A DNA stretch of 64,000 nt from Acidobacteriota bacterium (GTDB taxonomy: Bacteria; Acidobacteriota; Terriglobia; Terriglobales; SCQP01): positions 213,842 through 277,841 of the forward strand of contig SCQP01000016.1 of the NCBI GenBank assembly GCA_004299485.1. The letters run 5' to 3'. Shown here one piece after another: positions 1 through 64,000 of the stretch (its first letter is position 1; every line of letters starts with the position of its first letter). The translations under genes were made by a program, and so were the position numbers. The notes under the pieces were generated by a model. The model was not told the DNA's origin. It worked only from the letters and a program-made list of their open reading frames with translations, and made no database searches.

Positions 1-16
1 AGAGCCATAATCCAGA

Positions 17-931
17 TTACCCCTTGGCTTCCCAGAAGCGGTCGCTGAGATATTTGTCGCCGGCGTCGGGGAAAATCGTCACGATGAGCGCGCCCGGCGC
101 GGCGGTGCGCGCTACCGCCAGGGCGCCCACCAGCGCCGCGCCGCTGCTGATGCCGACGAGCAGGCCCTCCTCGCGCGCCAGCCGCCGCACCATCGCGTAG
201 GCAGCTTCGGTGCTCACCGCGCGGTCCTCATCGGCAAGCGCGGGATCATAAATGGGCGGCACAATCGCGGTGGCCATGTGCTTCAAGCCTTCGAGGCCAT
301 GAAAGGGCGAATCGGGCTGCAGCGAGATGCAACGGATGTCGCGTTGCAACTCCTTCAGCCGGCGCGCCGTGCCCATGAAGGTACCGCTGGTGCCGAGCGT
401 CGCGACGAAGTGGGTCACGCGTCCCTGCGTCTGCTTCCAGATTTCTTCGGCCGTACCGTAGTAGTGCGCCTGCCAGTTGTTGGGATTCGCATACTGATCG
501 GCGTAGTAATAGCGTTCCGGCTCGGCTGCAATCAGCGCGCGGGCGGCGCGGATGGCGCCGTCGGATCCCTCGCCCGGATCGGTCAGTTGCAGTTCGGCCC
601 CGTAGGCGGCGAGAATGCGCTTGCGCTCGGGGCTGGCGTTTTCCGGCAGGCACAGCCGCACACGATGGCCGCGCGCCGCGCCCAGCATGGCGTAGGCGAT
701 GCCGGTGTTGCCGCTGGTGGCATCGAGCAAGGTGCGCCCGGCGCGCAGTTCGCCCGCCTGCTCCGCCGCCTGCATAATGCGCCAGGCGGCGCGATCTTTC
801 ACACTGCCGCCTGGGTTGGCCCACTCCGCCTTGGCCACAATCTCGACCGCGGGCGCTTCGGCGCCGATCCGCGCGAACCCAAGCAGCGGCGTGTTGCCAA
901 TGCGCTCGACGATGCCCTGCCCCACGGCCAT
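17..931 (-). CDS. cysM: Cysteine synthase (PLP-dependent, CysK/CysM family)
   Basis: 304-aa ORF. N-terminus 'IGNTPLL' and PLP-lysine region 'NPGGSVKDRAA' are typical of O-acetylserine sulfhydrylases; 'TSGNTGIA' and 'GTSGT' loops are present. The symbol is a best guess between cysM and cysK. Confidence 0.85.
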   Translation of the reverse strand: MAVGQGIVERIGNTPLLGFARIGAEAPAVEIVAKAEWANPGGSVKDRAAWRIMQAAEQAGELRAGRTLLDATSGNTGIAYAMLGAARGHRVRLCLPENASPERKRILAAYGAELQLTDPGEGSDGAIRAARALIAAEPERYYYADQYANPNNWQAHYYGTAEEIWKQTQGRVTHFVATLGTSGTFMGTARRLKELQRDIRCISLQPDSPFHGLEGLKHMATAIVPPIYDPALADEDRAVSTEAAYAMVRRLAREEGLLVGISSGAALVGALAVARTAAPGALIVTIFPDAGDKYLSDRFWEAKG

Positions 932-988
932 GCCCCAAGTCTAGCAACCGGCCTCGGCGGCGCAGCGTGACCCCGGTCGCACTCGCCT

Positions 989-1465
989 CTAAGCCAGCGC
1001 GCGCTCAGCGGCCTCGAGCTGGCTGAGGTGGTTCAGATCGTGCCCGGCGCCGGTTTCGACATAAACCCGGAATGGCATGGTACCGCGCTCGGGATGGGTC
1101 AGCGGCTTTGCCCACTGTTCGGCGCTGAGGGAGCGCAGAAATAGGAGGTTCCACGCGCGCACCGCCGCAAACAGTGCCACCGCCTGGTCGCCGCTATAGA
1201 TCGAGTAGGATTGCGCCCAGCGGTTTTGATCCATGGGCTGGATCACATGGTGATCTTCGGAAACCGCCTGGCGATAGCGGAAGCCGAACACGATTTCCTC
1301 ATCGGCGAGGTGAGCCAAAATTTCCCGCGGGGTCCACTTGCCCGCGGCGGGGCTGTCGTCCAGACGTGGCTGCAGGGTGCGCGCCAGGGCGCGCAATTTT
1401 TCCGGCGTTGCCGCCAGTACCGCCATCGGATCAGCGTCGCCCAGATATACGTCGTAGGGATTCAT
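989..1465 (-). CDS. DinB-family (DinB_2-like) metal-dependent protein
   Basis: 158-aa ORF with spaced His residues ('ILAHLADEE', 'GAGHDLNHL'). Size and pattern are typical of the DinB superfamily four-helix bundle. Confidence 0.6.
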   Translation of the reverse strand: MNPYDVYLGDADPMAVLAATPEKLRALARTLQPRLDDSPAAGKWTPREILAHLADEEIVFGFRYRQAVSEDHHVIQPMDQNRWAQSYSIYSGDQAVALFAAVRAWNLLFLRSLSAEQWAKPLTHPERGTMPFRVYVETGAGHDLNHLSQLEAAERALA

Positions 1466-1525
1466 CTCTCAAGGCTACCGTAACGCGGCCGCCGGGCTGT
1501 TGCTGCGGGCTTATAATGAGACTCC

Positions 1526-1975
1526 ATGACGCGAGTGAAAAATACCCCGCCCACCCTGGCGGCCGCGCAGGAAAAGCTGGCCGCCATGGATTTTCAGTTG
1601 AGTTCCCTGCGTGATGGCAAGGTGCTGGCGCGGAAGAACGGCTGCGCCGCCATTCTCGGCGAGCAGCAGCGTGCGGTCGAAATCGCCGTCCGCCCCGGCC
1701 TGGTGGTGCGCGGGGAGCTCGCCCGGCTGGTAGACCGTGGCTATCAGAAGTTCTTCAAGACCGCCGATGCCGAAATTCCGGCGCTGCCGGAAACGATGAG
1801 CGCGCTGGCGCACTTCGAAGATGAGCTGCGCCTCGCCTGCGGCATCCCCTCGCTTTACAACGAGAGCCTGGGGTCGGTGAGCGACCGCTATCTCTACGAC
1901 CGCATCTGGTATCGCGACGAGGGCCGTCAGCCCAAGCCCTGGGAAGAAGACGCCGCGGCCGTTCTCCAGGCCTGA
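1526..1975 (+). CDS. Hypothetical protein
   Basis: 149-aa ORF with sensible composition. It fills the gap between flanking genes and sits directly upstream of the next gene. No motif recognised. Confidence 0.5.
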   Translation: MTRVKNTPPTLAAAQEKLAAMDFQLSSLRDGKVLARKNGCAAILGEQQRAVEIAVRPGLVVRGELARLVDRGYQKFFKTADAEIPALPETMSALAHFEDELRLACGIPSLYNESLGSVSDRYLYDRIWYRDEGRQPKPWEEDAAAVLQA

Positions 1976-1977
1976 GC

Positions 1978-2997
1978 GTGAGCGCGCCGACGGCCAAAAT
2001 CGTCATTGCCATGCACAGCGTGCGTGGCATCTGGCACTGGCCGGCGACGGCCACAGCGCAGTTGCAGCAGGAATTTCCGCAGGTCGCGTTTTGTACCTAC
2101 CCGCGCGCTGTCGAAGATCCGCTCACCGATACAACCGCGGCGGCCGAGGCGGAACTGTTCGCCGACGCGGATGCGGTCATCGCCTGGCGGCTCGATCCGC
2201 GCTTGTGGCGCGGCGCCAAGCGCCTGCGCTGGATTCACTGCCCCTCGTCGGCAGTGCATCAACTCCTTAGCCCTGAGCTGATCGCCAGTCCCATCGCGGT
2301 GACCAACGGCGCGAGTGTTCATGCCGCCATGGTGGCCGAGCATGGGGTGGCGCTGCTGCTGGCGCTGGCGCGGCGGCTGCCGGAGGCCATGCAGGATCAG
2401 GCCGCGGCGCGCTGGCAGCCGGAACGCTGGCTGGGCCGCATGCGGCGCGTTGCCGGCGCCACCGCCGTGATCGCCGGACTGGGCAACATCGGCCGCGAGT
2501 TGGCGCCGCGGCTGGCCGCGCTAGGCATGAAAGTGCTGGGCGTGCGCCACCATCCCGAGTTGCCGGTTGCCGGTTGTGCCGTGGTCTATGGCGATCAGCA
2601 ACTGGAGGAATTACTGCCGCGAGCGGATTATCTGGTGCTGGCGCTGCCCGCAACCGAGGCCACCGCCGCGCGCGTGGCGGCGCCGCAGTTGGCGCTGCTG
2701 CCGCCGCACGCATTCTTGCTCAATCTCGGCCGCGGGACGGCACTCGACGAAGGCGCCCTGCTGGCGGCGCTGCAGACCGGCCGCCTCGCCGGCGCCGCGC
2801 TCGACGTGTTTGGCCGCGAACCGCTGCCGCCGGACTCCCCGCTTTGGCATTGCCCGCGCCTGCTGATTTCGCCCCACGTAGCGGCTGCGGTGCCCGACAC
2901 CTGGGATCTGCAGGCCGCGCTGGTGGCGCGCCATCTGCGCAATTTCCTCACCGGCCAGCCGCTGTCACCATTGGTCGACAAGGCCCGCGGCTACTGA
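1978..2997 (+). CDS. D-isomer-specific 2-hydroxyacid dehydrogenase family protein
   Basis: NAD-binding 'GLGNIGRELAPRLAALGMKVLGV', then 'LVLALPAT' and 'LLNLGRGTALDEGALLAAL...GAALDVF...SPH', the catalytic R/E/H region pattern. The true start may lie downstream of the GTG given. Confidence 0.8.
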   Translation: MSAPTAKIVIAMHSVRGIWHWPATATAQLQQEFPQVAFCTYPRAVEDPLTDTTAAAEAELFADADAVIAWRLDPRLWRGAKRLRWIHCPSSAVHQLLSPELIASPIAVTNGASVHAAMVAEHGVALLLALARRLPEAMQDQAAARWQPERWLGRMRRVAGATAVIAGLGNIGRELAPRLAALGMKVLGVRHHPELPVAGCAVVYGDQQLEELLPRADYLVLALPATEATAARVAAPQLALLPPHAFLLNLGRGTALDEGALLAALQTGRLAGAALDVFGREPLPPDSPLWHCPRLLISPHVAAAVPDTWDLQAALVARHLRNFLTGQPLSPLVDKARGY

Positions 2998-3046
2998 GTT
3001 CCCGTGGCGGCTACGCCCGCCAATCTCTCCCGCAGGCGCGGCGCGC

Positions 3047-3081
3047 AACTGTAAACTGTAAGCTGTAAACTGTAAACTCAC
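3047..3081. repeat. Tandem heptamer array (AACTGTA x about 5; reverse complement CAGTTTA)
   Basis: aactgta aactgta agctgta aactgta aactcac. The array ends 4 nt before the argD ATG. Confidence 0.9.
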
Positions 3082-3085
3082 TCCC

Positions 3086-4306
3086 ATGGACACTGCGCCT
3101 TCCACCACCACGGCCCTGAAGCGCATTCAGGATCTTGAAGCCCAATATCTGTTTTCCACCTACACCCGCGTGCCGCTGCTGCTGGAGCGCGGCAAGGGCG
3201 TGTTCGTGTACGACAGCACCGGCAAGAAGTATCTCGACTTCATTACCGGCATCGGCGTGAACGCCCTGGGCTACGCGCATCCGCGCCTGCTGGCGGTGAT
3301 CAAGGAACAGAGCAAGCTGCTGATTCACAGCTCGAACATGTATTACAACGCCTACCAGGGGCCGCTGGCGGAGAAGCTGACCAAAGCCAGCCGCATGGAG
3401 CGGGCGTTTTTCACCGTAAGCGGCGCCGAAGCCGCTGAATGCGCGCTCAAGGTGGCGCGCGCGGTGGCGCAGAAAATTTCGCCGGACAAGTATGAGCTGG
3501 TCGCCGTCGATCACTCTTTCCACGGCCGCACCATGGGCGCGCTTTCCGTGACTGGCCAGACCGAATATCGCACCCCCTTCGGGCCGCTGCTCCCGAAAGT
3601 GCACTTCGTGCCTGCCAACGATGTGGCCGCGCTCACGGCGGCCGTAAACGCCAATACCTGCGCCATCATTCTTGAACCGGTGCAGGGCGAAGGCGGCATC
3701 CACGTGCTGGAGACCTCCTTCCTGCGCGCCGCGGCCGATCTGGCGCGACAGCATCAGGCCAGCCTGATCTTTGATGAGATCCAGTGCGGCATGGGCCGCA
3801 CCGGCAAGCTCTTCGCGCACCAGTGGACCGATCTCGTTCCGGATATCCTGATCACCGCCAAGCCCATTGCCAGCGGCTATCCGCTGGGCGCCTGCATGGC
3901 GCGCGGCGCGGCGGCGACGGCGCTGACTTCCCACAGCCACGGAACGACATTCGGCGGTGGGCCGCTTGCATGCCGCCTGGGCATCGAGGTGCTCGATATT
4001 CTCGATCGCGAAGAGATGTACGCCCACATCCGCGCCATGGGTGAGCGTCTGAAGCAGGGCCTGGAAGTTCTGGCGAAGAAGCACAAATTTGTGAAGGAAG
4101 TGCGCGGCAAAGGCCTGATGCTGGGCATGGAGTTCGACCGTCCCGCCAAGCCGGTGTTTGACAGCATGGTCGAGCAGGGCCTGCTCGCCAACGTCACCCA
4201 CACCTACACCATCCGCATGCTGCCGCCCTACATTCTCGAAGAGCAGCACGTCGACAAAGCCCTGCGCATCGTCGGCAAGGCGCTTCGCGCAGCGAAAAAG
4301 GCATAG
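3086..4306 (+). CDS. argD: Acetylornithine aminotransferase (class III aminotransferase)
   Basis: 406 aa. 'LIFDEIQCGMGRTGKLFA' and 'SHGTTFGG' are class III PLP aminotransferase motifs, and the N-terminus resembles ArgD. Confidence 0.85.
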   Translation: MDTAPSTTTALKRIQDLEAQYLFSTYTRVPLLLERGKGVFVYDSTGKKYLDFITGIGVNALGYAHPRLLAVIKEQSKLLIHSSNMYYNAYQGPLAEKLTKASRMERAFFTVSGAEAAECALKVARAVAQKISPDKYELVAVDHSFHGRTMGALSVTGQTEYRTPFGPLLPKVHFVPANDVAALTAAVNANTCAIILEPVQGEGGIHVLETSFLRAAADLARQHQASLIFDEIQCGMGRTGKLFAHQWTDLVPDILITAKPIASGYPLGACMARGAAATALTSHSHGTTFGGGPLACRLGIEVLDILDREEMYAHIRAMGERLKQGLEVLAKKHKFVKEVRGKGLMLGMEFDRPAKPVFDSMVEQGLLANVTHTYTIRMLPPYILEEQHVDKALRIVGKALRAAKKA

Positions 4307-4333
4307 TTAGGTGTTCGCCCGCGGTCGAAAGAT

Positions 4334-5425
4334 TCAATCGACGTAGATCCGCTCGACGCGGGCGGAAATGCCGCACAGGATTTCGTAGGGGATGGTATGC
4401 GCCAGTTGCGCCAGCCCGGCCGCATCGGGAGCGCCGGCGCCCAGCAGCGTGGCCGTATCACCGAGGGCGAGCTGCGGCGCCGCCGAGGCATCGACCGTGG
4501 TCAGATCCATGCTCACCGCGCCGACCACGGGCGCAGGCGCGCCGCCCAGAGCGACCTGGGCGCCGGGGAAAAACTCGCGGCGGTAGCCATCGGCGTAGCC
4601 CGCAGCGAGCGTGGCCACGCGCATGGTGTGTGGCGTATGAAAGCGGGCGCCGTAGCCGATGCCGTGGCCTGCGGGCAATTCCTTTACCCCCACCACGCGC
4701 GTCTTCCAGGTCAGCGCCGGCTGCAGGCGCTGAGCGTGCTCCGGCTGTGCACTGTAACCGTACAGCGCCAGGCCCACGCGCGCCATCGCGCCGCCCCACT
4801 GTGGAAACCGCAGCGCGGCCTCGCTATTGAGCAGGTGCCAGGCGGGCGAGGTAGCGGTGAAGTGGTGCGCGGCCGCCTCGGCCAGCAAGCGCTCGTGCTG
4901 CTGCTCGCTCGGATGGCCGTCAGGCGAATCGGCGCTGGCGAGATGCGAAAAGACGGCCTCGACCTGCACGCCCGGCGCAGCGTGCAAGGCGGCAGCGACT
5001 TCGGCTTCCTGCGCTGCGGTGACTCCGAGCCTCCCCATGCCCGTCTCCAGCTTCAGATGAATGCCTGCGCGGTGGCCATTCATCGCGGCACCCAGCCAGC
5101 GGACCTGAGCGGCGTCCCAAACGGCCGGCGTCAGGTGATGCTGCAACAGATCGGCCGCGTCCTCGGCTTCAAAGCCTCCGAGCACCAGAATGCGCGGCTG
5201 CAAGCCGGCGTGGCGGAGCTTGACGCCTTCCTCGACCGAGGTGACCGCCAGCCATTCCACGCCTGCGGCGGCAAACACCTCGGCGCAAGCGACCGCGCCG
5301 TGGCCGTAGGCGTCGGCCTTCACCACCGCGCAGATGGCGGTTGCGGGCGGCAAGAGCTGGCGGACGTAGGCGAGGTTGCGGCGCAGGGCGCCGCGGGAGA
5401 TTTCCACCCAATTACGCGATTTCAT
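4334..5425 (-). CDS. alr: Alanine racemase
   Basis: 'AVVKADAYGHG' PLP-lysine motif, with the body starting 'MKSRNWVEISRGALRRNL'. The track ORF extends to 5773; I chose the internal ATG at 5425 that precedes the conserved N-terminus. Confidence 0.85.
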   Translation of the reverse strand: MKSRNWVEISRGALRRNLAYVRQLLPPATAICAVVKADAYGHGAVACAEVFAAAGVEWLAVTSVEEGVKLRHAGLQPRILVLGGFEAEDAADLLQHHLTPAVWDAAQVRWLGAAMNGHRAGIHLKLETGMGRLGVTAAQEAEVAAALHAAPGVQVEAVFSHLASADSPDGHPSEQQHERLLAEAAAHHFTATSPAWHLLNSEAALRFPQWGGAMARVGLALYGYSAQPEHAQRLQPALTWKTRVVGVKELPAGHGIGYGARFHTPHTMRVATLAAGYADGYRREFFPGAQVALGGAPAPVVGAVSMDLTTVDASAAPQLALGDTATLLGAGAPDAAGLAQLAHTIPYEILCGISARVERIYVD

Positions 5426-5494
5426 GCGTGGAACGCGGAGAGCTTCCTTCACTTTACCAGAGCTGCCGGCATGGTATGGTGATAGCTTGCCGCT

Positions 5495-5848
5495 ATGTAC
5501 GAGGACTTTACTGCTACCGATCCGCTGACCCACGAGAGCGTGCACTGCGAGTTTCAGTGCCTGATGGTGGGCATTGCCACGCGCCACTCCGACACCGTCG
5601 ATCTCAAGTTTCTGGTCAACGGCGAAGGCGTCTGGCTGGGCCTGCCCCACCCCGCCTGGGTCGAATTCAAGCGCCGCACGGGCGTGCCGCTCAGCGACCG
5701 GATGGCGGTGGATTTGGGCGGCTGCTACCTGAAGCAGGCGATCGAGAGCGGCGTGGGCGCCGAGCGCAATCACTGGAACGATATCAGCGTGGATGATGTC
5801 CTGAAGCTGGCCGCCAGCCTGAACTGGCTCCCCGCGTTGGGGAATTGA
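5495..5848 (+). CDS. Hypothetical protein
   Basis: 117-aa ORF whose stop overlaps the accC start region, suggesting an operon. No motif recognised. Confidence 0.45.
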   Translation: MYEDFTATDPLTHESVHCEFQCLMVGIATRHSDTVDLKFLVNGEGVWLGLPHPAWVEFKRRTGVPLSDRMAVDLGGCYLKQAIESGVGAERNHWNDISVDDVLKLAASLNWLPALGN

Positions 5849-7359
5849 TGTTCCGAAAAGTTCTCATCGCCAACCGGGGTGAGATCGCTGTCCGCCTGAT
5901 CCGGGCCTGCCGTGACCTGGGCATCACCAGCGCTGCCGTGTATTCCGATGTCGACCGCTGCGGGCTGCACGTGCTCGAGGCCGATGAAGCCTACCGGCTG
6001 GGGGAAGCGCCAGCGCATGAGAGCTACCTCAACGTCGAGCGCGTACTCGATGCCGCCCGCCGCTGCGGGGCCGAAGCGATTCACCCCGGCTATGGCTTCC
6101 TGTCCGAGAATGCTGAATTTGCGGCCGCGTGCCGTGATGCCGGACTGAAATTCATTGGCCCGGCGCCCGAGGCGATGGCGGCGCTGGGCAGCAAGACGGC
6201 GGCGCGCAAGCTGGCCAAGGATCACAACATCCCGATTTTGCCGGGCACCGTGGATGCGGTCACGTCGGTCGCAGAGGCACAGCGCGTGGCGGCGCAAATC
6301 GGCTTCCCGGTGATGCTGAAAGCCGCCGCGGGCGGCGGCGGCAAGGGCATGCGTCTGGTGACCCGGGCCGAAGACTTGCCGTCGGCCTACGCGCTGGCCG
6401 GCGCGGAAGCGGGCGCCGCGTTTGGCGATGCCGCCGTCTTTTTGGAACGTGCCGTGTTGGCGCCGCGCCACATCGAAATCCAGATTCTGGGCGATGAGCA
6501 CGGCGCCATGCTTTGGCTGGGCGAGCGCGAGTGCAGTATCCAGCGCCGCCATCAGAAAATCATCGAGGAGAGCCCCTCGCCGCACCTGAGCGAGAAGACC
6601 CGCCGGGCCATGGGCGCCTGCGCCTGCGCCATTGCCAACGCCGCCGGCTACACCAACGCGGGCACGGTCGAGTTTCTGGTGGATGAGCACGAGGGCTTCT
6701 ATTTTCTCGAGGTCAATACGCGGCTGCAGGTTGAACATCCGGTCACAGAATGGTGCACGGGCCTCGACCTGGCCACCTGGCAGATCCGCATCGCCGCGGG
6801 CGAGCCGCTTTCGTTCGGTCAGGACGACATCGTGCGCCGTGGCCACGCCATCGAGTGCCGCATCTACGCCGAAGACCCGGAGCAAAACTTCATGCCCAGC
6901 CCGGGCACGATCCTGCGACTGCGGCCGCCCTCGGGTCCGGGCGTGCGCGAGGACACGGGCGTGTACGAGGGCTGGACGGTGCCGCTCGAATACGATCCGC
7001 TGCTGTCGAAGCTGATTGTCTGGGGCGAAGATCGCCCGCAGGCGCTGGCGCGGATGCGCCGCGCGCTACGCGAATATCAGCTTGCCGGCCTGCGGAACAA
7101 CCTCGAATTTTTCCGGCGCGTGTTCGCCGATGCGGACTTTGAGGCGGGCCGCACCGACACCGGCTTCGTCGCACGCCTGCAGGCCAAGCCCGCCTTGCCC
7201 GCTCCCGATGCTGATGCCTGGTTCGAGGCGGCCAGCGCCTCTGCCGCCGTTGCCGCCACGCTGAGCCTGGGCGACCGGCCGACGGACCGGCAGATCGACG
7301 GACCGAGCAACTGGCAGCGCGCCGCGCGTCTCGCCGTGCTCGGCGGAGGCCGGCCATGA
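5848..7359 (+). CDS. accC: Biotin carboxylase (acetyl/acyl-CoA carboxylase subunit)
   Basis: 'MFRKVLIANRGEIA' N-terminus, ATP-grasp 'AAAGGGGKGMRLV', 'EVNTRLQVEHPVTE'. The track start at 5845 is TTG; the ATG at 5848 is more likely. Confidence 0.9.
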   Translation: MFRKVLIANRGEIAVRLIRACRDLGITSAAVYSDVDRCGLHVLEADEAYRLGEAPAHESYLNVERVLDAARRCGAEAIHPGYGFLSENAEFAAACRDAGLKFIGPAPEAMAALGSKTAARKLAKDHNIPILPGTVDAVTSVAEAQRVAAQIGFPVMLKAAAGGGGKGMRLVTRAEDLPSAYALAGAEAGAAFGDAAVFLERAVLAPRHIEIQILGDEHGAMLWLGERECSIQRRHQKIIEESPSPHLSEKTRRAMGACACAIANAAGYTNAGTVEFLVDEHEGFYFLEVNTRLQVEHPVTEWCTGLDLATWQIRIAAGEPLSFGQDDIVRRGHAIECRIYAEDPEQNFMPSPGTILRLRPPSGPGVREDTGVYEGWTVPLEYDPLLSKLIVWGEDRPQALARMRRALREYQLAGLRNNLEFFRRVFADADFEAGRTDTGFVARLQAKPALPAPDADAWFEAASASAAVAATLSLGDRPTDRQIDGPSNWQRAARLAVLGGGRP

Positions 7360-7850
7360 CGTTCGAGATCGAAATTGCCGGGCAATCGCGGAGGCTGGAA
7401 ATCGCCCGGCGCAATGGCGGCTGGCGCGTGAGCGCTGACGGCGAGGAATTGGCGGTCGAAATCGCGCAGCCGAATGCGGCCACGCTTTCGCTGCTGCTCG
7501 CGGGCCGCAGCTACACGTTCGCCTGGGCGCGCGGCGCCGAGGGCGCGATCTGGATTTCGGGCGCCGGCCGTGGCGCGGCGGCCGCGGTGCGCGATCCGCG
7601 TCAGGCGCTGGCACGCCACCATTTCGAACAATCCGGCCGCGCTCGCCTGACGGCGCCGATGGCGGGCAAAGTCGTGCGGGTGATGGTCGAAGCTGGAGTC
7701 CATGTGGAGAGCGGCCAGGAATTGCTGGTGCTGGAGGCAATGAAGATGCAGAACGAGGTGCGCTCGCCCAAGAGCGGTACGCTGGTGGTTCTTGCGGTAA
7801 CCTCGGGGGAAACGGTCGCTACCGGGCAAGTTCTCGCCGAGGTCGAGTAA
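7356..7850 (+). CDS. Biotin/lipoyl attachment domain protein (BCCP-like)
   Basis: C-terminal 'LEAMKMQNEV' biotinyl-lysine motif. ATGA overlap with accC. Confidence 0.8.
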   Translation: MTFEIEIAGQSRRLEIARRNGGWRVSADGEELAVEIAQPNAATLSLLLAGRSYTFAWARGAEGAIWISGAGRGAAAAVRDPRQALARHHFEQSGRARLTAPMAGKVVRVMVEAGVHVESGQELLVLEAMKMQNEVRSPKSGTLVVLAVTSGETVATGQVLAEVE

Positions 7851-7853
7851 CGA

Positions 7854-8201
7854 ATGCGGGCTGCCGACGGACAAGTCTTCGCGATCACCGGCCTCTGCCG
7901 GCAATCCGATTTTCGCGTGCCGCTTGGGGACTGGAGTTTGGTCCACCTGGGAACCGCCGAGATCGGAGGCGGCGAGGAACCGTACCTGCTGGTGCGCCGA
8001 AGGATGGATAACGGAACCAGTACGGTGGTTTGCCGCATCGATTGGGAGGGCGTGTTTACGGTGCTGGCCGACGACGATACCGCTGCGGAGGCGCTGTTTC
8101 ACGATCTGGTCGATCCGGCGGCGCCGGAAGAAGTCCAGCGCCAGTGGACGGCTGAGGCGGACACGCTCGAGCAATATCGCGGCTGGCGGCAACAAGCATG
8201 A
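7854..8201 (+). CDS. Hypothetical protein
   Basis: 115-aa ORF. Its stop overlaps the start of the next gene (ATGA). Confidence 0.45.
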   Translation: MRAADGQVFAITGLCRQSDFRVPLGDWSLVHLGTAEIGGGEEPYLLVRRRMDNGTSTVVCRIDWEGVFTVLADDDTAAEALFHDLVDPAAPEEVQRQWTAEADTLEQYRGWRQQA

Positions 8202-8953
8202 GCGACTGCTACTTCGAGTTCTGCAACGTCTACAAAAGCTTTGGCTCGAATACGGTCTTGCGGGACGTGAGCTTCGAGGTGTGCCGCGGCGAAACCGTCT
8301 GCATTCTCGGGCGTAGTGGCGTCGGCAAGTCGGTCATGCTGAAGCTGATCATGGGCTTTCTCACGCCCGATAGCGGCCGGATACTGGTGGACGGGCAGTC
8401 GGTTCCGGATATGACCGAGGCCGAACGGAATGCCATGCACAAGAAGGTAACGCTGGTGTTCCAGTCCGGCGCTTTGTTCGATTCGCTCACGGTGGCCGAA
8501 AACGTCGCCTTTCCACTGCGCGAGCGGGGCATGCACGACGAAGAAGAGATCGCGCAGGTGGTGGACGGCCTGCTGGACATGGTCGAGCTGCGCGCCGAGC
8601 GGGAAGACTACCCGGCGAGCCTGTCGACCGGGATGAAGCGCGCCGTGGCCATCGCGCGGGCGCTGGCCGCCAAACCCCAGGCCATCCTCTACGATGAGCC
8701 CACGACCATGGTGGACCCGATCATGGTGCAGAAGATCGCCGCCCTGATCGTGCGCGTGAAACAACAGGTCAAGTTGACGAGCATAGTTGTTACGCACGAC
8801 ACCCGCCTGGCCCGGCGCCTGGCCGATCGCCTGGTGCTGTTGCACGAGGGCGAAGTCCGCTTTTTCGGCACCGTGGCGGAGATGGATGCCACCGCCGATC
8901 CGGTCGTCCGCGAATTCCTGCGGCAGGACGAGTGGGCGCTCAAGGCGGGCTGA
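8198..8953 (+). CDS. ABC transporter ATP-binding protein (MlaF/Ttg2A-like)
   Basis: Walker A 'GRSGVGKS', signature variant 'LSTGMKRAVAIARAL', Walker B 'ILYDEPT', and the Mla-type 'MVDPIM' region. Confidence 0.8.
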   Translation: MSDCYFEFCNVYKSFGSNTVLRDVSFEVCRGETVCILGRSGVGKSVMLKLIMGFLTPDSGRILVDGQSVPDMTEAERNAMHKKVTLVFQSGALFDSLTVAENVAFPLRERGMHDEEEIAQVVDGLLDMVELRAEREDYPASLSTGMKRAVAIARALAAKPQAILYDEPTTMVDPIMVQKIAALIVRVKQQVKLTSIVVTHDTRLARRLADRLVLLHEGEVRFFGTVAEMDATADPVVREFLRQDEWALKAG

Positions 8954-8954
8954 G

Positions 8955-9065
8955 GTGGCTCGCCACTTTTTGCCCCGGTCGCTCCCGTTGGTCGCTCGGA
9001 GTGCGGGCTTCGATTCCCGGCAGAGTCCGCCCGCTGGCGCTCGGGGCTCCTCCAAGCTGCCGCCA
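8955..9065 (+). repeat. 111-bp interspersed repeat, copy 1
   Basis: Begins gtggctcgccactttttg and ends ctccaagctgccgcca. It starts 1 nt after the stop of the ABC ATPase gene. Near-identical copies lie at 29961-30071 and 34374-34484. Confidence 0.95.
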
Positions 9066-9521
9066 CATGTGCGCTTTTGGTCTCGTCCGCTGTTCCCTTT
9101 TTTTACGCTAACTGTACCACTTTGCAACGCAAAGCAGCGTATTTGCTGGGGATCTTGAATGTCTGGAGTGGCACACGCGGAACAGGAAATGGAACAGGCG
9201 CGTACGGGGCGCCGTGGCGGGTGGCGAGTCGCGAGTGGTGAGACAAGGCTGACGGACATGGTTCGAGTGTTGGATCGGCGGTGCGCACCCACGGTATCCC
9301 TGCTTCGCGCTCGCGCTACGCAGGGCAGGGCCGGCGGAGCTGCCCGGTCAAGCTAAGGACGGTTATGAGTAATTAGATGGGCAAAGGGATCATTTGGTTG
9401 GCCGGAAGGGAGAATGCGTGAGCCCTGAAATGGGACGGCGTGACCCCACATGAACGGGGATTGACTGCATCACGGCGTGAGTTGAGGCTGGTAGCTATTC
9501 GGCTCATTTCCGGACGCTGCC

Positions 9522-10847
9522 ATGCAGTTGAGAATCCCGCTCCTCGCCCCCGCCAGCAGGTTAATTGCCATCGCCCTATCGCTGTTCGGCGCTGGCTTGG
9601 CGTACGCGCAAATCCCCAATCTCACGGCTTCGACGGCGACGCCGTTACCCGAGCACGGCCATAGCTACATCAGCGCGCGGCTGCCGCAGGGCGACGATGC
9701 GGTGCAGGTGTTCGGCGGCGGCGTGAGCGAGTTCGTGAACCCGGCGACGGGATCGGTGAGTTGGCGCATTTGCACCACGCCGCCCAAAGGACGGCAGCTT
9801 TCGATCCCGTTCTGCTTCGTGTACGACTTCGCGGGCGTACACCATCTGGAAAACAACGCGCCGGGCAACCCGAGCTGGAATACGGACGCATCCTACCTCG
9901 AGCAGGGCGGCTGGACCTATTCGCTGCCGGAGCTGACGGAGGTGACGCGGCAGGAGGTGAACGGCAGCTATGTGTGCGACTACGCGACCGATTATATGTT
10001 CCGCGACAGCGAGGGCGGGCGGCACGCGATGGGGTTGTCGATTTTTGGTCCGGCGCCGGGCGCGCCCGCGAACTCGTGCTCCCAGGTGCAGCCGGCGCCG
10101 GGCGGGGTGACGACGGGCGGGGAGGGTGCGATTCTGGCGACGACGAGCGAGCCCAGCGGCAGCTTCAGCCTGCAGCCGGTAACGGTCACCGATGCCGACG
10201 GCACCCGCTACATCTTCAACGACCCCGGCAGGCAGGCGCTGGCGAACGGCTTCACGGCCGAGCTGCCCGACGTCATTGAAGACCGCAACGGCAACGAGAT
10301 CACCCTCACGGACAGCGGCAGTGGCAAGGTGACCGCGACCGACACGGTGGGCCGGGCGGCGGTGGCGACCTCGGGGTTTGGGGCAAGCGCGGGCGACAGC
10401 GTGCAGATTGCGGGCGAGAGCGCGGCCTATACGGTAGACTGGGGCACGGCGGCGTCGAGCTACAGCGTAGACAGCACGTCCGAGTCAGGAACGTGTACAG
10501 TGCCGGGAACGGTTTCGGGTTCGCAGCCCGTGGTGACCTCGATTGAGCTGCCGGACGGCGAGAGCTTCACCTTCCAGTACGATGCGACCTATGGGCTGCT
10601 CGACCGGGTGACGTTCCCAACGGGCGGCTACGTGCGCTACGTCTGGGGGATGAACGCGGCCGCCGAAGGCGGGCAGTTCGCCTCGACCAGCGGAACCTGC
10701 CTGGACCGCTACGGCGAGCCGGCGATCACGGCGCGCTACGTCAGCCTCGACGGGTCAAGTGAGGTTCTGGACCAGAGCTTTGCCTACGCGACCACCTGGC
10801 CATCGAGCGGGGCGGCGTGGAGCAGTAACGGTCACCAATCAGGATGA
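9522..10847 (+). CDS. RHS/YD-repeat protein, N-terminal part with Sec signal peptide (probably the 5' portion of a frameshifted gene)
   Basis: Signal-like N-terminus 'MQLRIPLLAPASRLIAIALSLFGAGLAYAQ'. The ORF ends inside the overlap with the next ORF, which continues the same type of sequence in another frame. Confidence 0.7.
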   Translation: MQLRIPLLAPASRLIAIALSLFGAGLAYAQIPNLTASTATPLPEHGHSYISARLPQGDDAVQVFGGGVSEFVNPATGSVSWRICTTPPKGRQLSIPFCFVYDFAGVHHLENNAPGNPSWNTDASYLEQGGWTYSLPELTEVTRQEVNGSYVCDYATDYMFRDSEGGRHAMGLSIFGPAPGAPANSCSQVQPAPGGVTTGGEGAILATTSEPSGSFSLQPVTVTDADGTRYIFNDPGRQALANGFTAELPDVIEDRNGNEITLTDSGSGKVTATDTVGRAAVATSGFGASAGDSVQIAGESAAYTVDWGTAASSYSVDSTSESGTCTVPGTVSGSQPVVTSIELPDGESFTFQYDATYGLLDRVTFPTGGYVRYVWGMNAAAEGGQFASTSGTCLDRYGEPAITARYVSLDGSSEVLDQSFAYATTWPSSGAAWSSNGHQSG

Positions 10848-13800
10848 AGTGCGGGGCGCAAGCGTCGCCACCGTTTACGCCTACTCCGGCTACACGGTGC
10901 CCTTGCAGCCAAACGACGCGACCGTTTCGACGCTGCAAATGCCGGTGGAGGCAACGATTACGGCCAAAGACTGGAACGGGGCGACGCTGCGGACAACGGC
11001 GGAAACGTGGAACAACCCGCGCGAGATGGCGTCGAAGGAAATTACCGAAGATGATGGCAAGGTGAGCGAGCAGACCTACTTTTACGATGCGAACGAACAG
11101 CAAACGGAAAGGGACGAGTACGACTACGGCTCGGGCGCGCCGGGCGCGCTCACCCGGGTGACGCTGCATACCTACGGTTGCGCGCCCGGCGTGCACATCG
11201 TGGACCGGCCGACGGTGGTTGAGATCGAGGGCAGCTCGCGGACGGTGACGGCGGAGACCGAGTACGCCTACGACCAGTCGCCGCTGGTGGCGAGCGGCGC
11301 CACCGATGGGCGCGATCCGGCCTACGGGGCCGGCCGGGGCATCACCGCGCGCTGCAACCTGACCACGTTGACCAAGGTTAACTACACCGGCAACATCAGC
11401 GAATCGTTTACGTATGACGATGCCGGAAATCGGCTCACCCACGCCGACGGCAACGGCAATACCACGAGCTTTGCCTATAGTTCGAGCGATCAGGCAGCCT
11501 ACCTTACCCAGATCACGCTGCCGAACACCACGACCGCGGGCAAGACCGTCCAGCACTCGTTCACCATGGCCTACGACAACACGACGGGTCTTGAGACCTC
11601 GCGCACGGACGTGCAGAACGCGACCACGACCAGCTTCACCTACAGCGATCCGCTCGACCGGCTCACCGGGCAGAACAATCCGGATGGCGGCAAGATCACC
11701 TACGCCTATACGGCCAACTCGGTCGAGACCAAAAAGCTGGCGATAAACTCCGCCTGGACCGACGCATTTGCGCACTGGGGTGGCCTGGGCAGTGCCGACC
11801 GCAAGCTGACGTACAACGGGACCAATTGGGACACGACCGACACGGCGTTCGACGGCGAGCAGATGCCACTGTATGTTTCCTATCCCTATTTTTCGAGCGG
11901 CATCGGCTCGACCAAGGCCACCAGCAACTCCACCGAGCCAGGCGACACGACCGCGTTTGATGGCCTGGGGCGCCCGACGCAGATCCTACACTCCGATGGA
12001 GGTACGATGACCATAGCTTACTCCGGTCCCAACCGGACGGTCACCGACGCCGCCGGACGGGCGCGCGAGGAGTTCTATGATGCACTCGGGCGTCTGGCCG
12101 AAGTGAAGGAGTTCACTGACGCCAGCGGCGACGGCTACGCCACCTACTATGGCTACGGTTCGCTCGATGACTTGAAGGCTGTGACCCAGGGCAGCGAGAC
12201 GCGCACGTTCGATTATGACAATCTCAACCGGCTGGTGGACGCGATCAACCCGGAAGGTGGAACAGTGGACTATACCTACGACAACGACGGCAACTTAATC
12301 AAGCAGCAGGACGCCAACGGCACCATCGAGAACTACACGTATGACGCGCTCAATCGTTTGCGCGCGCGCAGCTACACGGTGAGCGGCAAGACCGCGGCAA
12401 CGCCAGCGGTCGAGATCGACTACGACATCGACTCCACCGGTGCTGCGACCGATTACGCCACTGGCCGCATGACGCGGGTCATCAGCGGTTCAACTTCAAT
12501 TGGCATGGACCAGTACGATGCCATGGGCCGATTGCAGACCTATGACACCGTCGTGAGCAGCCAAACGTATCACACCAGCCTGCGTTACGACTATCTGGGC
12601 GACGCCGAGTGGGAGGAGCTGCCCGATGGGCGCGAGATTGACGCCACCACGGATTACGAAGGGCGGGCGAAGTTTTTGTCGGACCAGACGGCGAAGTACG
12701 ATTTCCTGCACTATCGGACCTACTCGCCGGCGGGCGGGCTGAGCGAAGAGGAGTTTGGCAACGGGCTGGTAGGGTACGTGGACTACAACAGCCGCCTGCA
12801 ACCGGTTCAGATCTCGGTCAAAAACCCCAGCGATCCGAGCGATAATACCTGGAGAATGAACCTCTCGATTGGATATACGGAGGCGGGGGTGCAGACGGCC
12901 GATAACGGCAACGTGGTTTCCCTGACGGATGCGCTCGGCAACGCGAGCCAGAACTACACCATGAATTACGACCATCTCAACCGATTGCTGAGCTGGTCGA
13001 TGGGAGGAGGTACGAGCTGTCAATTTGCGATTGATCAGTACGGCAACCTGGGTTTGTCGAGCGGCAGCGGCTGCGCGATGCTGAGCGGGCTGAGCTTCAA
13101 CGGCAACAATCAGATCGTGGGCTACACGTACGACGCGAGCGGGGATTTGTTGACGGATAACGCCGGGTCGAACTACGCCTGGGACGGCAACAGCCAGTTG
13201 GTGAACTTCTACACCGGGGGCGCAAGCGGCAGCTACGTGTACGACGGCCTGCTGCGGCGGGTGGAAAAGGCGGCGGACTCGGTCACGACCGTCTACGCGC
13301 GGGACGCGCTGGGCAACGTGGTGGCGAGCCTGACGAACGGCGTCTGGACGGACTACGTCTGGGCGAACCCGCCCGGGGCGGGCAACCGGATGGCCGCGGC
13401 GCCGGCGTCGCCGGATGCGGAGCGGATAGCGGCGGTGGTCGGCTCGGGGGTGGGCACGGTGTACTATTTCCACACCGACCAGGTCGGGACCACGCGCGCC
13501 GTAACCGACGAGAACGGCAACAACGTAGCCACGTGCGGGCAGAACGCGACGTACCCGAACGGGAGCTTTCTGACCTATGGCCCGTTCGGCATGCCGACGG
13601 GCTGCACGCAGACGGCGACGCCGATTCTGTTCACCGGGCACGAGCTGGACAGCGAATCGAACCTGAGCCAGTTCCAGTACCGCAAGTACGCGGCGCTGGA
13701 AGCCCGCTGGGCCACGCCCGACCCGGCCGGGGTGAACGGCCCGCCTGCGCCCTCGCCCAACGGCTTTGACCTCGGCCCGGCTGCCGCGGGCGCACCCGGC

Positions 13801-14088
13801 GATCTCGAACCCGAATCGCCCGTCGCGAGCTTGGCGACCCTGCCTGGCTTCGGCCTCCCGCTCGGTGGCGTCGACCCGCTTGAACCGCAGACATGGAACC
13901 CGTATGCGTATGTCGGCAATACGCCCGTAGTTTTCGTCGACCCGTCGGGACGATGGTGGGGCTGCGTAGCAATGAGCGTTGGCGCCCTAGGCTTTGGGCT
14001 TGCCGGCCTGGCCACGGCGGACCCGTTCCTCGGCGCTATTGGGTGGTCCCTCGGCGCCCACGCCCTGGCATGCCACTTTGTGATGTGA
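10759..14088 (+). CDS. RHS/YD-repeat polymorphic toxin, main body plus 44-aa C-terminal tip
   Basis: Many YD repeats (e.g. 'YTYDNDGNLIKQQDANGTIENYTYDALNRL'). RHS core end 'FTGHELDSESNLSQFQYRKYAALEARWATPDP' followed by 'NPYAYVGNTPVVFVDPSGR'. There is no credible start near 10759, so it is probably fused to 9522-10847 by a +1 shift near 10820. Confidence 0.85.
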   Translation: MRFWTRALPTRPPGHRAGRRGAVTVTNQDEVRGASVATVYAYSGYTVPLQPNDATVSTLQMPVEATITAKDWNGATLRTTAETWNNPREMASKEITEDDGKVSEQTYFYDANEQQTERDEYDYGSGAPGALTRVTLHTYGCAPGVHIVDRPTVVEIEGSSRTVTAETEYAYDQSPLVASGATDGRDPAYGAGRGITARCNLTTLTKVNYTGNISESFTYDDAGNRLTHADGNGNTTSFAYSSSDQAAYLTQITLPNTTTAGKTVQHSFTMAYDNTTGLETSRTDVQNATTTSFTYSDPLDRLTGQNNPDGGKITYAYTANSVETKKLAINSAWTDAFAHWGGLGSADRKLTYNGTNWDTTDTAFDGEQMPLYVSYPYFSSGIGSTKATSNSTEPGDTTAFDGLGRPTQILHSDGGTMTIAYSGPNRTVTDAAGRAREEFYDALGRLAEVKEFTDASGDGYATYYGYGSLDDLKAVTQGSETRTFDYDNLNRLVDAINPEGGTVDYTYDNDGNLIKQQDANGTIENYTYDALNRLRARSYTVSGKTAATPAVEIDYDIDSTGAATDYATGRMTRVISGSTSIGMDQYDAMGRLQTYDTVVSSQTYHTSLRYDYLGDAEWEELPDGREIDATTDYEGRAKFLSDQTAKYDFLHYRTYSPAGGLSEEEFGNGLVGYVDYNSRLQPVQISVKNPSDPSDNTWRMNLSIGYTEAGVQTADNGNVVSLTDALGNASQNYTMNYDHLNRLLSWSMGGGTSCQFAIDQYGNLGLSSGSGCAMLSGLSFNGNNQIVGYTYDASGDLLTDNAGSNYAWDGNSQLVNFYTGGASGSYVYDGLLRRVEKAADSVTTVYARDALGNVVASLTNGVWTDYVWANPPGAGNRMAAAPASPDAERIAAVVGSGVGTVYYFHTDQVGTTRAVTDENGNNVATCGQNATYPNGSFLTYGPFGMPTGCTQTATPILFTGHELDSESNLSQFQYRKYAALEARWATPDPAGVNGPPAPSPNGFDLGPAAAGAPGDLEPESPVASLATLPGFGLPLGGVDPLEPQTWNPYAYVGNTPVVFVDPSGRWWGCVAMSVGALGFGLAGLATADPFLGAIGWSLGAHALACHFVM
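12847..13913 (+). repeat. 1,067-bp direct repeat, copy A (inside the main RHS gene)
   Basis: Aligns colinearly with 14952-16018 at a constant offset of 2105 nt with no indels. Differences are scattered single-base substitutions. Confidence 0.9.
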
Positions 14089-14108
14089 TCCGCTCGGAGA
14101 GAGGCAAA

Positions 14109-14441
14109 ATGGAGACTCAATTTGACCCCCGGCGCGAGATCCAGGTTATTTGGGTCATGCTTGGTTTCATGGTCGTGGGTTGCGCTTTTATGGCTTGGTC
14201 CGTGGCTTCCGCATTTGCTGGCCCCGTGATGTGGACGATAGCGGTCGCGGTGGGTGCGCCTGCGGCGGTATTTGCCTTTTATCTGTCGAGCTTCCGTTCC
14301 AGCCTGCGTCGGATGGGCAGCACGGCTAGTTCCCAGGGGCAGCGATCTCTCATGAGGCTAATGGCAGCAGCGGCGTTTTATGTTGGGGCTGTCGGGTTAG
14401 CGGTCGGTGAGGCCATAGGCCGTGTACCAGGAGGACACTGA
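14109..14441 (+). CDS. Small membrane protein, candidate immunity protein for the RHS tip
   Basis: 110 aa from the ATG at 14109, preceded by 'ggagagagg'. Starts 21 nt after the RHS stop. About 3 hydrophobic helices ('VIWVMLGFMVVGCAFMAWSVA', 'VMWTIAVAVGAPAAVFAFYL', 'AAAAFYVGAVGLAVG'). Confidence 0.6.
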   Translation: METQFDPRREIQVIWVMLGFMVVGCAFMAWSVASAFAGPVMWTIAVAVGAPAAVFAFYLSSFRSSLRRMGSTASSQGQRSLMRLMAAAAFYVGAVGLAVGEAIGRVPGGH

Positions 14442-14796
14442 ACAGACAATGCCTGACGCTAAGAGTTCCACCGCCGCGCTGGCCTCCACGCACGTTCGGC
14501 GAACGTTTGCGCTCCTTGGGCTGGTACTGATGTTGGCCTGCACGAGCATATTTGATATAGAGCTGGTTCGGGGGTTTGGTGTACCGTTCGGCCCAGTGTT
14601 CTTGCTGCTGTTCATCGCCATCCAGGTATACGCGATATGGCTCTACATAACTCACGTCGCATCTGCTGGCTACGATCCAGATCCACAGGTTATTGCGACC
14701 TCGATCGGGCTGGAGGGCGCCTTCCTCCTACTGGCTATCACGACGTCAGCTATCTCTATCACCGGAGCCTACGTTCTCAGCCTTATCAAGGCTTAA
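14422..14796 (+). CDS. Small membrane protein (second immunity-like gene)
   Basis: 124-aa ORF (alternative ATG at 14449) with 3-4 hydrophobic helices. The DNA is visibly AT-richer than its surroundings. Confidence 0.55.
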   Translation: MYQEDTEQTMPDAKSSTAALASTHVRRTFALLGLVLMLACTSIFDIELVRGFGVPFGPVFLLLFIAIQVYAIWLYITHVASAGYDPDPQVIATSIGLEGAFLLLAITTSAISITGAYVLSLIKA

Positions 14797-14951
14797 AATG
14801 CGTGATCACCGGATCAATCGGCTTTTTAGTTGGTCCAGGGGCGTCTGCGCGGCGGGTCCCGGCGAGCCGCCGGCAGCGGGCGGGACGGATGGTGCGGGAG
14901 GGGCGGGGGGGCCCGGCGCTTGCGGGATGAGCCCAATCATCGCAGCAGTGC

Positions 14952-16018
14952 ACCTGGAGGATGGACCTGTCGATTGGGTATACGAAGGCGGGGGTGCAGA
15001 CGGCCGATAACGGCAACGTGGTTTCCCTGACGGATGCACTCGGCAACGCGAGCCAGGATTACACCATGAACTACGATCAGCTCAACCGTTTGCTGAGCTG
15101 GTCGACGGGAGGAGGCACGAGCTGTCAATTTGCAATCGATCAGTACGGCAACCTGGGTTTGTCGAGCGGCACGGGCTGCGCGATGCTGAGCGGGCTGAGC
15201 TTCAACAGCAACAATCAGATCGTCGGCTACAGCTACGACCCAAGCGGCAATTTGCTGACCGACAGCGCCGGGTCGAACTACACCTGGGACGGCAACAGCC
15301 AGTTGGTGAACTTCTACACCGAAGGCGCCAGCGGCAGCTACGTCTACGACGGTCTACTGCGGCGGGTGGAAAAGACGGCGGACTCGGTGACAACCGTCTA
15401 CGCGCGCGATGCGCTGGGCAACATGGTTGCGAGCCTGACGAACGGCGTCTGGACAGACTACATCTGGTCGAACCCGCCGAAAGCGGGCAACCGCGTGGCC
15501 GCAGCGCCGGCATCGCCTGAGGCCGAGCGGATCGCCGCGGTGGTTGGATCCGGGGTGGGCACGGTGTACTACTTCCATACCGACCAGGTCGGGACGACGC
15601 GCGCCGTGACCGACGAAAACGGCAATAACGTGGCCACGTGTGGGCAGAACGCGACGTACCCGAATGGGAGCTTTCTGACGTATGGTCCGTTCGGCATGCC
15701 GACGGGCTGCACGCAGACGGCGACGCCGATTCTGTTTACCGGCCACGAGCTGGACAGCGAATCGAACCTGAGCCAGTTCCAGTACCGCAAGTACGCCGCG
15801 CTGGAAGCCCGCTGGGCCACGCCCGACCCGGCAGGCGTGAACGGCCCGCCGGCGCCATCGCCCAACGGCTTTGATCTGGGCATAACCGCCGCGGGCGCGC
15901 CCGGCGACCTCGAACCCGAATCGCCCGTCGCCAGCCTGGCGACCCTGCCCGGCTTTGGCTTGCCGCTCGGTGGCGTCGACCCGCTCGAGCCGCAGACCTG
16001 GAACCCCTATGCATACGT
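14952..16018 (+). repeat. 1,067-bp direct repeat, copy B (orphan RHS cassette)
   Basis: Homologous to 12847-13913. Homology starts at acctggag and decays after tatgc(a/g)ta(c/t)gt. Confidence 0.9.
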
Positions 16019-16187
16019 GGATGGCGACCCGGCGTCTGGTTTCGATCCCGACGGCCGCTGGAACTGGTGCCTCACCGGAACAGTCGTGTCTATCGGCCTG
16101 AAGGTCTGGGGTATGACAGGGAACCCAATCGCCTTCGCCGCCGGTTGGTACCTCGGCGGCTATGTCGCTTTTGCGTGCCTCAAATGA
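14961..16187 (+). CDS. Orphan RHS C-terminal fragment with alternative 42-aa tip
   Basis: The 408-aa ORF duplicates the last ~355 aa of the RHS shell and core ('MDLSIGYTKAGVQTADNGN...FTGHELDSESNL...'). It then diverges to 'FDPDGRWNWCLTGTVVSIGLKVWGMTGNPIAFAAGWYLGGYVAFACLK'. The ATG at 14961 corresponds to an internal Met of the main gene, so independent translation is uncertain. Confidence 0.75.
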   Translation: MDLSIGYTKAGVQTADNGNVVSLTDALGNASQDYTMNYDQLNRLLSWSTGGGTSCQFAIDQYGNLGLSSGTGCAMLSGLSFNSNNQIVGYSYDPSGNLLTDSAGSNYTWDGNSQLVNFYTEGASGSYVYDGLLRRVEKTADSVTTVYARDALGNMVASLTNGVWTDYIWSNPPKAGNRVAAAPASPEAERIAAVVGSGVGTVYYFHTDQVGTTRAVTDENGNNVATCGQNATYPNGSFLTYGPFGMPTGCTQTATPILFTGHELDSESNLSQFQYRKYAALEARWATPDPAGVNGPPAPSPNGFDLGITAAGAPGDLEPESPVASLATLPGFGLPLGGVDPLEPQTWNPYAYVDGDPASGFDPDGRWNWCLTGTVVSIGLKVWGMTGNPIAFAAGWYLGGYVAFACLK

Positions 16188-17653
16188 GCGGAGCCGAGCG
16201 GCGGTCCGCGAGCGCGCTGGCCTCCTTTTGGTTCTTAGTAGGCGCGCTGCTGGGCGGGCGGTGGCGCAGGACTCAGGCTCGCGGGGGTGCGCTGCCGCTT
16301 CTGGTGGGGTTGGCAGCCGGGATCACGCTGGGAGTTTCGCTGATTGCTCGCTTGCACGCGAACCTCAGCCCGGCGGCGTTCGATGGACGCATGGGCGAGT
16401 TGGGGCTGGGGTTGTGGGGCGCGTGGCTGGCGTCGGCGGCAATCCTGCGTGTGGACTTCGGGTGGCACGTGCCGCTGCGCCCGTGGGCCATCCGGCCTGG
16501 GTTCTGGGCTGGTTATACGGCCGCGGTTGCGCTGGCGCCGCTCACCGCTGTGGTCGCCGGCGGGTTTGTGGTCACTTTGGTCGCCGCGGTGCTTGCGTTG
16601 CGGCCTTCTGCAGGTGGGGCGCTGCTGCTGGTGGCGGCGCTTTCGCTATTGTTCTTTGCTACGCTGCGCGTGACGCATTTGGCGCTGGTGCTACTCCGAC
16701 CGGGCGGAGCCGTCGTTGAGCGCATGGCCGGGCTCGCCATTGCCCTTGGGCTGGCAACCTGGAACTGGCTGGCAGGAGGCCTGGTGCCGCTGCATTGGGT
16801 GGGACAGCGTGCGGGCGGCGTGGCGGAACTGCTCGGATTGCTTTTGGCGGTTTGTGCTGCGGACGGCTGGCTCACGCGACGCGTCCTGCTGCAAGGACTG
16901 GCAGGGCGGCAGCGGGAAGTGATTCGCACCGGAGCGTTGGGTGCAGGCGCGGGTCCGGCTGCGGCCCTCCGCCGCGCGGCGCTGATTGGCTGGTTGCGGC
17001 ATGCCAACATCGACTTCGCGTTAGCCTTCGGCGCGCTTTGGCTCCCGATATTCGCCCTGCTCGCGCCCGGTACAATGCAGCCGGGGATGCCGATTGCCTT
17101 CTGCGGCTTTGCGCTGCTTTTCCTTTCGCTAGTGCGCGGGAATCTGCTTGGCATTGACGGCGCCGGAACCTGGCGCCATGCGTCGGCCGCGGTGGCGCCA
17201 TGGCAAGTGCTTTTGCAGCGCGGGCGGGTGCTGGATTGGATCGAAATTGTCGTCCTTGCGCCGACGCTGGCTCTTTCGGTGGCCCAGCGGCCCGGGGGCT
17301 GGACGGGGATCGTGGCGACAGTCGCGTTCGCGGTGAGCACTATTTCCTCGCAAGGCGCGGCGGGGTTGTTGCTGTCGTGCGCCTACCCGGAGCCGGTAGA
17401 GCGCTCGGATTTCCGCTCCGGAATGAATGCGACCGGAGGGAATTGGATTCTGCTGGGCACCATGATCTGGACGGTAGGCTTCCTGCTTGCATTTCTGCGC
17501 ACCTGGCCCGGCGCCGCGGCGTGGATCTGGCCGGCAGCGCTTGCCGGGGTCTGCCTGCTGATCCGGGAGGCGGTGGTCCGGCGTTTAAAGAGTCAGCTTG
17601 CGACTACCTGGCCGGCGCGGGTGCTGGCGCGGATGGGAGCGGTGCTGTCGTGA
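16184..17653 (+). CDS. Large polytopic membrane protein (putative ABC-exporter permease)
   Basis: About 490 aa from the ATG at 16184, which overlaps the orphan RHS stop (ATGA). At least 10 hydrophobic segments. Followed by an ABC ATPase with a GTGA overlap. The track ORF begins at 16067 inside the RHS fragment. Confidence 0.65.
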   Translation: MSGAERRSASALASFWFLVGALLGGRWRRTQARGGALPLLVGLAAGITLGVSLIARLHANLSPAAFDGRMGELGLGLWGAWLASAAILRVDFGWHVPLRPWAIRPGFWAGYTAAVALAPLTAVVAGGFVVTLVAAVLALRPSAGGALLLVAALSLLFFATLRVTHLALVLLRPGGAVVERMAGLAIALGLATWNWLAGGLVPLHWVGQRAGGVAELLGLLLAVCAADGWLTRRVLLQGLAGRQREVIRTGALGAGAGPAAALRRAALIGWLRHANIDFALAFGALWLPIFALLAPGTMQPGMPIAFCGFALLFLSLVRGNLLGIDGAGTWRHASAAVAPWQVLLQRGRVLDWIEIVVLAPTLALSVAQRPGGWTGIVATVAFAVSTISSQGAAGLLLSCAYPEPVERSDFRSGMNATGGNWILLGTMIWTVGFLLAFLRTWPGAAAWIWPAALAGVCLLIREAVVRRLKSQLATTWPARVLARMGAVLS

Positions 17654-18465
17654 GCGCGGCGATCGAGTTGCGGGAGGCGAGCAAGCGCTACGGCGATTGG
17701 GGGCGCTTTGCGGTTGAAGCGCTGTCGTTCGCGGTCGAGACGGGTACAGTGCTGGGCCTCGTGGGCCCGAATGGCGCCGGCAAGACGACGACTATATTTA
17801 TGCTTGCGGGCTTGCTGGAGCCGAGCGCGGGAACGCTACGGGTGCTGGGGCGTGAGGTGCGGCCGGGGCTCGGCGACCCGCGCGTGGGGCTGGTATCCGG
17901 CTCGCTCGAGGAATTCGACTATTTGACGGGGACGGAGTCAGTGATCCTGGTGGGACGTCTGCTGGGGCTGCCGGGCCGGGAGGCGGCGCGGCGGGCGGAG
18001 GCGCTGCTGAAGCTATTCGATCTTGGTGGGGCGGAGAACGGCCTGTTGCCGACTTATTCTTCCGGGATGAAGCAGAAAATCCGGGTTGCATGCGCGCTCG
18101 TGGGCACTCCGGAGGTGCTGCTGCTGGATGAGCCGTTCGAGGCACTGGATATTACGGCGAGCGCGATTTTGGCCGAAATCATCCGGCGGTTTGCAGCGGG
18201 CGGGGGAACGGTGCTGCTCGCCAGTCATGATCTGCGGCTGGTGGAGCGGGTGGCGACACATTACGCGATCCTGAAAGCCGGGCGGCTGGTCGAGACCGGC
18301 AGCCTGAGCGCGCTCGCCAGCGGCACGGCCGACGGGGGCGGAGGGCACCCGGCGCTGGAGCAGCGGTTCTGGGAGCTGACTGGGCCGCCTGCGGTTCCCG
18401 AACTTGACTGGCTGCGGCAAGGGAGTGAGGGCTCCGCCTGTGCCGGCGAGCCCGCGGGAAGCTGA
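17650..18465 (+). CDS. ABC transporter ATP-binding protein (ABC-2/DrrA-like)
   Basis: Walker A 'GPNGAGKTT', signature 'YSSGMKQKIRVA', Walker B 'LLLDEPFEALD', H-loop 'LASHD'. The GTG at 17650 overlaps the upstream stop; the track ORF starts at 17200. Confidence 0.8.
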   Translation: MSAAIELREASKRYGDWGRFAVEALSFAVETGTVLGLVGPNGAGKTTTIFMLAGLLEPSAGTLRVLGREVRPGLGDPRVGLVSGSLEEFDYLTGTESVILVGRLLGLPGREAARRAEALLKLFDLGGAENGLLPTYSSGMKQKIRVACALVGTPEVLLLDEPFEALDITASAILAEIIRRFAAGGGTVLLASHDLRLVERVATHYAILKAGRLVETGSLSALASGTADGGGGHPALEQRFWELTGPPAVPELDWLRQGSEGSACAGEPAGS

Positions 18466-18516
18466 AGGCATGAGAGTGGCTCGACCCTGGCGGCGCGGGG
18501 CGCTTATGATTAGGTT

Positions 18517-19392
18517 GTGAACTCAATTCATGCTTTTGCCTGGCACAACGGCCAGCTGGTTCCCACTGCGGAGCTGCGGGTCTCGCCGCTGCAGACGGGG
18601 CTGCTGAGCGGCTGGGGGCTGTTCAGTACGCTGCGGATTTACCAGGGCGTGCCGTTTGCTCTGGAAGATCACTGGCAGCGACTGGCGACCGATGGGGCCA
18701 AGCTGCTGATGGATATGAGTGGGCTGGAAGAGGAGATGCAGCGCGCGCTGGCGGCCGTCATCGCCCGGAATGACGCGCAGGAGGCGGTAGCGCGGGTGTA
18801 CTTCATCCGCAACGGCGGCGGATTGCTGGACTGCCCGCATGAGCGCGCGACCGACGTGCTGGTGTTTACGCGGGCGCTGCGGAGCTGGGGCGAGGCGGCA
18901 AAGCTGCTGTTGCAGCCACATGGGCGCGACCCGGAAGCGCCGCTGGCGGGCACCAAGACGCTGACCTGGTCGCATAACCTGGTGCAGGTGGAGCAGGCGC
19001 ATGCGCGCGGCTACGACGACGTGCTGCTGCTGAATCCGCGCGGGGAAGTGGCCGAATGCACTTCGGCGAACATTTTTGTGGCGCGCAACGGGCGGCTGCG
19101 CACGCCGCCGCTGAGCTCGGGCGCGTTGCCGGGCATCAGCCGCAAGCTGTTGCTGGCGGCCGCGCCCAAGCACGGACTGAAAATTGAGGAAGCGGCGCTG
19201 ACCGAGGCCGATTTGTACACGGCCGAGGAGATTTTCATCACCTCGAGCACGCGCGAGGTGCAGGCGGTGGAGCGGATTGAAGCCCGGGACATTCCGCGCG
19301 GGCCGCTGACCGCGCGCGCCCAAGCTATCTTCAAGGAACTGGTGGGGGGTTACGTGGCATCGCACAAGGAGCTCGCGGCAAAACAGGTATGA
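18517..19392 (+). CDS. Class IV aminotransferase (branched-chain aminotransferase / aminodeoxychorismate lyase family)
   Basis: 291 aa with fold-type IV pattern ('ECTSANIFVARNGRLRTPP', 'LPGISR', 'EIFITSSTREV'). Confidence 0.75.
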   Translation: MNSIHAFAWHNGQLVPTAELRVSPLQTGLLSGWGLFSTLRIYQGVPFALEDHWQRLATDGAKLLMDMSGLEEEMQRALAAVIARNDAQEAVARVYFIRNGGGLLDCPHERATDVLVFTRALRSWGEAAKLLLQPHGRDPEAPLAGTKTLTWSHNLVQVEQAHARGYDDVLLLNPRGEVAECTSANIFVARNGRLRTPPLSSGALPGISRKLLLAAAPKHGLKIEEAALTEADLYTAEEIFITSSTREVQAVERIEARDIPRGPLTARAQAIFKELVGGYVASHKELAAKQV

Positions 19393-20006
19393 GCGCGGGG
19401 CGGCCCATCCTGATCGTGGAAGACGAAGACCTGATCCGGGATACCTATGCCCGGCGGCTGGAGCATGAAGGCTATGCGGTGCGTCAAGCGGCGAGCGGGC
19501 GCGAGGCACTGCAGAGCGTGCGCCAGGCGGCGCCGCAGTTGATCCTGCTGGATGTGATGCTGCCCGACATCAGCGGCCTGGAGGTGCTGAAGTCGCTGCG
19601 CGCCGACCGCCGCTTCCTGTCCACGCCGGTGGTGCTGTTCACCAACCTCAGCCAGCACATGGACAAGCATCAGGCGGCGCGGCTGGGCGCGACGGACTAT
19701 CTGGTGAAATCGGAAGTCGCGCCCGCCGACGTGGTGGCGCGGGTGCGGCAACTGCTGGAATCGAATCCCGGCCGGCGGCCGATTGCCAGCTTCCGGCTGA
19801 GCGTGGATCCGGCGCAGGGGGATGCTGGGGCGCTGGCGTCGCTGCTAGGCTATGAGCGGGATTACCGCTGCCGCCAGTGCGGCGGGCGGATGGAATTGCA
19901 GTTGGATGGTGATTTCTCCGATCCCTGGTCGCGCAACTTCCGGGTGCGCCTGCGCTGTCCGGCCTGCCTGGAGAACCTGCGCGCGCCGGTAGAGAGCCCG
20001 AACTGA
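19389..20006 (+). CDS. Response regulator receiver protein with C-terminal Cys4 zinc-ribbon-like tail
   Basis: 'ILIVEDEDLIRD', acceptor region 'LILLDVMLPDISG', 'TNL...K'. The C-terminus carries 'CRQCGG...CPAC'. ATGA overlap with the upstream gene. Confidence 0.8.
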   Translation: MSAGRPILIVEDEDLIRDTYARRLEHEGYAVRQAASGREALQSVRQAAPQLILLDVMLPDISGLEVLKSLRADRRFLSTPVVLFTNLSQHMDKHQAARLGATDYLVKSEVAPADVVARVRQLLESNPGRRPIASFRLSVDPAQGDAGALASLLGYERDYRCRQCGGRMELQLDGDFSDPWSRNFRVRLRCPACLENLRAPVESPN

Positions 20007-22303
20007 TGTGGTCGGCGCTGCGCAAGGCGATCTCGAATCAAGCCGAGGCGCTGTTGCGCTGGCTGACCGCCTCGGTCATCCGTTCCACCGCCATTTTCGT
20101 CATCCTCACCTTCGTTCCGATTCTGCTGCTGACCTACTACATTGTGGCCACCAGCATCCGCAACACCAAAGCGGCGCAGTCGGGCGCCGACCAGCAGGTG
20201 GCCCAGTTCTCGGTATCGCTGCTCAAAGCCAACTTTGGCGGGGAGCGGGAAGCGCTGGCGGGCGCGGCGGATGAGAGCTCGCTGGAGCAATTGCTGCGGG
20301 AGAGCCTGCAGCCGGAGTCGCGCTCGGCGCGGACGCAGCGGAAGCAAGAACAAGACCTCGCCCGCGCGCAGCAGAGCGCGCGGCAAAATCTGTCGCGCCT
20401 GCGCGCCCGGCGCGCGGAATTCATGGCGATTGCGCTCTACCGCGGCGATGGCGCCCTGCTGGCGGCGGCGCCGGAGGAGAGCAGCCAAGTTCCGGACTTC
20501 ACGGTTGCGGCCACGGATCTGTCCCCGCCGCCGGCTGCTCTGGTTCCGGTGCTGACCGCGGCGGTGTTGCCCCTCTGGTTTCAGCAGGCCCAGGCAGGCC
20601 GGTCCGTAACCTCGGCGGCGCTGCCGGCCCGGGCGCATTGGCCGCGGCGGCTGGCGTTTGCGGTGCCGGTCAGCTTCAACCCGCCGGCGCACCGCCCGGG
20701 CGCAGCGGGCAGCACCGGCGTGCTGGTGGGCTTTCTGCCCACGGCGGTAGTCGGGGACTGGGTGAACCACCTCAGCGCCGGCCCCAACCGCTATTTATAC
20801 GTCGTGGACCGCGACCATCAGATTGTTTCGGGTCCGGTGAATGGCCCGTTCACGCCCGCGATTATCGCGCAGCTCCCCGGGACCGCCAGGGCGTTGACCG
20901 GTCACAGCGGCAGCGGCGAATTTGTCAGCGCCATTCAGCTCGAGAGCCACGCCATTACCTATGCGCCGCTGCCGGAAGAACAGATGGCGCTGGTGCTGGT
21001 GCGGCCGGTGCGCTTCAGCTTTTATATCTACCGCGTCTTTTACGACAAGCTGGCGCTGATCGCGCTGGTGATCTTTCTGCTGGCCGTGGCCACCGGCCTG
21101 CTGTTACGCGCCGCCTTCCGCTATTACCAGCGCTACAGCCGCGAGGTGGAGAGCGGACGCGCCAAGACCGAAGCGCTGCTGGGGAGCATGGGCGACGGCG
21201 TGTTTGCCGTGGATGGCGAAGGCCGCATCATCGAGTTCAATCGCGCCGCGGCGGCGCTGACGGGCGAGACTGCGGCGCAGGCGCTGCATCGTCCCTATAC
21301 CGAAGTCATCCAGCTCAGCGAAGAGCATCCAGGCCAGCTTCCGCAGCATCCCGACCCTGTGCGCCGCGCCATGGCGCAGGGCCGGACCTTCCGCCTGCTG
21401 CGCGACCTGACGCTGCTGCGCGCCGACGGCACGCGGCTGCCGGTGACGTTCAGCGCCGCGCCGGTACGGGACGAGCAGGGCGGGGTGCAGGGCTGCATTG
21501 TGGTGTTCAGCGACGCCAGCCAGGAGCGGGAAGTCGACCGCATGAAGAATGAGTTCATCAGCATCGCCAGCCACCAGTTGCGCACGCCCATGAGCGGCGT
21601 GAAAGGCGTGCTGGCGCTGCTGATTGAGGAAGTGCTGGGGCCGCTGAACATCGAACAGAAGCACTACTTGCAGCGCGCCTATGAATCGAATGAGCGCCTG
21701 ATCGCGCTGGTGAACGATCTGCTGAACGTGAGCCGTCTGGAACAGGGCAGCCTGCTGCTGCGCACCGAGGCGGTGGATCTACCGGCGCTGCTGCGCACGC
21801 TGGCGAGCGAGTTTCAACCGCGCGCCGCGCGCTACCATCAGAACTTGCTGCTCACGGAGGCGGCCAGTCCGGGCGACAGCCGCGCGGGGCTGGTGCAGGG
21901 TGATCCGGTGCGGCTGCGCGAGGTGTTCGCCAATCTCGTCGATAACGCTATCAAGTACACGCCGGAAGGCGGAACGGTGCGGCTTGCCTGGAGTCCGACG
22001 CCCGACCAGGTCGTGGTGGAGGTCAGCGACAACGGCGTGGGCATTCCCGCCGACAAGCTTTCCAGTCTGTTCCTGAAGTTCAACCGCATTCAGAACCCGC
22101 TCAGTGGCCGGGAGTTCGGCACCGGCCTGGGCCTCTATTTCGCGCGCTCGGTAGTGGAGCTGCACCAGGGCCGCATTGAAGTGGCGAGCGAACCGGGTCA
22201 GGGGACGACGTTCCGCGTCTTTCTACCGCGTCAGCCCGCGCCTGCCGCCGACGGAAGCGCGACCCCGCTAGTGGACGCCACCACCGCGGCTCCGGCACAC
22301 TAA
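20006..22303 (+). CDS. Sensor histidine kinase (TM, sensor region, PAS, HisKA, HATPase_c)
   Basis: H-box 'SHQLRTPMSGV', N-box 'NLVDNAIKYT', 'DNGVGI', 'GTGLGL'. PAS-like 'GDGVFAVDGEGRIIEFNRAAAALTG'. Confidence 0.9.
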   Translation: MWSALRKAISNQAEALLRWLTASVIRSTAIFVILTFVPILLLTYYIVATSIRNTKAAQSGADQQVAQFSVSLLKANFGGEREALAGAADESSLEQLLRESLQPESRSARTQRKQEQDLARAQQSARQNLSRLRARRAEFMAIALYRGDGALLAAAPEESSQVPDFTVAATDLSPPPAALVPVLTAAVLPLWFQQAQAGRSVTSAALPARAHWPRRLAFAVPVSFNPPAHRPGAAGSTGVLVGFLPTAVVGDWVNHLSAGPNRYLYVVDRDHQIVSGPVNGPFTPAIIAQLPGTARALTGHSGSGEFVSAIQLESHAITYAPLPEEQMALVLVRPVRFSFYIYRVFYDKLALIALVIFLLAVATGLLLRAAFRYYQRYSREVESGRAKTEALLGSMGDGVFAVDGEGRIIEFNRAAAALTGETAAQALHRPYTEVIQLSEEHPGQLPQHPDPVRRAMAQGRTFRLLRDLTLLRADGTRLPVTFSAAPVRDEQGGVQGCIVVFSDASQEREVDRMKNEFISIASHQLRTPMSGVKGVLALLIEEVLGPLNIEQKHYLQRAYESNERLIALVNDLLNVSRLEQGSLLLRTEAVDLPALLRTLASEFQPRAARYHQNLLLTEAASPGDSRAGLVQGDPVRLREVFANLVDNAIKYTPEGGTVRLAWSPTPDQVVVEVSDNGVGIPADKLSSLFLKFNRIQNPLSGREFGTGLGLYFARSVVELHQGRIEVASEPGQGTTFRVFLPRQPAPAADGSATPLVDATTAAPAH

Positions 22304-22309
22304 AGAAGC

Positions 22310-24037
22310 ATGAGTACGTCTGCCGCTCCCGCCCCGTCCTTGTGGTTCAAAAACGCCGTCATCTACGAAGTGCCGGTGCGTGCTTTTGCCGACTGGAACG
22401 GCGACGGCATCGGCGATTTTCGCGGCCTGATCGACAAGCTCGATTACCTGCAATGGCTGGGGGTGGACTGTCTCTGGCTGCTGCCCTTTTATCCTTCGCC
22501 GCTGCGCGACGACGGCTACGACATCGCCGACTTTCACGACGTGGATCCCGATTACGGCACACTGGAGGACTTCCGGGAACTGCTGGAGGAGGCGCACGCG
22601 CGGGGCATGCGTGTGCTCGCAGATCTGGTGCTCAACCATACCTCGGACCAGCATCCCTGGTTTCAGCAGGCGCGCAGTTCCGCCGATTCCCCCTATCGCA
22701 ACTGGTACGTCTGGAGTTCCGACCCGCACCGCTACGCGCAGGCGCGGATCATCTTCACCGATACCGAAGTCAGCAACTGGACCTGGGATCCGGTCGCCAA
22801 CGCCTATTTCTGGCACCGGTTTTACAGTCATCAGCCGGATTTGAACTACGAGGAACCGGCGGTGCGGAAGGCGATGATCGAGACCGTCTTTTACTGGCTG
22901 GATCTCGGCCTGGACGGCTTCCGCTGCGACGCCGTGCCGTATTTGTTCGAACGCGAGCAGACCATCTGCGAGAATCTGCCCCAAACGCATGCGTTTTTGC
23001 AAGAGTTGCGCCGTCAGGTGGACGCCCGCTACGGCGGGGACCGCATTCTGCTGGCGGAAGCCAATCAATGGCCGAGCGACGTGGTACGGTATTTCGGGCA
23101 GTCACAGCCGGGCGAGCCGGCGGAATTTCATATGGCGTTTCACTTTCCGCTGATGCCACGGCTGTTTATGGCGGTACGTCAGGAAACGCGCCGGCCCATC
23201 GTGGACATTCTCGCGCAGACACCGCCCATCCCGGAGAACTGCCAGTGGGGCCTGTTTCTGCGCAACCATGATGAGCTGACGCTGGAGATGTGCACGGACG
23301 AGGAGCGCGATTACATGTACTACGAGTACGCGCGCGAACCCCGCATGAAGCTCAATCTCGGCATCCGCCGCCGGCTGGCGCCGATTGTGGACAACAGCCG
23401 CCGCGAAATTGAGCTGATGAACGTGATTCTCTTCTCCATGCCGGGCACGCCGATTCTCTATTACGGTGATGAAATCGGCATGGGCGACAATATTTATCTC
23501 TCCGACCGCAACGGCGTGCGCACGCCCATGCAGTGGAACATCGACCGCAACGGCGGCTTTTCCAAGGCGCCCACCGAACGCCTGTATGCGCCCCTCATTC
23601 AGAACCCCATCTACAGCTTTCAGGCGGTCAATGTGGAGCGGCAGTTTCAGGACCCCAATTCCCTGCTCAACTGGATGAAATCGCTGCTGAAGCTGCGGCA
23701 CAACAACCCGCTGTTCGGCTGGGGCGGAATCTCTTTCCTGACCCCGGGCAATGAGCGCGTGCTGGTCTACCTGCGCCGGCTGGCGAAGCAGTCCTCGCAC
23801 TCCTGGGGAGAGATGCCGGGCGCGCGCTGCGTGCTGGTGGTGGCCAACCTGTCGCGGCATTCGCAGGCGGTCGAATTGGATCTGTCGAGCTTTGCCGGCT
23901 GGACGCCGCATGAAATGTTCGGCGAGACGGTGTTTCCGGCAATCGCCACCGCGCCCTACCAGCTCAGTCTGGGCGCCTACGGCTATTATTGGTTCCGTTT
24001 AGAACCCCCGGGCGGCAGCGACGTGCCTGCGTTGTGA
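22310..24037 (+). CDS. treS: Trehalose synthase / maltose alpha-D-glucosyltransferase (GH13)
   Basis: '[10 protein letters not shown]', '[41 protein letters not shown]', '[14 protein letters not shown]', '[10 protein letters not shown]', '[11 protein letters not shown]'. Confidence 0.85.
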
Positions 24038-24717
24038 ACTACTTCAACTACTTCACCGAAATCGAAGAGCATTTTCAGCACAAGCGGGGCGCGCAGATTC
24101 TGCTCTCGCCGGTCGATTGGGCGCTGATTGCGTCCTGGCGCGAAGCCGGCATTCCGCTGGCGGCAGTGCTGGCCGGCATTGATGCCGCCTTTGAGAAATT
24201 CGATTCCGGCCGCCGCCGCGATACGCAGCGGCATCGCTCGCTAATGTATTGCGCCGCAGCAGTGCTGGACGCAGCCGAAGCGGCGCGGGCGGCAGCGGTG
24301 GGCGCGCCCTCGACGCCTGAACCTCCATCGCCGGAAGAGGATACCTTTAGTCCGGGCCGCATCCGCGCGCATCTGGAAAACGCCGCCGCACGGCTTGCTG
24401 CGGCATTGCCTGACGGGACGGCCAGCGATGTCGTCGATACCGTGCGGCGCCTGGCGGCCGCTGATCCGATGGGGCCGCTCGAGCAACTTGACCGAGTTTT
24501 GACGGTATGCGATGAGAAGCTGCTGGCGGCACTCACGGCCGCAACGCCGGTGGAAGTCATGGTCGCGCTGCGCGCGGATATGGACCGCGATCTGGCCGCT
24601 TACCGGCGCCGGCTGCGACCGGAGCAGCTCGCCATGATCGAGCGGCAATTCGTGCAGCGCCGGCTGCTGGAGCATTGGAAAGCACCGCGCCTGAGCCTGT
24701 TCTACCTAGATGTATAA
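24034..24717 (+). CDS. Hypothetical protein translationally coupled to treS
   Basis: The GTG at 24034 overlaps the treS stop (GTGA). About 227 aa beginning '[19 protein letters not shown]'. No motif recognised. Confidence 0.5.
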
Positions 24718-24988
24718 TCTAGATGAAATGGATGCGATGAAGACCGTGGGCCTATTTGAAGCCAAGCAAAAGCTCTCCGAGCTGGTGGAGCGCGCCCGCA
24801 CGGGCGAGGAAATCGGCATCACCCGGCATGGCAAACTTGTAGCCAAGGTCGTTCCTGCGGCGGAAGTGCCCAAGCGCACCTGGAAGGAGATCTTTGCTGA
24901 CCTCGACGAGTACCGGAAGCACTTCAGCCCTGGCACGCGGCCGGTGAGCGACGAAGAAATCGTAGCCATGATCCACGAAGGCCATTAG
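24710..24988 (+). CDS. Type II antitoxin, Phd/YefM family
   Basis: 'MKTVGLFEAKQKLSELVERARTGEEIGITRHGKLVAKVV' is a classic Phd/YefM N-terminus. Lies directly upstream of a PIN gene. Confidence 0.8.
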   Translation: MYNLDEMDAMKTVGLFEAKQKLSELVERARTGEEIGITRHGKLVAKVVPAAEVPKRTWKEIFADLDEYRKHFSPGTRPVSDEEIVAMIHEGH

Positions 24989-25404
24989 TGAAAGGCCTTG
25001 TGCTGGATGCTTCCGTGCTGCTCCGCTGGGTACTGGAGGGCGAGATTCCCGTGCTCGCAGTGTCGGTGCGAGAGCTGATCCAGCAGCAATACGAGGCGCT
25101 AGCGCCTGACCTGTTGCCGTGGGAAGTCATGAATGCGATTGTGATGTCCGACCGCAACAACACCTTGGGACATCCTTTCGACTACGCTTGTCAGCAGGCT
25201 GCGGCGTGGCTAGCGCTCGTTCATATCGAACCGGGAGCGCAAACCCCTCTCGCGGCGAGCGCGGCGCTGGCGCGGCAATATCGCTTGACTGCGTACGATG
25301 CGGGATACCTCGAGTTGGCGCTGCGCCAGAATCTTCCGCTGGCGACTCTGGATCAGCAACTGTACCGTGCGGCGGTGGCGGCGGGCGTGGCGGTGGATTT
25401 CTAG
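24988..25404 (+). CDS. vapC: PIN-domain toxin (VapC family)
   Basis: 138 aa. 'LVLDASVLL' (first acidic residue), 'AYDAGYLELA', C-terminal 'LATLD'. Its start overlaps the antitoxin stop. Confidence 0.8.
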   Translation: MKGLVLDASVLLRWVLEGEIPVLAVSVRELIQQQYEALAPDLLPWEVMNAIVMSDRNNTLGHPFDYACQQAAAWLALVHIEPGAQTPLAASAALARQYRLTAYDAGYLELALRQNLPLATLDQQLYRAAVAAGVAVDF

Positions 25405-26537
25405 TGGTAGAGACGCTCGAAGTCACCATTGAAAAGCTGGTGAACGGCGGGGAGGGACTGGCGCGGCTGCCGGCAGATGCGGCTGGGCGCCGCGAGGTAG
25501 TCTTCGTGCCCTTTACCCTGCCGGGCGAGCGCGTGCGCATAGAACGCGAGGGCCGGCGGGTGCGGCTGCTCGAGATTCTGGAACCTTCGCCGGAACGGAT
25601 TGCGCCGGGCTGCGAGTACTTCGGCCGCTGCGGCGGCTGCCAGCTCCAGCACACCAGCGCGGCGCAGCAGCTTGCGCTCAAGCGCGCCATCCTGCTTGAA
25701 ACATTGCAGCGGACCGGAGGCGTGGTGTGGGAGGGGGAAGTGCAGGAACATGCCGCCGAGCCGTGGGGCTATCGCAATCGCGTCCGCTTGCAGGCGCAGC
25801 CGGGCGTGGGTACGGGTTATTACGAGGCGGCGAGCCACCGCGTGCTGGCCATCACTCACTGTCCGATTGCATCAGAGGCGATTAACCAGGGCATTGCCGA
25901 GCTTGCCGCCGCCGACGTCAGCGGGCGAGCGGAACTCGAACTGGCCGTCGATAATCAGGATGGTGGTCTGCACGACGATGCCCCACTCTCGTTTGCGGTC
26001 GCGGGCCGGAGCTATCGCGTCAGTCCCGGCGCATTCTTTCAGGTAAACCGCTACTTGGCGGAAGTGATCGTAACAGCGGTGACCGCGGGCGAGCAGGGCG
26101 AGGCGGCGCTCGACTTGTTCAGCGGGGTGGGATTGTTTGCCCTGCCTCTAACTGCGGCGTTTGCACGAGTGGAGGCCGTGGAGGCCAACCCGGTTGCGGC
26201 AAAAGACCTGCGCCACAATCTCGCCACGACCCGTACCGCCGGGGTGACGATCGCGGCCATGCCGGCGTTGGCGTACCTGCGCCGCCGTACTCCTGAGCCG
26301 GTTGATCTGCTGGTCGCGGATCCGCCGCGCGCCGGACTCGGCCCGGAGCTGACGGCGGCCATCGTGGCGCTGGCGCCCGTGCACCTGCATCTGGTGTCGT
26401 GCGACCCCGCCACGCTGGGGCGCGACCTGCGGCAGCTTCTGTCGGCGGGTTACCGCATCATGGAGATGCACCTGCTGGATCTGTTCCCGCAGACGGCGCA
26501 CATCGAGACGGCCGTCAAGCTGCACCGCGAAACTTAG
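25404..26537 (+). CDS. 23S rRNA (uracil-C5)-methyltransferase, RlmD/RumA family (TRAM + SAM MTase)
   Basis: TRAM-like 'VTIEKLVNGGEGLARL', Fe-S cysteines 'CEYFGRCGGCQLQH', 'DLFSGVGLFALPL', 'DPPRAG', 'VSCDP'. The GTG at 25404 was chosen; the track ORF begins at 25119 inside vapC. Confidence 0.8.
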   Translation: MVETLEVTIEKLVNGGEGLARLPADAAGRREVVFVPFTLPGERVRIEREGRRVRLLEILEPSPERIAPGCEYFGRCGGCQLQHTSAAQQLALKRAILLETLQRTGGVVWEGEVQEHAAEPWGYRNRVRLQAQPGVGTGYYEAASHRVLAITHCPIASEAINQGIAELAAADVSGRAELELAVDNQDGGLHDDAPLSFAVAGRSYRVSPGAFFQVNRYLAEVIVTAVTAGEQGEAALDLFSGVGLFALPLTAAFARVEAVEANPVAAKDLRHNLATTRTAGVTIAAMPALAYLRRRTPEPVDLLVADPPRAGLGPELTAAIVALAPVHLHLVSCDPATLGRDLRQLLSAGYRIMEMHLLDLFPQTAHIETAVKLHRET

Positions 26538-26869
26538 TTGCCGAAGTGCCTAGCGAGGTAGGCGACGAGCGCGGGCTCATCCTGTGCGGAAACTTGTGCG
26601 CCGAGGCCGACCATCTCGTTGACGGTCCTGGTCCAGCCGGTGGCGTCCTGCGGATGCTGCGTAAGGGTGTTGAGTCCATGGCAGCCGCCGCAGCGCGCCA
26701 GCACCATCTGCCCGATGGCAGCATCGGCTTCTTCCGGCACGGGCGCGCTCGCGGCGGCCGCTTCTGGATTCAACGCAGGCCGCTGGCCAACGTTGGTAAG
26801 CGCGACAAGTAACGCCAAGCCAACTGCCAGGCCCAGCAGGACGAGAGGAGCTTTTACGGCAGACTTCAC
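26534..26869 (-). CDS. Secreted c-type cytochrome domain protein
   Basis: Signal peptide 'MKSAVKAPLVLLGLAVGLALLVAL' and heme-binding 'CGGCH'. Confidence 0.7.
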   Translation of the reverse strand: MKSAVKAPLVLLGLAVGLALLVALTNVGQRPALNPEAAAASAPVPEEADAAIGQMVLARCGGCHGLNTLTQHPQDATGWTRTVNEMVGLGAQVSAQDEPALVAYLARHFGN

Positions 26870-26880
26870 GCTCCCTTATT

Positions 26881-27330
26881 TTAAAACGATTTGCTGATGC
26901 CAATGGTGAAGCGGGCCAGGCCGTGATCGGCGGCACGCGCTTCGGGTACGATCCAGATGTCGTGGCCAATGGGGAAGCGAATGCCGGCGCCGATAATCGC
27001 CGAACCGTGCGTGGCCGAACCCCATTGCGACAGGCCGACGCCACCGAGAATGTACGGGATGAAGGCTTCATTGTCGGGGTGGAACTCATAGCGAAAAGTA
27101 CCATCTAGCGTAAAAAGTCCCGTATGACCGCTGCGGCCGAGCGCGGCGCTGGGCACAAAAGCAATGTGGCTGTTGATGGGAAAAATCAACTCGCCGCCGC
27201 CCACAAATCCGCTGGGCGAGCCTAACAGCGCGCCGCCAAAGATGTTAAAGCGCGTGGGACCTTGCGCCAGAGCCGGCAGAGAAGCGAGCAGCAGGCCCAC
27301 GAGCGCAATCCAACCGCAGTACTTTCGCAT
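26881..27330 (-). CDS. Outer-membrane beta-barrel protein
   Basis: Signal peptide ending 'ALAQG', alternating Gly/aromatic beta-strand pattern, and a C-terminal Phe. Confidence 0.7.
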   Translation of the reverse strand: MRKYCGWIALVGLLLASLPALAQGPTRFNIFGGALLGSPSGFVGGGELIFPINSHIAFVPSAALGRSGHTGLFTLDGTFRYEFHPDNEAFIPYILGGVGLSQWGSATHGSAIIGAGIRFPIGHDIWIVPEARAADHGLARFTIGISKSF

Positions 27331-27377
27331 GGAAAATCCTCCTGCTCTGGAACTTGCAAGTGGAAGGCCAAAGTGGG

Positions 27378-27410
27378 CAGTTATCAGTTGTCAGTCATCA
27401 GTTTTCAGTA
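27378..27410. repeat. Tandem heptamer array (CAGTTNT x about 5), left arm of an inverted pair
   Basis: cagttat cagttgt cagtcat cagtttt cag. Confidence 0.9.
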
Positions 27411-27453
27411 AAGGCTCGTCGAGATGGGCGCACGCTGGGACGGCGGCGGCAGG

Positions 27454-27488
27454 ACTGAGAACTGAAAACTGAGAACTGAAAACTTCAG
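27454..27488. repeat. Tandem heptamer array (ACTGARA x 5), right arm of an inverted pair
   Basis: actgaga actgaaa actgaga actgaaa acttcag. This is the reverse complement of the CAGTTNT family. It overlaps the DUF420 stop codon. Confidence 0.9.
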
Positions 27489-27898
27489 CGGTAGAGCATC
27501 CAGTAGACGGCGACGCCGGTCACCGAGACATACATCCAGATGGGCCAGGTCCAGCGCGCCCACTGACGGTGGCGGCGAAATCGGCCGCGCAGCGCCAGCA
27601 CCAGGGTGATAATCGCCAGAACCGGCACCGCGGAGGCGAGCAGCGAGTGCGTGCTGAGGATGGCGAAATAGGTAAGCCGGAGCCAGCCGACGCCGGTGTA
27701 GTAAACGATGCCGTTGTGAAAATGATCGGCGAGATAAACCGCCAGGAATACGGCCGAGGTGGCAAAGGCGGAAAGCATGAAGGCACGGTGCGCGCGCACG
27801 CGCTTGCGCTTGATGCAAACCAGGCCGCAGACCAGCAGCGCCGCGCTCACCAGGTTGAGGGTGGCGATCCAGACAGGCAATGAACTCCAGCCAAACAT
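27485..27898 (-). CDS. DUF420-family membrane protein (cytochrome-oxidase-associated)
   Basis: 137 aa with 4 TM segments. The pattern 'LNLVSAALLVCGLVCIKRKRVRAHRAFMLSAF' and the position next to ctaB fit DUF420. Confidence 0.6.
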   Translation of the reverse strand: MFGWSSLPVWIATLNLVSAALLVCGLVCIKRKRVRAHRAFMLSAFATSAVFLAVYLADHFHNGIVYYTGVGWLRLTYFAILSTHSLLASAVPVLAIITLVLALRGRFRRHRQWARWTWPIWMYVSVTGVAVYWMLYR

Positions 27899-27907
27899 GA
27901 TGCCCGA

Positions 27908-28864
27908 TCAGGGATGGAAGAGCCGGTCGTAAGCCATGAGGCCGAACAGCAGCGGCAAATAGATCACGCTGGCCCGCAATAGCGACAGATAACTCTTGCG
28001 CGTTTTGGCGCGCACACTCTGAAGGCTGGCATAGAGCAGGCCGCAGCCCAGCACCAGCGCGCCCGCAAAGTAGAGCGGTCCGGTGAGGCCGATCAGGCTG
28101 GGCAGCAGGCTGACGGGAATGAGGGCGAGCGAATAGAGCAGCACCTGGCGCGAGGTCTCGCTGCCATTTTCATCGACCACGGGCAACATGCGGATGCCGG
28201 CGCGTTCGTACTGCTCTTTGTAGAGCCAGGCAATGGCGAGGAAGTGCGGAAACTGCCACAAGAATTGAATGCCGAACAGAATCCAGGCGGCGGTGTCGAG
28301 GCCACCCCGCGCCGCAGCCCAGCCCATCAGGATGGGTCCGGCGCCGGGCAGCGCGCCAATGAGCGTGCTGATGGGGGAACGGAACTTCAGCGGCGTGTAC
28401 GCCAGCAGGTAGACGGCGCTGGTCGCCAGCCCCCAATAGGCGCAGGGCCCATTGATACCCCAGGCGAGCAGTGCTGTACCGGCGGCGATGGTCACGCCGC
28501 CAAAGAGAGCGGCCGGCGGCGGCTGAATTTTTCCCGCCGGCAGCGGGCGCGCCATGGTGCGGGACATGAGGGCGTCGGTACGCCGCTCCCAAAGCTGATT
28601 GAGCGCCGCGGTGCCGCCGGCCAGGAGGGCGGTGCCCACAGCGAGTTTGAGCAATAGCGCCCAACCCAGCGCCGTGTCGGCGCCGACGTAGCAGGCGGCG
28701 ACGGCGGTCAGCACGACCAGGAGGGTGACGCGCGGCTTGGTCAGCGCCAGACAGCTTCCGGCCCACTCGCCCAGCGTATGCGCGGGAGCCGCGGGCGGAA
28801 GCGTCCGTGGCCTGACGGGTCTTGCTGTCAGCGAGGGCGCAGAAGTGTGCTGCAATTCGGGCAA
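27908..28864 (-). CDS. ctaB: Protoheme IX farnesyltransferase (heme O synthase)
   Basis: UbiA-family polytopic protein. 'LTKPRVTLLVVLTA', 'ALNQLWERRTDALMSRTMARPLPAG', 'FLWQFPHFLAIAW'. Confidence 0.85.
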   Translation of the reverse strand: MPELQHTSAPSLTARPVRPRTLPPAAPAHTLGEWAGSCLALTKPRVTLLVVLTAVAACYVGADTALGWALLLKLAVGTALLAGGTAALNQLWERRTDALMSRTMARPLPAGKIQPPPAALFGGVTIAAGTALLAWGINGPCAYWGLATSAVYLLAYTPLKFRSPISTLIGALPGAGPILMGWAAARGGLDTAAWILFGIQFLWQFPHFLAIAWLYKEQYERAGIRMLPVVDENGSETSRQVLLYSLALIPVSLLPSLIGLTGPLYFAGALVLGCGLLYASLQSVRAKTRKSYLSLLRASVIYLPLLFGLMAYDRLFHP

Positions 28865-28868
28865 GTTC

Positions 28869-29057
28869 CTATTTTGGCAGAGTACGCCAGAGCAGCGCGA
28901 CCAAAATGGCGACCGGCACTACGGTCCAGATCCATTCGTTGATGAGCCGCCCGCGGCTGGGCATAGGATTGGCTCGCAAATGCCGCAGCCGCCAGAGCAC
29001 CAGCGCCAACACGGCGGCGGTGCAGGCGATCAAAACGATGACATAAATCGTATGCAT
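28869..29057 (-). CDS. Small two-TM membrane protein (hypothetical)
   Basis: 62 aa from the ATG at 29057 ('MHTIYVIVLIACTAAVLALVLW...WIWTVVPVAILVALLW'). It is the tail of a longer, otherwise implausible track ORF. Confidence 0.35.
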   Translation of the reverse strand: MHTIYVIVLIACTAAVLALVLWRLRHLRANPMPSRGRLINEWIWTVVPVAILVALLWRTLPK

Positions 29058-29062
29058 GGCGG

Positions 29063-29497
29063 CTAGAAGGGCCGGATCAGCACCATGATCAGGATCAGGA
29101 AAAATACCAGGGCAATGGAGCCGTGGAAGATGCCCAATTGCCTGGGCGCCAGGTCCTGCTCGGGCATGCGGCGCAGGCGGACCGTCAGCAGGATGTCCAA
29201 GATAATCAGGATCACGACCAGCAGCAGTTTGGCGTGCAGCCAGGGCGCCATGCGAATGCCGGGCAGGAGGTAAAACAAAATCAGCCCCGCCAGGATGGTG
29301 ATGGCAGCGCCGGGATGCGCGATGGCGCGCATGGCCTTTTGCGCCAGCTCCGCCCGCTGCTGGCGCAGCGGCAGCGCATCGCCGCTGCGGCCGCTGCGCG
29401 CCACCGAGAGAGCGTAAAACAAGCCACCGATCCAAAGCACGATACCGGCGATGTGAAACAGCAACACCCAGCTCAGCAGGTTCGTCCAGGGATTCAT
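29063..29497 (-). CDS. HemJ-like membrane protein (putative protoporphyrinogen IX oxidase family, UPF0093)
   Basis: 144 aa with 4 TM segments. 'LLFHIAGIVLWIGGLF' and 'WLHAKLLLVVILIILD' resemble HemJ. Lies in a heme-related neighbourhood. Confidence 0.5.
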   Translation of the reverse strand: MNPWTNLLSWVLLFHIAGIVLWIGGLFYALSVARSGRSGDALPLRQQRAELAQKAMRAIAHPGAAITILAGLILFYLLPGIRMAPWLHAKLLLVVILIILDILLTVRLRRMPEQDLAPRQLGIFHGSIALVFFLILIMVLIRPF

Positions 29498-29934
29498 GAT
29501 TGCGGCACCGCTTCTGGGCGCACAAAGCGTCCGTGGGCTTTCAGCAGGCAGGCGTCGGACACAACTTGCATGCCGGCTTGGTGCGCCCGCGCTTCGGCGC
29601 CGGCATGGGATACACCTTCCTGCAGCCAGAGCAGCCGCGCGCCCAGACCGATCGCCTGCTCCACGATATCCGGCACAAACTGGCTGCGGCGAAAGACGTC
29701 GACGATATCTACCGGCCGCAGGGTGTCCGGAATCGCATCCAGCGAGGGGAAGGCCGTTTCTCCCAGCACCGTGCGCTCGCCCGGGTTTACCGGAATAATG
29801 CGGTAGCCTTGGGACTGCAAATATCGAGCCACCCCATAGCTGGGCCGCGCGGGATTGCTCGAAAGGCCGACGACAGCGATGGTGTGCGCGGTACGGATGG
29901 TTTCCAGGATTTCTGGCTTCAGTTTCATGAGCAA
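29494..29934 (-). CDS. CoA-binding domain protein (YccU/YneT-like)
   Basis: 'IAVVGLSSNPARPSYGVARYLQSQGYRIIPVNP' and 'VDIVDVFR'. The track start is TTG at 29934; the ATG at 29928 is more likely. Confidence 0.75.
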   Translation of the reverse strand: MLMKLKPEILETIRTAHTIAVVGLSSNPARPSYGVARYLQSQGYRIIPVNPGERTVLGETAFPSLDAIPDTLRPVDIVDVFRRSQFVPDIVEQAIGLGARLLWLQEGVSHAGAEARAHQAGMQVVSDACLLKAHGRFVRPEAVPQS

Positions 29935-29952
29935 ATCGGTAGCGATTGGCGA

Positions 29953-30885
29953 TTAGCTATGTGGCTCGCCACTTTTTGCTTTGGTCGCTCCCGTTGGTCG
30001 CTTGGAGTGCGGGCTTCGATTCCCGGCAGGATCCGCCCGCTGGCGCTCGGGGCTCCTCCAAGCTGCCGCCAAGGGCGGCGCGCCCGCCTTACCTCGCGCC
30101 CTTGGTTGGCGTGGGGTTGCTTTTTGCAGGCCGAACATTTCGGCTTCGGTCAGGGGACGCATCTTTCCTGATTGTAGCTGGCCAATGGTCAATTTGCCGA
30201 TGGCCACGCGTTTCAGCTTTTCCACCGGGTGACCGACGAGCTGGAACATTTTGCGGATTTGATGATAGCGGCCTTCGACCAGCACCACCTCGAGCCAGGG
30301 ATTTTCGCGCGAGGTGCGGTAAACGCCTGCCTGCTGGCGGGCGCGGCCGCTGGCGCCGGCGTCGCGCAGCCAGCGGATTTGCGCCGGCGCGGTGCGCCGG
30401 CCATCGATCGTGACGCCGCGCCGGAGCCGTTCGAGATGTTCTTCGCTGGGCCGGCCGCTGACTTTCACCCAGTAGGTCTTGGGCAGCGCCGTGCTGGCTT
30501 TCAGTACATGGTTGGCGAGCTCGCCGTCGTTGGTAAGCAGGATCAGGCCCTCGGAGTGAAAATCCAGCCGCCCGACGGGATAGAGACGCTCCTTGATGCC
30601 CCGCAGCAGGCGAGTGTAATCGCTGATGCTGGGGCGGCCCTCTGGATCCCTGAGGGTGCTGACCACACCTTTGGGCTTGTAAAACAGCAGGTAGCGCAGG
30701 TTCCGTTCGCGCTGGAGCGGCTTGCCGGCTACGGCAATCCGGTCCGTGTCCCAGTCGGCTTTGCTGCCCAGCTCGGTCACAATGCGGCCGTTGACGCTCA
30801 CCTGGCCGGTGGTGATCAGTGTTTCCGCTTGCCGGCGGGAGGCATACCCCGCCTGGGCGATGAGCTTTTGCAGCCGGCTTTTCAT
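29953..30885 (-). CDS. rluB: 23S rRNA pseudouridine synthase (RluB/RsuA family) with repeat-derived C-terminal tail
   Basis: S4 domain 'MKSRLQKLIAQAGYASRRQAETLI' and catalytic 'GRLDFHSEGLILLTNDG'. ATG at 30885 chosen; the track ORF begins at 31155. The last ~39 aa are 'LAAAWRSPERQRADPAGNRSPHSKRPTGATKAKSGEPHS'. Confidence 0.85.
   Translation of the reverse strand: MKSRLQKLIAQAGYASRRQAETLITTGQVSVNGRIVTELGSKADWDTDRIAVAGKPLQRERNLRYLLFYKPKGVVSTLRDPEGRPSISDYTRLLRGIKERLYPVGRLDFHSEGLILLTNDGELANHVLKASTALPKTYWVKVSGRPSEEHLERLRRGVTIDGRRTAPAQIRWLRDAGASGRARQQAGVYRTSRENPWLEVVLVEGRYHQIRKMFQLVGHPVEKLKRVAIGKLTIGQLQSGKMRPLTEAEMFGLQKATPRQPRARGKAGAPPLAAAWRSPERQRADPAGNRSPHSKRPTGATKAKSGEPHS
29961..30071 (+). repeat. 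111-bp interspersed repeat, copy 2
   Basis: Same element as 8955-9065. Read on the minus strand, it supplies the last ~37 codons of the rluB ORF. Confidence 0.95.
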
Positions 30886-31024
30886 TGATCGCGGGCACCC
30901 AGCCGTGCTTCGCCCGGCGGCCCGTTCTCCGCGTCTGCGGGGGAGCGGCGGCGGGGGCCCCCGTGCCCCACCGCCGCCCGCATAACTGTCAGGAGCTTTG
31001 CCAGTGCCATGCCCATCTAGGGTA

Positions 31025-31513
31025 TCAGGGCAGCGAGGCGAGTTGGGTGGCGTTGGGCGACGCGGTGACGCCGAGGGGGCCTTTGCGGGCAAGAATGTCG
31101 ATACGAACCGGCGCCAGGCCCTGACCGCTGAAATGCAGCGCCCGGGCGGCGCCATAGCTCAGGTCAATAATGCGGGAGTCAGGCACCGGACCGCGGTCGT
31201 TGATCCGCAAAATGACGGCCAGATTGTTTGCGAGGTTGGTGACGCGGACGCGCGTGCCCAACGGCAGGGTGCGGTGGGCGGCGGTCATGGCCCACATATT
31301 GAACGGATGGCCGCTGGTGGTCTCTTTTCCCTGGAAAAATGAGCCATACCAGCTCGCGATACCCACCTGGTAGGGGAGCTTGACCGGAGGAATGGGGGCG
31401 GCAGGACTAAAGTCCTCAGGCTGGCCTGCCGATGATGCGTTAGGAACCCGCACGGCCAAAGGCGCGCTGAGGAGCGACATGGTCAAAAGGAGGAAGGCAA
31501 AGATTCGTCTCAT
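31025..31513 (-). CDS. rlpA: Septal ring lytic transglycosylase RlpA family protein (DPBB domain)
   Basis: Signal peptide, then 'GIASWYGSFFQGKETTSGHPFN...TAAHRTLPLGTRVRVTNLANN...VILRINDRGP'. Confidence 0.85.
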   Translation of the reverse strand: MRRIFAFLLLTMSLLSAPLAVRVPNASSAGQPEDFSPAAPIPPVKLPYQVGIASWYGSFFQGKETTSGHPFNMWAMTAAHRTLPLGTRVRVTNLANNLAVILRINDRGPVPDSRIIDLSYGAARALHFSGQGLAPVRIDILARKGPLGVTASPNATQLASLP

Positions 31514-31643
31514 GAGCAGCTAGGGAACAAATGGTGCTGTTCGGGTACGGCTGTGGCGTTAAACTCCTTTGCTTGGGGATGCTTCCTCGAGGGTGCCGGA
31601 TGGCTCTCGTAGTGGAAGTAAGATGCCCTAATTATAGCTTAGG

Positions 31644-33221
31644 TTGCCTCGAAAGTCCACAATGCCGAGCCGAACTGTCCGTCTGACCCGAATCGCCCTG
31701 ATTGCCTTACTTTTGCCCGCGGTGGCAGCGGCGGCGGGCGTGCCGCCGAAGACCGATCCTCCCTTGACGCCGGTCGAGAAGGTGTTGCAGCGACGGCTGG
31801 GGCAGATACTGCGCGGGCCTGGATTTCAGCACGGCTTCTGGGGCGTGTACGTTTACGACGCCAGCCGGCGGCGGGTGCTGTTCGACCATAACGGCGAGCG
31901 CTGGTTTACGCCGGCGTCGAACGCCAAGCTGTTCACGCTGGCGACTGCGCTCAGCCTGCTGGGCAGCAACTTCCGGTTTCACACAGTGGTGCAATCGACC
32001 GCCGCGCCGGATGCCCAGGGGGTGATTGCCGGCAACGTGGTTCTAGTGGGCGCCGGCGACCCGAGTTTGTCGGGGCGGTCCTACCCCTACGAGGTGCCGC
32101 CGCCGGAGCCTGCGCTGCCGTACGATCCGAGTGCCATCCCCTTGCTGCTGGCGCGGTCGCTGGCCGGGCGTGGCGTGACGCAGATCAAAGGCAACATCGT
32201 CGGGGACGACAGCTATTTCACCGATGATCCCTATCCCGTCGGTTGGGCCATCGACGACATGCTCTGGGATTACGGCGCCCCGGTGTCGGCGCTGACGCTG
32301 AACGACAACACCCGCTTCCTGCAGATTTACCCTGGACCGCGGCCGGGCGCGTTGCCGCGGCTGGTCTGGACGCCGGCACTGAATCCGCCCGCTACGGAAA
32401 ATCTGATCCGCACCGGCGCAGCCGGCAGCGCCACGCGCGTGGACCTCAATCTGGACCCGGCCACAGGCGCGCTGCGGCTGACCGGCATGATGGCACTGGA
32501 TAACCCTGGGGTGCTGGAAGCTCTGGCGGTGCGCCATCCGGCGCTGTACGCTGGGCAACTGCTCAAGCAGGCACTAGAGGCGCAGGGGATCAAAGTCGAG
32601 GGCAAAGTCATTGCCTGCCATAGCAACTGCCTGTCCGGCCCACCCTACCAGCTCACCGCATGGCAATCGCCGCCGCTGGCCGAAATCGAACAGGTCACGG
32701 CCAAGGTCAGCCAGAATCTGGAAGCGGAGCTGCTCTTGCGCGTGCTGGGAAAACTGCTGGGCAATAGCGCCTCGCCAGCCCATGATCCCAGCCCGGATGC
32801 GGAGACGCGCGCGGGCGAGGCGGTCGTCCATGGCTTCTTGTATCAGGCGGGGTTGAATGCCACCGACACGGCGCTGATCGATGGCTCCGGTCTGGCGCGC
32901 AGCGATCTGGTCACACCCGCGGGCATCGTGCGCCTGCTGCTCTATATGGACCGGGGCCAAGAGGCGAAAGCGTGGCACGCCCTGTTACCTGTGGCCGGTG
33001 AGGACGGCACCCTGCAGCACCGCTTTCTGCACGAAGCGGCCACGGGGCGGCTCGACGCCAAAACCGGCTCGCTGAGCCACGTCAACTCGCTCAGCGGCTA
33101 CGTGCAGGCGCGCGAGGGCGACACGCTGGTATTTTCGATCCTAAGCAACAACGTCAACCGGCCGAATGCTGCCGTGCGCAAGCAGATCGACCAGATCGCC
33201 AACCTGCTCGCCGCGTGGTAG
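31644..33221 (+). CDS. dacB: D-alanyl-D-alanine carboxypeptidase/endopeptidase (PBP4, peptidase S13)
   Basis: 'FTPASNAKLFT' (SxxK), 'DGSGL', 'KTGSL'. The track start is TTG; the ATG at 31662 is a likely alternative. Confidence 0.85.
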   Translation: MPRKSTMPSRTVRLTRIALIALLLPAVAAAAGVPPKTDPPLTPVEKVLQRRLGQILRGPGFQHGFWGVYVYDASRRRVLFDHNGERWFTPASNAKLFTLATALSLLGSNFRFHTVVQSTAAPDAQGVIAGNVVLVGAGDPSLSGRSYPYEVPPPEPALPYDPSAIPLLLARSLAGRGVTQIKGNIVGDDSYFTDDPYPVGWAIDDMLWDYGAPVSALTLNDNTRFLQIYPGPRPGALPRLVWTPALNPPATENLIRTGAAGSATRVDLNLDPATGALRLTGMMALDNPGVLEALAVRHPALYAGQLLKQALEAQGIKVEGKVIACHSNCLSGPPYQLTAWQSPPLAEIEQVTAKVSQNLEAELLLRVLGKLLGNSASPAHDPSPDAETRAGEAVVHGFLYQAGLNATDTALIDGSGLARSDLVTPAGIVRLLLYMDRGQEAKAWHALLPVAGEDGTLQHRFLHEAATGRLDAKTGSLSHVNSLSGYVQAREGDTLVFSILSNNVNRPNAAVRKQIDQIANLLAAW

Positions 33222-33243
33222 CGAAGCCGGGCGGCGGCTCGCA

Positions 33244-34674
33244 TCAATTGCCGAAGACCGCGCCATGCGGGATGGCGCTGCCGGTCCAGCCGTTCGGCCA
33301 GCGGCGGGTGAGGTTGAGCTTGTAAGGCAGCAGACGGAGTTGGCCGGTGCTGCGGTTGATGGCGGCAAACAAAACTTCGGTTTCCATGGCGCCATACCCC
33401 GTAATCACCAGGCGATCGCCTCCAGGTTCGGCGGCAATCCAGTGCGGGTCATTGCTTGGCGGCAGCAGGATGCGGCTGACCTCATGCGGGTGTTCGGGGT
33501 CGTGCATATCGATGCTGAGGATGGCGTGGCCGCTTTGGGTATTCCAGATGAGGTATTGTCCCTCAACGACGGGAACTTCGCAAAAGCGGTAGCCGGGGTC
33601 GTAGATAGCGCGCAGCGTGGGATTATTGCCGGCGAGGCCGTCGACCCGGTACAGGCCGCAGTAGAAGTCGGGTACGACGACGGTGCGGCCATCGGCAAGC
33701 ACGCGCGGCTCGGAAGAATCGGCAACGTCGGGGAGCGTGCGCGGATCCGAGCCGGGCAGAACCATGGTCTTGAGCAGTGTGAGATCGGAGAGACGCCAGA
33801 CCTGCGCAACGCGGCTGGGCTGCGCGCCCATCATGTCGGCGCTGCTGGAGACGACGCGGTCGAGCGCGGGCACGACGGCCAGGCTATAGGGGCGAATATT
33901 CGGGTAGCCGGCGACCGCAGCGGAGACGGAGCGGACGACATGCCCGTCGGGCGCGAACTCGACCAGCCCGCCGGTGGCGTGATTGAAGCCGCCGGAGTAT
34001 TGAAACGTCGCCAGGGTGTTGCCGTTCGGCAAATAGATGAACGAGTGCGGGTAGCTGAAGTTGCCCACACTGCCAAACTGCCGCAGCAGGCGCGGGTGCA
34101 GGGGGTTGTGAAGATTGAAAACGTAGGTCTGGTTGCCGAGCCAGTCGTTGGCGTACAAATGACCATCCGGCGGCAGAGCGTAGCTGGTGTGGTGGGCCAT
34201 GCTCGCCTGGCCCACGGGCAGCATGGCGACGAGCTTGCCGAAGGGCTTGGCGCCGGGCGCGACGTTGAACACGGCCAGAAAATCGCGGCCCAGGCCTTGC
34301 GGCGAGCGGACGCCGGGTTTCATCTCCATAGCGGCATGCGGATGCCGTGACTCCATGGCCCAAACAAAAAGATGTGGCTCGCCACTTTTTGCTTTGGTCG
34401 CTCCCGATGGTCGCTTGGGGTGCGGACTTCGATTCCCGGCAGGGTCCGCCCGCTGGCGCTCGGGGCTCCTCCAAGCTGCCGCCAAATGACTTTGACTGGC
34501 ACGGGGCCTGGCGTGGCTGCGCCACGCCACCCGCTTGACGCTCGGCCGGGCCGAGGGCCCCGGGAGCCCCGGCCCGGCCTTCGCGTTAGGCTGCGGCGGG
34601 CGGGTTGCGGCCAGCAGCAGCGGCAGCGCGGCGGCGAGCGCGGCCAACAGGCAAGCGAGGGGGAGGCGCTTCAT
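33244..34674 (-). CDS. Selenium-binding-protein-like beta-propeller protein (SBP56/methanethiol-oxidase-like); N-terminal region contains repeat copy 3
   Basis: 'LFVWA...DFLAVFNVAPGAKPFGKLVAMLPVGQASMAHHTSY' resembles the SBP56-family N-terminus. 'MKRLPLACLLAALAAALPLLLAA' looks like a signal peptide. The true start is uncertain; internal Mets lie at about 34356 and 34329. Confidence 0.6.
   Translation of the reverse strand: MKRLPLACLLAALAAALPLLLAATRPPQPNAKAGPGLPGPSARPSVKRVAWRSHARPRASQSHLAAAWRSPERQRADPAGNRSPHPKRPSGATKAKSGEPHLFVWAMESRHPHAAMEMKPGVRSPQGLGRDFLAVFNVAPGAKPFGKLVAMLPVGQASMAHHTSYALPPDGHLYANDWLGNQTYVFNLHNPLHPRLLRQFGSVGNFSYPHSFIYLPNGNTLATFQYSGGFNHATGGLVEFAPDGHVVRSVSAAVAGYPNIRPYSLAVVPALDRVVSSSADMMGAQPSRVAQVWRLSDLTLLKTMVLPGSDPRTLPDVADSSEPRVLADGRTVVVPDFYCGLYRVDGLAGNNPTLRAIYDPGYRFCEVPVVEGQYLIWNTQSGHAILSIDMHDPEHPHEVSRILLPPSNDPHWIAAEPGGDRLVITGYGAMETEVLFAAINRSTGQLRLLPYKLNLTRRWPNGWTGSAIPHGAVFGN
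34374..34484 (+). repeat. 111-bp interspersed repeat, copy 3
   Basis: Same element. It lies in frame inside ORF 33244-34674, between the signal-like N-terminus and the conserved 'LFVWA' block. Confidence 0.95.
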
Positions 34675-34869
34675 GGGGTACAGTATGCACTGGGTTGCAC
34701 CCGGAGGTGGCGCTGGGCCTTTTGCGCCAACGGCGCAGGGTGACCCTAGTGGAAAAACCTCTACTGGGGGGCGGGAGTTCCATGCTATCCTGTGCGGCGT
34801 GTTCGGAGTGGCTGCGGGAGAGACAGCATCCAGTCCCAGCGCGTATTCTTTATCTCCGAGAGGTAGTCA

Positions 34870-35073
34870 GTGAAAGAGCAGGGAACTGTCAAGTGGTTCA
34901 ACAATGCCAAGGGCTATGGCTTCATCACCCGCATGAGCGGTGAGGATGTCTTTGTGCATTACACAGCGATTCAGGGCGAAGGGTATCGTTCCCTGGCCGA
35001 GGGCCAGGCGGTGGAGTTCGAGGTCAAGCAGGGCCCCAAGGGTCTGCTGGCCGAAGATGTGACGGTACTGTAG
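34870..35073 (+). CDS. cspA: Cold-shock protein (CspA family)
   Basis: '[15 protein letters not shown]' and 'VFVHYTAI' RNP motifs. 67 aa, GTG start, with a ~190-nt upstream non-coding leader. Confidence 0.9.
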
Positions 35074-35113
35074 AGCTCCCGACCGACAACTCAATCCGAC
35101 CCCGGGCCTAGGG

Positions 35114-37756
35114 ATGCGCGCGGGGTATAATCGCCACTACCAGTCTATGCAGGCGGGAGTCACTCTCGGACCGTATGAGATCGTGGCGCCGCTGGGCGCG
35201 GGCGGAATGGGCGAAGTCTATCGTGCCCGCGACCGGCGCCTGAACCGCGACGTGGCGATCAAGGTGCTGCCGGCGGCGGTGACAAGCGATCCCACGCGGC
35301 TGCGGCGCTTTGAGACCGAAGCGCGCTCGGCGGGTCAGCTCAGTCATCCCAATATTCTTGCCGTGTTCGACTTCGGCGTGGCCGAGGGCGCGCCTTATCT
35401 GGTGACGGAGCTGCTGGAGGGCGAGACGCTGCGCGCGCGGCTCACGCCGGCGATCGCGTTGCCGCCGCGGAAAGCGATTGAGATAGCGCAGCAGGTGGCG
35501 CGCGGGCTGGCGGCGGCGCACGCCAAGGGCATCATTCACCGCGACCTCAAGCCGGAAAATATCTTTCTCACGCGCGACGGCCAAGCCAAGATTCTGGATT
35601 TCGGCCTGGCCAAAGTGGCTGAGACGGTCAGTGACGACGCCGAGACCGTAGCCGCCGGTCAGGTGACCAGTGCCGGGCAGGTGCTGGGCACGGCGGGCTA
35701 CATGTCGCCGGAGCAGGTGCGCGGCCAGGCGGCGGACGCACGCTCGGATCTGTTTGCCCTGGGCGCGATTCTGTACGAAATGCTGACCGGCCGGCGCGCC
35801 TTCCAGCGTGACACTGCCGCGGAAACTATGACCGCGGTGCTCAAAGAGGAACCGGCGGAGATCACGGCGGCACCGGATACGCTGGCACCGGCGCTGCAGC
35901 GGGTGGTCGATCATTGCCTGGAAAAAGATCCGGCCGCGCGCTTTCAATCGGCGCGCGACCTCGAGTTTGCGCTGGCGGCGCTCACCGGCAGTTCCTCGAC
36001 CCGCACCGCGGCGCTCGCCGCGCTGCCTGCCCCGCGCCGTCAGGTTCCGATGCTCGCCGCGGTGGCCCTCACCGCGGTGGTTGTGGGCCTGGCTGTGTTT
36101 TTCGCGATGCGCCCGGCGCCGTCGGCGCACTGGCATTTTACGGCGGTGACCAACTTTCCGGGCGTGCAGGCGCAGCCGGTGTTTTCGCCCGACGGCCGCT
36201 CGGTCGCCTTTACCTCGAACGAAGACGGCCATTACAACATCTACGTGGCGCTGCTGAGTGGTGGCACACCGGCGGAGGTCACGCACGGGCCGAACGCGAA
36301 GCAACATCCCGCCTGGTCGCCGGATGGCGCAACGCTCGCCTACGCGCGGCTGAACCACAGCGGCCTCTCGGATATCTGGGAAGTTCCGGCGCTGGGCGGC
36401 ACGCCGCGCCGCGTGGTGCCCGATGCTGCCGAGCCCAGCTTCACGCGCGACGGCGACCTGGTGTACGAGCACGACGGCGCGGTGTGGGAGGCGAGCAGCG
36501 GCGGAGAAAATCCACACCAGATCGTGGGCATTCCTCCGGGCGATACCGAGGTGGTATACCCGCGCCTTTCCCCCGATGGCCGCTATGTCGCGTTTTCCAC
36601 GGCCAACTATACCAGCGGACCCTACCGCGATCTTGCGGTGGCCAATCTGGCGAGCGGCAAAATCCGCGTGCTGACGACTACGGGGTTGGCCACCTCGCCC
36701 GTCTGGACACCCGACAGCCACACCATTTACTTCGCGTACAACGGCTCCGGGGCGATGAACCTTTGGAAGATCCACGTCGACGGCTCGGGCTTGCAGCAGA
36801 TTACTTCCGGCGAAGGCGACGACGCCGACCTCGATATCTCCGCTGACGGAAAGCGGATCATCTTCGACACGATGCACGTCGGCATCGGGCTGGCCGAGGT
36901 CAATCTGCAAACGCCGGTCAATCAGCAAACGCCACAGATGCTGCACGTGGATCCCGCGCGCTGGCTGTGGGGCCCGCAGTATTCGCCCGACGGCAAGCGT
37001 TTGGCCTATTTCGCCGCACTTAAAGGAGTGGTCAGCGAGAGCATCGGCGTCGCCAATGCGGACGGATCGGGCGCAGTGCCGTTGGTCGAGGATCAGCGGG
37101 AAGATATCTTTCCGGTATGGAGCCAGGACGGCCAGAGCTTGTACTTTGTCTCCATGTACCCCCACGCCATTCGCACAGTCCCCGTTGCGGGCGGATCGCC
37201 GCGCACGTTGTATCGCTTACCGACGACAGCATCGTATTACCTGTCGGTTGGGCGTGATGGCAGGATTCTCTTCCAGAATGGCAACACCCTGGATGTACTG
37301 AACCCAGATGGCAAGGTTCAGGCGATCGGTGCTCTTCCCGCGGGTGCGGACCTGTTGGCCTGGTCGCCGGATCAGCGGCAGGTGGCCTATCGCCTTACGG
37401 CCCGCAGGGCGAATGATCCCGCTGCCGGCCTCTGGGTGACGGACTTGCATGCGCCGCCGCGGCAGATATTCCAGGGCTCAGTCAACCGTGCCGTGTCCGC
37501 CGCAGGCAGCCTGTACGTGCTGCAGGCGCAAGCTGACCTGGGCACCGTCCTGTGGAAGCTCTCCTGGGATGGCCGGGGCCGGACGCAGGTCTCAACCCGC
37601 ATTGTGCCGCTCTGGGACGCGAATTACAATGACGTGGGCGTCGTGAATTACGTCGCAGTATCGCCGGATGGCAACCAGGCCGTCTTTCAGGACGAGCCCG
37701 GGCTGTCGGAAAACATTGGCCTGCTTACGCTAGCGTCTCCAAAGAGTCGGCAATAA
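35114..37756 (+). CDS. Serine/threonine protein kinase with TM segment and C-terminal TolB-like beta-propeller repeats
   Basis: 'LGAGGMGEVYRARD', 'AIKVL', 'HRDLKPENI', 'DFGLAK', 'GTAGYMSPEQ'. The C-terminal half has repeated 'SPDG...AF/Y' WD40-like TolB motifs. The start may be the ATG at 35147. Confidence 0.9.
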   Translation: MRAGYNRHYQSMQAGVTLGPYEIVAPLGAGGMGEVYRARDRRLNRDVAIKVLPAAVTSDPTRLRRFETEARSAGQLSHPNILAVFDFGVAEGAPYLVTELLEGETLRARLTPAIALPPRKAIEIAQQVARGLAAAHAKGIIHRDLKPENIFLTRDGQAKILDFGLAKVAETVSDDAETVAAGQVTSAGQVLGTAGYMSPEQVRGQAADARSDLFALGAILYEMLTGRRAFQRDTAAETMTAVLKEEPAEITAAPDTLAPALQRVVDHCLEKDPAARFQSARDLEFALAALTGSSSTRTAALAALPAPRRQVPMLAAVALTAVVVGLAVFFAMRPAPSAHWHFTAVTNFPGVQAQPVFSPDGRSVAFTSNEDGHYNIYVALLSGGTPAEVTHGPNAKQHPAWSPDGATLAYARLNHSGLSDIWEVPALGGTPRRVVPDAAEPSFTRDGDLVYEHDGAVWEASSGGENPHQIVGIPPGDTEVVYPRLSPDGRYVAFSTANYTSGPYRDLAVANLASGKIRVLTTTGLATSPVWTPDSHTIYFAYNGSGAMNLWKIHVDGSGLQQITSGEGDDADLDISADGKRIIFDTMHVGIGLAEVNLQTPVNQQTPQMLHVDPARWLWGPQYSPDGKRLAYFAALKGVVSESIGVANADGSGAVPLVEDQREDIFPVWSQDGQSLYFVSMYPHAIRTVPVAGGSPRTLYRLPTTASYYLSVGRDGRILFQNGNTLDVLNPDGKVQAIGALPAGADLLAWSPDQRQVAYRLTARRANDPAAGLWVTDLHAPPRQIFQGSVNRAVSAAGSLYVLQAQADLGTVLWKLSWDGRGRTQVSTRIVPLWDANYNDVGVVNYVAVSPDGNQAVFQDEPGLSENIGLLTLASPKSRQ

Positions 37757-38984
37757 CGTCCCAGACCCACTCGAGCTCGCTGGGCTGAATGCGGTACGGC
37801 GGGAGGACGTAGACCACCGGACCCAGAGGCCGCAGCAGGACGCTTTCTTTTTCGTAGTGACGGCGAAGGTGCAGGCCAGCTTCGGAGAGATAGCCGCGGC
37901 CATCGTCGCGGAGCTCAATCGCGGCGACCGTGCCTGTCTGGCGGACGGCGGCTACGCGCGGATGGGTGCGCAGGCGGTCCAGCGCGCGTGCATGGGTCGC
38001 GGCAATGGCGGCGATGCGCTGCATGACCGGCTCGGTGCGGAAGATTTCGAGCGAGGCTAAGGCAGCCGCGCAGCCCAGCGGATTGCCGGTGTAGGAGTGA
38101 CCGTGGAAGAGCGTGCGCTCGCGGTCGGCGGATAAGAAGGCCTCGAAGACGGCGTCGGTGCAGAGCGTGGCCGCGAGCGGCAGGGCGCCGCCGGTCAGGC
38201 CCTTCGAGAGGCACAGGATGTCGGGAGAGATGCCGGCCTGCTCGCAGGCGAACATGGTTCCGGTGCGGCCGAAGCCGGTGAGGACTTCGTCGGCAATGAG
38301 CAATACGTGATGCTGATCGCAGAGCTGGCGCACGCTGCGCAGAAATTCCGGCGGTTGGACGCGCATGCCGCCCACGCCTTGCAGCAGCGGCTCGACGATG
38401 AGGGCCGCAATTTCGTGGCTGTGATCGGCGAGCAGCCCGGCGAGGGGTTCGGGGCGTTCTGCGGAAACGCGCTCGACCGGGAACATCCATTCTTGAAAGG
38501 GCGCCGTGAATGCGGTCGCCTCGCTCACCGACATCGCAGCCAGGGTGTCGCCGTGATAGGCGTTTTCGAGAGCGACGATGCGGCGCCGCTGCGGCTGGCC
38601 GCGCTGCTGCCAGCATTGCAGCGCCATTTTCAGCGCGACTTCGACGGCGGTCGAGCCGTCGTCGGAGTAAAAGACGTGATTGAGGCCGGCCGGGGTAATG
38701 GCAACGAGTTTTTCGGCCAGCTCCTCGGCCAGGGGGTGAGTGTAGTCGGCGAGGATCACCTGCTCCAGTGTCCGCGCCTGGCGCGCGATGGCTTCGGCGA
38801 TGCGCGGCTCGGCGTGGCCGTGCAGCGTCACCCACCAGGAGCTGATGGCATCGAGGGTGCGGCTGCCGTCGCGGGCGTAGAGCCAGACGCCTTCGCCGCG
38901 CACAATTTCGAGCGGCGCGGCGAGGCCCTGCATTTGCGTATAGGGAAACCAGATGCGACCACGATAGGGATTAGAAGAGGCCAC
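37725..38984 (-). CDS. bioA: Adenosylmethionine-8-amino-7-oxononanoate aminotransferase
   Basis: 'LIADEVLTGFGRTGTMFA' and 'HGHSYTGNPL'. Lies in an operon with bioD and bioB/F. Confidence 0.85.
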   Translation of the reverse strand: MASSNPYRGRIWFPYTQMQGLAAPLEIVRGEGVWLYARDGSRTLDAISSWWVTLHGHAEPRIAEAIARQARTLEQVILADYTHPLAEELAEKLVAITPAGLNHVFYSDDGSTAVEVALKMALQCWQQRGQPQRRRIVALENAYHGDTLAAMSVSEATAFTAPFQEWMFPVERVSAERPEPLAGLLADHSHEIAALIVEPLLQGVGGMRVQPPEFLRSVRQLCDQHHVLLIADEVLTGFGRTGTMFACEQAGISPDILCLSKGLTGGALPLAATLCTDAVFEAFLSADRERTLFHGHSYTGNPLGCAAALASLEIFRTEPVMQRIAAIAATHARALDRLRTHPRVAAVRQTGTVAAIELRDDGRGYLSEAGLHLRRHYEKESVLLRPLGPVVYVLPPYRIQPSELEWVWDVIADSLETLA

Positions 38985-39576
38985 GCAGCGCCTCCGGATT
39001 GAGCACAGGCAACGGCCGCAGTTCGATCAGGCGCTCGGGCTTGCCCCAGCGGCGCAGGGTTTCCCTCGTCGTAGGCACGGGCTCGCCGTTCAGCACCAGC
39101 GCATGCAGCGCGAGGCCGCGGCGGCGGAGCGCTTCGAGGCTCAGCAGGGTGTGATTGATGGTGCCGAGAGCGGTGCGCGCCACCAGCACGACGGGCAGCG
39201 CCAGCCAGACCATTAGATCCAGCATGGTGGCGTCGTCGTTGATCGGGACCATTAACCCTCCCGCGCCTTCGACGATGATGGGTGCGGGCGCTGGCGGCAG
39301 GCCGAGCCGCTCGCGGCGGATGGCGACGCCTTCGGCGGCAGCGGAAACATGCGGCGAGGCGGGCAGCTTGAGGCGATAGGCTTCGGGCAGAATGCGCGCG
39401 GGCGGAAGGCCGGTCCAGCGGGCGACGGCCTCGGTGTCGGTCGCCGGATCGCCCGCGACGCCACTTTGGATGGGCTTCCAGTAGTAGGCGCCGGGCGTGG
39501 CCAGCGTCAGCGCTGCCGCTACCACGGTTTTACCGACGCCCGTATCCGTGCCGGTGACGAACCAACCGTTAGGCAT
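38971..39576 (-). CDS. bioD: Dethiobiotin synthase
   Basis: P-loop 'GTDTGVGKT' and '[10 protein letters not shown]'. Confidence 0.85.
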
Positions 39577-41713
39577 GCGCCGCCAGCACGCGCACCAGGC
39601 GGCTGCACGCGGCCGGGCTTTGGCCGGCGTGGGCGGTGATGCGCAGCCGCGCCGTGCCCTCGGGCACGGTGGGCGGCCGAATGGCGCGGACGTCCAGGCC
39701 TTCGGCGGCGAGGGCAGCTTCGAGCTTCAGCGCCGCCGCGTCGCTGCCGGCAATCACGGGGATGATGGGCGAAGCGGGAGCGCCGAGCGTCGCCAGGCCG
39801 GCGTCGGCCAGCTCGGTGCGGATTTGGCACGCGCGCGCGAGCACCTGCTCGCGCCGCTGGGGCTCGCGCCGCACCGCATTCAGCGCGGCGGTGAGTTGCA
39901 CCGCCAGCAGCGGCGCCGGCGCGGTCGAGTAAATGAAGCTGCGGCTCTGATTCACGAGGTGCTCGATGAGGCGCCGCGAGCCGGTCACCAGCGCGCCGCT
40001 GGCGCCCATAGCTTTGCCGCAGGGATGCAACACGGCCGCGGCGGCGTTGGCAACCGCCTCGCCCGCGGCGGCGACGCGGCCGGCGCCTTCAGGGCCATAC
40101 AAGCCCAGGGCGTGGGCTTCATCCACGATCAGGCCGGCGTGGTGCTGGCGGCACAATTCCGCGATGGCTTCGAGCGGCGCGAAGTCGCCATCCATGCTGT
40201 AGACCGACTCGATCACCACCCAGCGGCGCTGCTTGCCGACGGCGGGATAGCGGCGCAACCGTTCGGCCAGCGCATCGGCGCTGACGTGGGGCACGAGCAC
40301 CCGCCGCGCGCCTGCGGCGCGGATGCCTTCAATCAGGCTGGCGTGGTTGCGCTCATCGGAAAATACAATGTCGCCACGGCCGACCAGCGCGGTGATCACA
40401 CCCAGTCCGGCGGTGTAACCGGAGCTATACAGCAGCGCCGCCTCGCGGTTTTGCCAGGCGGCGAACTCGGCTTCGAGCTCGACGATGGCGGCGTGGTTGC
40501 CGCGCACGAGGCGCGAACTGGTGGAACCCAGTTCCAGGCCCTGATCCAGGGCCTCGACCATCGCCGCCCGAATGCCCGGATGCTGGCTCAGGCCGAGATA
40601 GTCGTTGGAGCAAAAATCCTCGCCCTCGGCGGCCCGCAGCCGGCGGCGGCGCTGGCGTTGTTCGCGCTCGGCGAGTTCTTCATCCCAGGCCCGCTCCAGT
40701 TCCGCGAGGCCGGAGGAGAGGGAAGAGGGAAGAGGGAAAAGGGAAGTCGCAACGGGCGCCGGTTCCGGGTCCAGCCCGAGCTTCGCCAGCAGCGCGTGAT
40801 CGTGATCCTCGCCGGGATTCGGCGTGGTGAGCAGCTTCTCGCCTACGAAGATCGAATTGGCGCCAGCGTAGAAGCAGAGCGCTTGCGCTTCGTCGCTGAG
40901 CGCCAGCCGGCCGGCGCTGAGGCGCACGCGCGAATCGGGCATCAGCATGCGCGCGGTGGCGATGGCGCGCACCAGCTCGAAGCAATCGACCGGCATGTTT
41001 TCCGCCAGCGGCGTGCCTTCGACCGCGACCAGCGCGTTAATCGGCACGCTCTCGGGCGGCGGATTCATATTCGCCAGCGTGAACAGCAGCCGCACGCGGT
41101 CGGCGTCGGCTTCGCCCAGACCCAGAATGCCGCCGCAGCAAACCGAAATGCCGGCGCCGCGGACGTGTTCGAGCGTGCGCAGGCGATCTTCATAGGTGCG
41201 CGTAGTGATGATGTGGCCGTAGAACTCGGGTGAGGTGTCGAGGTTGTGGTTGTAGGCGGTGAGGCCGGCGTCGGCGAGCTGCTGCGCCTGCTCGGCGTTG
41301 AGCATGCCGAGGGTACAGCAGACTTCCATGCCTAAGCCGGCCACGCCGCGCACCATCTCCAGTACGCGATCAAAGTCGGCGCCCTCTTTGACCTGCCGCC
41401 AGGCCGCGCCCATGCAGAAGCGGCTGGAACCGCCCGCGCGCGCCTGCTCGGCCGATTGCATCACGGTTTCCAGGTCGAGCAGTTTGCCGGCTTCGACGCC
41501 GGTGTGATAGCGGGCGCTCTGCGGGCAATAGGAACAATCCTCCGGACAGCCGCCCGTCTTGATGGACAGCAGATGACACATCTGGACGGAGTGGTGGCGC
41601 TGGTGCTGGCGGTGGACTTCGTGGGCTTGCTCAATCAGCTCCAGGAGGGGTTGATTGTAGATATTGGATACATCTTCTACGGTCCATTTCGGAGCAGTGG
41701 TCGCAGTAGCCAT
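39569..41713 (-). CDS. Fused biotin synthase / 8-amino-7-oxononanoate synthase (BioB-BioF)
   Basis: The N-terminal half carries radical-SAM '[11 protein letters not shown]' and '[11 protein letters not shown]'. The C-terminal half carries '[14 protein letters not shown]' and a BioF-like PLP region. It is a single uninterrupted 714-aa ORF; the junction '[13 protein letters not shown]' is encoded by a heptamer array. Confidence 0.8.
40712..40746. repeat. Tandem heptamer array (AGGGAAG x 5) inside the bioB-bioF junction
   Basis: ggaggag agggaag agggaag agggaaa agggaag on the + strand, which is the template strand of the gene. Confidence 0.85.
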
Positions 41714-41799
41714 GGTTCGTAGACCATGATACCGCCTGGAAACGGCGGTGGTGTAACCGTGTCTTTGGCCGGGGCGTTCTCAGAAGTGAAGGCAGAGAA

Positions 41800-43218
41800 A
41801 TGGCAACCGAAAAGCACCCACGCTCCTTGCTGCATGCGCGCAGCTTCCAGGTTCTGGCAGCGGTAGTGGTGGTGATTATCGTGGCCATTGTACTGGTCGC
41901 CAACCGCTCATCGGCGCCGACGTATTTCACGGCGGCGGTGCGGACCGGCAACATTACTTCCGTAGTGCAGGCAACTGGGGTGGTCAACCCGATCAACACC
42001 GTCTCGATTGGCGCGCAGGTGTCGGGCCGGATCACCAAGATCAACGTGGACTTCAACTCCAGGGTCAAGAAGGGCGAGTTGATCGCGCAGATCGACCCGA
42101 CGCCCTACGAGAATGCGCTGGCGGCCGCCAAGGCCGATCTCGCCAACGCCCAAGCGCAGGTAGGCGTGGCGCAGGCCAACGTACAGGATGCCAAGGCCAA
42201 AATCGAGCAAGCCCAGGCCGCGCTGCAGCAGGCGACGTTGCAGCGCGACCGCAGCGTGAGCCTGTACCAACAGGGCATTGTGTCCGCGGCCCAGCGTGAT
42301 ACCGATGTCGCCACCTTTCAGACCGATCAGGCCGCGCACTCCAGCGCGCAGGCGGGCCTGGCGCAGACGGAAGCGGCGCTCAAGTCCGCTCAGGCTGCGG
42401 CCAAAGGCAAACAAAGCCAGGTCACCACCGCGGAAACCAATCTCGGTTACTGCAATATTTACGCCCCGGTCGACGGCGTGATCATCAACCGCGCGGTCGA
42501 TGCCGGCCAGACGGTCGCCAGCTCGTTTTCGGCGCCGCTGCTGTTCAGCGAAGCGACCGATCTGGATACGATGTGGGTCTACATGCAGACCGACGAGAGC
42601 GACGAAGGCCGCCTCAAAGTTGGCGACCCGGCGACGTTCACGGTGGATGCTTATCCGGATACCTCGTATCGCGGCGTGGTGAAGCAATTGCGCATGAACG
42701 CCACCACGGTGCAGAACGTGGTCGAGTACGACACCATTATTGAGTTCAAGAATTCCGGCCAGAAGCTGTTCCCCGGCATGACCGCCTACGTGAACATTCC
42801 CGTGGCCAGCGCCCTGAACACGCTGGAAGTGCCCAATTCGGCGCTGCGCTTCAAGCCCAGCCTGACGCCGGTTCAATTGCGCACGCTGCTGGGGCAGTAC
42901 GGCATGCAGGATAGCGGCAACGGCGCGCCGCAGGCGAAACCCGCGGCGGGGGCGCACGCGCCAGGCCAGCACGCCACGCATCCGCAGGTGGCCGGTGGAC
43001 AGACTAACCGTCCCACCACGGCGATTCTCTGGACGCTGGACGCCAACCACAAGCTGGTTCCGGTCAAGGTGCGCACCGGAATCACCGATTTCACCCACAC
43101 CGCCGTCACGCAGGTGCTGCAAGGACAACTGAAAGCCGGCGACAAGGTGGTGACCGGCGAGCTGGCGAAGACGGCCAGCGGCCTGCCGGGCGCGGGCGGC
43201 GGACGCCCGGGCCGCTAA
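41800..43218 (+). CDS. Efflux transporter periplasmic adaptor (HlyD/MacA family)
   Basis: N-terminal TM, long coiled coil rich in A/Q, and beta-barrel region '[20 protein letters not shown]'. Confidence 0.85.
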
Positions 43219-43232
43219 CGGAGGGTAAGACC

Positions 43233-44048
43233 GTGAACGAAGTCCTGACCAGCACGGAAGTGATATTCGCCGGCGAGGCGCAGGCGATTCCTGTGATTGC
43301 GGTGGCCGGCGTCCACAAGATCTACGATCTCGGCGAGGTGCAGGTGCCCGCGCTGCGCGGGGTGGATATTGTGATCCACAAGGGCGAGTTCGTGGCCATC
43401 ATGGGCGCGTCCGGCGGCGGCAAAAGCACGTTCATGAATGTCATCGGCGGTCTGGATCGACCCACGCGCGGCTCATACAAGCTCGACGGTGTCGATGTCT
43501 CGACCCTCGACAAGACCGAGATGGCCCATATCCGCAACCGCAAGATCGGCTTTGTCTTTCAGGGCTTCAATCTGCTGAGTCGCACGACGGCGCTCGAGAA
43601 CGTCGAGCTGCCGGCGCTCTACGCCCGCATGCCTCTTGCCGAGCGCAAGGAGCGCGCGCGCGAGGTGTTGCGCATCGTCGGCCTGGCGGAGCGCGAGGAC
43701 CACTACCCCAGCCAGCTCTCCGGCGGACAGCAGCAGCGCGTGGCCATTGCCCGGGCGCTGATGAATGGGCCTTCGCTGCTGCTGGCCGACGAGCCTACGG
43801 GCAATCTCGACAGCCGCACCAGCATCGAGATCATGGCCATTTTCCAGAAGCTCAACCGCGAGCACGGCATCACCATCGTGCTGGTGACGCACGAGCCTGA
43901 CATCGCCCAATTCGCCGCGCGCATTGTGTATTTCAAAGATGGCCGTATCCGCCGCGATGAGCCGGTGGCGCATCCCGCCGATGCCGCAGAAGAACTCCAG
44001 AAGCTGCCGGAAAATGGCGCCGAAGAGGAGGGGGAAGCCGAGGACTGA
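43233..44048 (+). CDS. MacB-type ABC transporter ATP-binding protein
   Basis: 'GASGGGKST', '[15 protein letters not shown]', '[11 protein letters not shown]', 'VTHEP'. Confidence 0.9.
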
Positions 44049-44051
44049 ATT

Positions 44052-45272
44052 ATGGATCTCGTCTCCGTACTGCGCGTCGCCCTGGTGGCGCTGACACGCA
44101 ACAAAATGCGCTCCATCCTCACCATGCTGGGCATCATCATCGGCGTGGGGGCGGTGATCGCCATGGTGGGCGTGGGTCAGGGCGCCAGCGAACAGGTGCA
44201 GGCCCGTATCCAGGCCATGGGCAGCAATTTGCTCTACGTGCAGTCGGGCAGCCGCCAGGCGGGAGCGGTGCATTTGGGCTGGGGGCAGACCAAGACCCTG
44301 ACCTATGCGGATGAACAAGCCATTCTGGCGCAGGTGCCGGCGGTGCGGGCGGCGGCCGCGGGCGCGACCGCCAGCGAGCAAGTGGTGTACAACGCCAACA
44401 ACTGGGGCACGCACATCACCGGCACCGAGCCCAGCTACTTCGACATCCGCGCCTGGCAGTTCGATCAGGGCTCGACCTTCACCGAACCGGACGTTACCGA
44501 CGCCAACAACGTGGCTGTGCTGGGCGCGACGGTGGTGAACAATCTGTTCCCCGACGGCGCCGACCCGGTGGGCAAAGCCATCCGCATCAAGAACTTGCCT
44601 TTCAAGGTCGTGGGCACGCTCATCGCCAAAGGTCAAAGCGGCATGGGGCAGGACCAGGACGACAACGTCTACGTGCCCTACACCACGCTCAACCGGAAAA
44701 TCACCGGCAATTACTGGCTGAGCAACATTGCTGTCTCGGCGGTCTCCAACCAGGCGACCGCGGCGGCGCAGCAGCAGATCACCGACCTGCTGCGCAGCCG
44801 GCACCGCATCCGTCCCGGCCAGCCAGATGATTTCGCGGTGATGAATCTCGCCGCTTATGCGGATGTCGCCAACGAGAGCGCGCAGATCATGACCATCCTG
44901 CTGGCTTCGATCGCCAGCGTGTCGCTGCTGGTCGGCGGCATCGGGATCATGAACATCATGCTGGTATCGGTTACCGAGCGCACGCGCGAAATTGGCATTC
45001 GCATGGCCGTGGGCGCGACGGAAGCCGACGTGCAGCGGCAGTTTTTGATCGAGGCGCTGGTGCTGGCGCTGGCGGGCGGCGCGATTGGGATCTTTTTTGG
45101 CCTGGGCACCTCGTGGGTGATCTCGGCCATCGCCCAGTGGCCGGTGGATATTTCGCCGGCCTCGATTGTTGTGGCGGCGGTATTTTCCGCAGGCATTGGC
45201 ATCTTCTTCGGCTTCTACCCGGCGAAAAAGGCTGCCCGCCTCGACCCCATCGAGGCGCTACGATTCGAATAG
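44052..45272 (+). CDS. MacB/FtsX-type ABC transporter permease
   Basis: MacB_PCD-like periplasmic domain followed by the FtsX region 'GGIGIMNIMLVSVTERTREIGIRMAVGA'. Confidence 0.9.
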   Translation: MDLVSVLRVALVALTRNKMRSILTMLGIIIGVGAVIAMVGVGQGASEQVQARIQAMGSNLLYVQSGSRQAGAVHLGWGQTKTLTYADEQAILAQVPAVRAAAAGATASEQVVYNANNWGTHITGTEPSYFDIRAWQFDQGSTFTEPDVTDANNVAVLGATVVNNLFPDGADPVGKAIRIKNLPFKVVGTLIAKGQSGMGQDQDDNVYVPYTTLNRKITGNYWLSNIAVSAVSNQATAAAQQQITDLLRSRHRIRPGQPDDFAVMNLAAYADVANESAQIMTILLASIASVSLLVGGIGIMNIMLVSVTERTREIGIRMAVGATEADVQRQFLIEALVLALAGGAIGIFFGLGTSWVISAIAQWPVDISPASIVVAAVFSAGIGIFFGFYPAKKAARLDPIEALRFE

Positions 45273-45605
45273 TCAGCGGTGTATGCCCAAGTGCAGCAAA
45301 ATCGCTTGCTCCACGCCACGGAGATCCGCGTTTTCCAGGCGACCGAGCCGTAGCAACCGCGTTTTTGCGGCGGAGGTTATCTGGTCGGCCATGGCTTTGG
45401 CCTCGACTCCAGCGGCATTGACTTTGGCCTCGCTGGGATAAATCTTTTCGGTTTGGCGGCTCAGCGGGACCACCACCACCCGGTTGAGAATTGTGTTGCT
45501 TATATTGTTGCTGATAACCACGGCCGGACGCGTCTTGCGCACCCCACCGCCCTGCGCGGCATCGAAGCTGACCCACCAGATGTCACCGCGCCTGACGGGT
45601 ACCAT
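45273..45605 (-). CDS. mazF: Type II toxin, MazF/PemK family endoribonuclease
   Basis: 'RRGDIWWVSFD...KTRPAVVISNN...VVVVPLS'. Confidence 0.85.
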   Translation of the reverse strand: MVPVRRGDIWWVSFDAAQGGGVRKTRPAVVISNNISNTILNRVVVVPLSRQTEKIYPSEAKVNAAGVEAKAMADQITSAAKTRLLRLGRLENADLRGVEQAILLHLGIHR

Positions 45606-45611
45606 CGCCGA

Positions 45612-45995
45612 TTAATCCCTCGGTCCATTCCCAAGCCTCGGCTTCGCGCTCCGGATCTGCCGCCATGGCGCGATAGCCCGCCGCCAGCGCGGTATTGCGG
45701 TATTGTTCTGTTCAGCCAGATCGATCGCCGGTTGGGCCATCTCGCGCGGCAGCAGAAACCAGGTCGGGCGAGCGCGGGACTGCGGATTGCCCATACCGGG
45801 TTCGCCCGGCGACCCGTTCCACCGGATTCCGACTTCTTCTTCACCGTCCCAAACGAGCCGTGCCAGCGCGTACCCGCCCGGTCCTCCGTCGTAGAGCACC
45901 TCGACGGCAGAAATATGGCGCTGGGGAGCCACGACGCTATGCGGATCTATGCACGCCATAGCTTCTAGCGTAGCTATGCGCATAGCTAGTCTCAA
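45612..45995 (-). CDS. Hypothetical protein in the antitoxin position upstream of mazF (non-canonical)
   Basis: The ORF ends 7 nt before the mazF ATG. It contains 'LLPREMAQPAIDLAEQ' but no recognisable AbrB/MazE or clear RHH fold. The start is uncertain, with internal Mets available. Confidence 0.4.
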   Translation of the reverse strand: MRLAMRIATLEAMACIDPHSVVAPQRHISAVEVLYDGGPGGYALARLVWDGEEEVGIRWNGSPGEPGMGNPQSRARPTWFLLPREMAQPAIDLAEQNNTAIPRWRRAIAPWRQIRSAKPRLGNGPRD

Positions 45996-47254
45996 ACCGG
46001 CCAGGAGTGGGGATCTACCAGCAGCTCTTCGCGGCTGCGGTCGGGCAACAACAGGATGGAAACGGCGGCGAGCAGAGCCGCAAAGATCAGGTAAGCCGCA
46101 GCCGCCATCGGGGTTCCGACGCCGTGAGTGAGGGCGACGGCAACCAGCGGCGCGGTCCCGCCTGCCATGCCAATGCCCACGTTAAACGCCACGGCATGAC
46201 CGGAAACACGGAACTCGGGCGCAAATTGTTCTGCCAGCATGGCCGGTCCGGCACCCATCACCAGAGCCAGCAGGCCGGCGAACAGCAGTTGTGCTAGCCA
46301 GAGCTCGGCCGGACCCTGGCGTGCGAGCGCAAAGGCGCTCCAGGCGATGGCCGCCTCGAGGAAGAAGGCTGCGGCCAGCAACGTGCGGCGGCGCAAGGCC
46401 CAGTCAGTCAGCCAGCCTGCCAGCGGCACCACGGCGAGCGCCAAGGCTTGCCCGGCGGTGTTGACGCGCAGCACGAAGGCCTGCGACAGGTGTCCAAATG
46501 TGTGGGCGTAGGTAGGCAGATAAACCATCGTCAGGTAATCGGCGATGCCGTAGCCGGAACTGAACAAAGTGGCCAGCAGCATGGTCCGCGGCGCGCGGCG
46601 CAGCGCCTGCGCCAGGGGAGCGGCGGCAGGTTTGTTCTGCTTGCTGGCTGCGGGAAGCATCTCCGGCAGACCGCGACGGAGCCAATAGCCGGCGAGCGCC
46701 AGCACGCCGCCGGCAATAAACGGAGCCCGCCAGGCCCAGGCCGCGAGTACCACGGGACCAGCCCAGCTCGCCGCCAGCGCGGCAACGCCTGCGGCGAGCA
46801 GCATACCGCCAGTCGAGCCCAGATTGGCGATACTGCCGGCCCAGCCACGCCGGCGCGGTGCGGCCGCTTCGACGAGGTAGGTGACGGAGCCGACAAATTC
46901 GCCGCCAACCGAGAACCCCTGAAACAGCCGAATGGTAATCAACAGGATCGGCGCCCAGACGCCAATGGCCGCATAGGTGGGCACCAGGCCCATCGCCACG
47001 GTGGCGGCGCCCATCAGGAGCACCGAGGCGACCATGACGTAGCGCCGTCCGCGCCGGTCGCCCCAATGGCCCAGCACCCAGGCGCCCAGGGGCCGCATGG
47101 CAAAGCCTGCGGCGAAGCCGCCGTACACCTCCAGCAGTCCCACCCAGGCGCTTTGCGAGGGGAAAAACAGCGCCGCCAGCACCGGCGCCAGCAGGCCGTA
47201 GAGGCCGAAGTCGTACCACTCCAGCACATTGCCGATGCCACCGGCCCAAGCCAC
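45992..47254 (-). CDS. MFS transporter (metabolite:H+ symporter, ProP/KgtP-like)
   Basis: 'GNVLEWYDFGLYG', 'GHWGDRRGRR' (MFS loop 2-3 motif) and 12 TM segments. GTG at 47254 chosen; the track ORF extends to 47422. Confidence 0.75.
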   Translation of the reverse strand: MAWAGGIGNVLEWYDFGLYGLLAPVLAALFFPSQSAWVGLLEVYGGFAAGFAMRPLGAWVLGHWGDRRGRRYVMVASVLLMGAATVAMGLVPTYAAIGVWAPILLITIRLFQGFSVGGEFVGSVTYLVEAAAPRRRGWAGSIANLGSTGGMLLAAGVAALAASWAGPVVLAAWAWRAPFIAGGVLALAGYWLRRGLPEMLPAASKQNKPAAAPLAQALRRAPRTMLLATLFSSGYGIADYLTMVYLPTYAHTFGHLSQAFVLRVNTAGQALALAVVPLAGWLTDWALRRRTLLAAAFFLEAAIAWSAFALARQGPAELWLAQLLFAGLLALVMGAGPAMLAEQFAPEFRVSGHAVAFNVGIGMAGGTAPLVAVALTHGVGTPMAAAAYLIFAALLAAVSILLLPDRSREELLVDPHSWPV

Positions 47255-47500
47255 GCGCCGGGAACGGAATATATCATGCTGGTGCCTACTCGGCTGTAGA
47301 GATGGAGTCAATTTTCGCCGTGGCACAGGCCGCCCTCCGGTACGACAAGCTGCGTAAAGCCCCCACGCGCGACGATGCCCGGGCGATCCTTCATGATGTG
47401 CCCAGTGTAGCCGCCGTTGCACCCAGTGAGGCCCTACGCTTTGAGAAGGCGCGGCGCGACGCTGTTTGACTTATTTAAGTCGGGCAGCCAAAATAATGGA

Positions 47501-47752
47501 ATGAAGCCCGAGACCGTACGCACCTCGCTAGACTTGCCCTTCGACCTCCACCGGCGCATTCGGGAAGCGGCGGCACGGCGTGGCTGCTCGGCGCGTGAAT
47601 TAATCCTGGCCGGCGTAGAACGCGCCGTGGACGAAGCGCGGCCGGCTCGCCCAGCGCACCGTCTGCGACTCGATCCTCCATTGATCCGTCCCGCTGGCCG
47701 GCGCATCGGGCTGAGCAACCAGGATGCCTATGAGCTCGTTGAGCTTCCCTGA
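47501..47752 (+). CDS. Ribbon-helix-helix antitoxin (VapB-like)
   Basis: 'RTSLDLPFDLHRRIREAAARRGCSARELILAGVERAV' is an RHH pattern. Directly upstream of, and overlapping, a PIN gene. Confidence 0.7.
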   Translation: MKPETVRTSLDLPFDLHRRIREAAARRGCSARELILAGVERAVDEARPARPAHRLRLDPPLIRPAGRRIGLSNQDAYELVELP

Positions 47753-48158
47753 TCTAAACGTCTGGTTGGCAATTGCCACACCGGAGCATGTCCACGCGGC
47801 TGTCGCGCGGAACTGGTGGGAGCGTGAGCGCGGCACCATTGCCTTCTGCCGGCTTTCGCAGCTCGGATTTCTACGCCTCACAACGACGGCGGCCGCCATG
47901 GACGGCAAACCGCTCACCATGCGGGAAGCCTGGCGCGTGTACGACCGATTTTATTCCGATGACCGGGTGGCATTTATTGCCGAACCCCGATTGGTGGAGC
48001 GGCAGTTCCGGCAACACACCCGCGACCGATCCGCCTCGCCAAAGATGTGGGCTGATGCCTGGATGCTTGCCACAGCGGATGCGGCAGACGGACTGGTCGT
48101 AACCCTCGACCGAGCGCTCGCAGCGCGCGGCGCTCTCTGCCTGCTCGCCGGTTCGTAA
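47724..48158 (+). CDS. vapC: PIN-domain toxin (VapC family)
   Basis: 'PDLNVWLA...' N-terminus, 'FCRLSQLGFLRLTT', 'ADAWMLATA', 'LVTLD'. Confidence 0.7.
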   Translation: MPMSSLSFPDLNVWLAIATPEHVHAAVARNWWERERGTIAFCRLSQLGFLRLTTTAAAMDGKPLTMREAWRVYDRFYSDDRVAFIAEPRLVERQFRQHTRDRSASPKMWADAWMLATADAADGLVVTLDRALAARGALCLLAGS

Positions 48159-48160
48159 CT

Positions 48161-48709
48161 TTAGCGCTGGCTGGTTTCGCCGGACTGGACGCGGCGGGTG
48201 AAGTCGGCGGATTTGCCGCGCGGGATGCTCAGGCTCTGCCAGGCGGCGCCCTGCAAGTGCTTGGCGAGAAACACGATTTGGCCGACGTGGTAGGCGTAGT
48301 GGGCAAGCTGGCGATGGACGGCCTGGGTGATGGAGTGCTTTTCGCCGCGGATGGTGACGGCGCGCGCCATATCGCCATCGGTGAGCGGGGTCAGGGCGTC
48401 GAAGACATAATTCCAGCCTGTCTCCCACAGGGCGATCATCGCGGCGCGGGTTTGCGGCGGCGCTTCAAACTCGCTGTCGCGGTTGCGGTCGGGTTTTTCG
48501 CCGTCCGCGTCGGGAAAGCCTTGCCAGCGGGAGCGCATATTGCCGGCCAGGTGCTTCACGATCTGGGCGATGGAGTTCATCTCCGGGTCGAGCGCCGCGG
48601 TGAGCTGTGCGTCGCTGAGCTGGGCGAAGGCGCGCTCGCCCATGGTTTTGTAGTAATGGAACAGGCTGGTGGCGTCGGCAAGGCAGGAGGCGGTGAATTC
48701 GAGAGCCAT
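48161..48709 (-). CDS. DinB/DUF1572-family protein
   Basis: 'IVKHLAGNMRSRW' and 'HRQLAHYAYHVGQIVFLAK', a His-triad pattern of the DinB superfamily. Confidence 0.65.
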   Translation of the reverse strand: MALEFTASCLADATSLFHYYKTMGERAFAQLSDAQLTAALDPEMNSIAQIVKHLAGNMRSRWQGFPDADGEKPDRNRDSEFEAPPQTRAAMIALWETGWNYVFDALTPLTDGDMARAVTIRGEKHSITQAVHRQLAHYAYHVGQIVFLAKHLQGAAWQSLSIPRGKSADFTRRVQSGETSQR

Positions 48710-48735
48710 GCTTTCATTGTAGAATTTGTGTTTCC

Positions 48736-49764
48736 ATGCCTCGCCAAACCTACGCCGCTGCGGGTGTTTCCATCGCTGCCGCTGATCGCGCTAAAAAGCA
48801 GATTGCCCGGCTGGCACGCGCCACCTTCAACCGGCAGGTGCTGGCCGAGATTGGCAGCTTCGGCGGCCTGTTCCAGCTTCCGCGCGGCCTGCGCGAACCG
48901 GTGCTGGTGGCGAGCATGGATGGAGTCGGGACCAAGCTCAAGCTGGCTTTTCAAACCGGCATTCACAATACCGTCGGCCGTGATCTGGTGAACCATTGCG
49001 TCAACGACATTCTGGTGCAGGGCGCGCGGCCGCTGTTTTTCCTGGACTACATCGCGCTGGGCCGCATGCAGCCGTCGACCGTGGCTGCACTGGTCGAAGG
49101 GCTAAGCCGTGGCTGCCGCGAAAATGGCTGCGTGCTGCTGGGCGGCGAAACTGCCGAAATGCCCGGCTTCTACGCGGCGAACGAATATGACCTGGCCGGC
49201 TGCATCGTAGGTGTGGCCGAAAGACGCACGCTGTTGACCGGCGCCGCCATTCGGCCCGGCGACATCCTGTTCGGGCTGCGCTCGGCCGGCCTGCACACCA
49301 ACGGCTATGCGCTAGCGCGGAAAATTCTGTTCGAGCAAGCGGGGTATCGCCCGAGCACGCGGCTCAAAGAGGTGGGCAGAGCGAGCCTGGGCGAGGTGCT
49401 GCTGGCGGAGCACCGCAGTTACTTGCCGCTGTTGCGGCCCTGGCTGCCACGGCTGCGTGGCCTGGCCCACATTACCGGCGGTGGGATTCCGGGCAACTTA
49501 CCCCGCATTCTGCCCAAGATCTGCGCCGCAGAAATCGACGCCGCGAGCTGGACGTGGCCGCCCCTGTTTCAGCTTTTGCAGCGGCTCGGCGAGGTGCCGC
49601 TGGCGGACATGCGACGGACCTTCAATCTCGGTATCGGCATGATCGCGGTAGTGCGCGCAGCGGATGCTGCGGCCTTTGCGCGTTACCTCCAGCGCAAGGG
49701 CGAGCCGGTGCTGCGCATTGGGCGCATCGTTACTGGCGGCCGGCGGGTGGTGTGGAAGGCATGA
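48736..49764 (+). CDS. purM: Phosphoribosylformylglycinamidine cyclo-ligase
   Basis: 'YAAAGVSIAAADRAK', 'DGVGTKLK', 'VNDILVQGARPLFFLDY', 'GGETAEMPG'. Confidence 0.9.
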   Translation: MPRQTYAAAGVSIAAADRAKKQIARLARATFNRQVLAEIGSFGGLFQLPRGLREPVLVASMDGVGTKLKLAFQTGIHNTVGRDLVNHCVNDILVQGARPLFFLDYIALGRMQPSTVAALVEGLSRGCRENGCVLLGGETAEMPGFYAANEYDLAGCIVGVAERRTLLTGAAIRPGDILFGLRSAGLHTNGYALARKILFEQAGYRPSTRLKEVGRASLGEVLLAEHRSYLPLLRPWLPRLRGLAHITGGGIPGNLPRILPKICAAEIDAASWTWPPLFQLLQRLGEVPLADMRRTFNLGIGMIAVVRAADAAAFARYLQRKGEPVLRIGRIVTGGRRVVWKA

Positions 49765-50342
49765 AGCTTGGGGTGCTGATTTCCGGACGCGGATCGAATC
49801 TGCAGGCGATTGCGGCGGCGTTTCCGGAGCAGATTGCGCTGGTGCTGAGTAACCGCCCGCAGGCGCCGGGGCTGATCTGGGCGCGCGAGCAAGGCCTGGC
49901 GACCTGCGCGCTGGCGAGCGCCGGCCGCGAGCGCGAGGAGTACGACCGCGAGGTGGTGGCCAAGCTCCGCGAGGCGGGCGTCGAGCTGGTATGTCTGGCG
50001 GGCTACATGCGCCTGCTGAGCGGCTATTTTCTGCGGGCCTTTCCCAACCGCATTCTCAACATCCATCCTTCGCTGCTGCCGTCATTTCCGGGACTAGATG
50101 CCCAACAGCAGGCCATCGATGGCGGCGTAAAGTTTTCCGGCTGCACCGTGCACTTCGTCGATGAGACGCTCGACGGCGGGCCAATTATTCTGCAGGCGGT
50201 CGTCCCGGTGCTCGATACCGACGACGCCGCTTCGCTCGCGGCACGCATTCTCGTCGAAGAGCACAAGCTCTACCCCGCAGCCATTCGCCGCGTCGCCATC
50301 GGCACCTATCGTCTCCAGGATCGCCGCGTGGTGGCTATTTAG
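49761..50342 (+). CDS. purN: Phosphoribosylglycinamide formyltransferase
   Basis: 'MKLGVLISGRGSNLQAI', 'NIHPSLLPSFPG', 'GCTVHFVDETLDGGPII'. ATGA overlap with purM; the track ORF starts at 49554. Confidence 0.9.
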   Translation: MKLGVLISGRGSNLQAIAAAFPEQIALVLSNRPQAPGLIWAREQGLATCALASAGREREEYDREVVAKLREAGVELVCLAGYMRLLSGYFLRAFPNRILNIHPSLLPSFPGLDAQQQAIDGGVKFSGCTVHFVDETLDGGPIILQAVVPVLDTDDAASLAARILVEEHKLYPAAIRRVAIGTYRLQDRRVVAI

Positions 50343-50420
50343 CGGCTTGCTCGCAGAGCCGGCGGCGCTCTCGGTTTTGGACGCGGTGCGGGAGTGTCGG
50401 CGTAATTGTAGGGTTGCGAT

Positions 50421-51319
50421 GTGCCGAAAGTTCGGAGCGGGAGCTTGCCAGAGCCTGCCGCCCAGCCCGCCAACTCGCTCATTATGGCGGTCTATAATGC
50501 GTGGATGGCCGATCTAATCGCGAGTGCAATTGACGAGTGCGCTCAATACATCGCACGAGCGGGAACCGGCATCGACATCGAAGCTTTCTGGAATGCAAAG
50601 TCACCGGAGACCAACTCCACCGTCATCGCCTGTCTTGTCCCCAACGCACGAATCGCGGGTCTGCCAATTGACAATGACCAGTCGAACTACATCGCTGCCT
50701 ACTTGGGCGATCTGGGCCAATGCCTGCCTGAATCAGAACGCGGGCACTGGCAAACCTTCGATATCGCCCCGCCGGGCCCAATGAGCGGCACGGCCATCAA
50801 ACGCAGTTTCCTGGCCGAGTTCGCACAACCCACGATGCCAGACCTGGTATTTAGGCAAGAGTTCGAAGCGTTTCAGAAGGAGTGGCATAAGAATAACGGC
50901 TGGGACCTGTTCAGGCCGCTGGCCCATGCCGACCAGCACTGCCTGACATCTCTGCACATCCCGGCGACGGAAGAGCAGAGCGAATTTGACGAGCAGGTGG
51001 GTTATCTCACAAAAGTGCTCATCGATTCGCTAAACGAGAGCAAGCTGGCTGAATTCATTCCCAAGGTCGAGGAACAGAAAAGCATCGGCAAGCTGGAGGC
51101 GTTTCTGAAGTGCAAGAAAATTGCTGATCCAGCGATGCACATCCAGTTCCTCCGCGATCTCCAAGCGCTCCGCTCCACAGGCGTCGCGCATGCAAAGGCG
51201 AGAATTTTCTGAAGGTCGCTGAGCGACTTGGAATGAACGACCATAGCCGCCAACAAGTGTTTGCACGGCTTTTCGCGAGCGCTACCGAGTTGCTTAGGGC
51301 GGTGCGGGCAGCCTGTTGA
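50421..51319 (+). pseudogene. Hypothetical protein, apparently frameshifted near 51197
   Basis: ORF 50421-51212 stops at '...GVAHAKARIF*'. A -1 shift at aaaggcg gives '...GVAHAKGENFLKVAERLGMNDHSRQQVFARLFASATELLRAVRAAC*', ending at 51319. The DNA is AT-richer than its neighbours. Confidence 0.5.
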
Positions 51320-51347
51320 GCCTGCTGTTTGCCGCCGTCCTGTCCCC

Positions 51348-51797
51348 TCAGGCAACCTGGAAGCCGAGGGCGAGCGCGTTGGCGCGGACGCGACGATCAC
51401 GGGTCAGAATCCGCACCAGTTGCGGTGGCAAACCCAACGTCTGCGCCGTAACCAAGTGGATCGCATCCAGGGTTCGAACCGGCTCTGCCGGAAAAGGCGC
51501 CCCGACTCTGCCGAGGATGAGCTGGCTCACGGGCATCATGGAACAGCGTTGTGAAAAATCCCAGAGAGCCAGTGCGAATTCCGCCTCTTCGCCGGAGGTG
51601 ATGCGTCCGGTGGTTTTGGCGCGAGTGAGCGCGCGTTCGGCCTCTGCCAAGGTCAGTGATGACGAGATAATTTGCCCTGACCCGAAAATGATGGAGCGGG
51701 CCTGCGCGTCGCCCTCTAGAAAGGCAGCGACGAGAGCACTGCTCTCGATGTAATCGGTCCGGTGCTGTGGCTCAGCGCTCATCTCGATCTTCGTCAA
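51348..51797 (-). CDS. vapC: PIN-domain toxin (VapC family)
   Basis: 'YIESSALVAAFLEGD', 'LDAIHLVTA', 'ILTRDRRV'. Overlaps the upstream antitoxin gene. Confidence 0.75.
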   Translation of the reverse strand: MTKIEMSAEPQHRTDYIESSALVAAFLEGDAQARSIIFGSGQIISSSLTLAEAERALTRAKTTGRITSGEEAEFALALWDFSQRCSMMPVSQLILGRVGAPFPAEPVRTLDAIHLVTAQTLGLPPQLVRILTRDRRVRANALALGFQVA

Positions 51798-52056
51798 TCA
51801 GGGCTGCCGCGGTTCCTGGCGGAAGGTGAATGTTTGGCCAGCGAATCCTTGCATGGGGATCGCGCGGCGGGATGATTTGGCCGGCCGCCACTAGCGCGTC
51901 GTAACCCATGCCGGGAGCCTGCGCAGAGGCGGGCGGAAAGAGGCGCGCTACGGTTCGGCCATGAGCCGTAATTTCGATGATTTCACCCGCCTCGCTGCGG
52001 CGCACGTAGGCGCTGAGCTTGTTTTTCAATTCCCGGATACCGACCGAGGTGGCCAT
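51772..52056 (-). CDS. Type II antitoxin (Phd/YefM-like)
   Basis: 'VGIRELKNKLSAYVRRSEAGEIIEITAHGRTVARL'. Confidence 0.75.
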   Translation of the reverse strand: MATSVGIRELKNKLSAYVRRSEAGEIIEITAHGRTVARLFPPASAQAPGMGYDALVAAGQIIPPRDPHARIRWPNIHLPPGTAAALIDEDRDER

Positions 52057-52119
52057 AGGGCTATTGTACCCTCATGCAGCCACTTGTAGCTGCAATGCGG
52101 TTTCGCCTACACTGCGCGC

Positions 52120-53844
52120 ATGCGGTCTCTATTTCGCCTTTTCCTGATGCTGGTGGCGGCAGCCGGTTTGTTGCTGGCGCAAATTCCGAACAATCCTAAG
52201 CTCCCGGGCCGTAAGCAGGCGCGCTCGATGGTGATCAGCCGCCTGGGCATCGTCGCGGCCAGCCAGTCACTGGCAGCGCAAGCCGGCGCGCAAATTCTTG
52301 CCGAGGGCGGCTCGGCCGCCGACGCCGCGATCGCGGCCAACGCCACACTGGGGGTGGTCGAACCCATGATGAACGGCATGGGCGGCGACCTGTTCGCCAT
52401 GGTGTGGAACGCGAAAACGGGCAAGCTCGCAGGTCTGAACGCCAGCGGCTGGTCGCCGGAAAAACTTACGCCCGCCTATCTCGAATCCAAAGGCGACCAG
52501 CGCATGCCCATGTCCGGGATCGACGCGGTCACGGTGCCAGGTGCGGTGCGCGGCTGGGAGGCGCTGCATGCGCGTTACGGCAAGCTGCCCTGGAAAGCGC
52601 TGTTTCAGCCGGCGATTTACTATGCCGAGCACGGCTACCCGGTCACGGAGTGGATCGCCAGCGCATGGAAACCGCAGCAGCGCAAGCTCGCCGCGGACGT
52701 GAATGGCCGGCGCGTCTTTTTGATCGACGGTCAGACGCCGCAGGTGGGCCAGGTTTTCCGCAATCCCGAATATGCCCGGGCGCTGCGCCTGGTCGCCGAC
52801 GAGGGACCGGACGCCTTTTATGATGGCCCGATCGCCAAGGCGATTCTGGCAACGTCGAAGCGGCTGGGCGGCGTGATGAGCGCGGCGGATCTGTCCACTT
52901 TTCGCCCGGAGTGGGTCGCGCCGATTTCGACTACCTACCATGGCTGGCAGGTCTACGAGCTTCCGCCCAACACGCAGGGCTTTGGCGCACTCGAAATGCT
53001 CAACATTTTCGGCCAGTTTCCGCTGGCGCAATGGGGCTTTGCCAATCCCAAGACCTGGTACGTCAAAACAGAAGCGATGAAGCTGGCCTATTCCGACCTG
53101 CGGCGCTATGACGGCGACCCACGCTTCGCCAAAATTCCGGTTTCCGGGCTGATCTCCAAAGTCTACGGCGCGCAGCGCGCCAAGCTCATCCACATGAATC
53201 AGGCGAACTGCAGCTATCCTCCCGGCGATGCCGCGCGCTTCAACGCCGACACCGTCTATCTGACCGCGATTGACGCGCAGGGCAATATCGTCTCGCTGAT
53301 TCAGAGCTTGTACGATGAGTTTGGCTCCGGCGTGGTGGTCGATCATTACGGCATCATGCTGCAGGATCGCGGTGCCTTATTCGTGCTCACGCCCGGTCAT
53401 CCGGATGAGCTCGCCGGCCATAAACGTCCCTTCCACACGTTGATTCCGGCGTTCATGCAAAAAGGAGACCTGCACATTGGCTTCGGCATCATGGGCGGCC
53501 TGAACCAGGCTCAGGCGCATGCGCAGTACGTCAGCGACATTGCCGACTACGGCATGAACATTCAGGCCGCAATGGAAGCACCGCGCTTCACGAACCACAC
53601 CTTTGGCGGCTGTCATTTCTTCATCGAAGACCGCGCACCCAAGAGCGTGATCGATACCCTTACGGCCAAGGGCGACCATATTACCGTCGGCAACGAGTAC
53701 AGCGATCGCGTGGGCGGCGGTCAAGCGGTCATGTTCGATTCGACAACCGGAGTAAAATACGGCGCCTCGGATCCGCGCAAAGACGGCGAAGCGATCCCGC
53801 AACCGCCGCTGGCAGTAGTGAAAGGTGGGGGCGCCAGCCGTTAA
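52120..53844 (+). CDS. ggt: Gamma-glutamyltransferase
   Basis: Signal peptide, 'GGSAADAAIAANATLGVVEPMMNGMGGD', nucleophile region 'DTVYLTAIDAQGN', 'GGLNQAQAH'. Confidence 0.9.
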   Translation: MRSLFRLFLMLVAAAGLLLAQIPNNPKLPGRKQARSMVISRLGIVAASQSLAAQAGAQILAEGGSAADAAIAANATLGVVEPMMNGMGGDLFAMVWNAKTGKLAGLNASGWSPEKLTPAYLESKGDQRMPMSGIDAVTVPGAVRGWEALHARYGKLPWKALFQPAIYYAEHGYPVTEWIASAWKPQQRKLAADVNGRRVFLIDGQTPQVGQVFRNPEYARALRLVADEGPDAFYDGPIAKAILATSKRLGGVMSAADLSTFRPEWVAPISTTYHGWQVYELPPNTQGFGALEMLNIFGQFPLAQWGFANPKTWYVKTEAMKLAYSDLRRYDGDPRFAKIPVSGLISKVYGAQRAKLIHMNQANCSYPPGDAARFNADTVYLTAIDAQGNIVSLIQSLYDEFGSGVVVDHYGIMLQDRGALFVLTPGHPDELAGHKRPFHTLIPAFMQKGDLHIGFGIMGGLNQAQAHAQYVSDIADYGMNIQAAMEAPRFTNHTFGGCHFFIEDRAPKSVIDTLTAKGDHITVGNEYSDRVGGGQAVMFDSTTGVKYGASDPRKDGEAIPQPPLAVVKGGGASR

Positions 53845-53854
53845 GATATAACCC

Positions 53855-54901
53855 ATGCAATATGACGCGGTGGTACTGGTTTCCTTCGGCGGGCCGGAGA
53901 AGCTCGAAGACGTGCTGCCGTTCCTGGAAAACGTTCTGCGCGGCCGGAATGTGCCCGCGCAGCGGCGGCAGGAAATTGCCGAGCACTATTGCGCCATGGG
54001 CGGCCGCAGCCCGATCGTGGAAGCCACGCGCGCCATGGCGGCGCATCTGCAAAACGAGCTGGACCTGAAAGGTCCGCGCCTGCCGGTTTACATCGGTAAC
54101 CGCAACTGGCATCCGATGCTGGAAGCCACGCTGCGCAAGATGGCGCAGGACGGAATCGGGCGCGCGCTGGCGGTGGTGACTTCGGCGTTCGGCTCTTATT
54201 CCGGCTGCCAGCAGTACCGCGAGGATATCGAGCGCGCACGGGGCATAGTCGCGGCGGCACTGGGCAAGGCCGCACCGCAGATCGACAAAATCCGGCTGTT
54301 CTACAATCACCCCGAATACCTGGCGATCTGGATCGAACGCGTGCAGGACGCGCTGGAGCAGCTCCCCTCAGGCAGTGAAATCATCTTCACGGCGCATAGC
54401 ATTCCGGAAACCATGGCGGCGGTCGCGCCCTATAGGGAGCAGTTGCAGGAAGCGGCGCGGCTGATTGCCACCGCCAATGGCCAGGCGCGCTACCATCTCG
54501 CCTTTCAGAGCCGCAGCGGCCGGCCGGAAGATCCCTGGCTGGAACCCACGGTGGAATCCGTGTTGATCGCTTGCGCCAAGCGCGCCGTGCCAGGCGTGGC
54601 CGTCGTGCCGCTGGGCTTTCTTTCCGACCACATGGAAGTGGTCTACGACTTGGACCGCGAGGTACGGCAAAAGGCGGATACGCTGGGCGTGCCGATGGTG
54701 CGCGTGAAGACGCCGGGAGACCATCCGGCGTTTGCCAGTCTGCTGCGGGAACTCATTCTCGAGCGGTGTGATCCCGAGCGCGTGCGCCGAGGGGTTGGGC
54801 GCTGCGGTGTTTGGCCCGATGGCTGCTATGAGGGCTGCTGTCTGACGAAGAAGCCGCCAGTTGTCAGCTATCAACCATCCGTGGTGACTAGCGGCCGGTA
54901 G
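53855..54901 (+). CDS. hemH: Ferrochelatase
   Basis: 'VVLVSFGGPE', 'GGRSPI', 'FTAHSIPE', 'GFLSDHMEV'. The C-terminal ~15 aa run into a heptamer array. Confidence 0.85.
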   Translation: MQYDAVVLVSFGGPEKLEDVLPFLENVLRGRNVPAQRRQEIAEHYCAMGGRSPIVEATRAMAAHLQNELDLKGPRLPVYIGNRNWHPMLEATLRKMAQDGIGRALAVVTSAFGSYSGCQQYREDIERARGIVAAALGKAAPQIDKIRLFYNHPEYLAIWIERVQDALEQLPSGSEIIFTAHSIPETMAAVAPYREQLQEAARLIATANGQARYHLAFQSRSGRPEDPWLEPTVESVLIACAKRAVPGVAVVPLGFLSDHMEVVYDLDREVRQKADTLGVPMVRVKTPGDHPAFASLLRELILERCDPERVRRGVGRCGVWPDGCYEGCCLTKKPPVVSYQPSVVTSGR

Positions 54902-54955
54902 TTTGCTGGGGGCGCCGAGGGGTTCGCTGACGGTTGGCCATCAGCTATCAGCCGC
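54858..54955. repeat. Two short direct CAG-N4 heptamer arrays flanking a ~56-bp GC-rich spacer
   Basis: cagttgt cagctat caaccat at 54858-54878, and tggccat cagctat cagccgc at 54935-54955. They lie between convergent hemH and gltP. Confidence 0.7.
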
Positions 54956-56198
54956 GAGTGGCGGCGGCTAGTTCGGTGGGGGCGGCGAGGGTTTCGCCTT
55001 CCCAGCGGGCCACTACTGCCGCGGCCAGGCAGTTGCCGATTACATTGACGGCGGTGCGGCCCATGTCCAGAAACTGATCGACGCCCAGCAGCAGCGCCAC
55101 GCCCGACAGTGGCAAGCCAAAGGTCGCAGCGGTGGCGGCCAGCACCACAATCGCCGCGCGCGATACGCCGGCGACGCCTTTGCTGGTCAGCATCAGCGTC
55201 AGCAGCATGAAGATTTGCTGGCCCAGGCTCATGTGCATGTGCGCCGCCTGGGCGATGAACATCGCCGCCAGGCTCAGGTACAGGGTCGTTCCCGTCAGGT
55301 TGAAGCTGTAGCCGGTCGGAATCACGAAGCCGACGATACGGCGGGAAACGCCCATGGCTTCCATGTTCTCGAGTGCGCTGGGCAGTGCCGCTTCTGAACT
55401 CGAAGTGGAAAAGCCAATCAGCGTCGGCTCCTTGATGGCGGCCCAGAAGCGGGCCAAGGGTACCCGGAAAAGCACGATGGTCGCACCGAACACGACCACC
55501 AGGAACACCGCCAGCGCCCCGTAGAGCGTAGCTACCAGCTCGGCCAGTGGCACCAGCACCCCCAGCCCTTGCTTGCCGATACTGGCGGCGACGGCGCCCA
55601 ACACGCCGAAGGGCGCCGTCCACATCACGATTTCGGTGAGCTTGAACATGATCTTCATCAAGCCCTCGCAAAAGCGCAGCACCACGTGCGCGGGCTGGCC
55701 TTCTTCGGCGCCCGCCATCACCAGCGCAATGGCAAACAGCACGCTGAACACCACTACCTGCAGGACTTCGCCGTTGGCCAGCGCCTGGGCGAAGCTTTGC
55801 GGGAAGGTATGCAGAATCAGGCTGTCCAGCAGGCCGGGATGCACGCCCCCGCCCCCCAGTACGGTTCCGCTCGCGGCCGCGCCGCCGAGCGTGGCGCCGG
55901 CGCCGGGCTTGAGCCAGTTCACCGCCAGCAATCCCAGCACCAGCGCGCAGGTGGTGACCACCTCAAAAAAAACAATGGCTTTGACGGCGATGCGGCCCAG
56001 GCCCTTGAGTTCGCCATGTCCGGCGATGCCGACTACCAGCGTGGCGAAGATCAGCGGGCCCACGATCATCTTGATCAGCCGGAGAAAAATCACCTCCAGC
56101 GGGCTCAACGCCATACCGAAGTGCGGCCACAAAGCGCCGATCCCCACCCCCCCGACCAGCGCGATGAAAATCCAATGCGTAAGCGTCAGACGGCGCAT
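54948..56198 (-). CDS. Dicarboxylate/amino acid:cation symporter (GltP/DctA family)
   Basis: 416 aa. 'IKMIVGPLIF', 'STSSSEAALP', 'GYSFNLTGTTLY', 'DMGRTAVNVIGN'. Confidence 0.9.
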   Translation of the reverse strand: MRRLTLTHWIFIALVGGVGIGALWPHFGMALSPLEVIFLRLIKMIVGPLIFATLVVGIAGHGELKGLGRIAVKAIVFFEVVTTCALVLGLLAVNWLKPGAGATLGGAAASGTVLGGGGVHPGLLDSLILHTFPQSFAQALANGEVLQVVVFSVLFAIALVMAGAEEGQPAHVVLRFCEGLMKIMFKLTEIVMWTAPFGVLGAVAASIGKQGLGVLVPLAELVATLYGALAVFLVVVFGATIVLFRVPLARFWAAIKEPTLIGFSTSSSEAALPSALENMEAMGVSRRIVGFVIPTGYSFNLTGTTLYLSLAAMFIAQAAHMHMSLGQQIFMLLTLMLTSKGVAGVSRAAIVVLAATAATFGLPLSGVALLLGVDQFLDMGRTAVNVIGNCLAAAVVARWEGETLAAPTELAAATRG

Positions 56199-56219
56199 GG
56201 GCCTAGGGTACAGGGAACC

Positions 56220-56277
56220 GGGGCCAGGGGCCAGGGGTCAGGGGCCAGGAGTCAGGGGCCAGGGCCAGTGCTATGCT
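56220..56277. repeat. Tandem heptamer array (YCAGGGG x about 7); G-quadruplex-type motif on the + strand
   Basis: ccagggg ccagggg tcagggg ccaggag tcagggg ccagggc in the divergent gltP/thrC intergenic region. Confidence 0.9.
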
Positions 56278-56283
56278 GCTGTG

Positions 56284-57450
56284 GTGACCTACGTTACCCA
56301 CCTGGAATGCAGCCGCTGCGGAGAGCATGCCGCGGCGGACCGGCCGCAAACCGTCTGTCCCAAATGCCAGGGATCATTGTATGTTCGCTATGACCTGGCG
56401 GCCGTGGGCAAGGTACTCAATCCCGAAAAGCTGCAGGCGCGGTCGCAGGCGGAACGCTCGATGTGGAAGTATCAGGAGCTGATGCCCTCGGATACGCCGG
56501 TCACGCTGGGCGAAGGCCAGACGCCGCTGCTGCACGCGCGCCGGCTGGGTGAGAAAATGGGCGCGCAGAACTTGTACGTCAAGGATGAAGGCCTGAATCC
56601 GACGGGCAGCTTCAAGGCGCGCGGCCTGGGCTGTGCCGTCACCATGCTCAAGCAGTTCGGCGTCAAGAAGATTGCCATCCCGACGGCCGGCAATGCGGGC
56701 AGCGCACTGGCCGCCTATGCGGCCCAGGCCGGCCTGGAAGCCCACATTTTTGCGCCCAAGGATGTGCCCAAAGGCAACTTAGCCGAGTACAACTTTTATG
56801 GAGCGCATGTCACCCTCGTGGACGGATTGATCAGCGACTGCGCCCGGCTGGTGAAAGAGGGGCAGGAGCGCGAAGGTTGGTACGACGTCAGCACCATGAA
56901 AGAGCCCTATCGCGTCGAGGGCAAAAAGACCATGGGCTACGAGGTGGTGGAGCAGCTCGGCTGGAAAGTGCCGGATGTGATCTTTTATCCCACCGGCGGC
57001 GGCGTGGGCCTGATTGGCATGTGGAAAGGCTTTGGCGAACTGGAGCAATTGGGCTGGATGGGCGCCAAGCGTCCGCGCATGGTCGCGGTGCAATCCACCG
57101 GCTGCGCGCCGGTGGTGAAAGCCTTTAGCCGCGGCACCGAGGCCATCGATGCCTGGAAGGGCGCGGTAACGCTGGCTGCGGGCCTGCGTGTGCCCAAGCC
57201 CTACGCGGACAAGATTGTGCTCGATATTCTGCGCGACAGCCACGGAACCGCGGTGGCCGTAACCGACGAAGCGATTCTGGAAGCGGTGCACGAACTGGCG
57301 GCGACAGAAGGCATCTTTGCCGCGCCGGAAGGCGCCGCGACCGTGGCGGCGGCGCGCCAGCTTTACGCTTCCGGCTGGATGCAGCCGCACGAGACGGTGG
57401 TGCTCTACAACACCGGCGGCGCACTGAAATATCTCGACGTTCTACAGTAA
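56284..57450 (+). CDS. thrC: Threonine synthase (with N-terminal zinc-ribbon)
   Basis: 'THLECSRCG...CPKC' then 'NPTGSFKARG' (PLP lysine) and 'PTAGNAGSALAAYA'. GTG at 56284 chosen; the track ORF begins at 55573. Confidence 0.8.
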   Translation: MTYVTHLECSRCGEHAAADRPQTVCPKCQGSLYVRYDLAAVGKVLNPEKLQARSQAERSMWKYQELMPSDTPVTLGEGQTPLLHARRLGEKMGAQNLYVKDEGLNPTGSFKARGLGCAVTMLKQFGVKKIAIPTAGNAGSALAAYAAQAGLEAHIFAPKDVPKGNLAEYNFYGAHVTLVDGLISDCARLVKEGQEREGWYDVSTMKEPYRVEGKKTMGYEVVEQLGWKVPDVIFYPTGGGVGLIGMWKGFGELEQLGWMGAKRPRMVAVQSTGCAPVVKAFSRGTEAIDAWKGAVTLAAGLRVPKPYADKIVLDILRDSHGTAVAVTDEAILEAVHELAATEGIFAAPEGAATVAAARQLYASGWMQPHETVVLYNTGGALKYLDVLQ

Positions 57451-57480
57451 AACAAAAAGAGCGGCTCGGTGAGCCGCTCT
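57451..57480 (-). terminator. Rho-independent terminator (strong for the minus-strand RRM gene; possibly bidirectional)
   Basis: Perfect 10-bp stem AGAGCGGCTC/GAGCCGCTCT with a 3-nt loop. On the minus strand it is followed by TTTTTGTTTT. Confidence 0.8.
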
Positions 57481-57505
57481 TGATGATGAATGAAACGCGA
57501 GGCCC

Positions 57506-57826
57506 CTACCAGCGCTGTTCGCGCCGGCCGCCGCCGCCAAAGCCGCCGCGTCCACCGCGGGCGCCGTTGCCGGCGCGTTCCGGACGGGGACGGGCAACGT
57601 TCACATTCAGAGCCCGGCCGTCGATTTCACTGCCGTTCAGCGCCGCGATGGCGGCGTCGCCCTGCTGATCGTCTTCCATTTCCACGAAACCGAAACCACG
57701 GGAACGGCCGGTGTCGCGGTCGGTCATGATGCTGACCCGGCTAACAGCCCCGTGCGGTTCGAACGCGGTACGCAAATCTGCTTCTGTCGTGTGAAACGAC
57801 AGATTTCCAACAAAAATATTCTTCAA
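57506..57826 (-). CDS. RRM-type RNA-binding protein with Gly/Arg-rich tail
   Basis: RNP2 'IFVGNL', RNP1 'RGFGFVEM', C-terminal 'GGRGGFGGGGRR'. Confidence 0.9.
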   Translation of the reverse strand: MKNIFVGNLSFHTTEADLRTAFEPHGAVSRVSIMTDRDTGRSRGFGFVEMEDDQQGDAAIAALNGSEIDGRALNVNVARPRPERAGNGARGGRGGFGGGGRREQRW

Positions 57827-57994
57827 GGGAATTCCTTCAACGAGAGAGCTATTTGACTTGGCTGGTCTATAGCGAATAGGCGAGCGGAACAGGTTCGTAC
57901 CGGCGGTCTACAGGCATCGAGCAGAAGACAAACGCATAGTCAATATACCACGGTTTCCGGGTGCGTTGCGGGCACCCCAATGGGGGGAACCCGG

Positions 57995-58300
57995 TTACGC
58001 ACCGGCGCTATGGGCACGCAGCACGGTCAGGTTCAGGGCGTCGCGCAACTCGGGGCTGACGGCAAAGTGGACGGAGTTGCAGGGGGCAATCTCCAGCCGT
58101 GTGCCGGTGCGCGGATCGCGCCCGATGCGCGCCTTGCGGGCTACTGGCTTGAAGGTGCCAAAACCGGCCAGGGTGACACGCTGGCCGCGCGTCAGCTCCT
58201 CGGCCATCGCCGCCAGTGCCGCATTCAGTGCCCGCTCCGCGGTCATGCGCGGAATGCCGCTGGCACTCGCCATCGCCAAGCTCAGGTCACTACGGTTCAT
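57995..58300 (-). CDS. hup: HU/IHF-family DNA-binding protein
   Basis: 'LAGFGTFKPVARKARIGRDPRTG'. Confidence 0.85.
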   Translation of the reverse strand: MNRSDLSLAMASASGIPRMTAERALNAALAAMAEELTRGQRVTLAGFGTFKPVARKARIGRDPRTGTRLEIAPCNSVHFAVSPELRDALNLTVLRAHSAGA

Positions 58301-58351
58301 GATGCCCTCCAGGGGGAGACTGACCCGGTTTATAGCAGAATATTAGGCAGC

Positions 58352-58639
58352 ATGCAATCTTCTATGGCCGAAAATCCAGAATCGCCAGCCGCCCGGCATT
58401 CCCTCTCATGGAGACGCAGTCTGTGGCAGGCGGTTCTGGTGGTGTTCACCATCGAAGTCGGTCTGGTTCTGCTGACCCTGCCCTGGACACCGATTTGGAC
58501 CAATACCATCGCGGTCATCAGCGGAGCGAGTTCCTGGCGGCTGGTGCTGCTGAGCTCCTGGGTGCGCGGGATCGTCAGCGGACTGGGTTTGTTGAATTTA
58601 TGGGCAGCGGCAAGCGAAATCACGCACTTCGATCGTTAG
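58352..58639 (+). CDS. Small membrane protein (hypothetical)
   Basis: 95 aa from the ATG at 58352 with two hydrophobic helices ('AVLVVFTIEVGLVLLTL', 'GIVSGLGLLNLWAAA'). Confidence 0.4.
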   Translation: MQSSMAENPESPAARHSLSWRRSLWQAVLVVFTIEVGLVLLTLPWTPIWTNTIAVISGASSWRLVLLSSWVRGIVSGLGLLNLWAAASEITHFDR

Positions 58640-59289
58640 ATCACCCTTGGCTATACTGCATCAGCAATGGCTCCGGCTGGGAGGGATTCGAGCGGCTGGT
58701 GGAGGTGGCGCGGGCGGGTGTAGATTTTATCCAAGTTCGCGAAAAGCAGCTTAGTGGGAGAGAATTACTGGCCTTTTGCCGCAAGCTGCGTGCGGCCATT
58801 CCGCCGGGCCGCCCCAAACTGCTGGTAAACAGCCGTTTGGATGTAGCACTGGCGGCCGGCTTTGATGGCGTCCACTGCCCGGCGGACGGCCTGCCGCCGT
58901 CCCGGCTGCGGCCGCTCGTACCGCCCGAGTTTCTTATTGTGCAGAGCTGCCATAGCGCCGTCGAGGTGGTGACTGCTGAAGGTGCCGACTTTTGCGTCTT
59001 CGGGCCGGTTTTCACCACTCCGTCCAAGCTGGCCTTTGGGCCGCCGCTGGGTCTGGAGGCGTTGGGTGCAGCAACCCAGTGCGGTAGACCGGTGCTGGCA
59101 CTGGGTGGCGTAAACCCCGGCAACGCCGCGCAGTGCCTTGCCCAGGGCGCGGCGGGGATCGCCGGCATCCGGCTGTTCGCCACCGGGAACATGGCGGCCG
59201 ATTTGCGCGTAGTATTGACAGGCGCGGGGCCCGGCCCGGTTGTGCCGATCGACCCGCTTGCGCCGCAGCGAGGTCCCCAACCATCATGA
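58600..59289 (+). CDS. thiE: Thiamine-phosphate synthase family protein
   Basis: 'VDFIQVREKQLSGRELL', 'LLVNSRLDVALAAGFDGVH', 'DFCVFGPVFTTPSK', 'LALGGV'. The start is uncertain; the ATG at 58600 was chosen. Confidence 0.65.
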   Translation: MGSGKRNHALRSLDHPWLYCISNGSGWEGFERLVEVARAGVDFIQVREKQLSGRELLAFCRKLRAAIPPGRPKLLVNSRLDVALAAGFDGVHCPADGLPPSRLRPLVPPEFLIVQSCHSAVEVVTAEGADFCVFGPVFTTPSKLAFGPPLGLEALGAATQCGRPVLALGGVNPGNAAQCLAQGAAGIAGIRLFATGNMAADLRVVLTGAGPGPVVPIDPLAPQRGPQPS

Positions 59290-59981
59290 GCACCTCTTAC
59301 CCCCCGCCTTCCGCTCCCCGGCCGCCCCAGCGCAACAATGCCTGGCTGGCGGTCATTGCCGGCATCCTGATTGTGCTGGTGGTGATCGTCGGCTTTGGCG
59401 TGTTCGTCATCAGCCGCTTTGTGCACAACACCCACATTGTGACCAGCGGCAGCGGCGCCAATCAGGTCACCAATATTCAATCGCCCCTCGGCAACCTCCA
59501 TGTGCAAGGCGACGGCAAAAATGCCCGGGTGAGCATACAATCGCCATTCGGCGATATCAAGGTCGTGCCGCAGCCCGATCTCGCCCAACTGGACATGACG
59601 ATTTATCCGGGGGCGACCGAGGTGCTGTCCCCCGCCGATTCGCCGTTCCACGACAACAGCGCTGACTTCAGTGAGATCGATGGCATCCGCGGAGTCCACT
59701 TCGACAGCCCCGGCGCCGAGGTCACGCTGCGCGGCGGCGGCGGCGCCATGCTGGTGAACGTCGCTGAGTTCCGGGCCCCCGCCTCGACCGCGCAGGTGCT
59801 GCACTATTACCAGCAGCAGCTCAGCCGGCTGGGTGCGGTGCAGCAGCGCTGGGAAAACGGCACGCAAGGCCTGCAGCTCCGGCGGTCAAAAGACGATGTG
59901 CGCTATGTGGCGGTGCGCACCGGAAGCGACGGCACCCATTTTGTGCTGGTGCGAGTGAAGGCCGGCGACGCAGCCCGTTAA
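59286..59981 (+). CDS. Membrane-anchored hypothetical protein
   Basis: The ATG at 59286 overlaps the thiE stop (ATGA). Pro-rich N-terminus, one TM ('AWLAVIAGILIVLVVIVGFGVFVI'), then a soluble domain. Confidence 0.5.
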   Translation: MSTSYPPPSAPRPPQRNNAWLAVIAGILIVLVVIVGFGVFVISRFVHNTHIVTSGSGANQVTNIQSPLGNLHVQGDGKNARVSIQSPFGDIKVVPQPDLAQLDMTIYPGATEVLSPADSPFHDNSADFSEIDGIRGVHFDSPGAEVTLRGGGGAMLVNVAEFRAPASTAQVLHYYQQQLSRLGAVQQRWENGTQGLQLRRSKDDVRYVAVRTGSDGTHFVLVRVKAGDAAR

Positions 59982-59986
59982 CCCCG

Positions 59987-61285
59987 CTATTCCTGCGCCA
60001 GCGCCCGGTCCAGAATCGCATCCACGTTGCGGAGGTGATGTTTGAGGTCGAAGGCCGCCGCAATGGTCTCCGGCTTCACCTGCGCCCGGATCTCCGGATC
60101 GGCTTCAATGGCGGTGCGGAAATCGGCCCCTGTCCGCCAACTCTCCATCGCATGCCGCTGCACCCAGCGGTAGGCCTGCTCGCGGCTGATGCCGCTCTCG
60201 ACCAGCTCCAGCAAGAGCTGGCCGCTGAAGACCAGGCCGAACGAGGACTCCAGATTCTTTTGCATCCGTTCGGGATAGACCAGCAGCTTATCGATCAGGT
60301 TCGTGGTCTTGGCGAGCATGTAGTCGAGCAGAATGCAGGAATCCGGCAACACGACCCGCTCGACGGAACTGTGGCTGATATCGCGCTCATGCCAGAGCGC
60401 CACGTTTTCGAGCTCCGCCAGCGCGTTCGAGCGCAGCAGCCGCGCCAGACCGCAGATCTGCTCGCTGGTGACGGGATTGCGCTTGTGCGGCATGGCGGAA
60501 GACCCTTTTTGCTTTTCTGAAAAGAACTCCTCGGCCTCGCGCACTTCCGTGCGCTGCAGGTGCCGGACTTCGAGCGCAATTTTTTCGAGCGAGGCGCCGC
60601 ACACGGCGATGGCGCACAGAAAGGCGGCATGCTCTTCCCGTTGGATCACCTGATTGGCGATGGGCGCGGGTTTCAGCCCGAGCCGTTGACAGATGCGCGC
60701 CTCGACCTCCGGGTCCAAGTGGGCAAAGGTTCCGACCGCGCCACTCAACTTGCCCAGGCGCAGGTCTTCGGCCGCGGCGCGCAAACGGTGGATGTTGCGC
60801 ACATTTTCGCTATACCAAAGCGCGAGCTTGAGTCCGAAGGTGATCGGCTCGGCATGCACGCCATGGGTGCGGCCGACCTGGACGGTGTGGGCAAACTCCC
60901 GGGCCCGCCGCCGCAATACCGCGCCCAGAGCATCGAGGTCTTCGAGCAGCAGCCGGGCGGCCTGTTGCATCTGGAGCGCCTGGGCGGTGTCGATGGTGTC
61001 GTTGGAGGTCAGGCCGTAGTGAAAATAGCGCGCGGCCGGGCCCACGTGCTCGGCGACGTTGGTGGTGAAGGCGATCAAGTCGTGCTTGACCTCGGCCTCA
61101 ATCTCCGCGATGCGCTCCGGTTCGCAGGCGGCCTTGGCCTCGATTTCCCGTGCCGCCTCGGCGGGAATGATGCCCATTTCCGCCTCGACGGCAGCGGTGG
61201 CCTTTTCCACCGCCAGCCACTGCGCAAAGCGGTTTTCGTCGCTCCAGATGCGGCCCATCGCCGCGCGTGTATACCTTGCGATCAT
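59987..61285 (-). CDS. purB: Adenylosuccinate lyase
   Basis: 'MIARYTRAAMGRIWSDENRF', 'GLTSNDTIDT', signature 'SSAMPHKRNP'. ATG at 61285 chosen; the track ORF extends to 61957. Confidence 0.9.
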   Translation of the reverse strand: MIARYTRAAMGRIWSDENRFAQWLAVEKATAAVEAEMGIIPAEAAREIEAKAACEPERIAEIEAEVKHDLIAFTTNVAEHVGPAARYFHYGLTSNDTIDTAQALQMQQAARLLLEDLDALGAVLRRRAREFAHTVQVGRTHGVHAEPITFGLKLALWYSENVRNIHRLRAAAEDLRLGKLSGAVGTFAHLDPEVEARICQRLGLKPAPIANQVIQREEHAAFLCAIAVCGASLEKIALEVRHLQRTEVREAEEFFSEKQKGSSAMPHKRNPVTSEQICGLARLLRSNALAELENVALWHERDISHSSVERVVLPDSCILLDYMLAKTTNLIDKLLVYPERMQKNLESSFGLVFSGQLLLELVESGISREQAYRWVQRHAMESWRTGADFRTAIEADPEIRAQVKPETIAAAFDLKHHLRNVDAILDRALAQE

Positions 61286-61295
61286 GTTGTTTTGC

Positions 61296-61330
61296 CTGGC
61301 CCCTGTCCCCTGGCCCCTGTCCCCTGTTAG
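61296..61330. repeat. Tandem heptamer array (CTGKCCC x 5); G-quadruplex-type motif on the minus strand
   Basis: ctggccc ctgtccc ctggccc ctgtccc ctgttag in the divergent purB/pyrR intergenic region. It is the reverse complement of the CAGGGGN family at 56220-56277. Confidence 0.9.
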
Positions 61331-61342
61331 AATAACCTCGCT

Positions 61343-61903
61343 ATGGCTGACTCCATGCCTCTGTTGCGCGAGAAAGCGCAACTCATGTCTGCCTCCGAGA
61401 TTGAGCGCACCCTGGTGCGGCTGGCGCATGAAATTGTGGAAAAGAACAATGGCGTGGAGGGGCTGGCGCTGGTGGGCATCCGGCGCCGGGGCGAGCCGCT
61501 GGCGCGCCGCCTGGCCGCTCTTGCGGGCCGCATCGAGAACAAGCCGGTGCCGGTCGGCACGCTCGACATCACGCTGTACCGGGACGACCTGTCGCCGGTG
61601 GGCGTCAAGCCCGAAGTCAAACCCTCGCAGATCGACTTTGACATCAATGGCCTGAACGTGATTCTGGTGGATGACGTGCTCTACACCGGCCGCACCATCC
61701 GTGCCGCGCTCGACGCGCTGTTTGATCACGGCCGTCCGCGCCGGGTGCAGTTGTGCGCGCTGATCGACCGCGGCCACCGCGAGCTGCCCATTGAGGCCAG
61801 CTTCGTGGGCAAATACGTGCAAACCACGGCGCGCGAAATGGTGGAAGTGAAGCTGAAGGAGATGGACGGCACCGAACGGGTGCTCCTGGTCGAACCGGTC
61901 TAA
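61343..61903 (+). CDS. pyrR: Bifunctional pyr operon regulator / uracil phosphoribosyltransferase
   Basis: 'VILVDDVLYTGRTIRAAL' PRPP motif. The N-terminus 'LMSASEIERTLVRLAHEIVE' resembles PyrR. Lies upstream of pyrB-pyrC. Confidence 0.85.
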   Translation: MADSMPLLREKAQLMSASEIERTLVRLAHEIVEKNNGVEGLALVGIRRRGEPLARRLAALAGRIENKPVPVGTLDITLYRDDLSPVGVKPEVKPSQIDFDINGLNVILVDDVLYTGRTIRAALDALFDHGRPRRVQLCALIDRGHRELPIEASFVGKYVQTTAREMVEVKLKEMDGTERVLLVEPV

Positions 61904-61905
61904 GC

Positions 61906-62826
61906 ATGAACGCTCATCCCGAACCAGCGCACGTTCTCGGCATCGAGGGCTTGCCATTGGCTCGCATCGAGCAGTTTCTCAGCCTCGCCGCCGCGTTCCA
62001 GAAAACGCCACCGCCGCGAATGCTCACCGGCAAGCGGCTGCTGCTGCTGTTCTACGAAGCCTCGACGCGCACCCGCACCTCGTTTGAAGTCGCGGCGCGG
62101 CGGCTGGGGGCCGAGACCGTCTCCGTCAGCGCCCAGGCCAGCAGCATTGAAAAAGGCGAGTCGCTGCTGGATACCGTTTACACCTTGCGCGCCATGGCGA
62201 TTGACGGCATCGTGATGCGCCACGCCTCCAGCGGCGCGCCCCGGCTGGTGGCCGATCACGCCGATGTGCCGGTGATCAACGCCGGCGACGGCATGCACGA
62301 GCATCCCACCCAGGCGCTGCTCGACGGCTTCACGATTCTGCGCCACCGCGGCAGCATCGCCGGCCTGAAGGTGGCCATCATCGGCGACATTCTGCACAGC
62401 CGCGTGGCGCGCTCGAACATTCTGCTGCTGTCACGGCTGGGAGCCGAGCTGCGCCTCTGTGGCCCGCGCACGCTGCTGCCGCCGGAGTTTGCCGCCTATG
62501 GCAAAAACGTTCGCCTCTACGGCGAGCTTGAGCCCGCGCTCGACGGCGCCGATGTGGTGATGGTGTTGCGCATTCAGATGGAGCGCATGCATGAGAGCTT
62601 TTTCCCCAGCGAAGCCGAATACGTCAGCCGCTTTTCCGTCACCGCCGAACGGCTGCGCGCCGCCCGCCCGGATGCGCTGGTGATGCACCCCGGGCCGGTG
62701 ATCCGCGGGGTGGAGATCAGCGCCGAAGTGGCGGATTCGCCGCAGTCGGTGATCCGCGAGCAGGTGGAAAATGGCGTGCTCATCCGCATGGCGGTGCTGC
62801 ACACGGTCCTCGGTGCAAAACGATGA
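61906..62826 (+). CDS. pyrB: Aspartate carbamoyltransferase catalytic subunit
   Basis: 'EASTRTRTSFEVAA', 'HPTQALLD', 'HPGP'. Confidence 0.9.
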   Translation: MNAHPEPAHVLGIEGLPLARIEQFLSLAAAFQKTPPPRMLTGKRLLLLFYEASTRTRTSFEVAARRLGAETVSVSAQASSIEKGESLLDTVYTLRAMAIDGIVMRHASSGAPRLVADHADVPVINAGDGMHEHPTQALLDGFTILRHRGSIAGLKVAIIGDILHSRVARSNILLLSRLGAELRLCGPRTLLPPEFAAYGKNVRLYGELEPALDGADVVMVLRIQMERMHESFFPSEAEYVSRFSVTAERLRAARPDALVMHPGPVIRGVEISAEVADSPQSVIREQVENGVLIRMAVLHTVLGAKR

Positions 62827-64000
62827 ACCTGATCCTCAAGAACGGCCGGCTGTTCGATCCTGCGCAAGGGCTGGACCAGACCGGCGATGTGGTCGTGCAG
62901 GGAGATCGCGTCCGCGATCTGGGCACAGACATTGCCGCCGCCGGCCCGGGAGTGCTGGACTGCACGGGGCTGATCATCGCGCCCGGCTTCATTGACCTGC
63001 ACGTGCATCTGCGCGAGCCCGGCTTTGCCTACAAGGAAACCATCGCCAGCGGCACCCGCGCCGCCGCCGCGGGCGGCTTTACCGCCGTGTGCGCCATGCC
63101 CAACACCAATCCGGTGAATGATGATGCGGGCGGCACGGCCTATCTGCTGCAGCGGGCGCGCGAGTCCGGGCACGCGCGCGTGTATCCCATCGGCGCCGTC
63201 ACCGCGGGGAGCGAAGGCGAGCACCTGGCGGGCCTGGGCGCCATGCGCGAGGCGGGTGCGGTGGCGTTTTCCGACGATGGCCGGCCGGTGATGAACGCCC
63301 AGATTCTGCGGCGGGCGCTGGAATATGCCAGCATGCTGGGGGTGCCGGTGATTGAGCATGCCGAAGACCTGCACTTGTCCGCCGGCGGCTCGATGCACGC
63401 CGGCGCGGTGGCGCTGCGGCTGGGACTGCGCGGCATCAGCAGCGCCAGCGAAGCCACCATGGTGGCGCGCGATCTGTTGCTGGCGGAAGAAACCGGCGCG
63501 CACATCCACATCGCCCACGTTTCGACGGCGGCCTCGGTCCGGCTGCTGCGCGAAGCCAAAACGCGGGGCGTGCGCGTCACCGCCGAAGTCACACCGCATC
63601 ACTGCATCCTGTGCGATGAGGATGCGACGCCTTACGACACCAACTTCAAGATGAACCCGCCGCTGCGCACCGCCGCCGACCGCGCCGCGGTGGTGGCCGG
63701 CCTGGCCGATGGCACGCTCGACGCCTTCGCCACCGATCATGCGCCCCACGCCGCGCACGAGAAGCTGCAGGAGTTCGACCGCGCGCCGTTCGGCATCATC
63801 GGCCTGGAAACCGCGCTGCCGCTCGGCCTGCGCCTGGTCGAAACCGGCCAGCTGTCGCTGGCGCGCCTGGTCGCATCTCTCACCAGCGCGCCGGCGCGTG
63901 CCTTCGGCCTTCCCGGAGGCACGCTCGCCAGCGGAAGCCTCGCCGACCTCACCGTGTTCGATCCCGCGGCGGCGTGGACCTATGACCCGGCGCAGGGCGC
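62823..64000 (+). CDS. pyrC: Dihydroorotase (partial, runs off the window end)
   Basis: The ATG at 62823 overlaps the pyrB stop (ATGA). 'GFIDLHVHLREPG', 'CAMPNTNP' and 'ATDHAPH' follow in this frame. It is absent from the ORF track because there is no stop within the window. Confidence 0.85.
   Translation, partial: MNLILKNGRLFDPAQGLDQTGDVVVQGDRVRDLGTDIAAAGPGVLDCTGLIIAPGFIDLHVHLREPGFAYKETIASGTRAAAAGGFTAVCAMPNTNPVNDDAGGTAYLLQRARESGHARVYPIGAVTAGSEGEHLAGLGAMREAGAVAFSDDGRPVMNAQILRRALEYASMLGVPVIEHAEDLHLSAGGSMHAGAVALRLGLRGISSASEATMVARDLLLAEETGAHIHIAHVSTAASVRLLREAKTRGVRVTAEVTPHHCILCDEDATPYDTNFKMNPPLRTAADRAAVVAGLADGTLDAFATDHAPHAAHEKLQEFDRAPFGIIGLETALPLGLRLVETGQLSLARLVASLTSAPARAFGLPGGTLASGSLADLTVFDPAAAWTYDPAQG

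Follow-up and report, generated by a model that had tools for sequence, protein, structure and literature searches.

A main rhs gene and an orphan rhs-CT cassette that share a 1,067-bp direct repeat in a Terriglobales (Acidobacteriota) genome

A metagenome-assembled genome (MAG) of the order Terriglobales, phylum Acidobacteriota, carries an array of a main rhs gene and an orphan rhs-CT. The array lies in a window of 64,000 nucleotides, which is the whole stretch of DNA that was analyzed. It is probably a polymorphic-toxin locus with two tandem tip cassettes, of which the upstream one belongs to the main rhs gene and the downstream one is the orphan. The upstream cassette consists of tip 1 and two small membrane-protein genes on a main rhs that bears a Sec signal, and the downstream cassette of a 355-codon core fragment, tip 2 and a pair of genes for a membrane protein and an ABC ATPase. 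All features are on the plus strand:

9522 to 10847, + strand: main rhs, first frame; ORF of 441 aa, which matches the intact L003 Rhs at 73% identity over its residues 2-416
10824 to 10828, + strand: frameshift in main rhs; 1 nt in the window where the homologue has 9 nt (GKT)
10849 to 14088, + strand: main rhs, second frame; 1,079 aa from GTG 10849, ORF open from 10759
12847 to 13913, + strand: repeat copy 1; final 355 codons of the main core, up to ...WNPYAYV
13914 to 14088, + strand: variable end 1; the final nine core residues, which include DPSG (13939-13950), and a tip peptide of about 43 aa, WGCVAMSVGALGFGLAGLATADPFLGAIGWSLGAHALACHFVM
14109 to 14441, + strand: small membrane protein 1; 110 aa, about three hydrophobic segments, preceded by GAGAGAGG
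14422 to 14796, + strand: small membrane protein 2; 124 aa from GTG 14422, alternative ATG 14450 after AGGAGG
14797 to 14951, + strand: spacer between cassette 1 and the orphan; 155 nt, 71% G+C
14952 to 16018, + strand: repeat copy 2, the orphan rhs-CT core fragment, from alignment to copy 1 and Pfam/TIGR matches
16019 to 16187, + strand: variable end 2; DPDG ahead of a tip peptide of about 41 aa, NWCLTGTVVSIGLKVWGMTGNPIAFAAGWYLGGYVAFACLK
16184 to 17653, + strand: polytopic membrane protein; 489 aa, ATG overlapping the orphan stop codon (ATGA)
17650 to 18465, + strand: ABC transporter ATPase of the DrrA/ABC-2 type; 271 aa, GTG overlapping the preceding stop codon

The direct repeat

Over 1,067 nt, positions 12847-13913 match 14952-16018 with a constant shift of 2,105 nt, 102 mismatches (90.4% identity) and no indels. 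At 2,000 random offsets the mean identity was 27.4% and the maximum 33.5%, which bears out the constant offset and scattered substitutions reported in a preliminary description of this DNA. The left boundary, at ACCTGGAG, is as abrupt as was claimed there, because identity in 50-nt bins drops to 16-36% before 12847; after 13913 it is 22-48%. The right end had been placed at NPYAYV, immediately before the variable tips. Homology does end within the Val codon (13912-13914) of W-N-P-Y-A-Y-V, but the final DPxG motif lies nine codons further on, so this point is not the true end of the core. By self-BLAST of the whole window, the 1,067-bp pair is by far the longest repeat, and a repeat-finding run returned just its first 300 nt owing to its match-extension method.

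Each copy codes for the last 355 codons of the Rhs/YD-repeat core. Both are RHS sequence, as earlier proposed, with matches to Pfam RHS_repeat, RHS and TIGR03696: TIGR03696 scores 51.7 and 54.1 bits in the two copies (cut-off 32.5), PF03527 scores 29.2 and 29.6 bits (cut-off 27.9), and PF05593 matches the orphan at 2.5e-07. Both copies are under purifying selection. Third codon positions hold 77 of the 102 differences, which are mostly synonymous (dN 0.033, dS 0.37, dN/dS 0.09), a pattern that effectively excludes both an artefact of assembly and a duplication that arose recently in place. Amino-acid changes polarized by L003 are symmetric, with seven in the main lineage and six in the orphan lineage.

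Such a repeat could arise in assembly if the versions of one rhs 3' end from two strains were duplicated or joined as a chimera, and the window does come from a MAG, with short-read contigs that break within the repeat. However, each copy runs on into different unique sequence, and both copy-to-tip junctions recur at 100% identity in Logan contigs L015 and L016 (run SRR8426591), which were assembled separately but probably share their reads with the MAG. Also, a 5.2-kb contig of a sister strain from a separate assembly (L018, GCA_040961365.1) holds an rhs 3' end, one gene and the same orphan together, and a relative, L020, has the same kind of array, with an orphan of its own. A duplication error would not leave 10% divergence skewed to third codon positions. 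Because of this codon-position bias, the Logan junctions and the sister-strain contig, an artefact, which the preliminary description raised as the way in which it might be wrong, is extremely improbable.

The main rhs gene

The main gene was previously described as a full-length RHS, and it proves to be read in two frames. In a tblastn alignment to the L003 Rhs, an intact homologue of 1,516 aa, the frame switches between 10823 and 10828. The first frame begins with a Sec-type N-terminal signal peptide, MQLRIPLLAPASRLIAIALSLFGAGLAYA followed by Q, which was read by eye from the sequence and not by a prediction tool. It stops at 10845-10847, and the GTG at 10849 is a possible site of translation restart. 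The second frame encodes YD repeats, the RHS core and tip 1, and is 77% identical to L003 residues 421-1464. Profile matches of the gene are to Pfam RHS_repeat (PF05593, 9.4e-20), RHS (8.3e-07), TIGR03696 (9.5e-14) and TIGR01643 (2.8e-11). Its C-terminal motifs are PDPAG followed by DPSG(RW), or DPDG(RW) in the orphan, about 70 residues apart with a Pro/Ala/Gly-rich insert; the usual DPxG...DPxG spacing is about 18. PAAR, VgrG and T6SS domains were not found in the Rhs, the adjacent genes and the ten largest other ORFs of the window, and no dedicated secretion system was found among these neighboring genes and ORFs.

Logan contig L017 (SRR8426591) has the same frameshift sequence, with the same 441-aa product called. 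With this frameshift, delivery may at present be switched off in this genome. Perhaps, then, the locus is decaying, and not switching: a remnant of an old duplication or insertion in which the main gene is already a pseudogene and nothing but the protective genes, those for the small membrane proteins and the ABC transporter, is kept against the toxins of neighbors. This reading, which we regard as quite unlikely, agrees with the presence of the frameshift in both the MAG and the Logan contig, with frameshifts in several samples of the related main rhs genes in L020-L024, and with the failure to find secretion genes nearby. It fits poorly with two core copies that are both open over 355 codons at so low a dN/dS. 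Moreover, the two halves of the main gene are 73-77% identical to the intact homologue with no further stops, which implies that the frameshift is recent, and two strains with about 99% identity carry different upstream cassettes (see below), which implies recent activity.

The orphan rhs-CT

The orphan is truncated at its 5' end: its alignment to L003 is limited to residues 1094-1463, and upstream of 14952 identity is at the random level. As in Salmonella LT2, a truncated core fragment leads into a tip and downstream genes that differ from those of the main gene, and the orphan-module architecture of the preliminary description stands. The orphan ORF (14961-16187, 408 aa) starts at an ATG that lies 9 nt past the homology boundary. 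NCBI lists the identical protein of 408 aa as EPN33_12330, from "Acidobacteria bacterium".

With its own ATG and a dN/dS of 0.09, the orphan may not be a silent relic. One explanation, on balance unlikely, is that it is translated alone from ATG 14961 into a protein of 408 aa, comprising a partial shell and tip 2, that is co-expressed with the ABC genes, and that the repeat is kept since each copy codes for a functional protein. The reading frame starts with the first ATG past the boundary, on a Met conserved in the family (TWRMNL / TWKMNL), and its stop overlaps the start of the permease gene. In L018, the same ORF begins 1 nt past the stop of the upstream gene. Also, the orphan branch has no excess of amino-acid change, and there is precedent in Salmonella, in which internally expressed Rhs-CT/RhsI modules act as toxin-antitoxin pairs (PMC7043789). 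However, GGAGG abuts the ATG with zero spacer, a poor geometry for ribosome binding, and no promoter-like site was found upstream in the 14797-14951 spacer. The product would lack a signal peptide and would comprise a quarter of a shell, which is too little for closure. So low a dN/dS would be just as likely for a cassette that diverged elsewhere, as part of a full-length gene, and is a recent arrival. Translation of the orphan would, in any case, be compatible with cassette switching.

Tips and their partner genes

The tips are hydrophobic, Cys-flanked peptides of about 43 aa, and tips 1 and 2 are 40% identical over 43 aa, hence related to each other. Tip 1 had no match beyond the window's own Rhs in two large protein collections, neither tip matched a Pfam family at E <= 5, and structure prediction was uninformative (pLDDT 40.8). 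A tip homologous to tip 1 is present in P0005, and the GWYLGG-type tip of the orphan is seen again in P0004 and P0006. At least six different tips occur on cores that are 64-90% identical (tip 1, tip 2, L003, L018 tip 3, P0004, P0005, P0006 and P0007).

Small membrane protein 1 is a candidate immunity protein for tip 1. Its exact product is called on L016, and it has weak similarity to L020_109 (E 0.006). Small membrane protein 2, a candidate second immunity protein for the same tip, is homologous to the products of genes found after tip-1-type tips in L020 (30-32% identity, E 2e-06 and 1e-08). The linkage of tip-1-type tips to a pair of small membrane proteins is kept in L020-L024.

The position of the ABC genes is not incidental: in three lineages they are the conserved partner of tip-2-type tips. 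Such tips are followed by the membrane protein and ABC ATPase in L026-L029 and in L030, in differing genomic settings. The 489-aa membrane protein is 45% identical to L030_421 (E 1e-86) and 37% identical to L026_534 (E 1e-71), each of which lies directly after a tip-2-type Rhs end. It has no match in Pfam or NCBIfam and is the putative permease partner of the ATPase. The ATPase matches PF00005 (2.1e-23) and, under their cut-offs, both TIGR01188 drrA (1.3e-52, curated cut-off) and the lantibiotic-protection ABC subunit model TIGR03740 (5.6e-32), and it is 63-64% identical to the L027 and L030 ATPases.

Cassette turnover in a sister strain

Cassette turnover at this locus is real, because a sister strain carries a different tip cassette 5' of the same orphan. 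Contig L018 is 99.2% identical to window positions 14959-19047, which contain the orphan and ABC genes, and its orphan has the copy-2 state at 96 of 101 diagnostic sites. Upstream of the orphan, it has a third core end (88% identical), an unrelated Cys-rich tip (tip 3) and a 159-aa gene. The contig begins inside the upstream rhs 3' end; contig L002 of the same strain carries the 5' flank and rhs start, which are 98.7% identical to the window. Between the strains, the cassette has thus been replaced, not lost. Seven of the 10 mismatches to L018 within the repeat are in the first 50 nt of the orphan, a cluster that hints that the orphan core itself was used as a recombination arm.

In the explanation that we favor, two tandem cassettes on a polymorphic-toxin locus, the direct repeat would be core sequence that travels with each cassette. 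Cassettes and part of the core would come from diverged donors and enter by homologous recombination in the core, with the orphan core fragment as a possible right-hand homology arm. The copies could also recombine with each other by a RecA-type process, with loss of 2,105 bp and fusion of the main gene to the second tip and its ABC genes. Replacement of the cassette between strains lends indirect support to such activation of the orphan. The copies share eight perfectly identical runs of 26-53 bp, usable for strand exchange. No recombinant or 2,105-bp deletion junction was present among the short-read contigs, which break inside the repeat. Since the main gene is frameshifted, the predicted fusion would still be a split gene in this genome. 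Divergence of 10% between the copies would make homologous recombination less frequent.

Comparison with known systems

The gene order is that of Salmonella Typhimurium LT2 and of other orphan rhs/cdiA-CT modules (Poole 2011, PMC3150448; Koskiniemi 2014, PMC3967940): a main rhs with tip and immunity genes, and then a truncated core with another tip and immunity gene. In LT2, rhs-main (STM0291) and rhs-CT-orphan (STM0292) share a repeat of 522 bp at 95% identity, and fusion of the orphan to the main gene by recombination has precedent there (PMC3967940). As in LT2, the core fragment is a direct repeat of the main gene, and recombination would remove the first cassette and switch on the second. 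In contrast, the repeat described here is 1,067 bp at 90%, the host is acidobacterial, the main gene is frameshifted, and there is a Sec signal peptide instead of T6SS/PAAR/VgrG linkage. Also, the tips are hydrophobic peptides of about 43 aa and not enzymes, and the partner of tip 2 is a membrane protein with an ABC ATPase and not a small immunity protein. Recombination at the present locus is a prediction from the sequence.

The difference between strains is directly visible here against a background identity of about 99%, which distinguishes the locus from those behind the C-terminal displacement model. In that model, attributed to Jackson et al. 2009, new tips reportedly bring some core with them, older tips stay downstream as orphans, and strains differ in tip.

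The tips resemble Tox-WTIP (Zhang et al. 2012, PMC3482391) in being short, non-enzymatic C-terminal tips with two hydrophobic segments on an RHS-repeat protein. Tox-WTIP, a pore-forming tip that RHS and PVC toxins carry, is built from two membrane-spanning helices and was reported from proteobacteria (PMC3482391). The tips do not belong to it, as the RxxR of helix 1 and the Wx[ST]IP of helix 2 are absent from tips 1 and 2, and neither has a Pfam match at E <= 5.

Bacteriocin and lantibiotic producers protect themselves with ABC exporters of the LanFEG/DrrAB type and with small membrane immunity proteins. The present locus is similar in that genes for hydrophobic peptides lie beside small membrane proteins or beside an ABC-2/DrrA-like ATPase with a separate permease. 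However, the peptide is the C terminus of a 1,500-aa Rhs and not a leader-peptide precursor, the permease has no recognizable family, and the protective role of these genes is putative. In the searches run, neither the tips nor the permease matched any described family.

In the two-cassette explanation, the tips could be membrane-active peptides freed at the DPxG site, with protection perhaps conferred by the small membrane proteins against tip 1 and by the ABC transporter against tip 2. A broader proposal, which we offer tentatively and with some doubt, is that this Rhs family delivers bacteriocin-like, Cys-flanked membrane peptides of about 40-55 aa in place of enzymes, with self-protection against one peptide type by a dedicated ABC exporter (an uncharacterized permease and a DrrA-like ATPase), against the other by a pair of small membrane proteins, and with cassettes exchanged through long core repeats.

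Significance

The architecture itself adds little, as a repeat with an orphan cassette is textbook rhs/cdi tip storage and swapping, known from enterobacteria. The locus extends it to soil Acidobacteriota and to an Rhs with a Sec signal peptide, near which type VI secretion genes were not found. Two naturally occurring strains with about 99% identity differ just in the cassette upstream of a shared orphan, which provides a clean view of replacement. The locus also suggests an undescribed group of tips, very short and hydrophobic, with an ABC transporter as conserved partner. Should the tips act on membranes and the ABC pair provide immunity, the range of Rhs cargo and of immunity mechanisms for polymorphic toxins would be wider. 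If the peptides are bacteriocin-like, Rhs encapsulation would be combined with bacteriocin-style immunity.

Architecture of the direct repeat

The best-supported reading of the locus is the known arrangement of a main rhs gene accompanied by an orphan rhs end. The 3' core of the main gene (copy 1, 12847-13913) and the core of the orphan (copy 2, 14952-16018) are offset by a constant 2,105 nt and align without indels, agreeing at 965 of 1,067 positions (90.4%), which confirms the constant-offset, indel-free direct repeat claimed in the preliminary description. Flanking 50-nt bins on both sides of the repeat are 16-48% identical, and random offsets (n = 2,000) give a mean identity of 27.4% and a maximum of 33.5%. 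In a self-BLAST of the 64-kb window, this pair is the sole long repeat. Its left edge is sharp, at ACCTGGAG, and its right edge falls inside the Val codon of WNPYAYV; the edge alignment thus bears out the abrupt start of homology and its end at the NPYAYV codons. The repeat holds eight perfectly identical runs of 26-53 bp each.

A different, intergenic repeat of ~115 bp is found in three copies (8952-9069, 29959-30072 and 34371-34488; 91-96% identity), one of them in the gap that separates the start of rhs from the ABC ATPase gene upstream. It is predicted to form a long imperfect hairpin and belongs to no Rfam family; a search of the whole window against Rfam gave no match. Possible identities are a REP/MITE-like element and a small RNA.

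Coding content of the main and orphan genes

In both copies the reading frame is that of Rhs protein. Pfam RHS_repeat and RHS, together with the NCBIfam model TIGR03696 (RHS repeat-associated core), are matched above curated cut-offs both by the upstream ORF and by the orphan ORF (14961-16187, 408 aa), and the orphan product is identical to the NCBI protein EPN33_12330 ('Acidobacteria bacterium' MAG). The closest genome match is the Terriglobales MAG locus L003, where a single Rhs of 1,516 aa is intact and the repeat is absent.

The main gene had been described as a full-length RHS gene, but when aligned to the L003 protein it occupies two frames and is not a single ORF. Residues 2-416 of L003 Rhs align at 9582-10823, and residues 421-1464 align at 10828-13959 in another frame. 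The frameshift lies at 10824-10828, where the L003 homologue has nine bases and the window has one (an 8-nt gap). The stop codon of the first frame is at 10845-10847, separated by 1 nt from a GTG at 10849. Because the same 441-aa truncated product, with the same sequence, is also called on the Logan contig L017 (run SRR8426591), the frameshift is a feature of the data and not one assembler's quirk. Programmed frameshifting was set aside, the difference being an 8-nt gap without a slippery run. Frameshifts also interrupt the related main rhs genes of five JGI metagenome samples (at ~3530-3540 in L020, also in L021-L024, and at ~5040 in L021). One of these shifts precedes, by only ~13 codons, the position of the conserved Met that opens the window's orphan, which could be coincidence or could mark a fragile spot.

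The N-terminal ORF of the main gene opens with a Sec-type signal peptide, as read from the sequence. No PAAR, VgrG or type VI secretion system (T6SS) genes were seen next to the locus or in the ten largest of the remaining ORFs. Near the end of the core, at ~13700-13895 and ~15805-16000, a Pro/Ala/Gly-rich insert of ~50 aa (VNGPPAPSPNGFDLG...LPGFGLPLGG) lies between PDPAG and DPSG motifs, which in typical Rhs proteins are spaced by ~18 residues. The insert is also present in L003 and in the Rhs relatives P0004 and P0005.

Tips and their partner genes

Past WNPYAYV, the two copies diverge. The repeat had been said to end immediately before the variable tips; the divergence is there, but 8-9 more core residues, with DPSG or DPDG, precede each tip. 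Each tip is ~43 residues long, is rich in Gly, Ala and hydrophobic side chains, and has one Cys near each end. A relationship between the two is recognisable (40% identity over 43 aa; pairwise E = 3e-06), and each is followed by its own partner genes.

Partner genes of the two tips
14109-14441 and 14422-14796: two small membrane-protein genes, after tip 1
16184-17653: 489-aa polytopic membrane protein (putative permease), after tip 2; its ATG overlaps the orphan stop (ATGA)
17650-18465: DrrA-like ABC ATPase, after the permease; its GTG overlaps the permease stop

The tips and membrane proteins have no Pfam or NCBIfam match. The two-tip alignment found no match in a word-indexed search of 5.8 billion proteins, and a full HMMER search of 1.84 billion representatives with the tips returned the window's own Rhs only. 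Likewise, the permease as a query in a very large protein collection found only itself; its homologues came from genomic context instead. Relatives of the tips surfaced only in a search with the whole orphan protein, and their cores are 52-70% identical.

Among these relatives, P0004 and P0006 have tip-2-type ends with a GWYLGG motif. At each of the loci L026-L030, a tip-2-type Rhs end is followed by a membrane protein homologous to the permease (37-45% identical, E = 1e-71 to 1e-86) and an ABC ATPase (63-64% identical to that of the window), and the flanking genes vary among these loci. P0005 has a tip-1-type end (WGC...LCH) followed by two small membrane proteins, one of which is clearly homologous to the second small protein of the window (E = 2e-06). 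Farther along the same contig, L020, is a shorter orphan that has a second tip-1-type peptide. A second pair of small proteins accompanies it, and one member likewise matches the second small protein of the window (E = 1e-08). Because the tip-2 pairing (L026-L030) and the tip-1 pairing (L020) both recur, the linkage between tip type and partner type is conserved. In comparative work, toxin-immunity pairs are usually recognised by such linkage, and the tips and their partners are putative pairs of this kind.

The L020 orphan (5511-5903) starts at ...GRWATPDPAG and has only ~75 core residues before its tip-1-type peptide. Because this core is far shorter, the left boundaries of orphans vary within the family. 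The small membrane genes at 14109-14796 have third-position G+C of 0.60 and 0.66, compared with 0.81-0.87 in the rhs core and 0.82 in a flanking housekeeping gene, which is consistent with a foreign origin of the cassette.

History of the two copies

Differences between copies 1 and 2 are concentrated at third codon positions (77 of 102), and Nei-Gojobori estimates are dN = 0.033, dS = 0.37 and dN/dS = 0.09. With L003 as the outgroup, seven amino-acid changes fall on the main lineage, six on the orphan lineage, and nine are ambiguous. An untranslated relic diverging in place is expected to have relaxed constraint on one branch, which is absent. The pattern fits copies that diverged inside functional genes of separate lineages and were later joined, an orphan that is translated, or cassettes that take turns in the expressed position. 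The available strains are only ~1% apart, far less than the dS between the copies. The dN/dS of the tips, a comparison suggested earlier, is not meaningful, as synonymous sites are saturated in peptides ~40% identical over 43 aa.

It is possible that the orphan is translated independently, as has precedent in Salmonella (PMC7043789). Its ATG is 9 nt inside the repeat boundary, on a conserved Met, and its stop overlaps the start of the ABC genes. However, GGAGG abuts this ATG with no spacer, and the product is a quarter-shell lacking a signal peptide, with no obvious route to a target cell. A promoter scan near the orphan found no site, but it relied on the sigma-70 consensus, which may not hold in this phylum. 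An AlphaFold2 model of the orphan from a 10-sequence alignment has a pLDDT of 40.8 and is unusable, so nothing is inferred from it.

Cassette turnover in a sister strain

Contig L018, from the separate sister-strain assembly GCA_040961365.1, is 99.2% identical to 14959-19047, which takes in the orphan, the permease, the ATPase and the start of an aminotransferase gene. Of 101 diagnostic sites, its orphan shares 96 with copy 2. This orphan is preceded by a third version of an rhs 3' end, which has 88% identity to each of the window copies. This region (L018 2-1084) carries an unrelated Cys-rich tip after DQFGL (~55 aa, eight Cys), followed by a 159-aa non-membrane, soluble-looking ORF that has no Pfam match and whose stop is 1 nt before the start of the orphan ORF. 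Contig L002, from the same assembly, is 98.7% identical to the window over the 5' flanking region and on into rhs for 570 nt. The L018 and L002 comparisons therefore establish that the strains share both flanks and the orphan and differ in the cassette between. This is direct strain evidence of cassette turnover at the locus, with the qualification that L018 begins inside its upstream rhs end, which may or may not be that of the main gene.

Within the repeat, seven of the ten mismatches between L018 and the window lie in the first 50 nt, and the left junctions of the two are ~8 nt apart. This cluster and the shifted junction are consistent with a putative right-hand crossover just inside the orphan core.

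The sister strain also bears on whether the repeat was created by misassembly, a concern raised when it was first described; together with the repeat itself, it effectively excludes an artefact. Decay of the locus is supported by the frameshifts in the window's main rhs and in L020-L024, but the case for it is weaker in view of open frames that remain long, a dN/dS that is low and a replacement of the cassette that is recent.

Predicted recombination and relation to described systems

Under the main/orphan arrangement, RecA-type exchange between the copies could proceed through the identical runs of 26-53 bp, which should suffice, at reduced frequency. The predicted recombinant would lose 2,105 bp, including both small membrane genes. 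The content of this previously proposed deletion agrees with the layout, but the fused gene would keep the upstream frameshift here. The deletion junction was not found in the short-read contigs, all of which end at the identical run of 53 bp. A metagenome scan with the orphan yielded only relatives that are 25-28% identical and have ordinary large tips, and provided no junction data.

The main/orphan rhs array itself is already known. Compared with that of Salmonella, the repeat here is longer, yet more diverged. The locus also differs from described Rhs systems in its phylum (Acidobacteriota), in having a Sec signal peptide instead of linkage to a T6SS, and in the Pro/Ala/Gly-rich insert between two DPxG motifs. 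Its tips are very short and hydrophobic, and lack the RxxR and W-TIP motifs of Tox-WTIP, the one described two-helix RHS tip (PMC3482391). Unlike in described systems, an ABC transporter is the conserved partner of one tip type in this Rhs family. These differences favour, although we somewhat doubt it, a bolder possibility in which these Rhs proteins deliver bacteriocin-like peptides, against which an ABC-type system would provide self-protection.

Follow-up and report, generated by a model that had tools for sequence, protein, structure and literature searches.

The window, i.e., the whole stretch of 64,000 nucleotides of DNA analyzed here, comes from an uncultured Acidobacteria/Terriglobales bacterium and carries a probable polymorphic RHS toxin locus, where the RHS-associated core is followed by C-terminal tips of only 42 to 44 aa. 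The best explanation for the observations, to which we assign a probability of about 0.55, is that these tips are membrane-targeting hairpin peptide toxins carried in RHS cages and countered by membrane-embedded immunity proteins; we infer toxicity, cleavage, the disulfide, the target and immunity alike. RHS cages are viewed as holding enzyme domains of about 100–250 aa in unfolded form. At this locus, the balance of the evidence slightly favors mini-peptides, not enzyme domains, as the exchangeable payloads. The features on which the analysis is based are listed in Table 1.

Table 1. Positions of the analyzed features within the window
Feature	Position	Strand	Description
N-terminal part of the main RHS gene	9522..10847	+	Sec-type signal peptide (MQLRIPLLAPASRLIAIALSLFGAGLAYA/Q) plus ~410 aa, from translation
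Main RHS ORF	10759..14088	+	1109 codons as listed; comprises the YD-repeat shell, the RHS-associated core and the tip
8-bp deletion site	10820..10835 (after ~10827)	+	From DNA alignment with L017, L019 and L001
Pro/Gly/Ala-rich insertion, ~45–50 aa	13732..13884	+	Separates the two DPxG motifs within the RHS-associated core
Core/tip boundary	13897..13953	+	NPYAYVGNTPVVFVDPSGR; autoproteolysis predicted after DPSGR
Type A tip (44 aa and stop codon)	13954..14088	+	WWGCVAMSVGALGFGLAGLATADPFLGAIGWSLGAHALACHFVM (WWGC...HFVM); stop at 14086–14088
Candidate immunity protein A, 110 aa	14109..14441	+	~3 TM segments; ribosome-binding site GGAGAGAGG, 20 nt past the RHS stop
Candidate immunity protein B, 115 aa	14449..14796	+	~3–4 TM segments; GGAGGA ribosome-binding site ahead
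Orphan RHS C-terminal module, 408 aa	14961..16187	+	Identical to TAN21403.1; 86% identical to main residues 700–1053
Type B tip (42 aa and stop codon)	16059..16187	+	WNWCLTGTVVSIGLKVWGMTGNPIAFAAGWYLGGYVAFACLK (WNWC...ACLK), residues at 16059–16184
Multi-TM protein, 489 aa	16184..17653	+	~9 hydrophobic segments; presumed to be the permease that partners the ABC ATPase
ABC ATPase, 271 aa	17650..18465	+	DrrA/NodI/ABCA-like; PF00005 at 7e-24

Organization of the RHS locus

The main RHS ORF is identical to P0001, although the public record starts the protein at MRGASV. YD/RHS repeats were recognized in the main ORF (PF05593, 9.4e-20; TIGR01643, 2.8e-11) as well as in the orphan module (2.5e-7), and the model for the RHS-associated core, TIGR03696, matched with 51.7 bits (main) and 54.1 bits, above its cut-off of 32.5. 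The N-terminal part of the gene, which is 64–73% identical to the N-termini of intact homologues of 1516/1520 aa (L017, L019), now forms an ORF of its own owing to a frameshift: an 8-bp deletion throws the two ORFs of the main gene into different frames. The deletion may be either a genuine mutation or an error in the assembly of the MAG, and the main RHS gene may be inactive in this genome. The L001-type RHS locus is likewise frameshifted, in 7 contigs. Within the window, no delivery or secretion apparatus beyond Sec was seen, T6SS genes included, which counts against a membrane toxin, as a peptide from a diderm producer would have to reach the inner membrane of a neighbor.

Both DPxG aspartates are present in the main protein (D988 and D1061). 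The two motifs are separated by 69 aa, versus 26 aa in the distant relative P0007, and the Pro/Gly/Ala-rich insertion between them, which is conserved and identical in the main and orphan sequences, divides the TIGR03696 match into two stretches. The core ends with VFVDPSGR in the main protein and with SGFDPDGR in the orphan, that is, with R, Q or T where PxxxxDPxG[L] has its L. This distal motif, xDPxG[RQT], is present in all sequences but one, an intact homologue with DLTGR. By analogy with the RHS/TcC family, autoproteolysis is predicted to occur after DPxGR.

The main and orphan proteins are 86% identical across 353 aa. At the DNA level, the identity is about 90–95% from position 12850 to about 13913 and drops to about 50% beyond NPYAYV. 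The combination of a sharp loss of similarity past the core motif with an orphan cassette downstream is represented by one orphan in the window and by a minimal orphan in L001, which begins within about 30 aa of the distal DPxG motif. The orphan module in the window would be a reserve cassette.

Properties of the two tips

Retranslation of positions 13804–14100 and 15900–16200 reproduced exactly the endings of 44 and 42 aa past DPxGR that the first-pass annotation had described for the main and the orphan gene, and a search of all six frames found only these two endings of such kind in the window. The other features described for the two tips, namely Cys4, Cys40 and a D/N-P turn, were also found in both, and the block A.GW.LG...A.AC is common to them once a gap of 1 aa is allowed. 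The tips are hydrophobic, with a GRAVY of 1.22 for the type A tip in the window and a range of 0.63–1.22 across tips.

The two-helix hairpin that had been proposed is predicted by AlphaFold for both tips in the window. For the type A tip, the model consists of a helix (residues 2–21), a turn and a second helix (24–43), with a pLDDT of 89.6 and agreement of four out of five models. For the type B tip, the helices cover residues 2–19 and 23–41, with a pLDDT of 80.2 for the best model and of 42–58 for the other four. AlphaFold is inclined to build helices from short hydrophobic peptides. In a Foldseek search of the PDB, the hairpin model had no match with E < 3; the tip sequences had no Pfam match at E ≤ 10 and no match in NCBIfam or among the PDB sequences, and no homology to a toxin family was detected.

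The two tips had also been considered homologous. This holds insofar as the similarity of the pair is above chance: the main and orphan tips align with 11.5 bits in phmmer (E = 3e-5, for a single comparison), and only 1 of 5000 composition-preserving shuffles reached the observed Smith-Waterman score. Homology between type A and type B is nevertheless weak, with an hhalign probability of 1.6% and cross-type profile scores mostly inside the shuffled range. The suggested glycine zipper did not stand as a feature of the family. The strict motif, (G/A/S)xxxGxxxG or GxxxGxxx(G/S/T), occurs in just two of seven tips and is no commoner than in shuffled sequences, which bear it with a probability of 0.18–0.61. 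The lone conserved GxxxG (GWYLG) is confined to the type B tips, in all four of which GWYLGG is unchanged.

Short tips in other Terriglobales

Five further tips built in this way are present in four other lineages of Terriglobales (P0003/P0029, P0004, P0005, L019 and the L001 orphan fragment). These tips are 45–49 aa long, with Cys4 and a second conserved Cys 2–5 residues before the end. Three of the five are located on intact RHS genes of about 1515 aa (1515–1520) with a signal peptide; among the intact genes, P0003/P0029 (1515 aa) carries a type A tip and the L019 gene (1520 aa) a type B tip. The possibility that the short endings are truncations was rejected, given that homologous ends in five lineages agree within a few residues and also occur on intact genes, and the tips thus represent the entire variable payload.

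Leave-one-out profiles scored 8.9–28 bits, above all 500 shuffles for six of the seven tips. The Cys counts of nine short tips are all even (2, 2, 2, 2, 4, 2, 2, 6 and 6), which, together with the conserved Cys pair, fits disulfides in a Sec-exported protein. In distant acidobacterial RHS relatives, the C-terminal regions comprise 81–228 aa.

Searches beyond this RHS clade, which were insensitive given the 11.5 bits at which the window tips match each other, found no relative of the tips. An HMMER search with a two-tip profile against 1.84 billion representatives retrieved only the window's own protein, which is uninformative because the tips score only 11.5 bits mutually and clustering at 50% hides alternative tips on RHS cores that are alike. 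The tip alignment and the permease, used as queries in word-index searches, returned nothing, or just a near-identical copy in a closely related strain; such a search overlooked relatives of 39% identity that were later found via their genomic context.

Genes downstream of the tips

In all three cases (the window and, twice, L001), the type A tip is followed by two small polytopic membrane proteins. The homologues of candidate A after the type A tips in L001 have 107 and 109 aa, and those of candidate B in L001 have 115 and 83 aa (tblastn, 7e-10).

The type B tip is followed by a permease of about 490 aa and an ABC ATPase in 4/4 lineages (window/L021, L007-12, L013 and L019), which are related and belong to one bacterial order; L001 has neither the type B tip nor the transporter. 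The multi-TM protein had no Pfam or NCBIfam match and belongs to no known family, but in L007, L013 and L019, orthologues with 36–44% identity directly follow the type B tips. In the window, the ATG of the permease gene overlaps the TGA of the orphan (ATGA), and the GTG of the ATPase gene overlaps the TGA of the permease gene (GTGA). As read from the sequence, these 4 nt overlaps were counted for a putative coupling of translation. Between genomes, the identity is 36–44% for the permease, 62–68% for the ATPase and 67–80% for the RHS core. The block of RHS, tip, permease and ATPase recurs with differing flanking genes and is therefore regarded as a unit, which weakened the explanation that the transporter is merely a case of conserved synteny.

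The assignment of the ATPase to the general ABC-2/ABCA class is clear, and its PDB matches are ABCA transporters. However, it remained under the curated cut-off of every named subfamily; the best match was the generic drrA model (TIGR01188, 180.7 bits versus a cut-off of 312.45), and the model for lantibiotic protection (TIGR03740) scored 113 bits (1.6e-32) versus a cut-off of 309.75. Two candidate relationships to the permease were rejected: the immunity candidates A and B are not homologues of permease parts (hhalign probability <1%), and a 501-aa gene on the minus strand of L001 is not a permease homologue (27% identity in a MAFFT alignment, but a BLASTP E of 9.5).

In a strain that is 99.2% identical, the type A tip and the two TM genes are replaced by a Cys-rich tip of 55 aa, unrelated to type A, and a soluble protein of 159 aa, whereas the type B block is unchanged. 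The tip-specific neighboring genes co-vary with the tip type and are exchanged together with it. The divergence between core and tip, the orphan cassettes and the joint swap of tip and neighbor are signatures of toxin/immunity modules. The genes linked to type A and type B tips all encode membrane proteins, as would be expected for a membrane-acting toxin, and those next to the tips in the window probably confer immunity. The first-pass annotation had noticed neither these two kinds of candidate immunity module, one of them with an ABC transporter, nor the frameshift in the main gene.

Proposed mechanism and alternative explanations

According to the model that we favor, the aspartyl-protease core would cut after DPxGR, and the peptide would stay enclosed by the shell. 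After export and release, a disulfide between the two cysteines would shut the open end of the hairpin, which could then enter the cytoplasmic membrane of a competitor. There, the inserted hairpin might form or nucleate a leak, or block a membrane protein, comparable to the disulfide-stapled hairpin bacteriocins of class IIb (gallocin A group). The producer would be protected from the type A peptide by the two small polytopic proteins and from the type B peptide by the ABC exporter, which would clear the peptide from the membrane in a LanFEG-like manner.

Alternatively, the tips could be toxic hairpins that do not form pores, each binding a specific membrane protein or a lipid-linked target in the victim, with the immunity proteins acting as decoys or shields. 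Many class II bacteriocins and microcins bind targets of these kinds. Such recognition would suit highly diversified tip types, each of which has an immunity module of its own that is unrelated to the others, and it would agree with tips that are short, lack a conserved glycine zipper or oligomerization motif, and have predicted hairpin arms of about 18–20 residues that would barely span the bilayer. However, no receptor can be identified from the sequence, immunity by an ABC exporter fits removal from the bilayer equally well, and the closest structural analogues, the gallocin A group, permeabilize pure lipid vesicles (PMC10100652), so that we regard specific target binding as rather unlikely.

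It is improbable that the tips are not toxins at all, but C-terminal membrane anchors or remnants of a decaying RHS locus, with unrelated neighbors downstream. The frameshifts in the main gene of the window and in the L001-type gene would be in line with decay, as would the missing homology to toxin families, and the link of the permease and the ATPase to immunity is a putative one. Decay is, however, difficult to reconcile with the presence of the same tips on intact full-length genes, with endings kept to within a few residues in five lineages, with the sharp divergence, orphan cassettes and swaps between 99%-identical strains, and with a recurrent block that has varying flanks and overlapping stop and start codons. 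An anchor would not be available either: in solved RHS/Tc proteins, as is generally known, the C-terminal region is located inside the shell. Still more improbable is a larger payload, in which cleavage would occur upstream, perhaps close to the first DPAG (residue 988), and the Pro/Gly-rich insertion of about 70 aa would be released with the tip (about 120 aa in total). The insertion unusual to this clade that splits the TIGR03696 match and the intact homologue with DLTGR at the distal site are what speaks for it. Yet the insertion does not vary between main and orphan and polymorphism starts only past NPYAYV, the minimal orphan in L001 starts close to the distal motif, and that motif is retained in all other sequences.

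Returning to membrane-targeting hairpin toxins, a more far-reaching version can be put forward only tentatively, at somewhat less than even odds: the Sec-exported acidobacterial RHS clade might serve to package and deliver ribosomal mini-peptides that are disulfide-stapled and fall into at least four unrelated types (42–55 aa), one of them countered by a dedicated ABC exporter. It would be a hybrid of polymorphic toxin and class II bacteriocin, the first case of an RHS toxin with immunity by an ABC transporter, and the one with the smallest payloads known for RHS proteins.

If the tips are active, the RHS cage would also be able to carry hairpin peptides of bacteriocin size, and encapsulation, not a leader peptide, would keep hydrophobic peptides harmless in the producer. 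If true, the proposal would extend ABC-exporter immunity, a hallmark of lantibiotic producers, to polymorphic toxins, bridge these toxins and bacteriocin-style weapons, and add a new peptide family that is absent from database annotation. Soil Acidobacteria are abundant, but barely studied, and the locus would then offer a rare view of their interbacterial weaponry. The peptides are short enough for chemical synthesis, so that the toxin hypothesis is directly testable.

Comparison with known systems

The toxin of Tse5 is a much larger domain than the tips in the window. In Tse5 (RhsP1) of Pseudomonas aeruginosa, an RHS cage encloses a membrane-depolarizing C-terminal toxin, and the immunity protein, Tsi5, is membrane-bound (PMC12744356, PMC11630599). 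Tse5, likened here by description, is delivered by a T6SS, whereas the proteins described here have a Sec signal peptide, payloads of 42–49 aa and no T6SS genes nearby. The ionophore toxins of CDI systems (CdiA-CT) are polymorphic, helical and membrane-depolarizing, with integral-membrane immunity proteins (PMC11630599). They differ from the present system in their delivery by CdiA/CdiB, in larger C-terminal regions of two domains (entry and ionophore) and in the use of receptors such as AcrB, and no sequence relationship to the window tips was detected. The LXG toxins with a glycine zipper, EsxX, TelE and TspA, likewise combine a polymorphic-toxin scaffold with a short, membrane-depolarizing helical element; in contrast to the present tips, they are Gram-positive T7SS toxins with larger C-terminal domains and an extended glycine zipper, which is not conserved here.

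A small membrane peptide as the payload of an RHS protein, which the first-pass annotation had considered unusual, is not without precedent. Tox-WTIP, a small hydrophobic domain with two TM segments, was predicted in 2012 on polymorphic toxins of the RHS-repeat and the Sec-exported ("T2SS") kind, with a proposed pore-forming role; its helix 1 is defined by RxxR and its helix 2 by Wx[ST]IP, and it was found in Proteobacteria only (Zhang et al., 2012; PMC3482391). The window tips are also small and hydrophobic, have two predicted helices (18–20 residues, AF2) at the C-terminus of an RHS protein and, like Tox-WTIP, are known from computational prediction only. They nevertheless differ from it, as RxxR and Wx[ST]IP are absent from all seven tips, Pfam gave no match at E ≤ 10, and the tips, which come from Acidobacteria, bear a conserved pair of Cys.

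LanFEG are the ABC immunity transporters of lantibiotic producers (TIGR03740). The type B block resembles them in that an ATPase of the ABC-2/DrrA class and a hydrophobic permease are encoded beside a membrane-active peptide, here a candidate, but it has one permease of about 490 aa without a family instead of the LanE/LanG pair. In the literature searched, an ABC transporter as immunity to an RHS toxin was not found.

With respect to Pfam bacteriocin models (Bacteriocin_IIc) and TIGR03949, the tips had no match. The class IIb subgroup of gallocin A, brochocin C, thermophilin 13 as well as ABP-118 is characterized by few charges, two cysteines near the termini and a modeled helical hairpin; the gallocin A peptides, of 42 and 60 aa, permeabilize membranes and require an intramolecular disulfide for activity (PMC10100652). 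These bacteriocins are free two-peptide toxins of Firmicutes with double-glycine leaders and dedicated ABC export, whereas in the present case a single, leaderless peptide is located behind an RHS core. The two groups nevertheless share a length of 40–60 aa, few charges, a Cys near each end and a predicted helical hairpin.

Two short RHS endings and their boundary with the core

The main RHS gene and the downstream orphan RHS module each end in a short tip, that is, the residues following DPxG[RQT] (Table). Translation reproduced exactly the two peptides of the first-pass annotation, of 44 and 42 aa with Cys at positions 4 and 40 in both, and a six-frame scan of the window revealed no third ending of either kind. 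RHS identity was confirmed by family scans (PF05593 at 9e-20; RHS-associated core, TIGR03696, 51.7 and 54.1 bits with a cut-off of 32.5). Residues 700-1053 of the main gene are 86% identical to the orphan; DNA identity is ~90-95% up to ~13913 and ~50% directly past NPYAYV, which is where RHS polymorphic toxins typically pass from core to tip. The RHS-associated core also holds a conserved Pro/Gly/Ala-rich insertion between two DPxG motifs, which are 69 aa apart in the window versus 26 aa in the relative P0007. This insertion was found throughout the clade, and the main copy is the same as the orphan copy.

Features of the RHS locus, and tips of related proteins and loci
Feature	Position	Strand	Description
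Signal-peptide ORF	9522-10847		441 aa
Main RHS ORF	10759-14088	+	1109 codons; C-terminus ...NPYAYVGNTPVVFVDPSGR, then tip
Core insertion	13732-13884		~45-50 aa
Main tip (type A)	13954-14085		44 residues (translation of 13804-14100)
Candidate immunity gene, type A	14109-14441	+	110 aa, ~3 TM segments, good ribosome-binding site
Candidate immunity gene, type A	14449-14796	+	115 aa, ~3-4 TM segments, good ribosome-binding site
Orphan RHS module	14961-16187	+	C-terminus ...NPYAYVDGDPASGFDPDGR, then tip
Orphan tip (type B)	16059-16184		42 residues (translation of 15900-16200)
Multi-TM protein (presumed permease)	16184-17653	+	489 aa; ATG overlaps orphan TGA
ABC ATPase	17650-18465	+	GTG overlaps permease TGA
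P0003 tip			FWGCWGMDLGGLGLTVAGAITENPWAVAYGISLTYHGILCHAFTD
L001 tip (80-aa orphan fragment)			HWLCVTLAAAGLAVDIAGGILAPEAEWGTAWAVSLGLHAVGCHFALE
P0004 tip			MSRCGWARLGTTVLRVAGLASEFCPICFAAGVIGWYLGGVVEVACFNK
P0005 tip			IEWCVVGRIAQAGLISGGLIASGFGGAGLPFAIGGWYLGGYLDLECNW
L019 tip			MRACVAGRIAQSGLIITGAFMIAFGGSGLGLMAAGWYLGGALDLACGWK

Short tips in related RHS proteins

Relatives were gathered with the C-terminal 410 aa of the main gene as query. This search recovered the orphan itself (P0002, TAN21403.1, 'MAG: Acidobacteria bacterium', on a 408-kb contig), together with close relatives in soil metagenomes and Terriglobales MAGs. Each of the five further tips listed in the Table has Cys4 plus another Cys lying 2-5 residues before the stop codon. 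In leave-one-out profile searches, the seven tips scored 8.9-28 bits, in six of seven cases above all 500 composition-matched shuffles. Tips of this plan also occur on intact genes with a signal peptide, namely P0029 (1515 aa, type A) and the gene of locus L019 (1520 aa, type B), and the C-terminal regions of more distant acidobacterial RHS relatives are 81-228 aa long; the mini-tips thus belong to this RHS clade. The possibility raised in the first-pass annotation that the short endings result from truncation was rejected on the grounds of these conserved endings and intact genes. In P0029, the predicted cleavage motif is ADLTGR, compared with ADPTGQ, so that Leu replaces the Pro of DPxG; the tip is identical. 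Locus L017 encodes an intact 1516-aa RHS protein whose short tip is of a third kind, 54 aa long with six Cys (FWVRGLPSWRCYGACLGLAQITVYRICRFVVGYWGECAAGVEAAFALLCWERCS; L017 6562-7160); downstream come a small TM ORF and signal peptidase I, in this order. Mini-payloads are the speciality of the clade overall. A distant acidobacterial RHS protein, P0012, is very rich in Gly and Ala over its last 219 aa; this hydrophobic stretch (GRAVY 0.59) contains many GxxxG repeats and looks like a larger glycine-zipper-type membrane payload.

Type A tips end in C-H-x-x-x, and type B tips contain an invariant GWYLGG. The similarity noted earlier between the two window tips exceeded chance for that pair, which scored 11.5 bits, with 1 of 5000 shuffles reaching the observed Smith-Waterman score, but the evidence was much weaker across the subfamilies: the profile-profile comparison gave a probability of 1.6% (E 0.03), and cross-type profile scores lay mostly within the shuffled distribution. 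The architecture common to both types (length, Cys placement, Gly at position 18) is solid, and descent from one ancestor is plausible but not established. The glycine-zipper-like character attributed to the tips did not hold as a family feature: the strict motif, as defined in PMC12744356, is present in two of the seven tips, no more often than in shuffled tips.

Adjoining genes and exchange of the type A set

Each tip type adjoins its own membrane-protein genes. The two candidate immunity genes directly follow the main gene, and at locus L001 homologues of both lie behind each of two type A tips (107 + 115 aa and 109 + 83 aa); this locus has neither a type B tip nor the permease/ATPase transporter. 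The permease-ATPase pair is located directly 3' of type B tips in L007-L012, L013 and L019. Because the genes flanking the RHS block in the window are not present at the other loci compared, RHS, tip B, permease and ATPase are likely to represent one unit in varied genomic contexts. Identity to the window is 67-80% for the RHS core and 62-68% for the ATPase, and only 36-44% for the permease. Such a pattern would be expected of a permease keeping pace with a rapidly evolving toxin, but TM proteins being less constrained is another possible explanation. The ATPase is assigned to the DrrA/NodI/ABCA exporter class, with matches to drrA (180.7 bits) and lantibiotic protection (113 bits) that are each under the respective cut-off, and with ABCA transporters as PDB matches. 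The permease and the two small type A-linked proteins had no family match in Pfam/NCBIfam and showed no kinship to one another.

Contig L021, from a different assembly, is 99.2% identical to window 14959-19047 and retains the orphan, permease and ATPase. Its main-gene tip is a different 55-aa peptide with six Cys that is not hydrophobic (YRCICWLSLEVDYEGGFSDCIYGCFCSDWRWRTVIAARFDYEGCSTFGTYRPPAY; L021 2-1084), followed by a 159-aa soluble protein lacking a Pfam match; the type A tip and its two membrane proteins are replaced. The tip and its neighbours were thus exchanged together, which is how toxin/immunity modules behave. The L021 pair may comprise a knottin-like mini-toxin and a cytoplasmic immunity protein.

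Predicted structure and possible mode of action

AlphaFold2, run with a five-sequence alignment, folded the main tip into helix 2-21, a turn at Ala22-Asp23 and helix 24-43, with Pro24 starting the second helix (mean pLDDT 89.6; four of five models in agreement). For the orphan tip, helix 2-19, a turn and helix 23-41 were predicted (best model pLDDT 80.2; the other four were poor). The two-helix hairpin suggested earlier was thus predicted for both tips. A Foldseek search of the hairpin model against the PDB gave insignificant matches only, to generic helical hairpins. With the two helices antiparallel, residue 4 would lie opposite about residue 40-41, so that a disulfide between the conserved Cys could close the open end of the hairpin. 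The Sec signal peptide on the parent RHS protein and the even Cys counts of the nine short tips of the clade (2, 2, 2, 2, 4, 2, 2, 6 and 6) are consistent with disulfide formation outside the cytoplasm.

The reading that we favour, with a probability of about 0.55, is a membrane-inserting stapled hairpin toxin with the 42-49 aa tip as payload and tip-specific membrane immunity. What the analysis shows is an RHS protein that is exported through Sec and has a canonical core and a hydrophobic, Cys-bracketed tip (GRAVY 0.63-1.22), next to membrane-protein genes specific to the tip type. The RHS protein would be autoproteolysed after DPxG[RQT], with the peptide encapsulated within the RHS shell; once released, the peptide would be oxidised to the stapled hairpin and enter the cytoplasmic membrane of a competitor, causing leakage or blocking a target. 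Immunity would be provided by the two small polytopic proteins for type A and, for type B, by the ABC exporter, which would remove the peptide from the membrane.

Alternatively, the peptide could act on a specific receptor and not by forming pores, which we consider unlikely. That the tips have no toxic role, being anchors or decay products, seems quite improbable given the module-like exchange in L021; frameshifts do interrupt some of the parent genes (see below). Cleavage further upstream, yielding a larger payload, is very improbable; an upstream DPxG motif exists, and the sequence between the two motifs is shared by main gene and orphan, which diverge after NPYAYV.

Comparison with known systems

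A bacteriocin-sized membrane payload on an RHS protein had been thought unusual in the first-pass annotation. Tse5 relies on the T6SS, and its toxin domain is much larger than the present tips. However, a small two-TM hydrophobic payload had already been predicted in 2012 as Tox-WTIP, defined computationally in Proteobacteria by RxxR and Wx[ST]IP (Zhang et al., 2012; PMC3482391); no description beyond that study was found in the literature searched. The present tips lack these defining motifs, and no Pfam model matched; they seem to resemble Tox-WTIP in working without being members of it. Two reports describe Tse5 as an RHS cage with a membrane-depolarising toxin (PMC12744356, PMC11630599). 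The best functional analogue is the gallocin A group of class IIb bacteriocins, which are helical hairpins of 42-60 aa with few charges, need a disulfide for activity and permeabilise vesicles (PMC10100652).

Several features appear to be new: the Cys-bracketed hairpin family, which falls into two subfamilies; the dedication of an RHS clade to payloads of 42-55 aa; the 45-50 aa insertion within the RHS-associated core; and, most notably, the regular association of one tip type with an ABC exporter, for which the literature searched yielded no precedent among polymorphic toxins. The case is entirely computational and so far confined to one order of uncultured bacteria; it is coherent and readily testable with synthetic peptides.

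Frameshifts and genomic setting

Compared with L017, L019 and L001, the main gene lacks 8 bp at ~10827 (10820-10835), which splits the signal-peptide ORF from the main ORF; the public annotation (P0001) likewise begins past the break. Either the gene has become a pseudogene or the MAG assembly is in error here, and the main gene in the window is possibly inactive. The L001-type locus (L001 3538-3700; also L002-L006) has a different frameshift, located at ...TEIT|VKDP... and seen in seven contigs that represent six samples, which could reflect population-level inactivation or systematic assembly error; its near-identical counterpart P0029, found in another assembly, is uninterrupted.

Neither a T6SS nor any other delivery system was found within the 64-kb window, and the remaining genes are housekeeping. 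The RHS start is preceded, at a distance of 570 bp, by an ABC ATPase gene (8198-8953, +); a stretch resembling an ABC ATPase (32% identical) is likewise located just 5' of the RHS gene in L019, which in so common a family is probably coincidental. A MacAB-like efflux cluster (41800-45272, +), comprising an HlyD-family adaptor (41800-43218), a 271-aa ORF (43233-44048) and a MacB_PCD/FtsX permease (44052-45272), is 24 kb away from the RHS locus and has no apparent connection with it. At 35114-37756 (+), an 880-aa protein joins a Ser/Thr protein kinase to PD40/beta-propeller repeats, and a single 714-aa ORF (39569-41713, -) combines Radical_SAM, BATS (biotin-synthase-like) and class I/II aminotransferase domains, an apparent BioB-BioF-type fusion.

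Follow-up and report, generated by a model that had tools for sequence, protein, structure and literature searches.

A putative ABC transporter encoded directly after an orphan RHS tip in an Acidobacteriota genome, and its possible role in immunity

Within the 64,000-nucleotide stretch of DNA from a soil Acidobacterium analysed here (the window), an orphan RHS C-terminal fragment ending in a 42-aa tip is followed immediately by a polytopic membrane protein (MP) and a DrrA-like ABC ATPase. The reading of this arrangement with the best support is that an ABC transporter confers immunity, and we consider it fairly probable. It draws on gene order and overlaps, the strict pairing of MP with the ATPase, a near-exclusive linkage to one kind of peptide, and joint presence or absence with RHS. 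Those of the tests proposed in a preliminary description of the locus that could be run in silico all gave favourable results.

Gene order and junctions

The locus comprises the following features.

8941..18516, no strand: genomic island carrying the RHS locus, MP and the ATPase; missing from a syntenic relative
9522..10847, + strand: N-terminal part of the main RHS; Pfam RHS_repeat, aligns to residues 1-431 of the RHS of relative L003 (1519 aa)
10759..14088, + strand: main RHS body with YD repeats, RHS core and a DPSGR cleavage-type motif (Pfam, tblastn)
13954..14085, + strand: main tip, 44 aa, WWGCVAMSVGALGFGLAGLATADPFLGAIGWSLGAHALACHFVM (translation, composition, HMM)
14112..14441, + strand: small membrane ORF, 109 aa, about three hydrophobic helices (translation)
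14422..14796, + strand: second small membrane ORF, 115-124 aa (translation)
14961..16187, + strand: orphan fragment of 408 aa from the RHS C-terminus (NCBIfam Rhs_assc_core, 1.7e-14; Pfam RHS and RHS_repeat)
16059..16184, + strand: orphan tip, 42 aa, WNWCLTGTVVSIGLKVWGMTGNPIAFAAGWYLGGYVAFACLK (translation, motif, HMM)
16184..17653, + strand: MP, 489-aa polytopic protein of a new family, presumed ABC-transporter transmembrane subunit (no family match; AF2)
17650..18465, + strand: ABC ATPase, 271 aa, DrrA/ABC-2-like (Pfam ABC_tran, TIGR01188, motif alignment)

Both junctions described earlier can be read directly from the sequence. The TGA stop of the orphan RHS ORF (14961-16187; stop at 16185-16187) shares ATGA at 16184-16187 with the ATG start of MP at 16184, and the end of the 489-aa MP ORF at 17653 shares GTGA at 17650-17653 with the GTG start of the ATPase at 17650, whose 271-aa ORF ends at 18465. 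On a public contig of 99% identity, genes called independently encode the same 489-aa and 271-aa products. The tip lengths after DPxGR, 44 aa for the main RHS and 42 aa for the orphan, are likewise as first reported.

Overlaps of 4 nt are common in compact operons and unremarkable alone. The proposal that the three genes are translationally coupled stands in part: both overlaps are present here, but the RHS-MP overlap is absent from relatives, where a gap of about 5-66 nt takes its place, and adjacency alone is conserved. RHS-MP coupling is specific to the window genome. The MP-ATPase junction is conserved in relatives as an overlap or a gap of 3-6 nt, with the ATPase start overlapping the MP stop codon in the window, L009, L010, L016 and L104.

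Relatives and genomic context

A syntenic relative, L225 (Terriglobales GCA_050747905.1), aligns to window positions 5491-8940 and 18517-24727 at approximately 77% nucleotide identity, with just 181 nt between the two aligned stretches. The question raised earlier, whether the pair is kept in relatives without RHS, is answered in the negative, as L225 is without RHS, MP and ATPase together. The flanks of the island are housekeeping genes common to L225 and contain no neighbouring T6SS genes.

The expectation that the pair travels with RHS was borne out. The closest ATPase orthologues (63-71% identity, the next at 45%) all lie behind the same kind of RHS tip and an MP homologue at other chromosomal sites, and occur only in such trios. 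Intact trios are found in four other lineages (L003-8, L009, L010-15 and L016), and in a fifth, L065, a remnant is left in which RHS, MP and ATPase have decayed together. For L003 and L004, where both flanks are readable, these differ from those of the window. No gene lies between tip and MP in any RHS-linked relative. On the MP tree the RHS-linked proteins form one clade, nested beside peptide-linked MPs, which comprises five intact lineages and the decayed sixth and has the conserved tip pattern C...GWYLGG...C.

The same tip type is carried on full-length RHS in the relatives, and the orphan RHS is without a secretion-competent N-terminus. The orphan is 90.6% identical at the nucleotide level to main RHS positions 12847-13907 over 1,061 nt and diverges at the tip (blastn), an identity that would allow tip swapping. 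We interpret it as most likely a tip-plus-immunity module that has been displaced. In RHS and CDI loci, orphan modules included, the immunity genes sit directly after the toxin (PMC3150448, PMC3967940), as MP and the ATPase do here.

Free-standing peptides and RHS tips

As the preliminary description had anticipated, the pair also travels with peptide-toxin genes, since more distant MP-ATPase pairs lie behind similar free-standing precursors, next to a C39 peptidase. Of the 28 lineages whose sequence extends far enough upstream (about 400 nt or more), approximately 27 have a peptide of about 40-50 aa directly 5' of MP that is Gly/Ala-rich, hydrophobic and bracketed by cysteines; L104 is the sole such locus without a peptide gene. 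In 22 lineages the precursors are free-standing, carry a signal peptide as well as a GG cleavage site, and lie beside the C39 peptidase (Pfam, 3e-28). These loci further contain a thioredoxin-like gene, two different Gly-rich peptides of about 40 aa after ...GG, a two-component regulator and a small membrane ORF, and their peptides carry 4 Cys. They also encode a membrane ORF of about 40 aa and a Yip1-like protein, which could be the real immunity factors there. Neither the window island nor the related loci showed any Lan enzymes, and at the window locus the tips are fused to RHS, with no GG leader and no C39 gene.

The orphan tip is preceded by DPDGR and has Cys at positions 4 and 40. It shares GWYLGG-x5-C with the RHS tips of L003, L009 and L010, the L016 counterpart being AWYAGG-x5-C. 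An HMM of the type-A peptide scores the orphan tip above 98.5% of composition-matched shuffles, and five of the six RHS tips above 96-99.6% of them, a weak likeness (p of about 0.004-0.04 per tip) that involves a shared WY-x8-C ending; matches of the RHS tips to a type-B peptide HMM were not significant. We rejected a "glycine zipper" motif in the tips, because small-xxx-small counts did not exceed those of composition-matched shuffles, and therefore call the tips Gly/Ala-rich only.

The free-standing loci bring up an alternative, namely that MP and the ATPase are a secretion or maturation machine for the peptide, the cleaved tip or RHS, with immunity as a by-product. These loci pair a C39 peptidase and GG-site precursors with MP-ATPase as their only ABC system; no other ABC exporter, and none of the PCAT/HlyD type, was found in them, and an export role for MP-ATPase is therefore possible. 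Moreover, some ABC systems, such as McbEF and McjD, both export and protect. However, the precursors and RHS carry typical Sec-type signal peptides, ending in ..VSA in the free-standing precursors and in AYA before Q in RHS, and an Arg-rich membrane anchor at the N-terminus of the C39 protein would place this protease in the periplasm, so that export across the inner membrane should need no ABC pump. The pair has also been retained beside an orphan tip that lacks a secretion-competent N-terminus. We consider the secretion alternative unlikely.

Membrane protein and ATPase

MP had been described as a polytopic protein of about 490 aa, which agrees with its 489 aa and an all-helical AF2 model (pLDDT 81.6) with about 12 transmembrane helices. 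A word-index protein search returned only MP itself, and an exhaustive HMMER search found 23 homologues among 1.84 billion representative proteins. Further loci were sought by scanning DNA with a degenerate version of the invariant motif RGNLLGxDxxxxW; the raw matches were mostly due to chance and were removed with an MP HMM. Motif scans with this filtering gave about 40 MP loci, the genome matches all being from Acidobacteriota, and an ATPase of the same type lies 3' of MP at every locus with downstream sequence. Because of this strict pairing and the inferred topology, we regard MP as the presumed membrane subunit of a transporter.

Sixteen members of the MP family matched no Pfam family at E<=10, ABC2_membrane-type HMMs included, and MP gave no NCBIfam, PADLOC or PDB-sequence match. 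Comparison of the MP fold with the PDB using Foldseek (best E 0.05, TM<=0.29) revealed no likeness to solved ABC-2/ABCG/Wzm-type domains. The classification proposed as a check thus places the ATPase among DrrA/ABC-2-like proteins and MP in no transporter family with a known unrelated substrate. An ABC-2 fold, which neither the HMMs nor Foldseek support, is presumed for MP. The AF2 helices and the positive-inside rule suggest 6+6 transmembrane helices, an arrangement that would place the invariant G-x-D..W motifs in the TM2-3 and TM8-9 loops. These loops are predicted to be cytoplasmic, which in our own reading is as expected for NBD coupling. An internal duplication of MP was considered and found unsupported (hhalign of N-half versus C-half, E=0.11).

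The ATPase matches Pfam ABC_tran at 7.4e-24. Its earlier assignment to the GPNGAGKTT, DrrA type holds: the motif is present and the best NCBIfam model is the DrrA subfamily TIGR01188 (3.8e-53), although at 180.7 bits the score is below the trusted cut-off of 312.45 and hence below curated-level membership. The lantibiotic-protection NBD model TIGR03740 gave 1.6e-32 and 113 bits, below its cut-off of 309.75. PADLOC matches (mad3, AriA) were discarded as generic ABC-ATPase similarity. Walker A (GPNGAGKTT), the signature (YSSGMKQK), Walker B with its catalytic Glu (LLLDEP) and the H-loop (SHD) are intact, which fits an energy-driven mechanism. The Q-loop Gln is replaced in the window and the other RHS-linked orthologues (VSGSL), whereas most peptide-linked ATPases have SPQF; this replacement could weaken ATPase activity or coupling.

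The lost Q-loop Gln would suit a second alternative, in which MP itself confers immunity by binding the peptide and trapping it within the membrane, and the ATPase is regulatory or accessory, with no expulsion. There is precedent for such binding, since immunity to membrane-active RHS, CDI and T7SS toxins is provided by toxin-binding membrane proteins (Tsi5, CdiI of EC93-type ionophores, and the EsxX immunity proteins; PMC11630599, PMC12744356). An accessory role is hard to reconcile with the presence of the ATPase after MP at all loci with downstream sequence, with the overlapping ATPase starts in the window, L009, L010, L016 and L104, and with the conservation of the catalytic motifs apart from the Q-loop. 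The predicted cytoplasmic position of the invariant MP motifs also fits NBD coupling, and we find this alternative improbable.

Just as improbable, in our view, is a general envelope/antimicrobial-peptide resistance or lipid-handling transporter that hitch-hikes in competition islands and is not specific to the tip. Points in its favour are the very wide range of substrates handled by ABC-2/DrrA-like systems, the lack of a peptide gene beside the pair in L104, and the pairing of the nearest outside ATPases (45% identity, Actinobacteria) with another unannotated permease of about 527 aa in a housekeeping-looking context. On the other hand, one recognisable kind of peptide lies directly upstream in about 27 of the 28 lineages, the MP family is exceedingly rare and occurs in a single phylum, and the pair is missing from the syntenic L225, which is without RHS. 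MP and the Actinobacterial permease share analogous motifs that can be aligned, but hhalign gave E=0.65, and a relationship is kept as a lead. The C-terminal ATPase tail LE..W..G.P...L.W[LI] was dropped as a family marker, as a related tail occurs in Actinobacterial ATPases.

A chance or passenger adjacency with no functional link to the RHS tip would be compatible with the frequency of 4-nt overlaps in compact operons and with the unconserved RHS-MP overlap, but is strongly disfavoured and very improbable given the same RHS-tip/MP/ATPase order in five further lineages (one decayed), at a different site where flanks are readable, and the joint loss of RHS, MP and ATPase.

Proposed mechanism

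Immunity by an ABC transporter, the reading that we favour, would work as follows. The block at 14961-18465 would be a displaced RHS toxin/immunity module, and its toxin the 42-aa orphan tip, a Gly/Ala-rich, hydrophobic peptide bracketed by two cysteines. The tip would be of the same kind as the free-standing secreted peptides of other Acidobacteriota, which appear to be two-peptide bacteriocin-like toxins, and most likely harms the inner membrane from the periplasmic side. Immunity would come from a dedicated ABC transporter instead of a small binding protein, with MP as the transmembrane subunit, a single chain with a presumed 6+6 transmembrane helices, and the DrrA-like ATPase probably acting as a dimer to supply energy. 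On the model of LanFEG, BcrAB and McbEF, such a transporter may capture the peptide in the membrane or the periplasmic leaflet and drive it out before it assembles. The toxicity of the tip, its identity as substrate, the outward direction of transport and the resulting protection are all presumed here. We infer, in keeping with the preliminary description, that the pair would act by expulsion rather than by binding.

Comparison with known systems

LanFEG-type transporters, built from an NBD and 2 x 6 transmembrane helices, are thought to expel membrane-active peptides and give the producer immunity (PMC5786555, PMC4234265). The window pair resembles LanFEG/CprABC systems such as NisFEG in having a separate DrrA/ABC-2-like NBD, a predicted total of 12 transmembrane helices and, on that model, only short outside loops. 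LanFEG/CprABC are encoded inside the cluster of a membrane-active peptide, and here about 27 of 28 lineages have the pair directly 3' of a tip or peptide. In contrast, MP consists of a single chain of 489 aa that resembles neither LanE/LanG nor any ABC-2 permease in sequence or by Foldseek, the permease gene precedes the ATPase gene, and the ATPase scores far below the TIGR03740 cut-off; the host is a diderm Acidobacterium, and the peptide carries no modification and is delivered at the tip of an RHS protein.

Tse5 (RhsP2-type) and other RHS or polymorphic toxins whose C-terminal domains depolarise membranes have an RHS shell, a hydrophobic C-terminal toxin, a DPxG-type release motif and an immunity gene directly 3' (PMC11630599), a layout that the window locus shares, with toxin and immunity roles that are putative. 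Tse5 is, however, delivered by a T6SS and neutralised by a small membrane protein, whereas the window RHS has a Sec signal peptide and no PAAR, its tips are just 42-44 aa, and an ABC transporter pair lies 3'. In orphan RHS/CDI modules, as here, a C-terminal fragment with its own tip lies 3' of the main gene and is kept with downstream genes, which confer immunity in those modules (PMC3150448, PMC3967940) and are putative immunity genes here; in the window a 2.3-kb ABC system of two genes takes the place of a single small immunity ORF.

The free-standing loci are reminiscent of two-peptide, class IIb-like bacteriocin loci, with two GG-preceded peptides of about 40 aa, a C39 peptidase, a small membrane ORF and a two-component regulator, and the RHS tips weakly resemble the type-A peptide through the WY-x8-C ending. 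They differ in that the precursors add Sec-type signal peptides, the peptides have 4 Cys, and the C39 protein is free-standing and membrane-anchored, not within a PCAT exporter. The window replaces the leader and C39 route by an RHS shell.

Immunity in polymorphic-toxin systems (RHS, CDI, T6SS, T7SS) is almost entirely described as one small cognate toxin-binding protein. We found no published report of ABC-transporter immunity for an RHS toxin. The searchable text of a 2012 catalogue of more than 90 immunity families lists no transporter (PMC3482391). The locus would be a new combination of known parts, an RHS pore-type tip with LanFEG-style immunity. The full scenario is that an RHS lineage of Acidobacteriota captured a bacteriocin-type membrane peptide together with its ABC transporter, that immunity is by ATP-driven toxin removal, and that MP founds a new family of single-chain 12-helix ABC permeases without detectable relatives; we regard this scenario as about evenly balanced between true and false. 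Transporter-based immunity, if true, would be larger, energy-dependent and potentially broader in specificity, and broader specificity would alter the co-evolution and exchange of tips and immunity. The locus bridges two weapon classes usually kept apart, with the same peptide plus ABC cassette appearing as a free secreted system or as an RHS payload. It adds an uncharacterised family of membrane proteins and what seems to be a hitherto undescribed peptide-toxin system in Acidobacteria, a phylum that is abundant in soil and whose competition systems have been little studied by experiment.

Main RHS gene and its tip

The main RHS begins with a Sec-type signal peptide with cleavage between MQLRIPLLAPASRLIAIALSLFGAGLAYA and Q. 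Its N-terminus has no PAAR or VgrG that would link it to a T6SS, Pfam giving RHS repeats only. The reading frame shifts near 10828, and the body that follows (Pfam RHS_repeat 9e-20, RHS 8e-7) matches residues 434-1516 of the L003 RHS (tblastn). The main tip is hydrophobic, has Cys at positions 4 and 40, and matches an RHS-tip HMM at 5e-15; it gave no significant match to the type-A peptide HMM relative to composition-matched shuffles.

The 109-aa membrane ORF could encode a conventional immunity protein against the main tip, and the 115-124-aa membrane ORF an immunity or accessory protein; neither (14112..14441, 14422..14796) has a Pfam, NCBIfam or PADLOC match. That the main tip, which is related to the orphan tip, has two small membrane ORFs of the conventional immunity kind 3' of it is an observation that runs against transporter immunity. 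Strain L001, which is 99% identical, has exchanged the main tip and the putative immunity gene for that tip, with a different main tip and a soluble 159-aa ORF in place of the 109-aa membrane ORF, and the orphan, MP and ATPase are kept.

Genomic Organization of the Orphan RHS Module

The preliminary description had the orphan RHS fragment, a membrane protein and an ABC ATPase overlapping at their termini, and reading the sequence confirmed both overlaps. The TGA of the orphan lies at 16185-16187 and the ATG at 16184 opens a 489-aa ORF (hereafter MP), whose stop ends at 17653, while the GTG at 17650 begins a 271-aa ORF. Public gene calls on a contig 99% identical to the window yield the same 489-aa and 271-aa products. 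The locus is arranged as follows:

9522-10847 and 10759-14088: main RHS gene, in two overlapping ORFs
14112-14441 and 14422-14796: small membrane ORFs after the main tip, candidates for the conventional kind of immunity
14961-16187: orphan RHS C-terminal fragment
16184-17653: MP
17650-18465: ATPase

The stated tip lengths were likewise correct: counted from the end of the DPxGR motif, the tip of the main RHS has 44 aa and that of the orphan 42 aa. The two are alike in being hydrophobic and rich in Gly and Ala, and each has one Cys at position 4 and another at position 40. The RHS protein carries a Sec signal peptide and lacks a PAAR domain. Because two small membrane ORFs follow the main tip, conventional and ABC immunity may stand side by side in this locus. 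Compared with the intact 1519-aa orthologue in the related locus L003, the main RHS gene is frameshifted, with the frame change near 10828, which could be a true pseudogene or an assembly error; if real, the functional remainder here would be the immunity and the orphan only.

Comparison with a 99%-identical strain (L001, GCA_040961365.1) fits the classical picture of tip displacement, in which the old tip persists downstream as an orphan with its immunity genes (PMC3150448, PMC3967940). In L001:1-1110, corresponding to window 13528-14958, the hydrophobic tip and the two small membrane ORFs are replaced by a Cys-rich, non-hydrophobic main tip followed by a soluble 159-aa ORF, and from 14959 onward (orphan, MP, ATPase) L001 is the same as the window. 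The orphan and the main RHS gene share 90.6% identity over 1,061 nt, which is sufficient for recombination to restore the orphan tip.

A Terriglobales genome of about 77% nucleotide identity (L225) is collinear with the window over 5491-8940 and 18517-24727 and has only 181 nt between these stretches; the whole of 8941-18516, from RHS through ATPase, is therefore present in the window and absent from L225. At the left edge of this island, a 569-nt non-coding stretch (8954-9521) precedes the RHS start, where L225 has its 181 nt between the flanking genes. On a 93%-identical contig (L227), the MP-ATPase pair precedes the same aminotransferase gene.

The MP-ATPase Pair Travels with RHS Tips

Close relatives of the ATPase are few: five proteins share 63-71% identity, after which identity drops to 45%. 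All of those that could be located stand last in a trio of RHS tip, MP homologue and ATPase, with no gene between tip and MP. This trio occurs behind a full-length 1519-aa RHS in L003-L008, in a Terriglobales metagenome-assembled genome (L009/L025), and in L010-L015 and L016. Flanks unlike the window's could be confirmed in L003-L008 only, where an M20 peptidase follows the trio and a sigma-54/RapZ/MsbA-like group lies upstream. Four of these RHS tips have the pattern C...GWYLGG-x5-C in common with the window's orphan tip; L016 has AWYAGG. The RHS-linked MPs form one clade in a neighbour-joining tree calculated without bootstrap. A decayed trio was also observed (L065:6695-7998, minus strand), in which a deletion fuses the RHS repeats to the middle of MP; the truncated RHS, frameshifted MP and shortened ATPase are decaying jointly.

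MP Represents a Rare Membrane Protein Family

MP is strongly hydrophobic and has no counterpart in Pfam, NCBIfam or PADLOC. When 5.8 billion proteins were searched by word index, nothing beyond MP itself came up; HMMER, run exhaustively over 1.84 billion cluster representatives, yielded 23 family members, in which R-G-N-L-L-G-x-D-x-x-G-x-W and P-E-P-x-x-R-S...S-G-G are invariant; the family appears to be undescribed. Matches to a degenerate DNA pattern written for the first of these motifs were filtered with an MP HMM. This gave 9 genome loci (8 distinct), which all belong to Acidobacteriota (Terriglobales, Terriglobia, Blastocatellia and Thermoanaerobaculia), and about 30 metagenome loci. In every locus with downstream sequence, an ATPase of this type comes next after MP, its start overlapping the MP stop codon or sitting a few bases downstream.

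Modelled with AF2 from 16 family members, MP is all helical (pLDDT 81.6, pTM 0.75). From the modelled helices and the placement of Arg residues together, we infer twelve transmembrane helices in a 6+6 arrangement with both termini intracellular, each half probably preceded by an Arg-rich amphipathic helix. All invariant motifs are predicted to fall in the cytoplasmic loops TM2-3, TM8-9 and TM10-11, the place where ABC-2-type permeases touch their ATPase.

The 271-aa protein is indeed an ABC ATPase, as proposed (Pfam ABC_tran, 7e-24). Among NCBIfam models, TIGR01188 for the DrrA subfamily fits it best (3.8e-53, under the curated cut-off), and it matches the lantibiotic-protection model TIGR03740 at 1.6e-32. 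Walker A, signature, Walker B and H-loop are all kept. In the window ATPase (Q-loop region at 17860-17900) and all RHS-linked orthologues, the Q-loop has lost its glutamine to another residue (VSGSL); most peptide-linked relatives retain it (SPQF).

Related Pairs Accompany Free-Standing Peptide Genes

With the exception of L104, the remaining MP-ATPase pairs with enough upstream sequence lie behind small genes for precursors, which fall into two recurring types (L017, L029, L051, L054, L079, L088, L102, L178, L207, L155, L182, L224, L222, L131, L142, L135, L136, L183, L109, L211, L163 and L153). Each precursor begins with a Sec-type signal peptide (..VSA|); next come a short propeptide with terminal GG and a Gly-rich, hydrophobic peptide of ~40 aa with four Cys, the mature forms being ...C-x16-PCSIIC-x3-AWY-x8-C (type A) and ...C(S)DF-x~15-FGCxxC-x~14-C (type B). 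The loci also encode a C39 peptidase (Pfam 3e-28), which is free-standing and anchored in the membrane. It is accompanied by a thioredoxin-like protein, by a membrane ORF of ~40 aa behind peptide A and by a Yip1-like protein behind the ATPase. The order in L131 is histidine kinase and sigma-54 response regulator, thioredoxin-like protein, C39 peptidase, peptide A, ~40-aa membrane ORF, peptide B, MP, ATPase and Yip1-like protein; further examples of this kind of locus include L088:1856-6453, L142, L051, L054 and L079. Such loci look like two-peptide bacteriocin loci, and as peptide-toxin loci of Acidobacteriota they appear to be undescribed. Since the precursors pair a Sec signal peptide with a GG site, C39 processing in the periplasm is suggested, which would be unusual.

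Against a type-A HMM, 5/6 RHS tips exceed 96-99.6% of composition-matched shuffles, driven mainly by the common WY-x8-C ending. From these scores, the tips are plausible but not proven homologues of the type-A peptides, because with the type-B HMM the tips do not rise above such shuffles and the window's main tip fails to match in the type-A shuffle test.

The sole pair found without a visible upstream peptide gene, L104:6655-10306, neighbours a DUF1648/DUF5808 membrane protein and may be an orphan immunity system.

Discussion

The preliminary description proposed that the orphan tip is neutralised by active expulsion through an ABC exporter and not by a stoichiometric immunity protein. Comparative genomics supports this interpretation, with protection and transport themselves putative, and we consider immunity by the ABC transporter moderately probable. 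In the proposed mechanism, an RHS protein with a Sec signal carries a short hydrophobic, disulfide-bracketed peptide whose target would be the inner membrane, approached from the outer side. MP with two ATPase copies would shield producers and siblings as a transporter that uses ATP to pull the peptide out of the membrane, much as LanFEG, an NBD with two six-helix subunits, expels lantibiotics (PMC5786555, PMC4234265).

Alternatively, the pair may export the peptide, since no other exporter was seen within the free-standing loci. This role is less needed, as RHS and free-standing precursors can both use Sec.

Orphan modules and ABC-type producer immunity to peptides are each already known, as is an RHS with a membrane-depolarising tip and a small membrane immunity protein (Tse5; PMC11630599). 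With the proviso that absence is not proof, our literature search found no published report of an RHS module whose immunity position is taken by an ABC transporter, nor of a bacteriocin-type RHS tip travelling with that transporter.

Outside the family, the nearest ATPases (45% identity, Actinobacteria) are followed by a 527-aa membrane protein (L228:5001-7318) that Pfam does not recognise. An Arg-rich helix at its N-terminus and a '...NGAGYDGSAF...' loop resemble MP motifs (hhalign only E=0.65) and may hint at a wider, unrecognised permease class.
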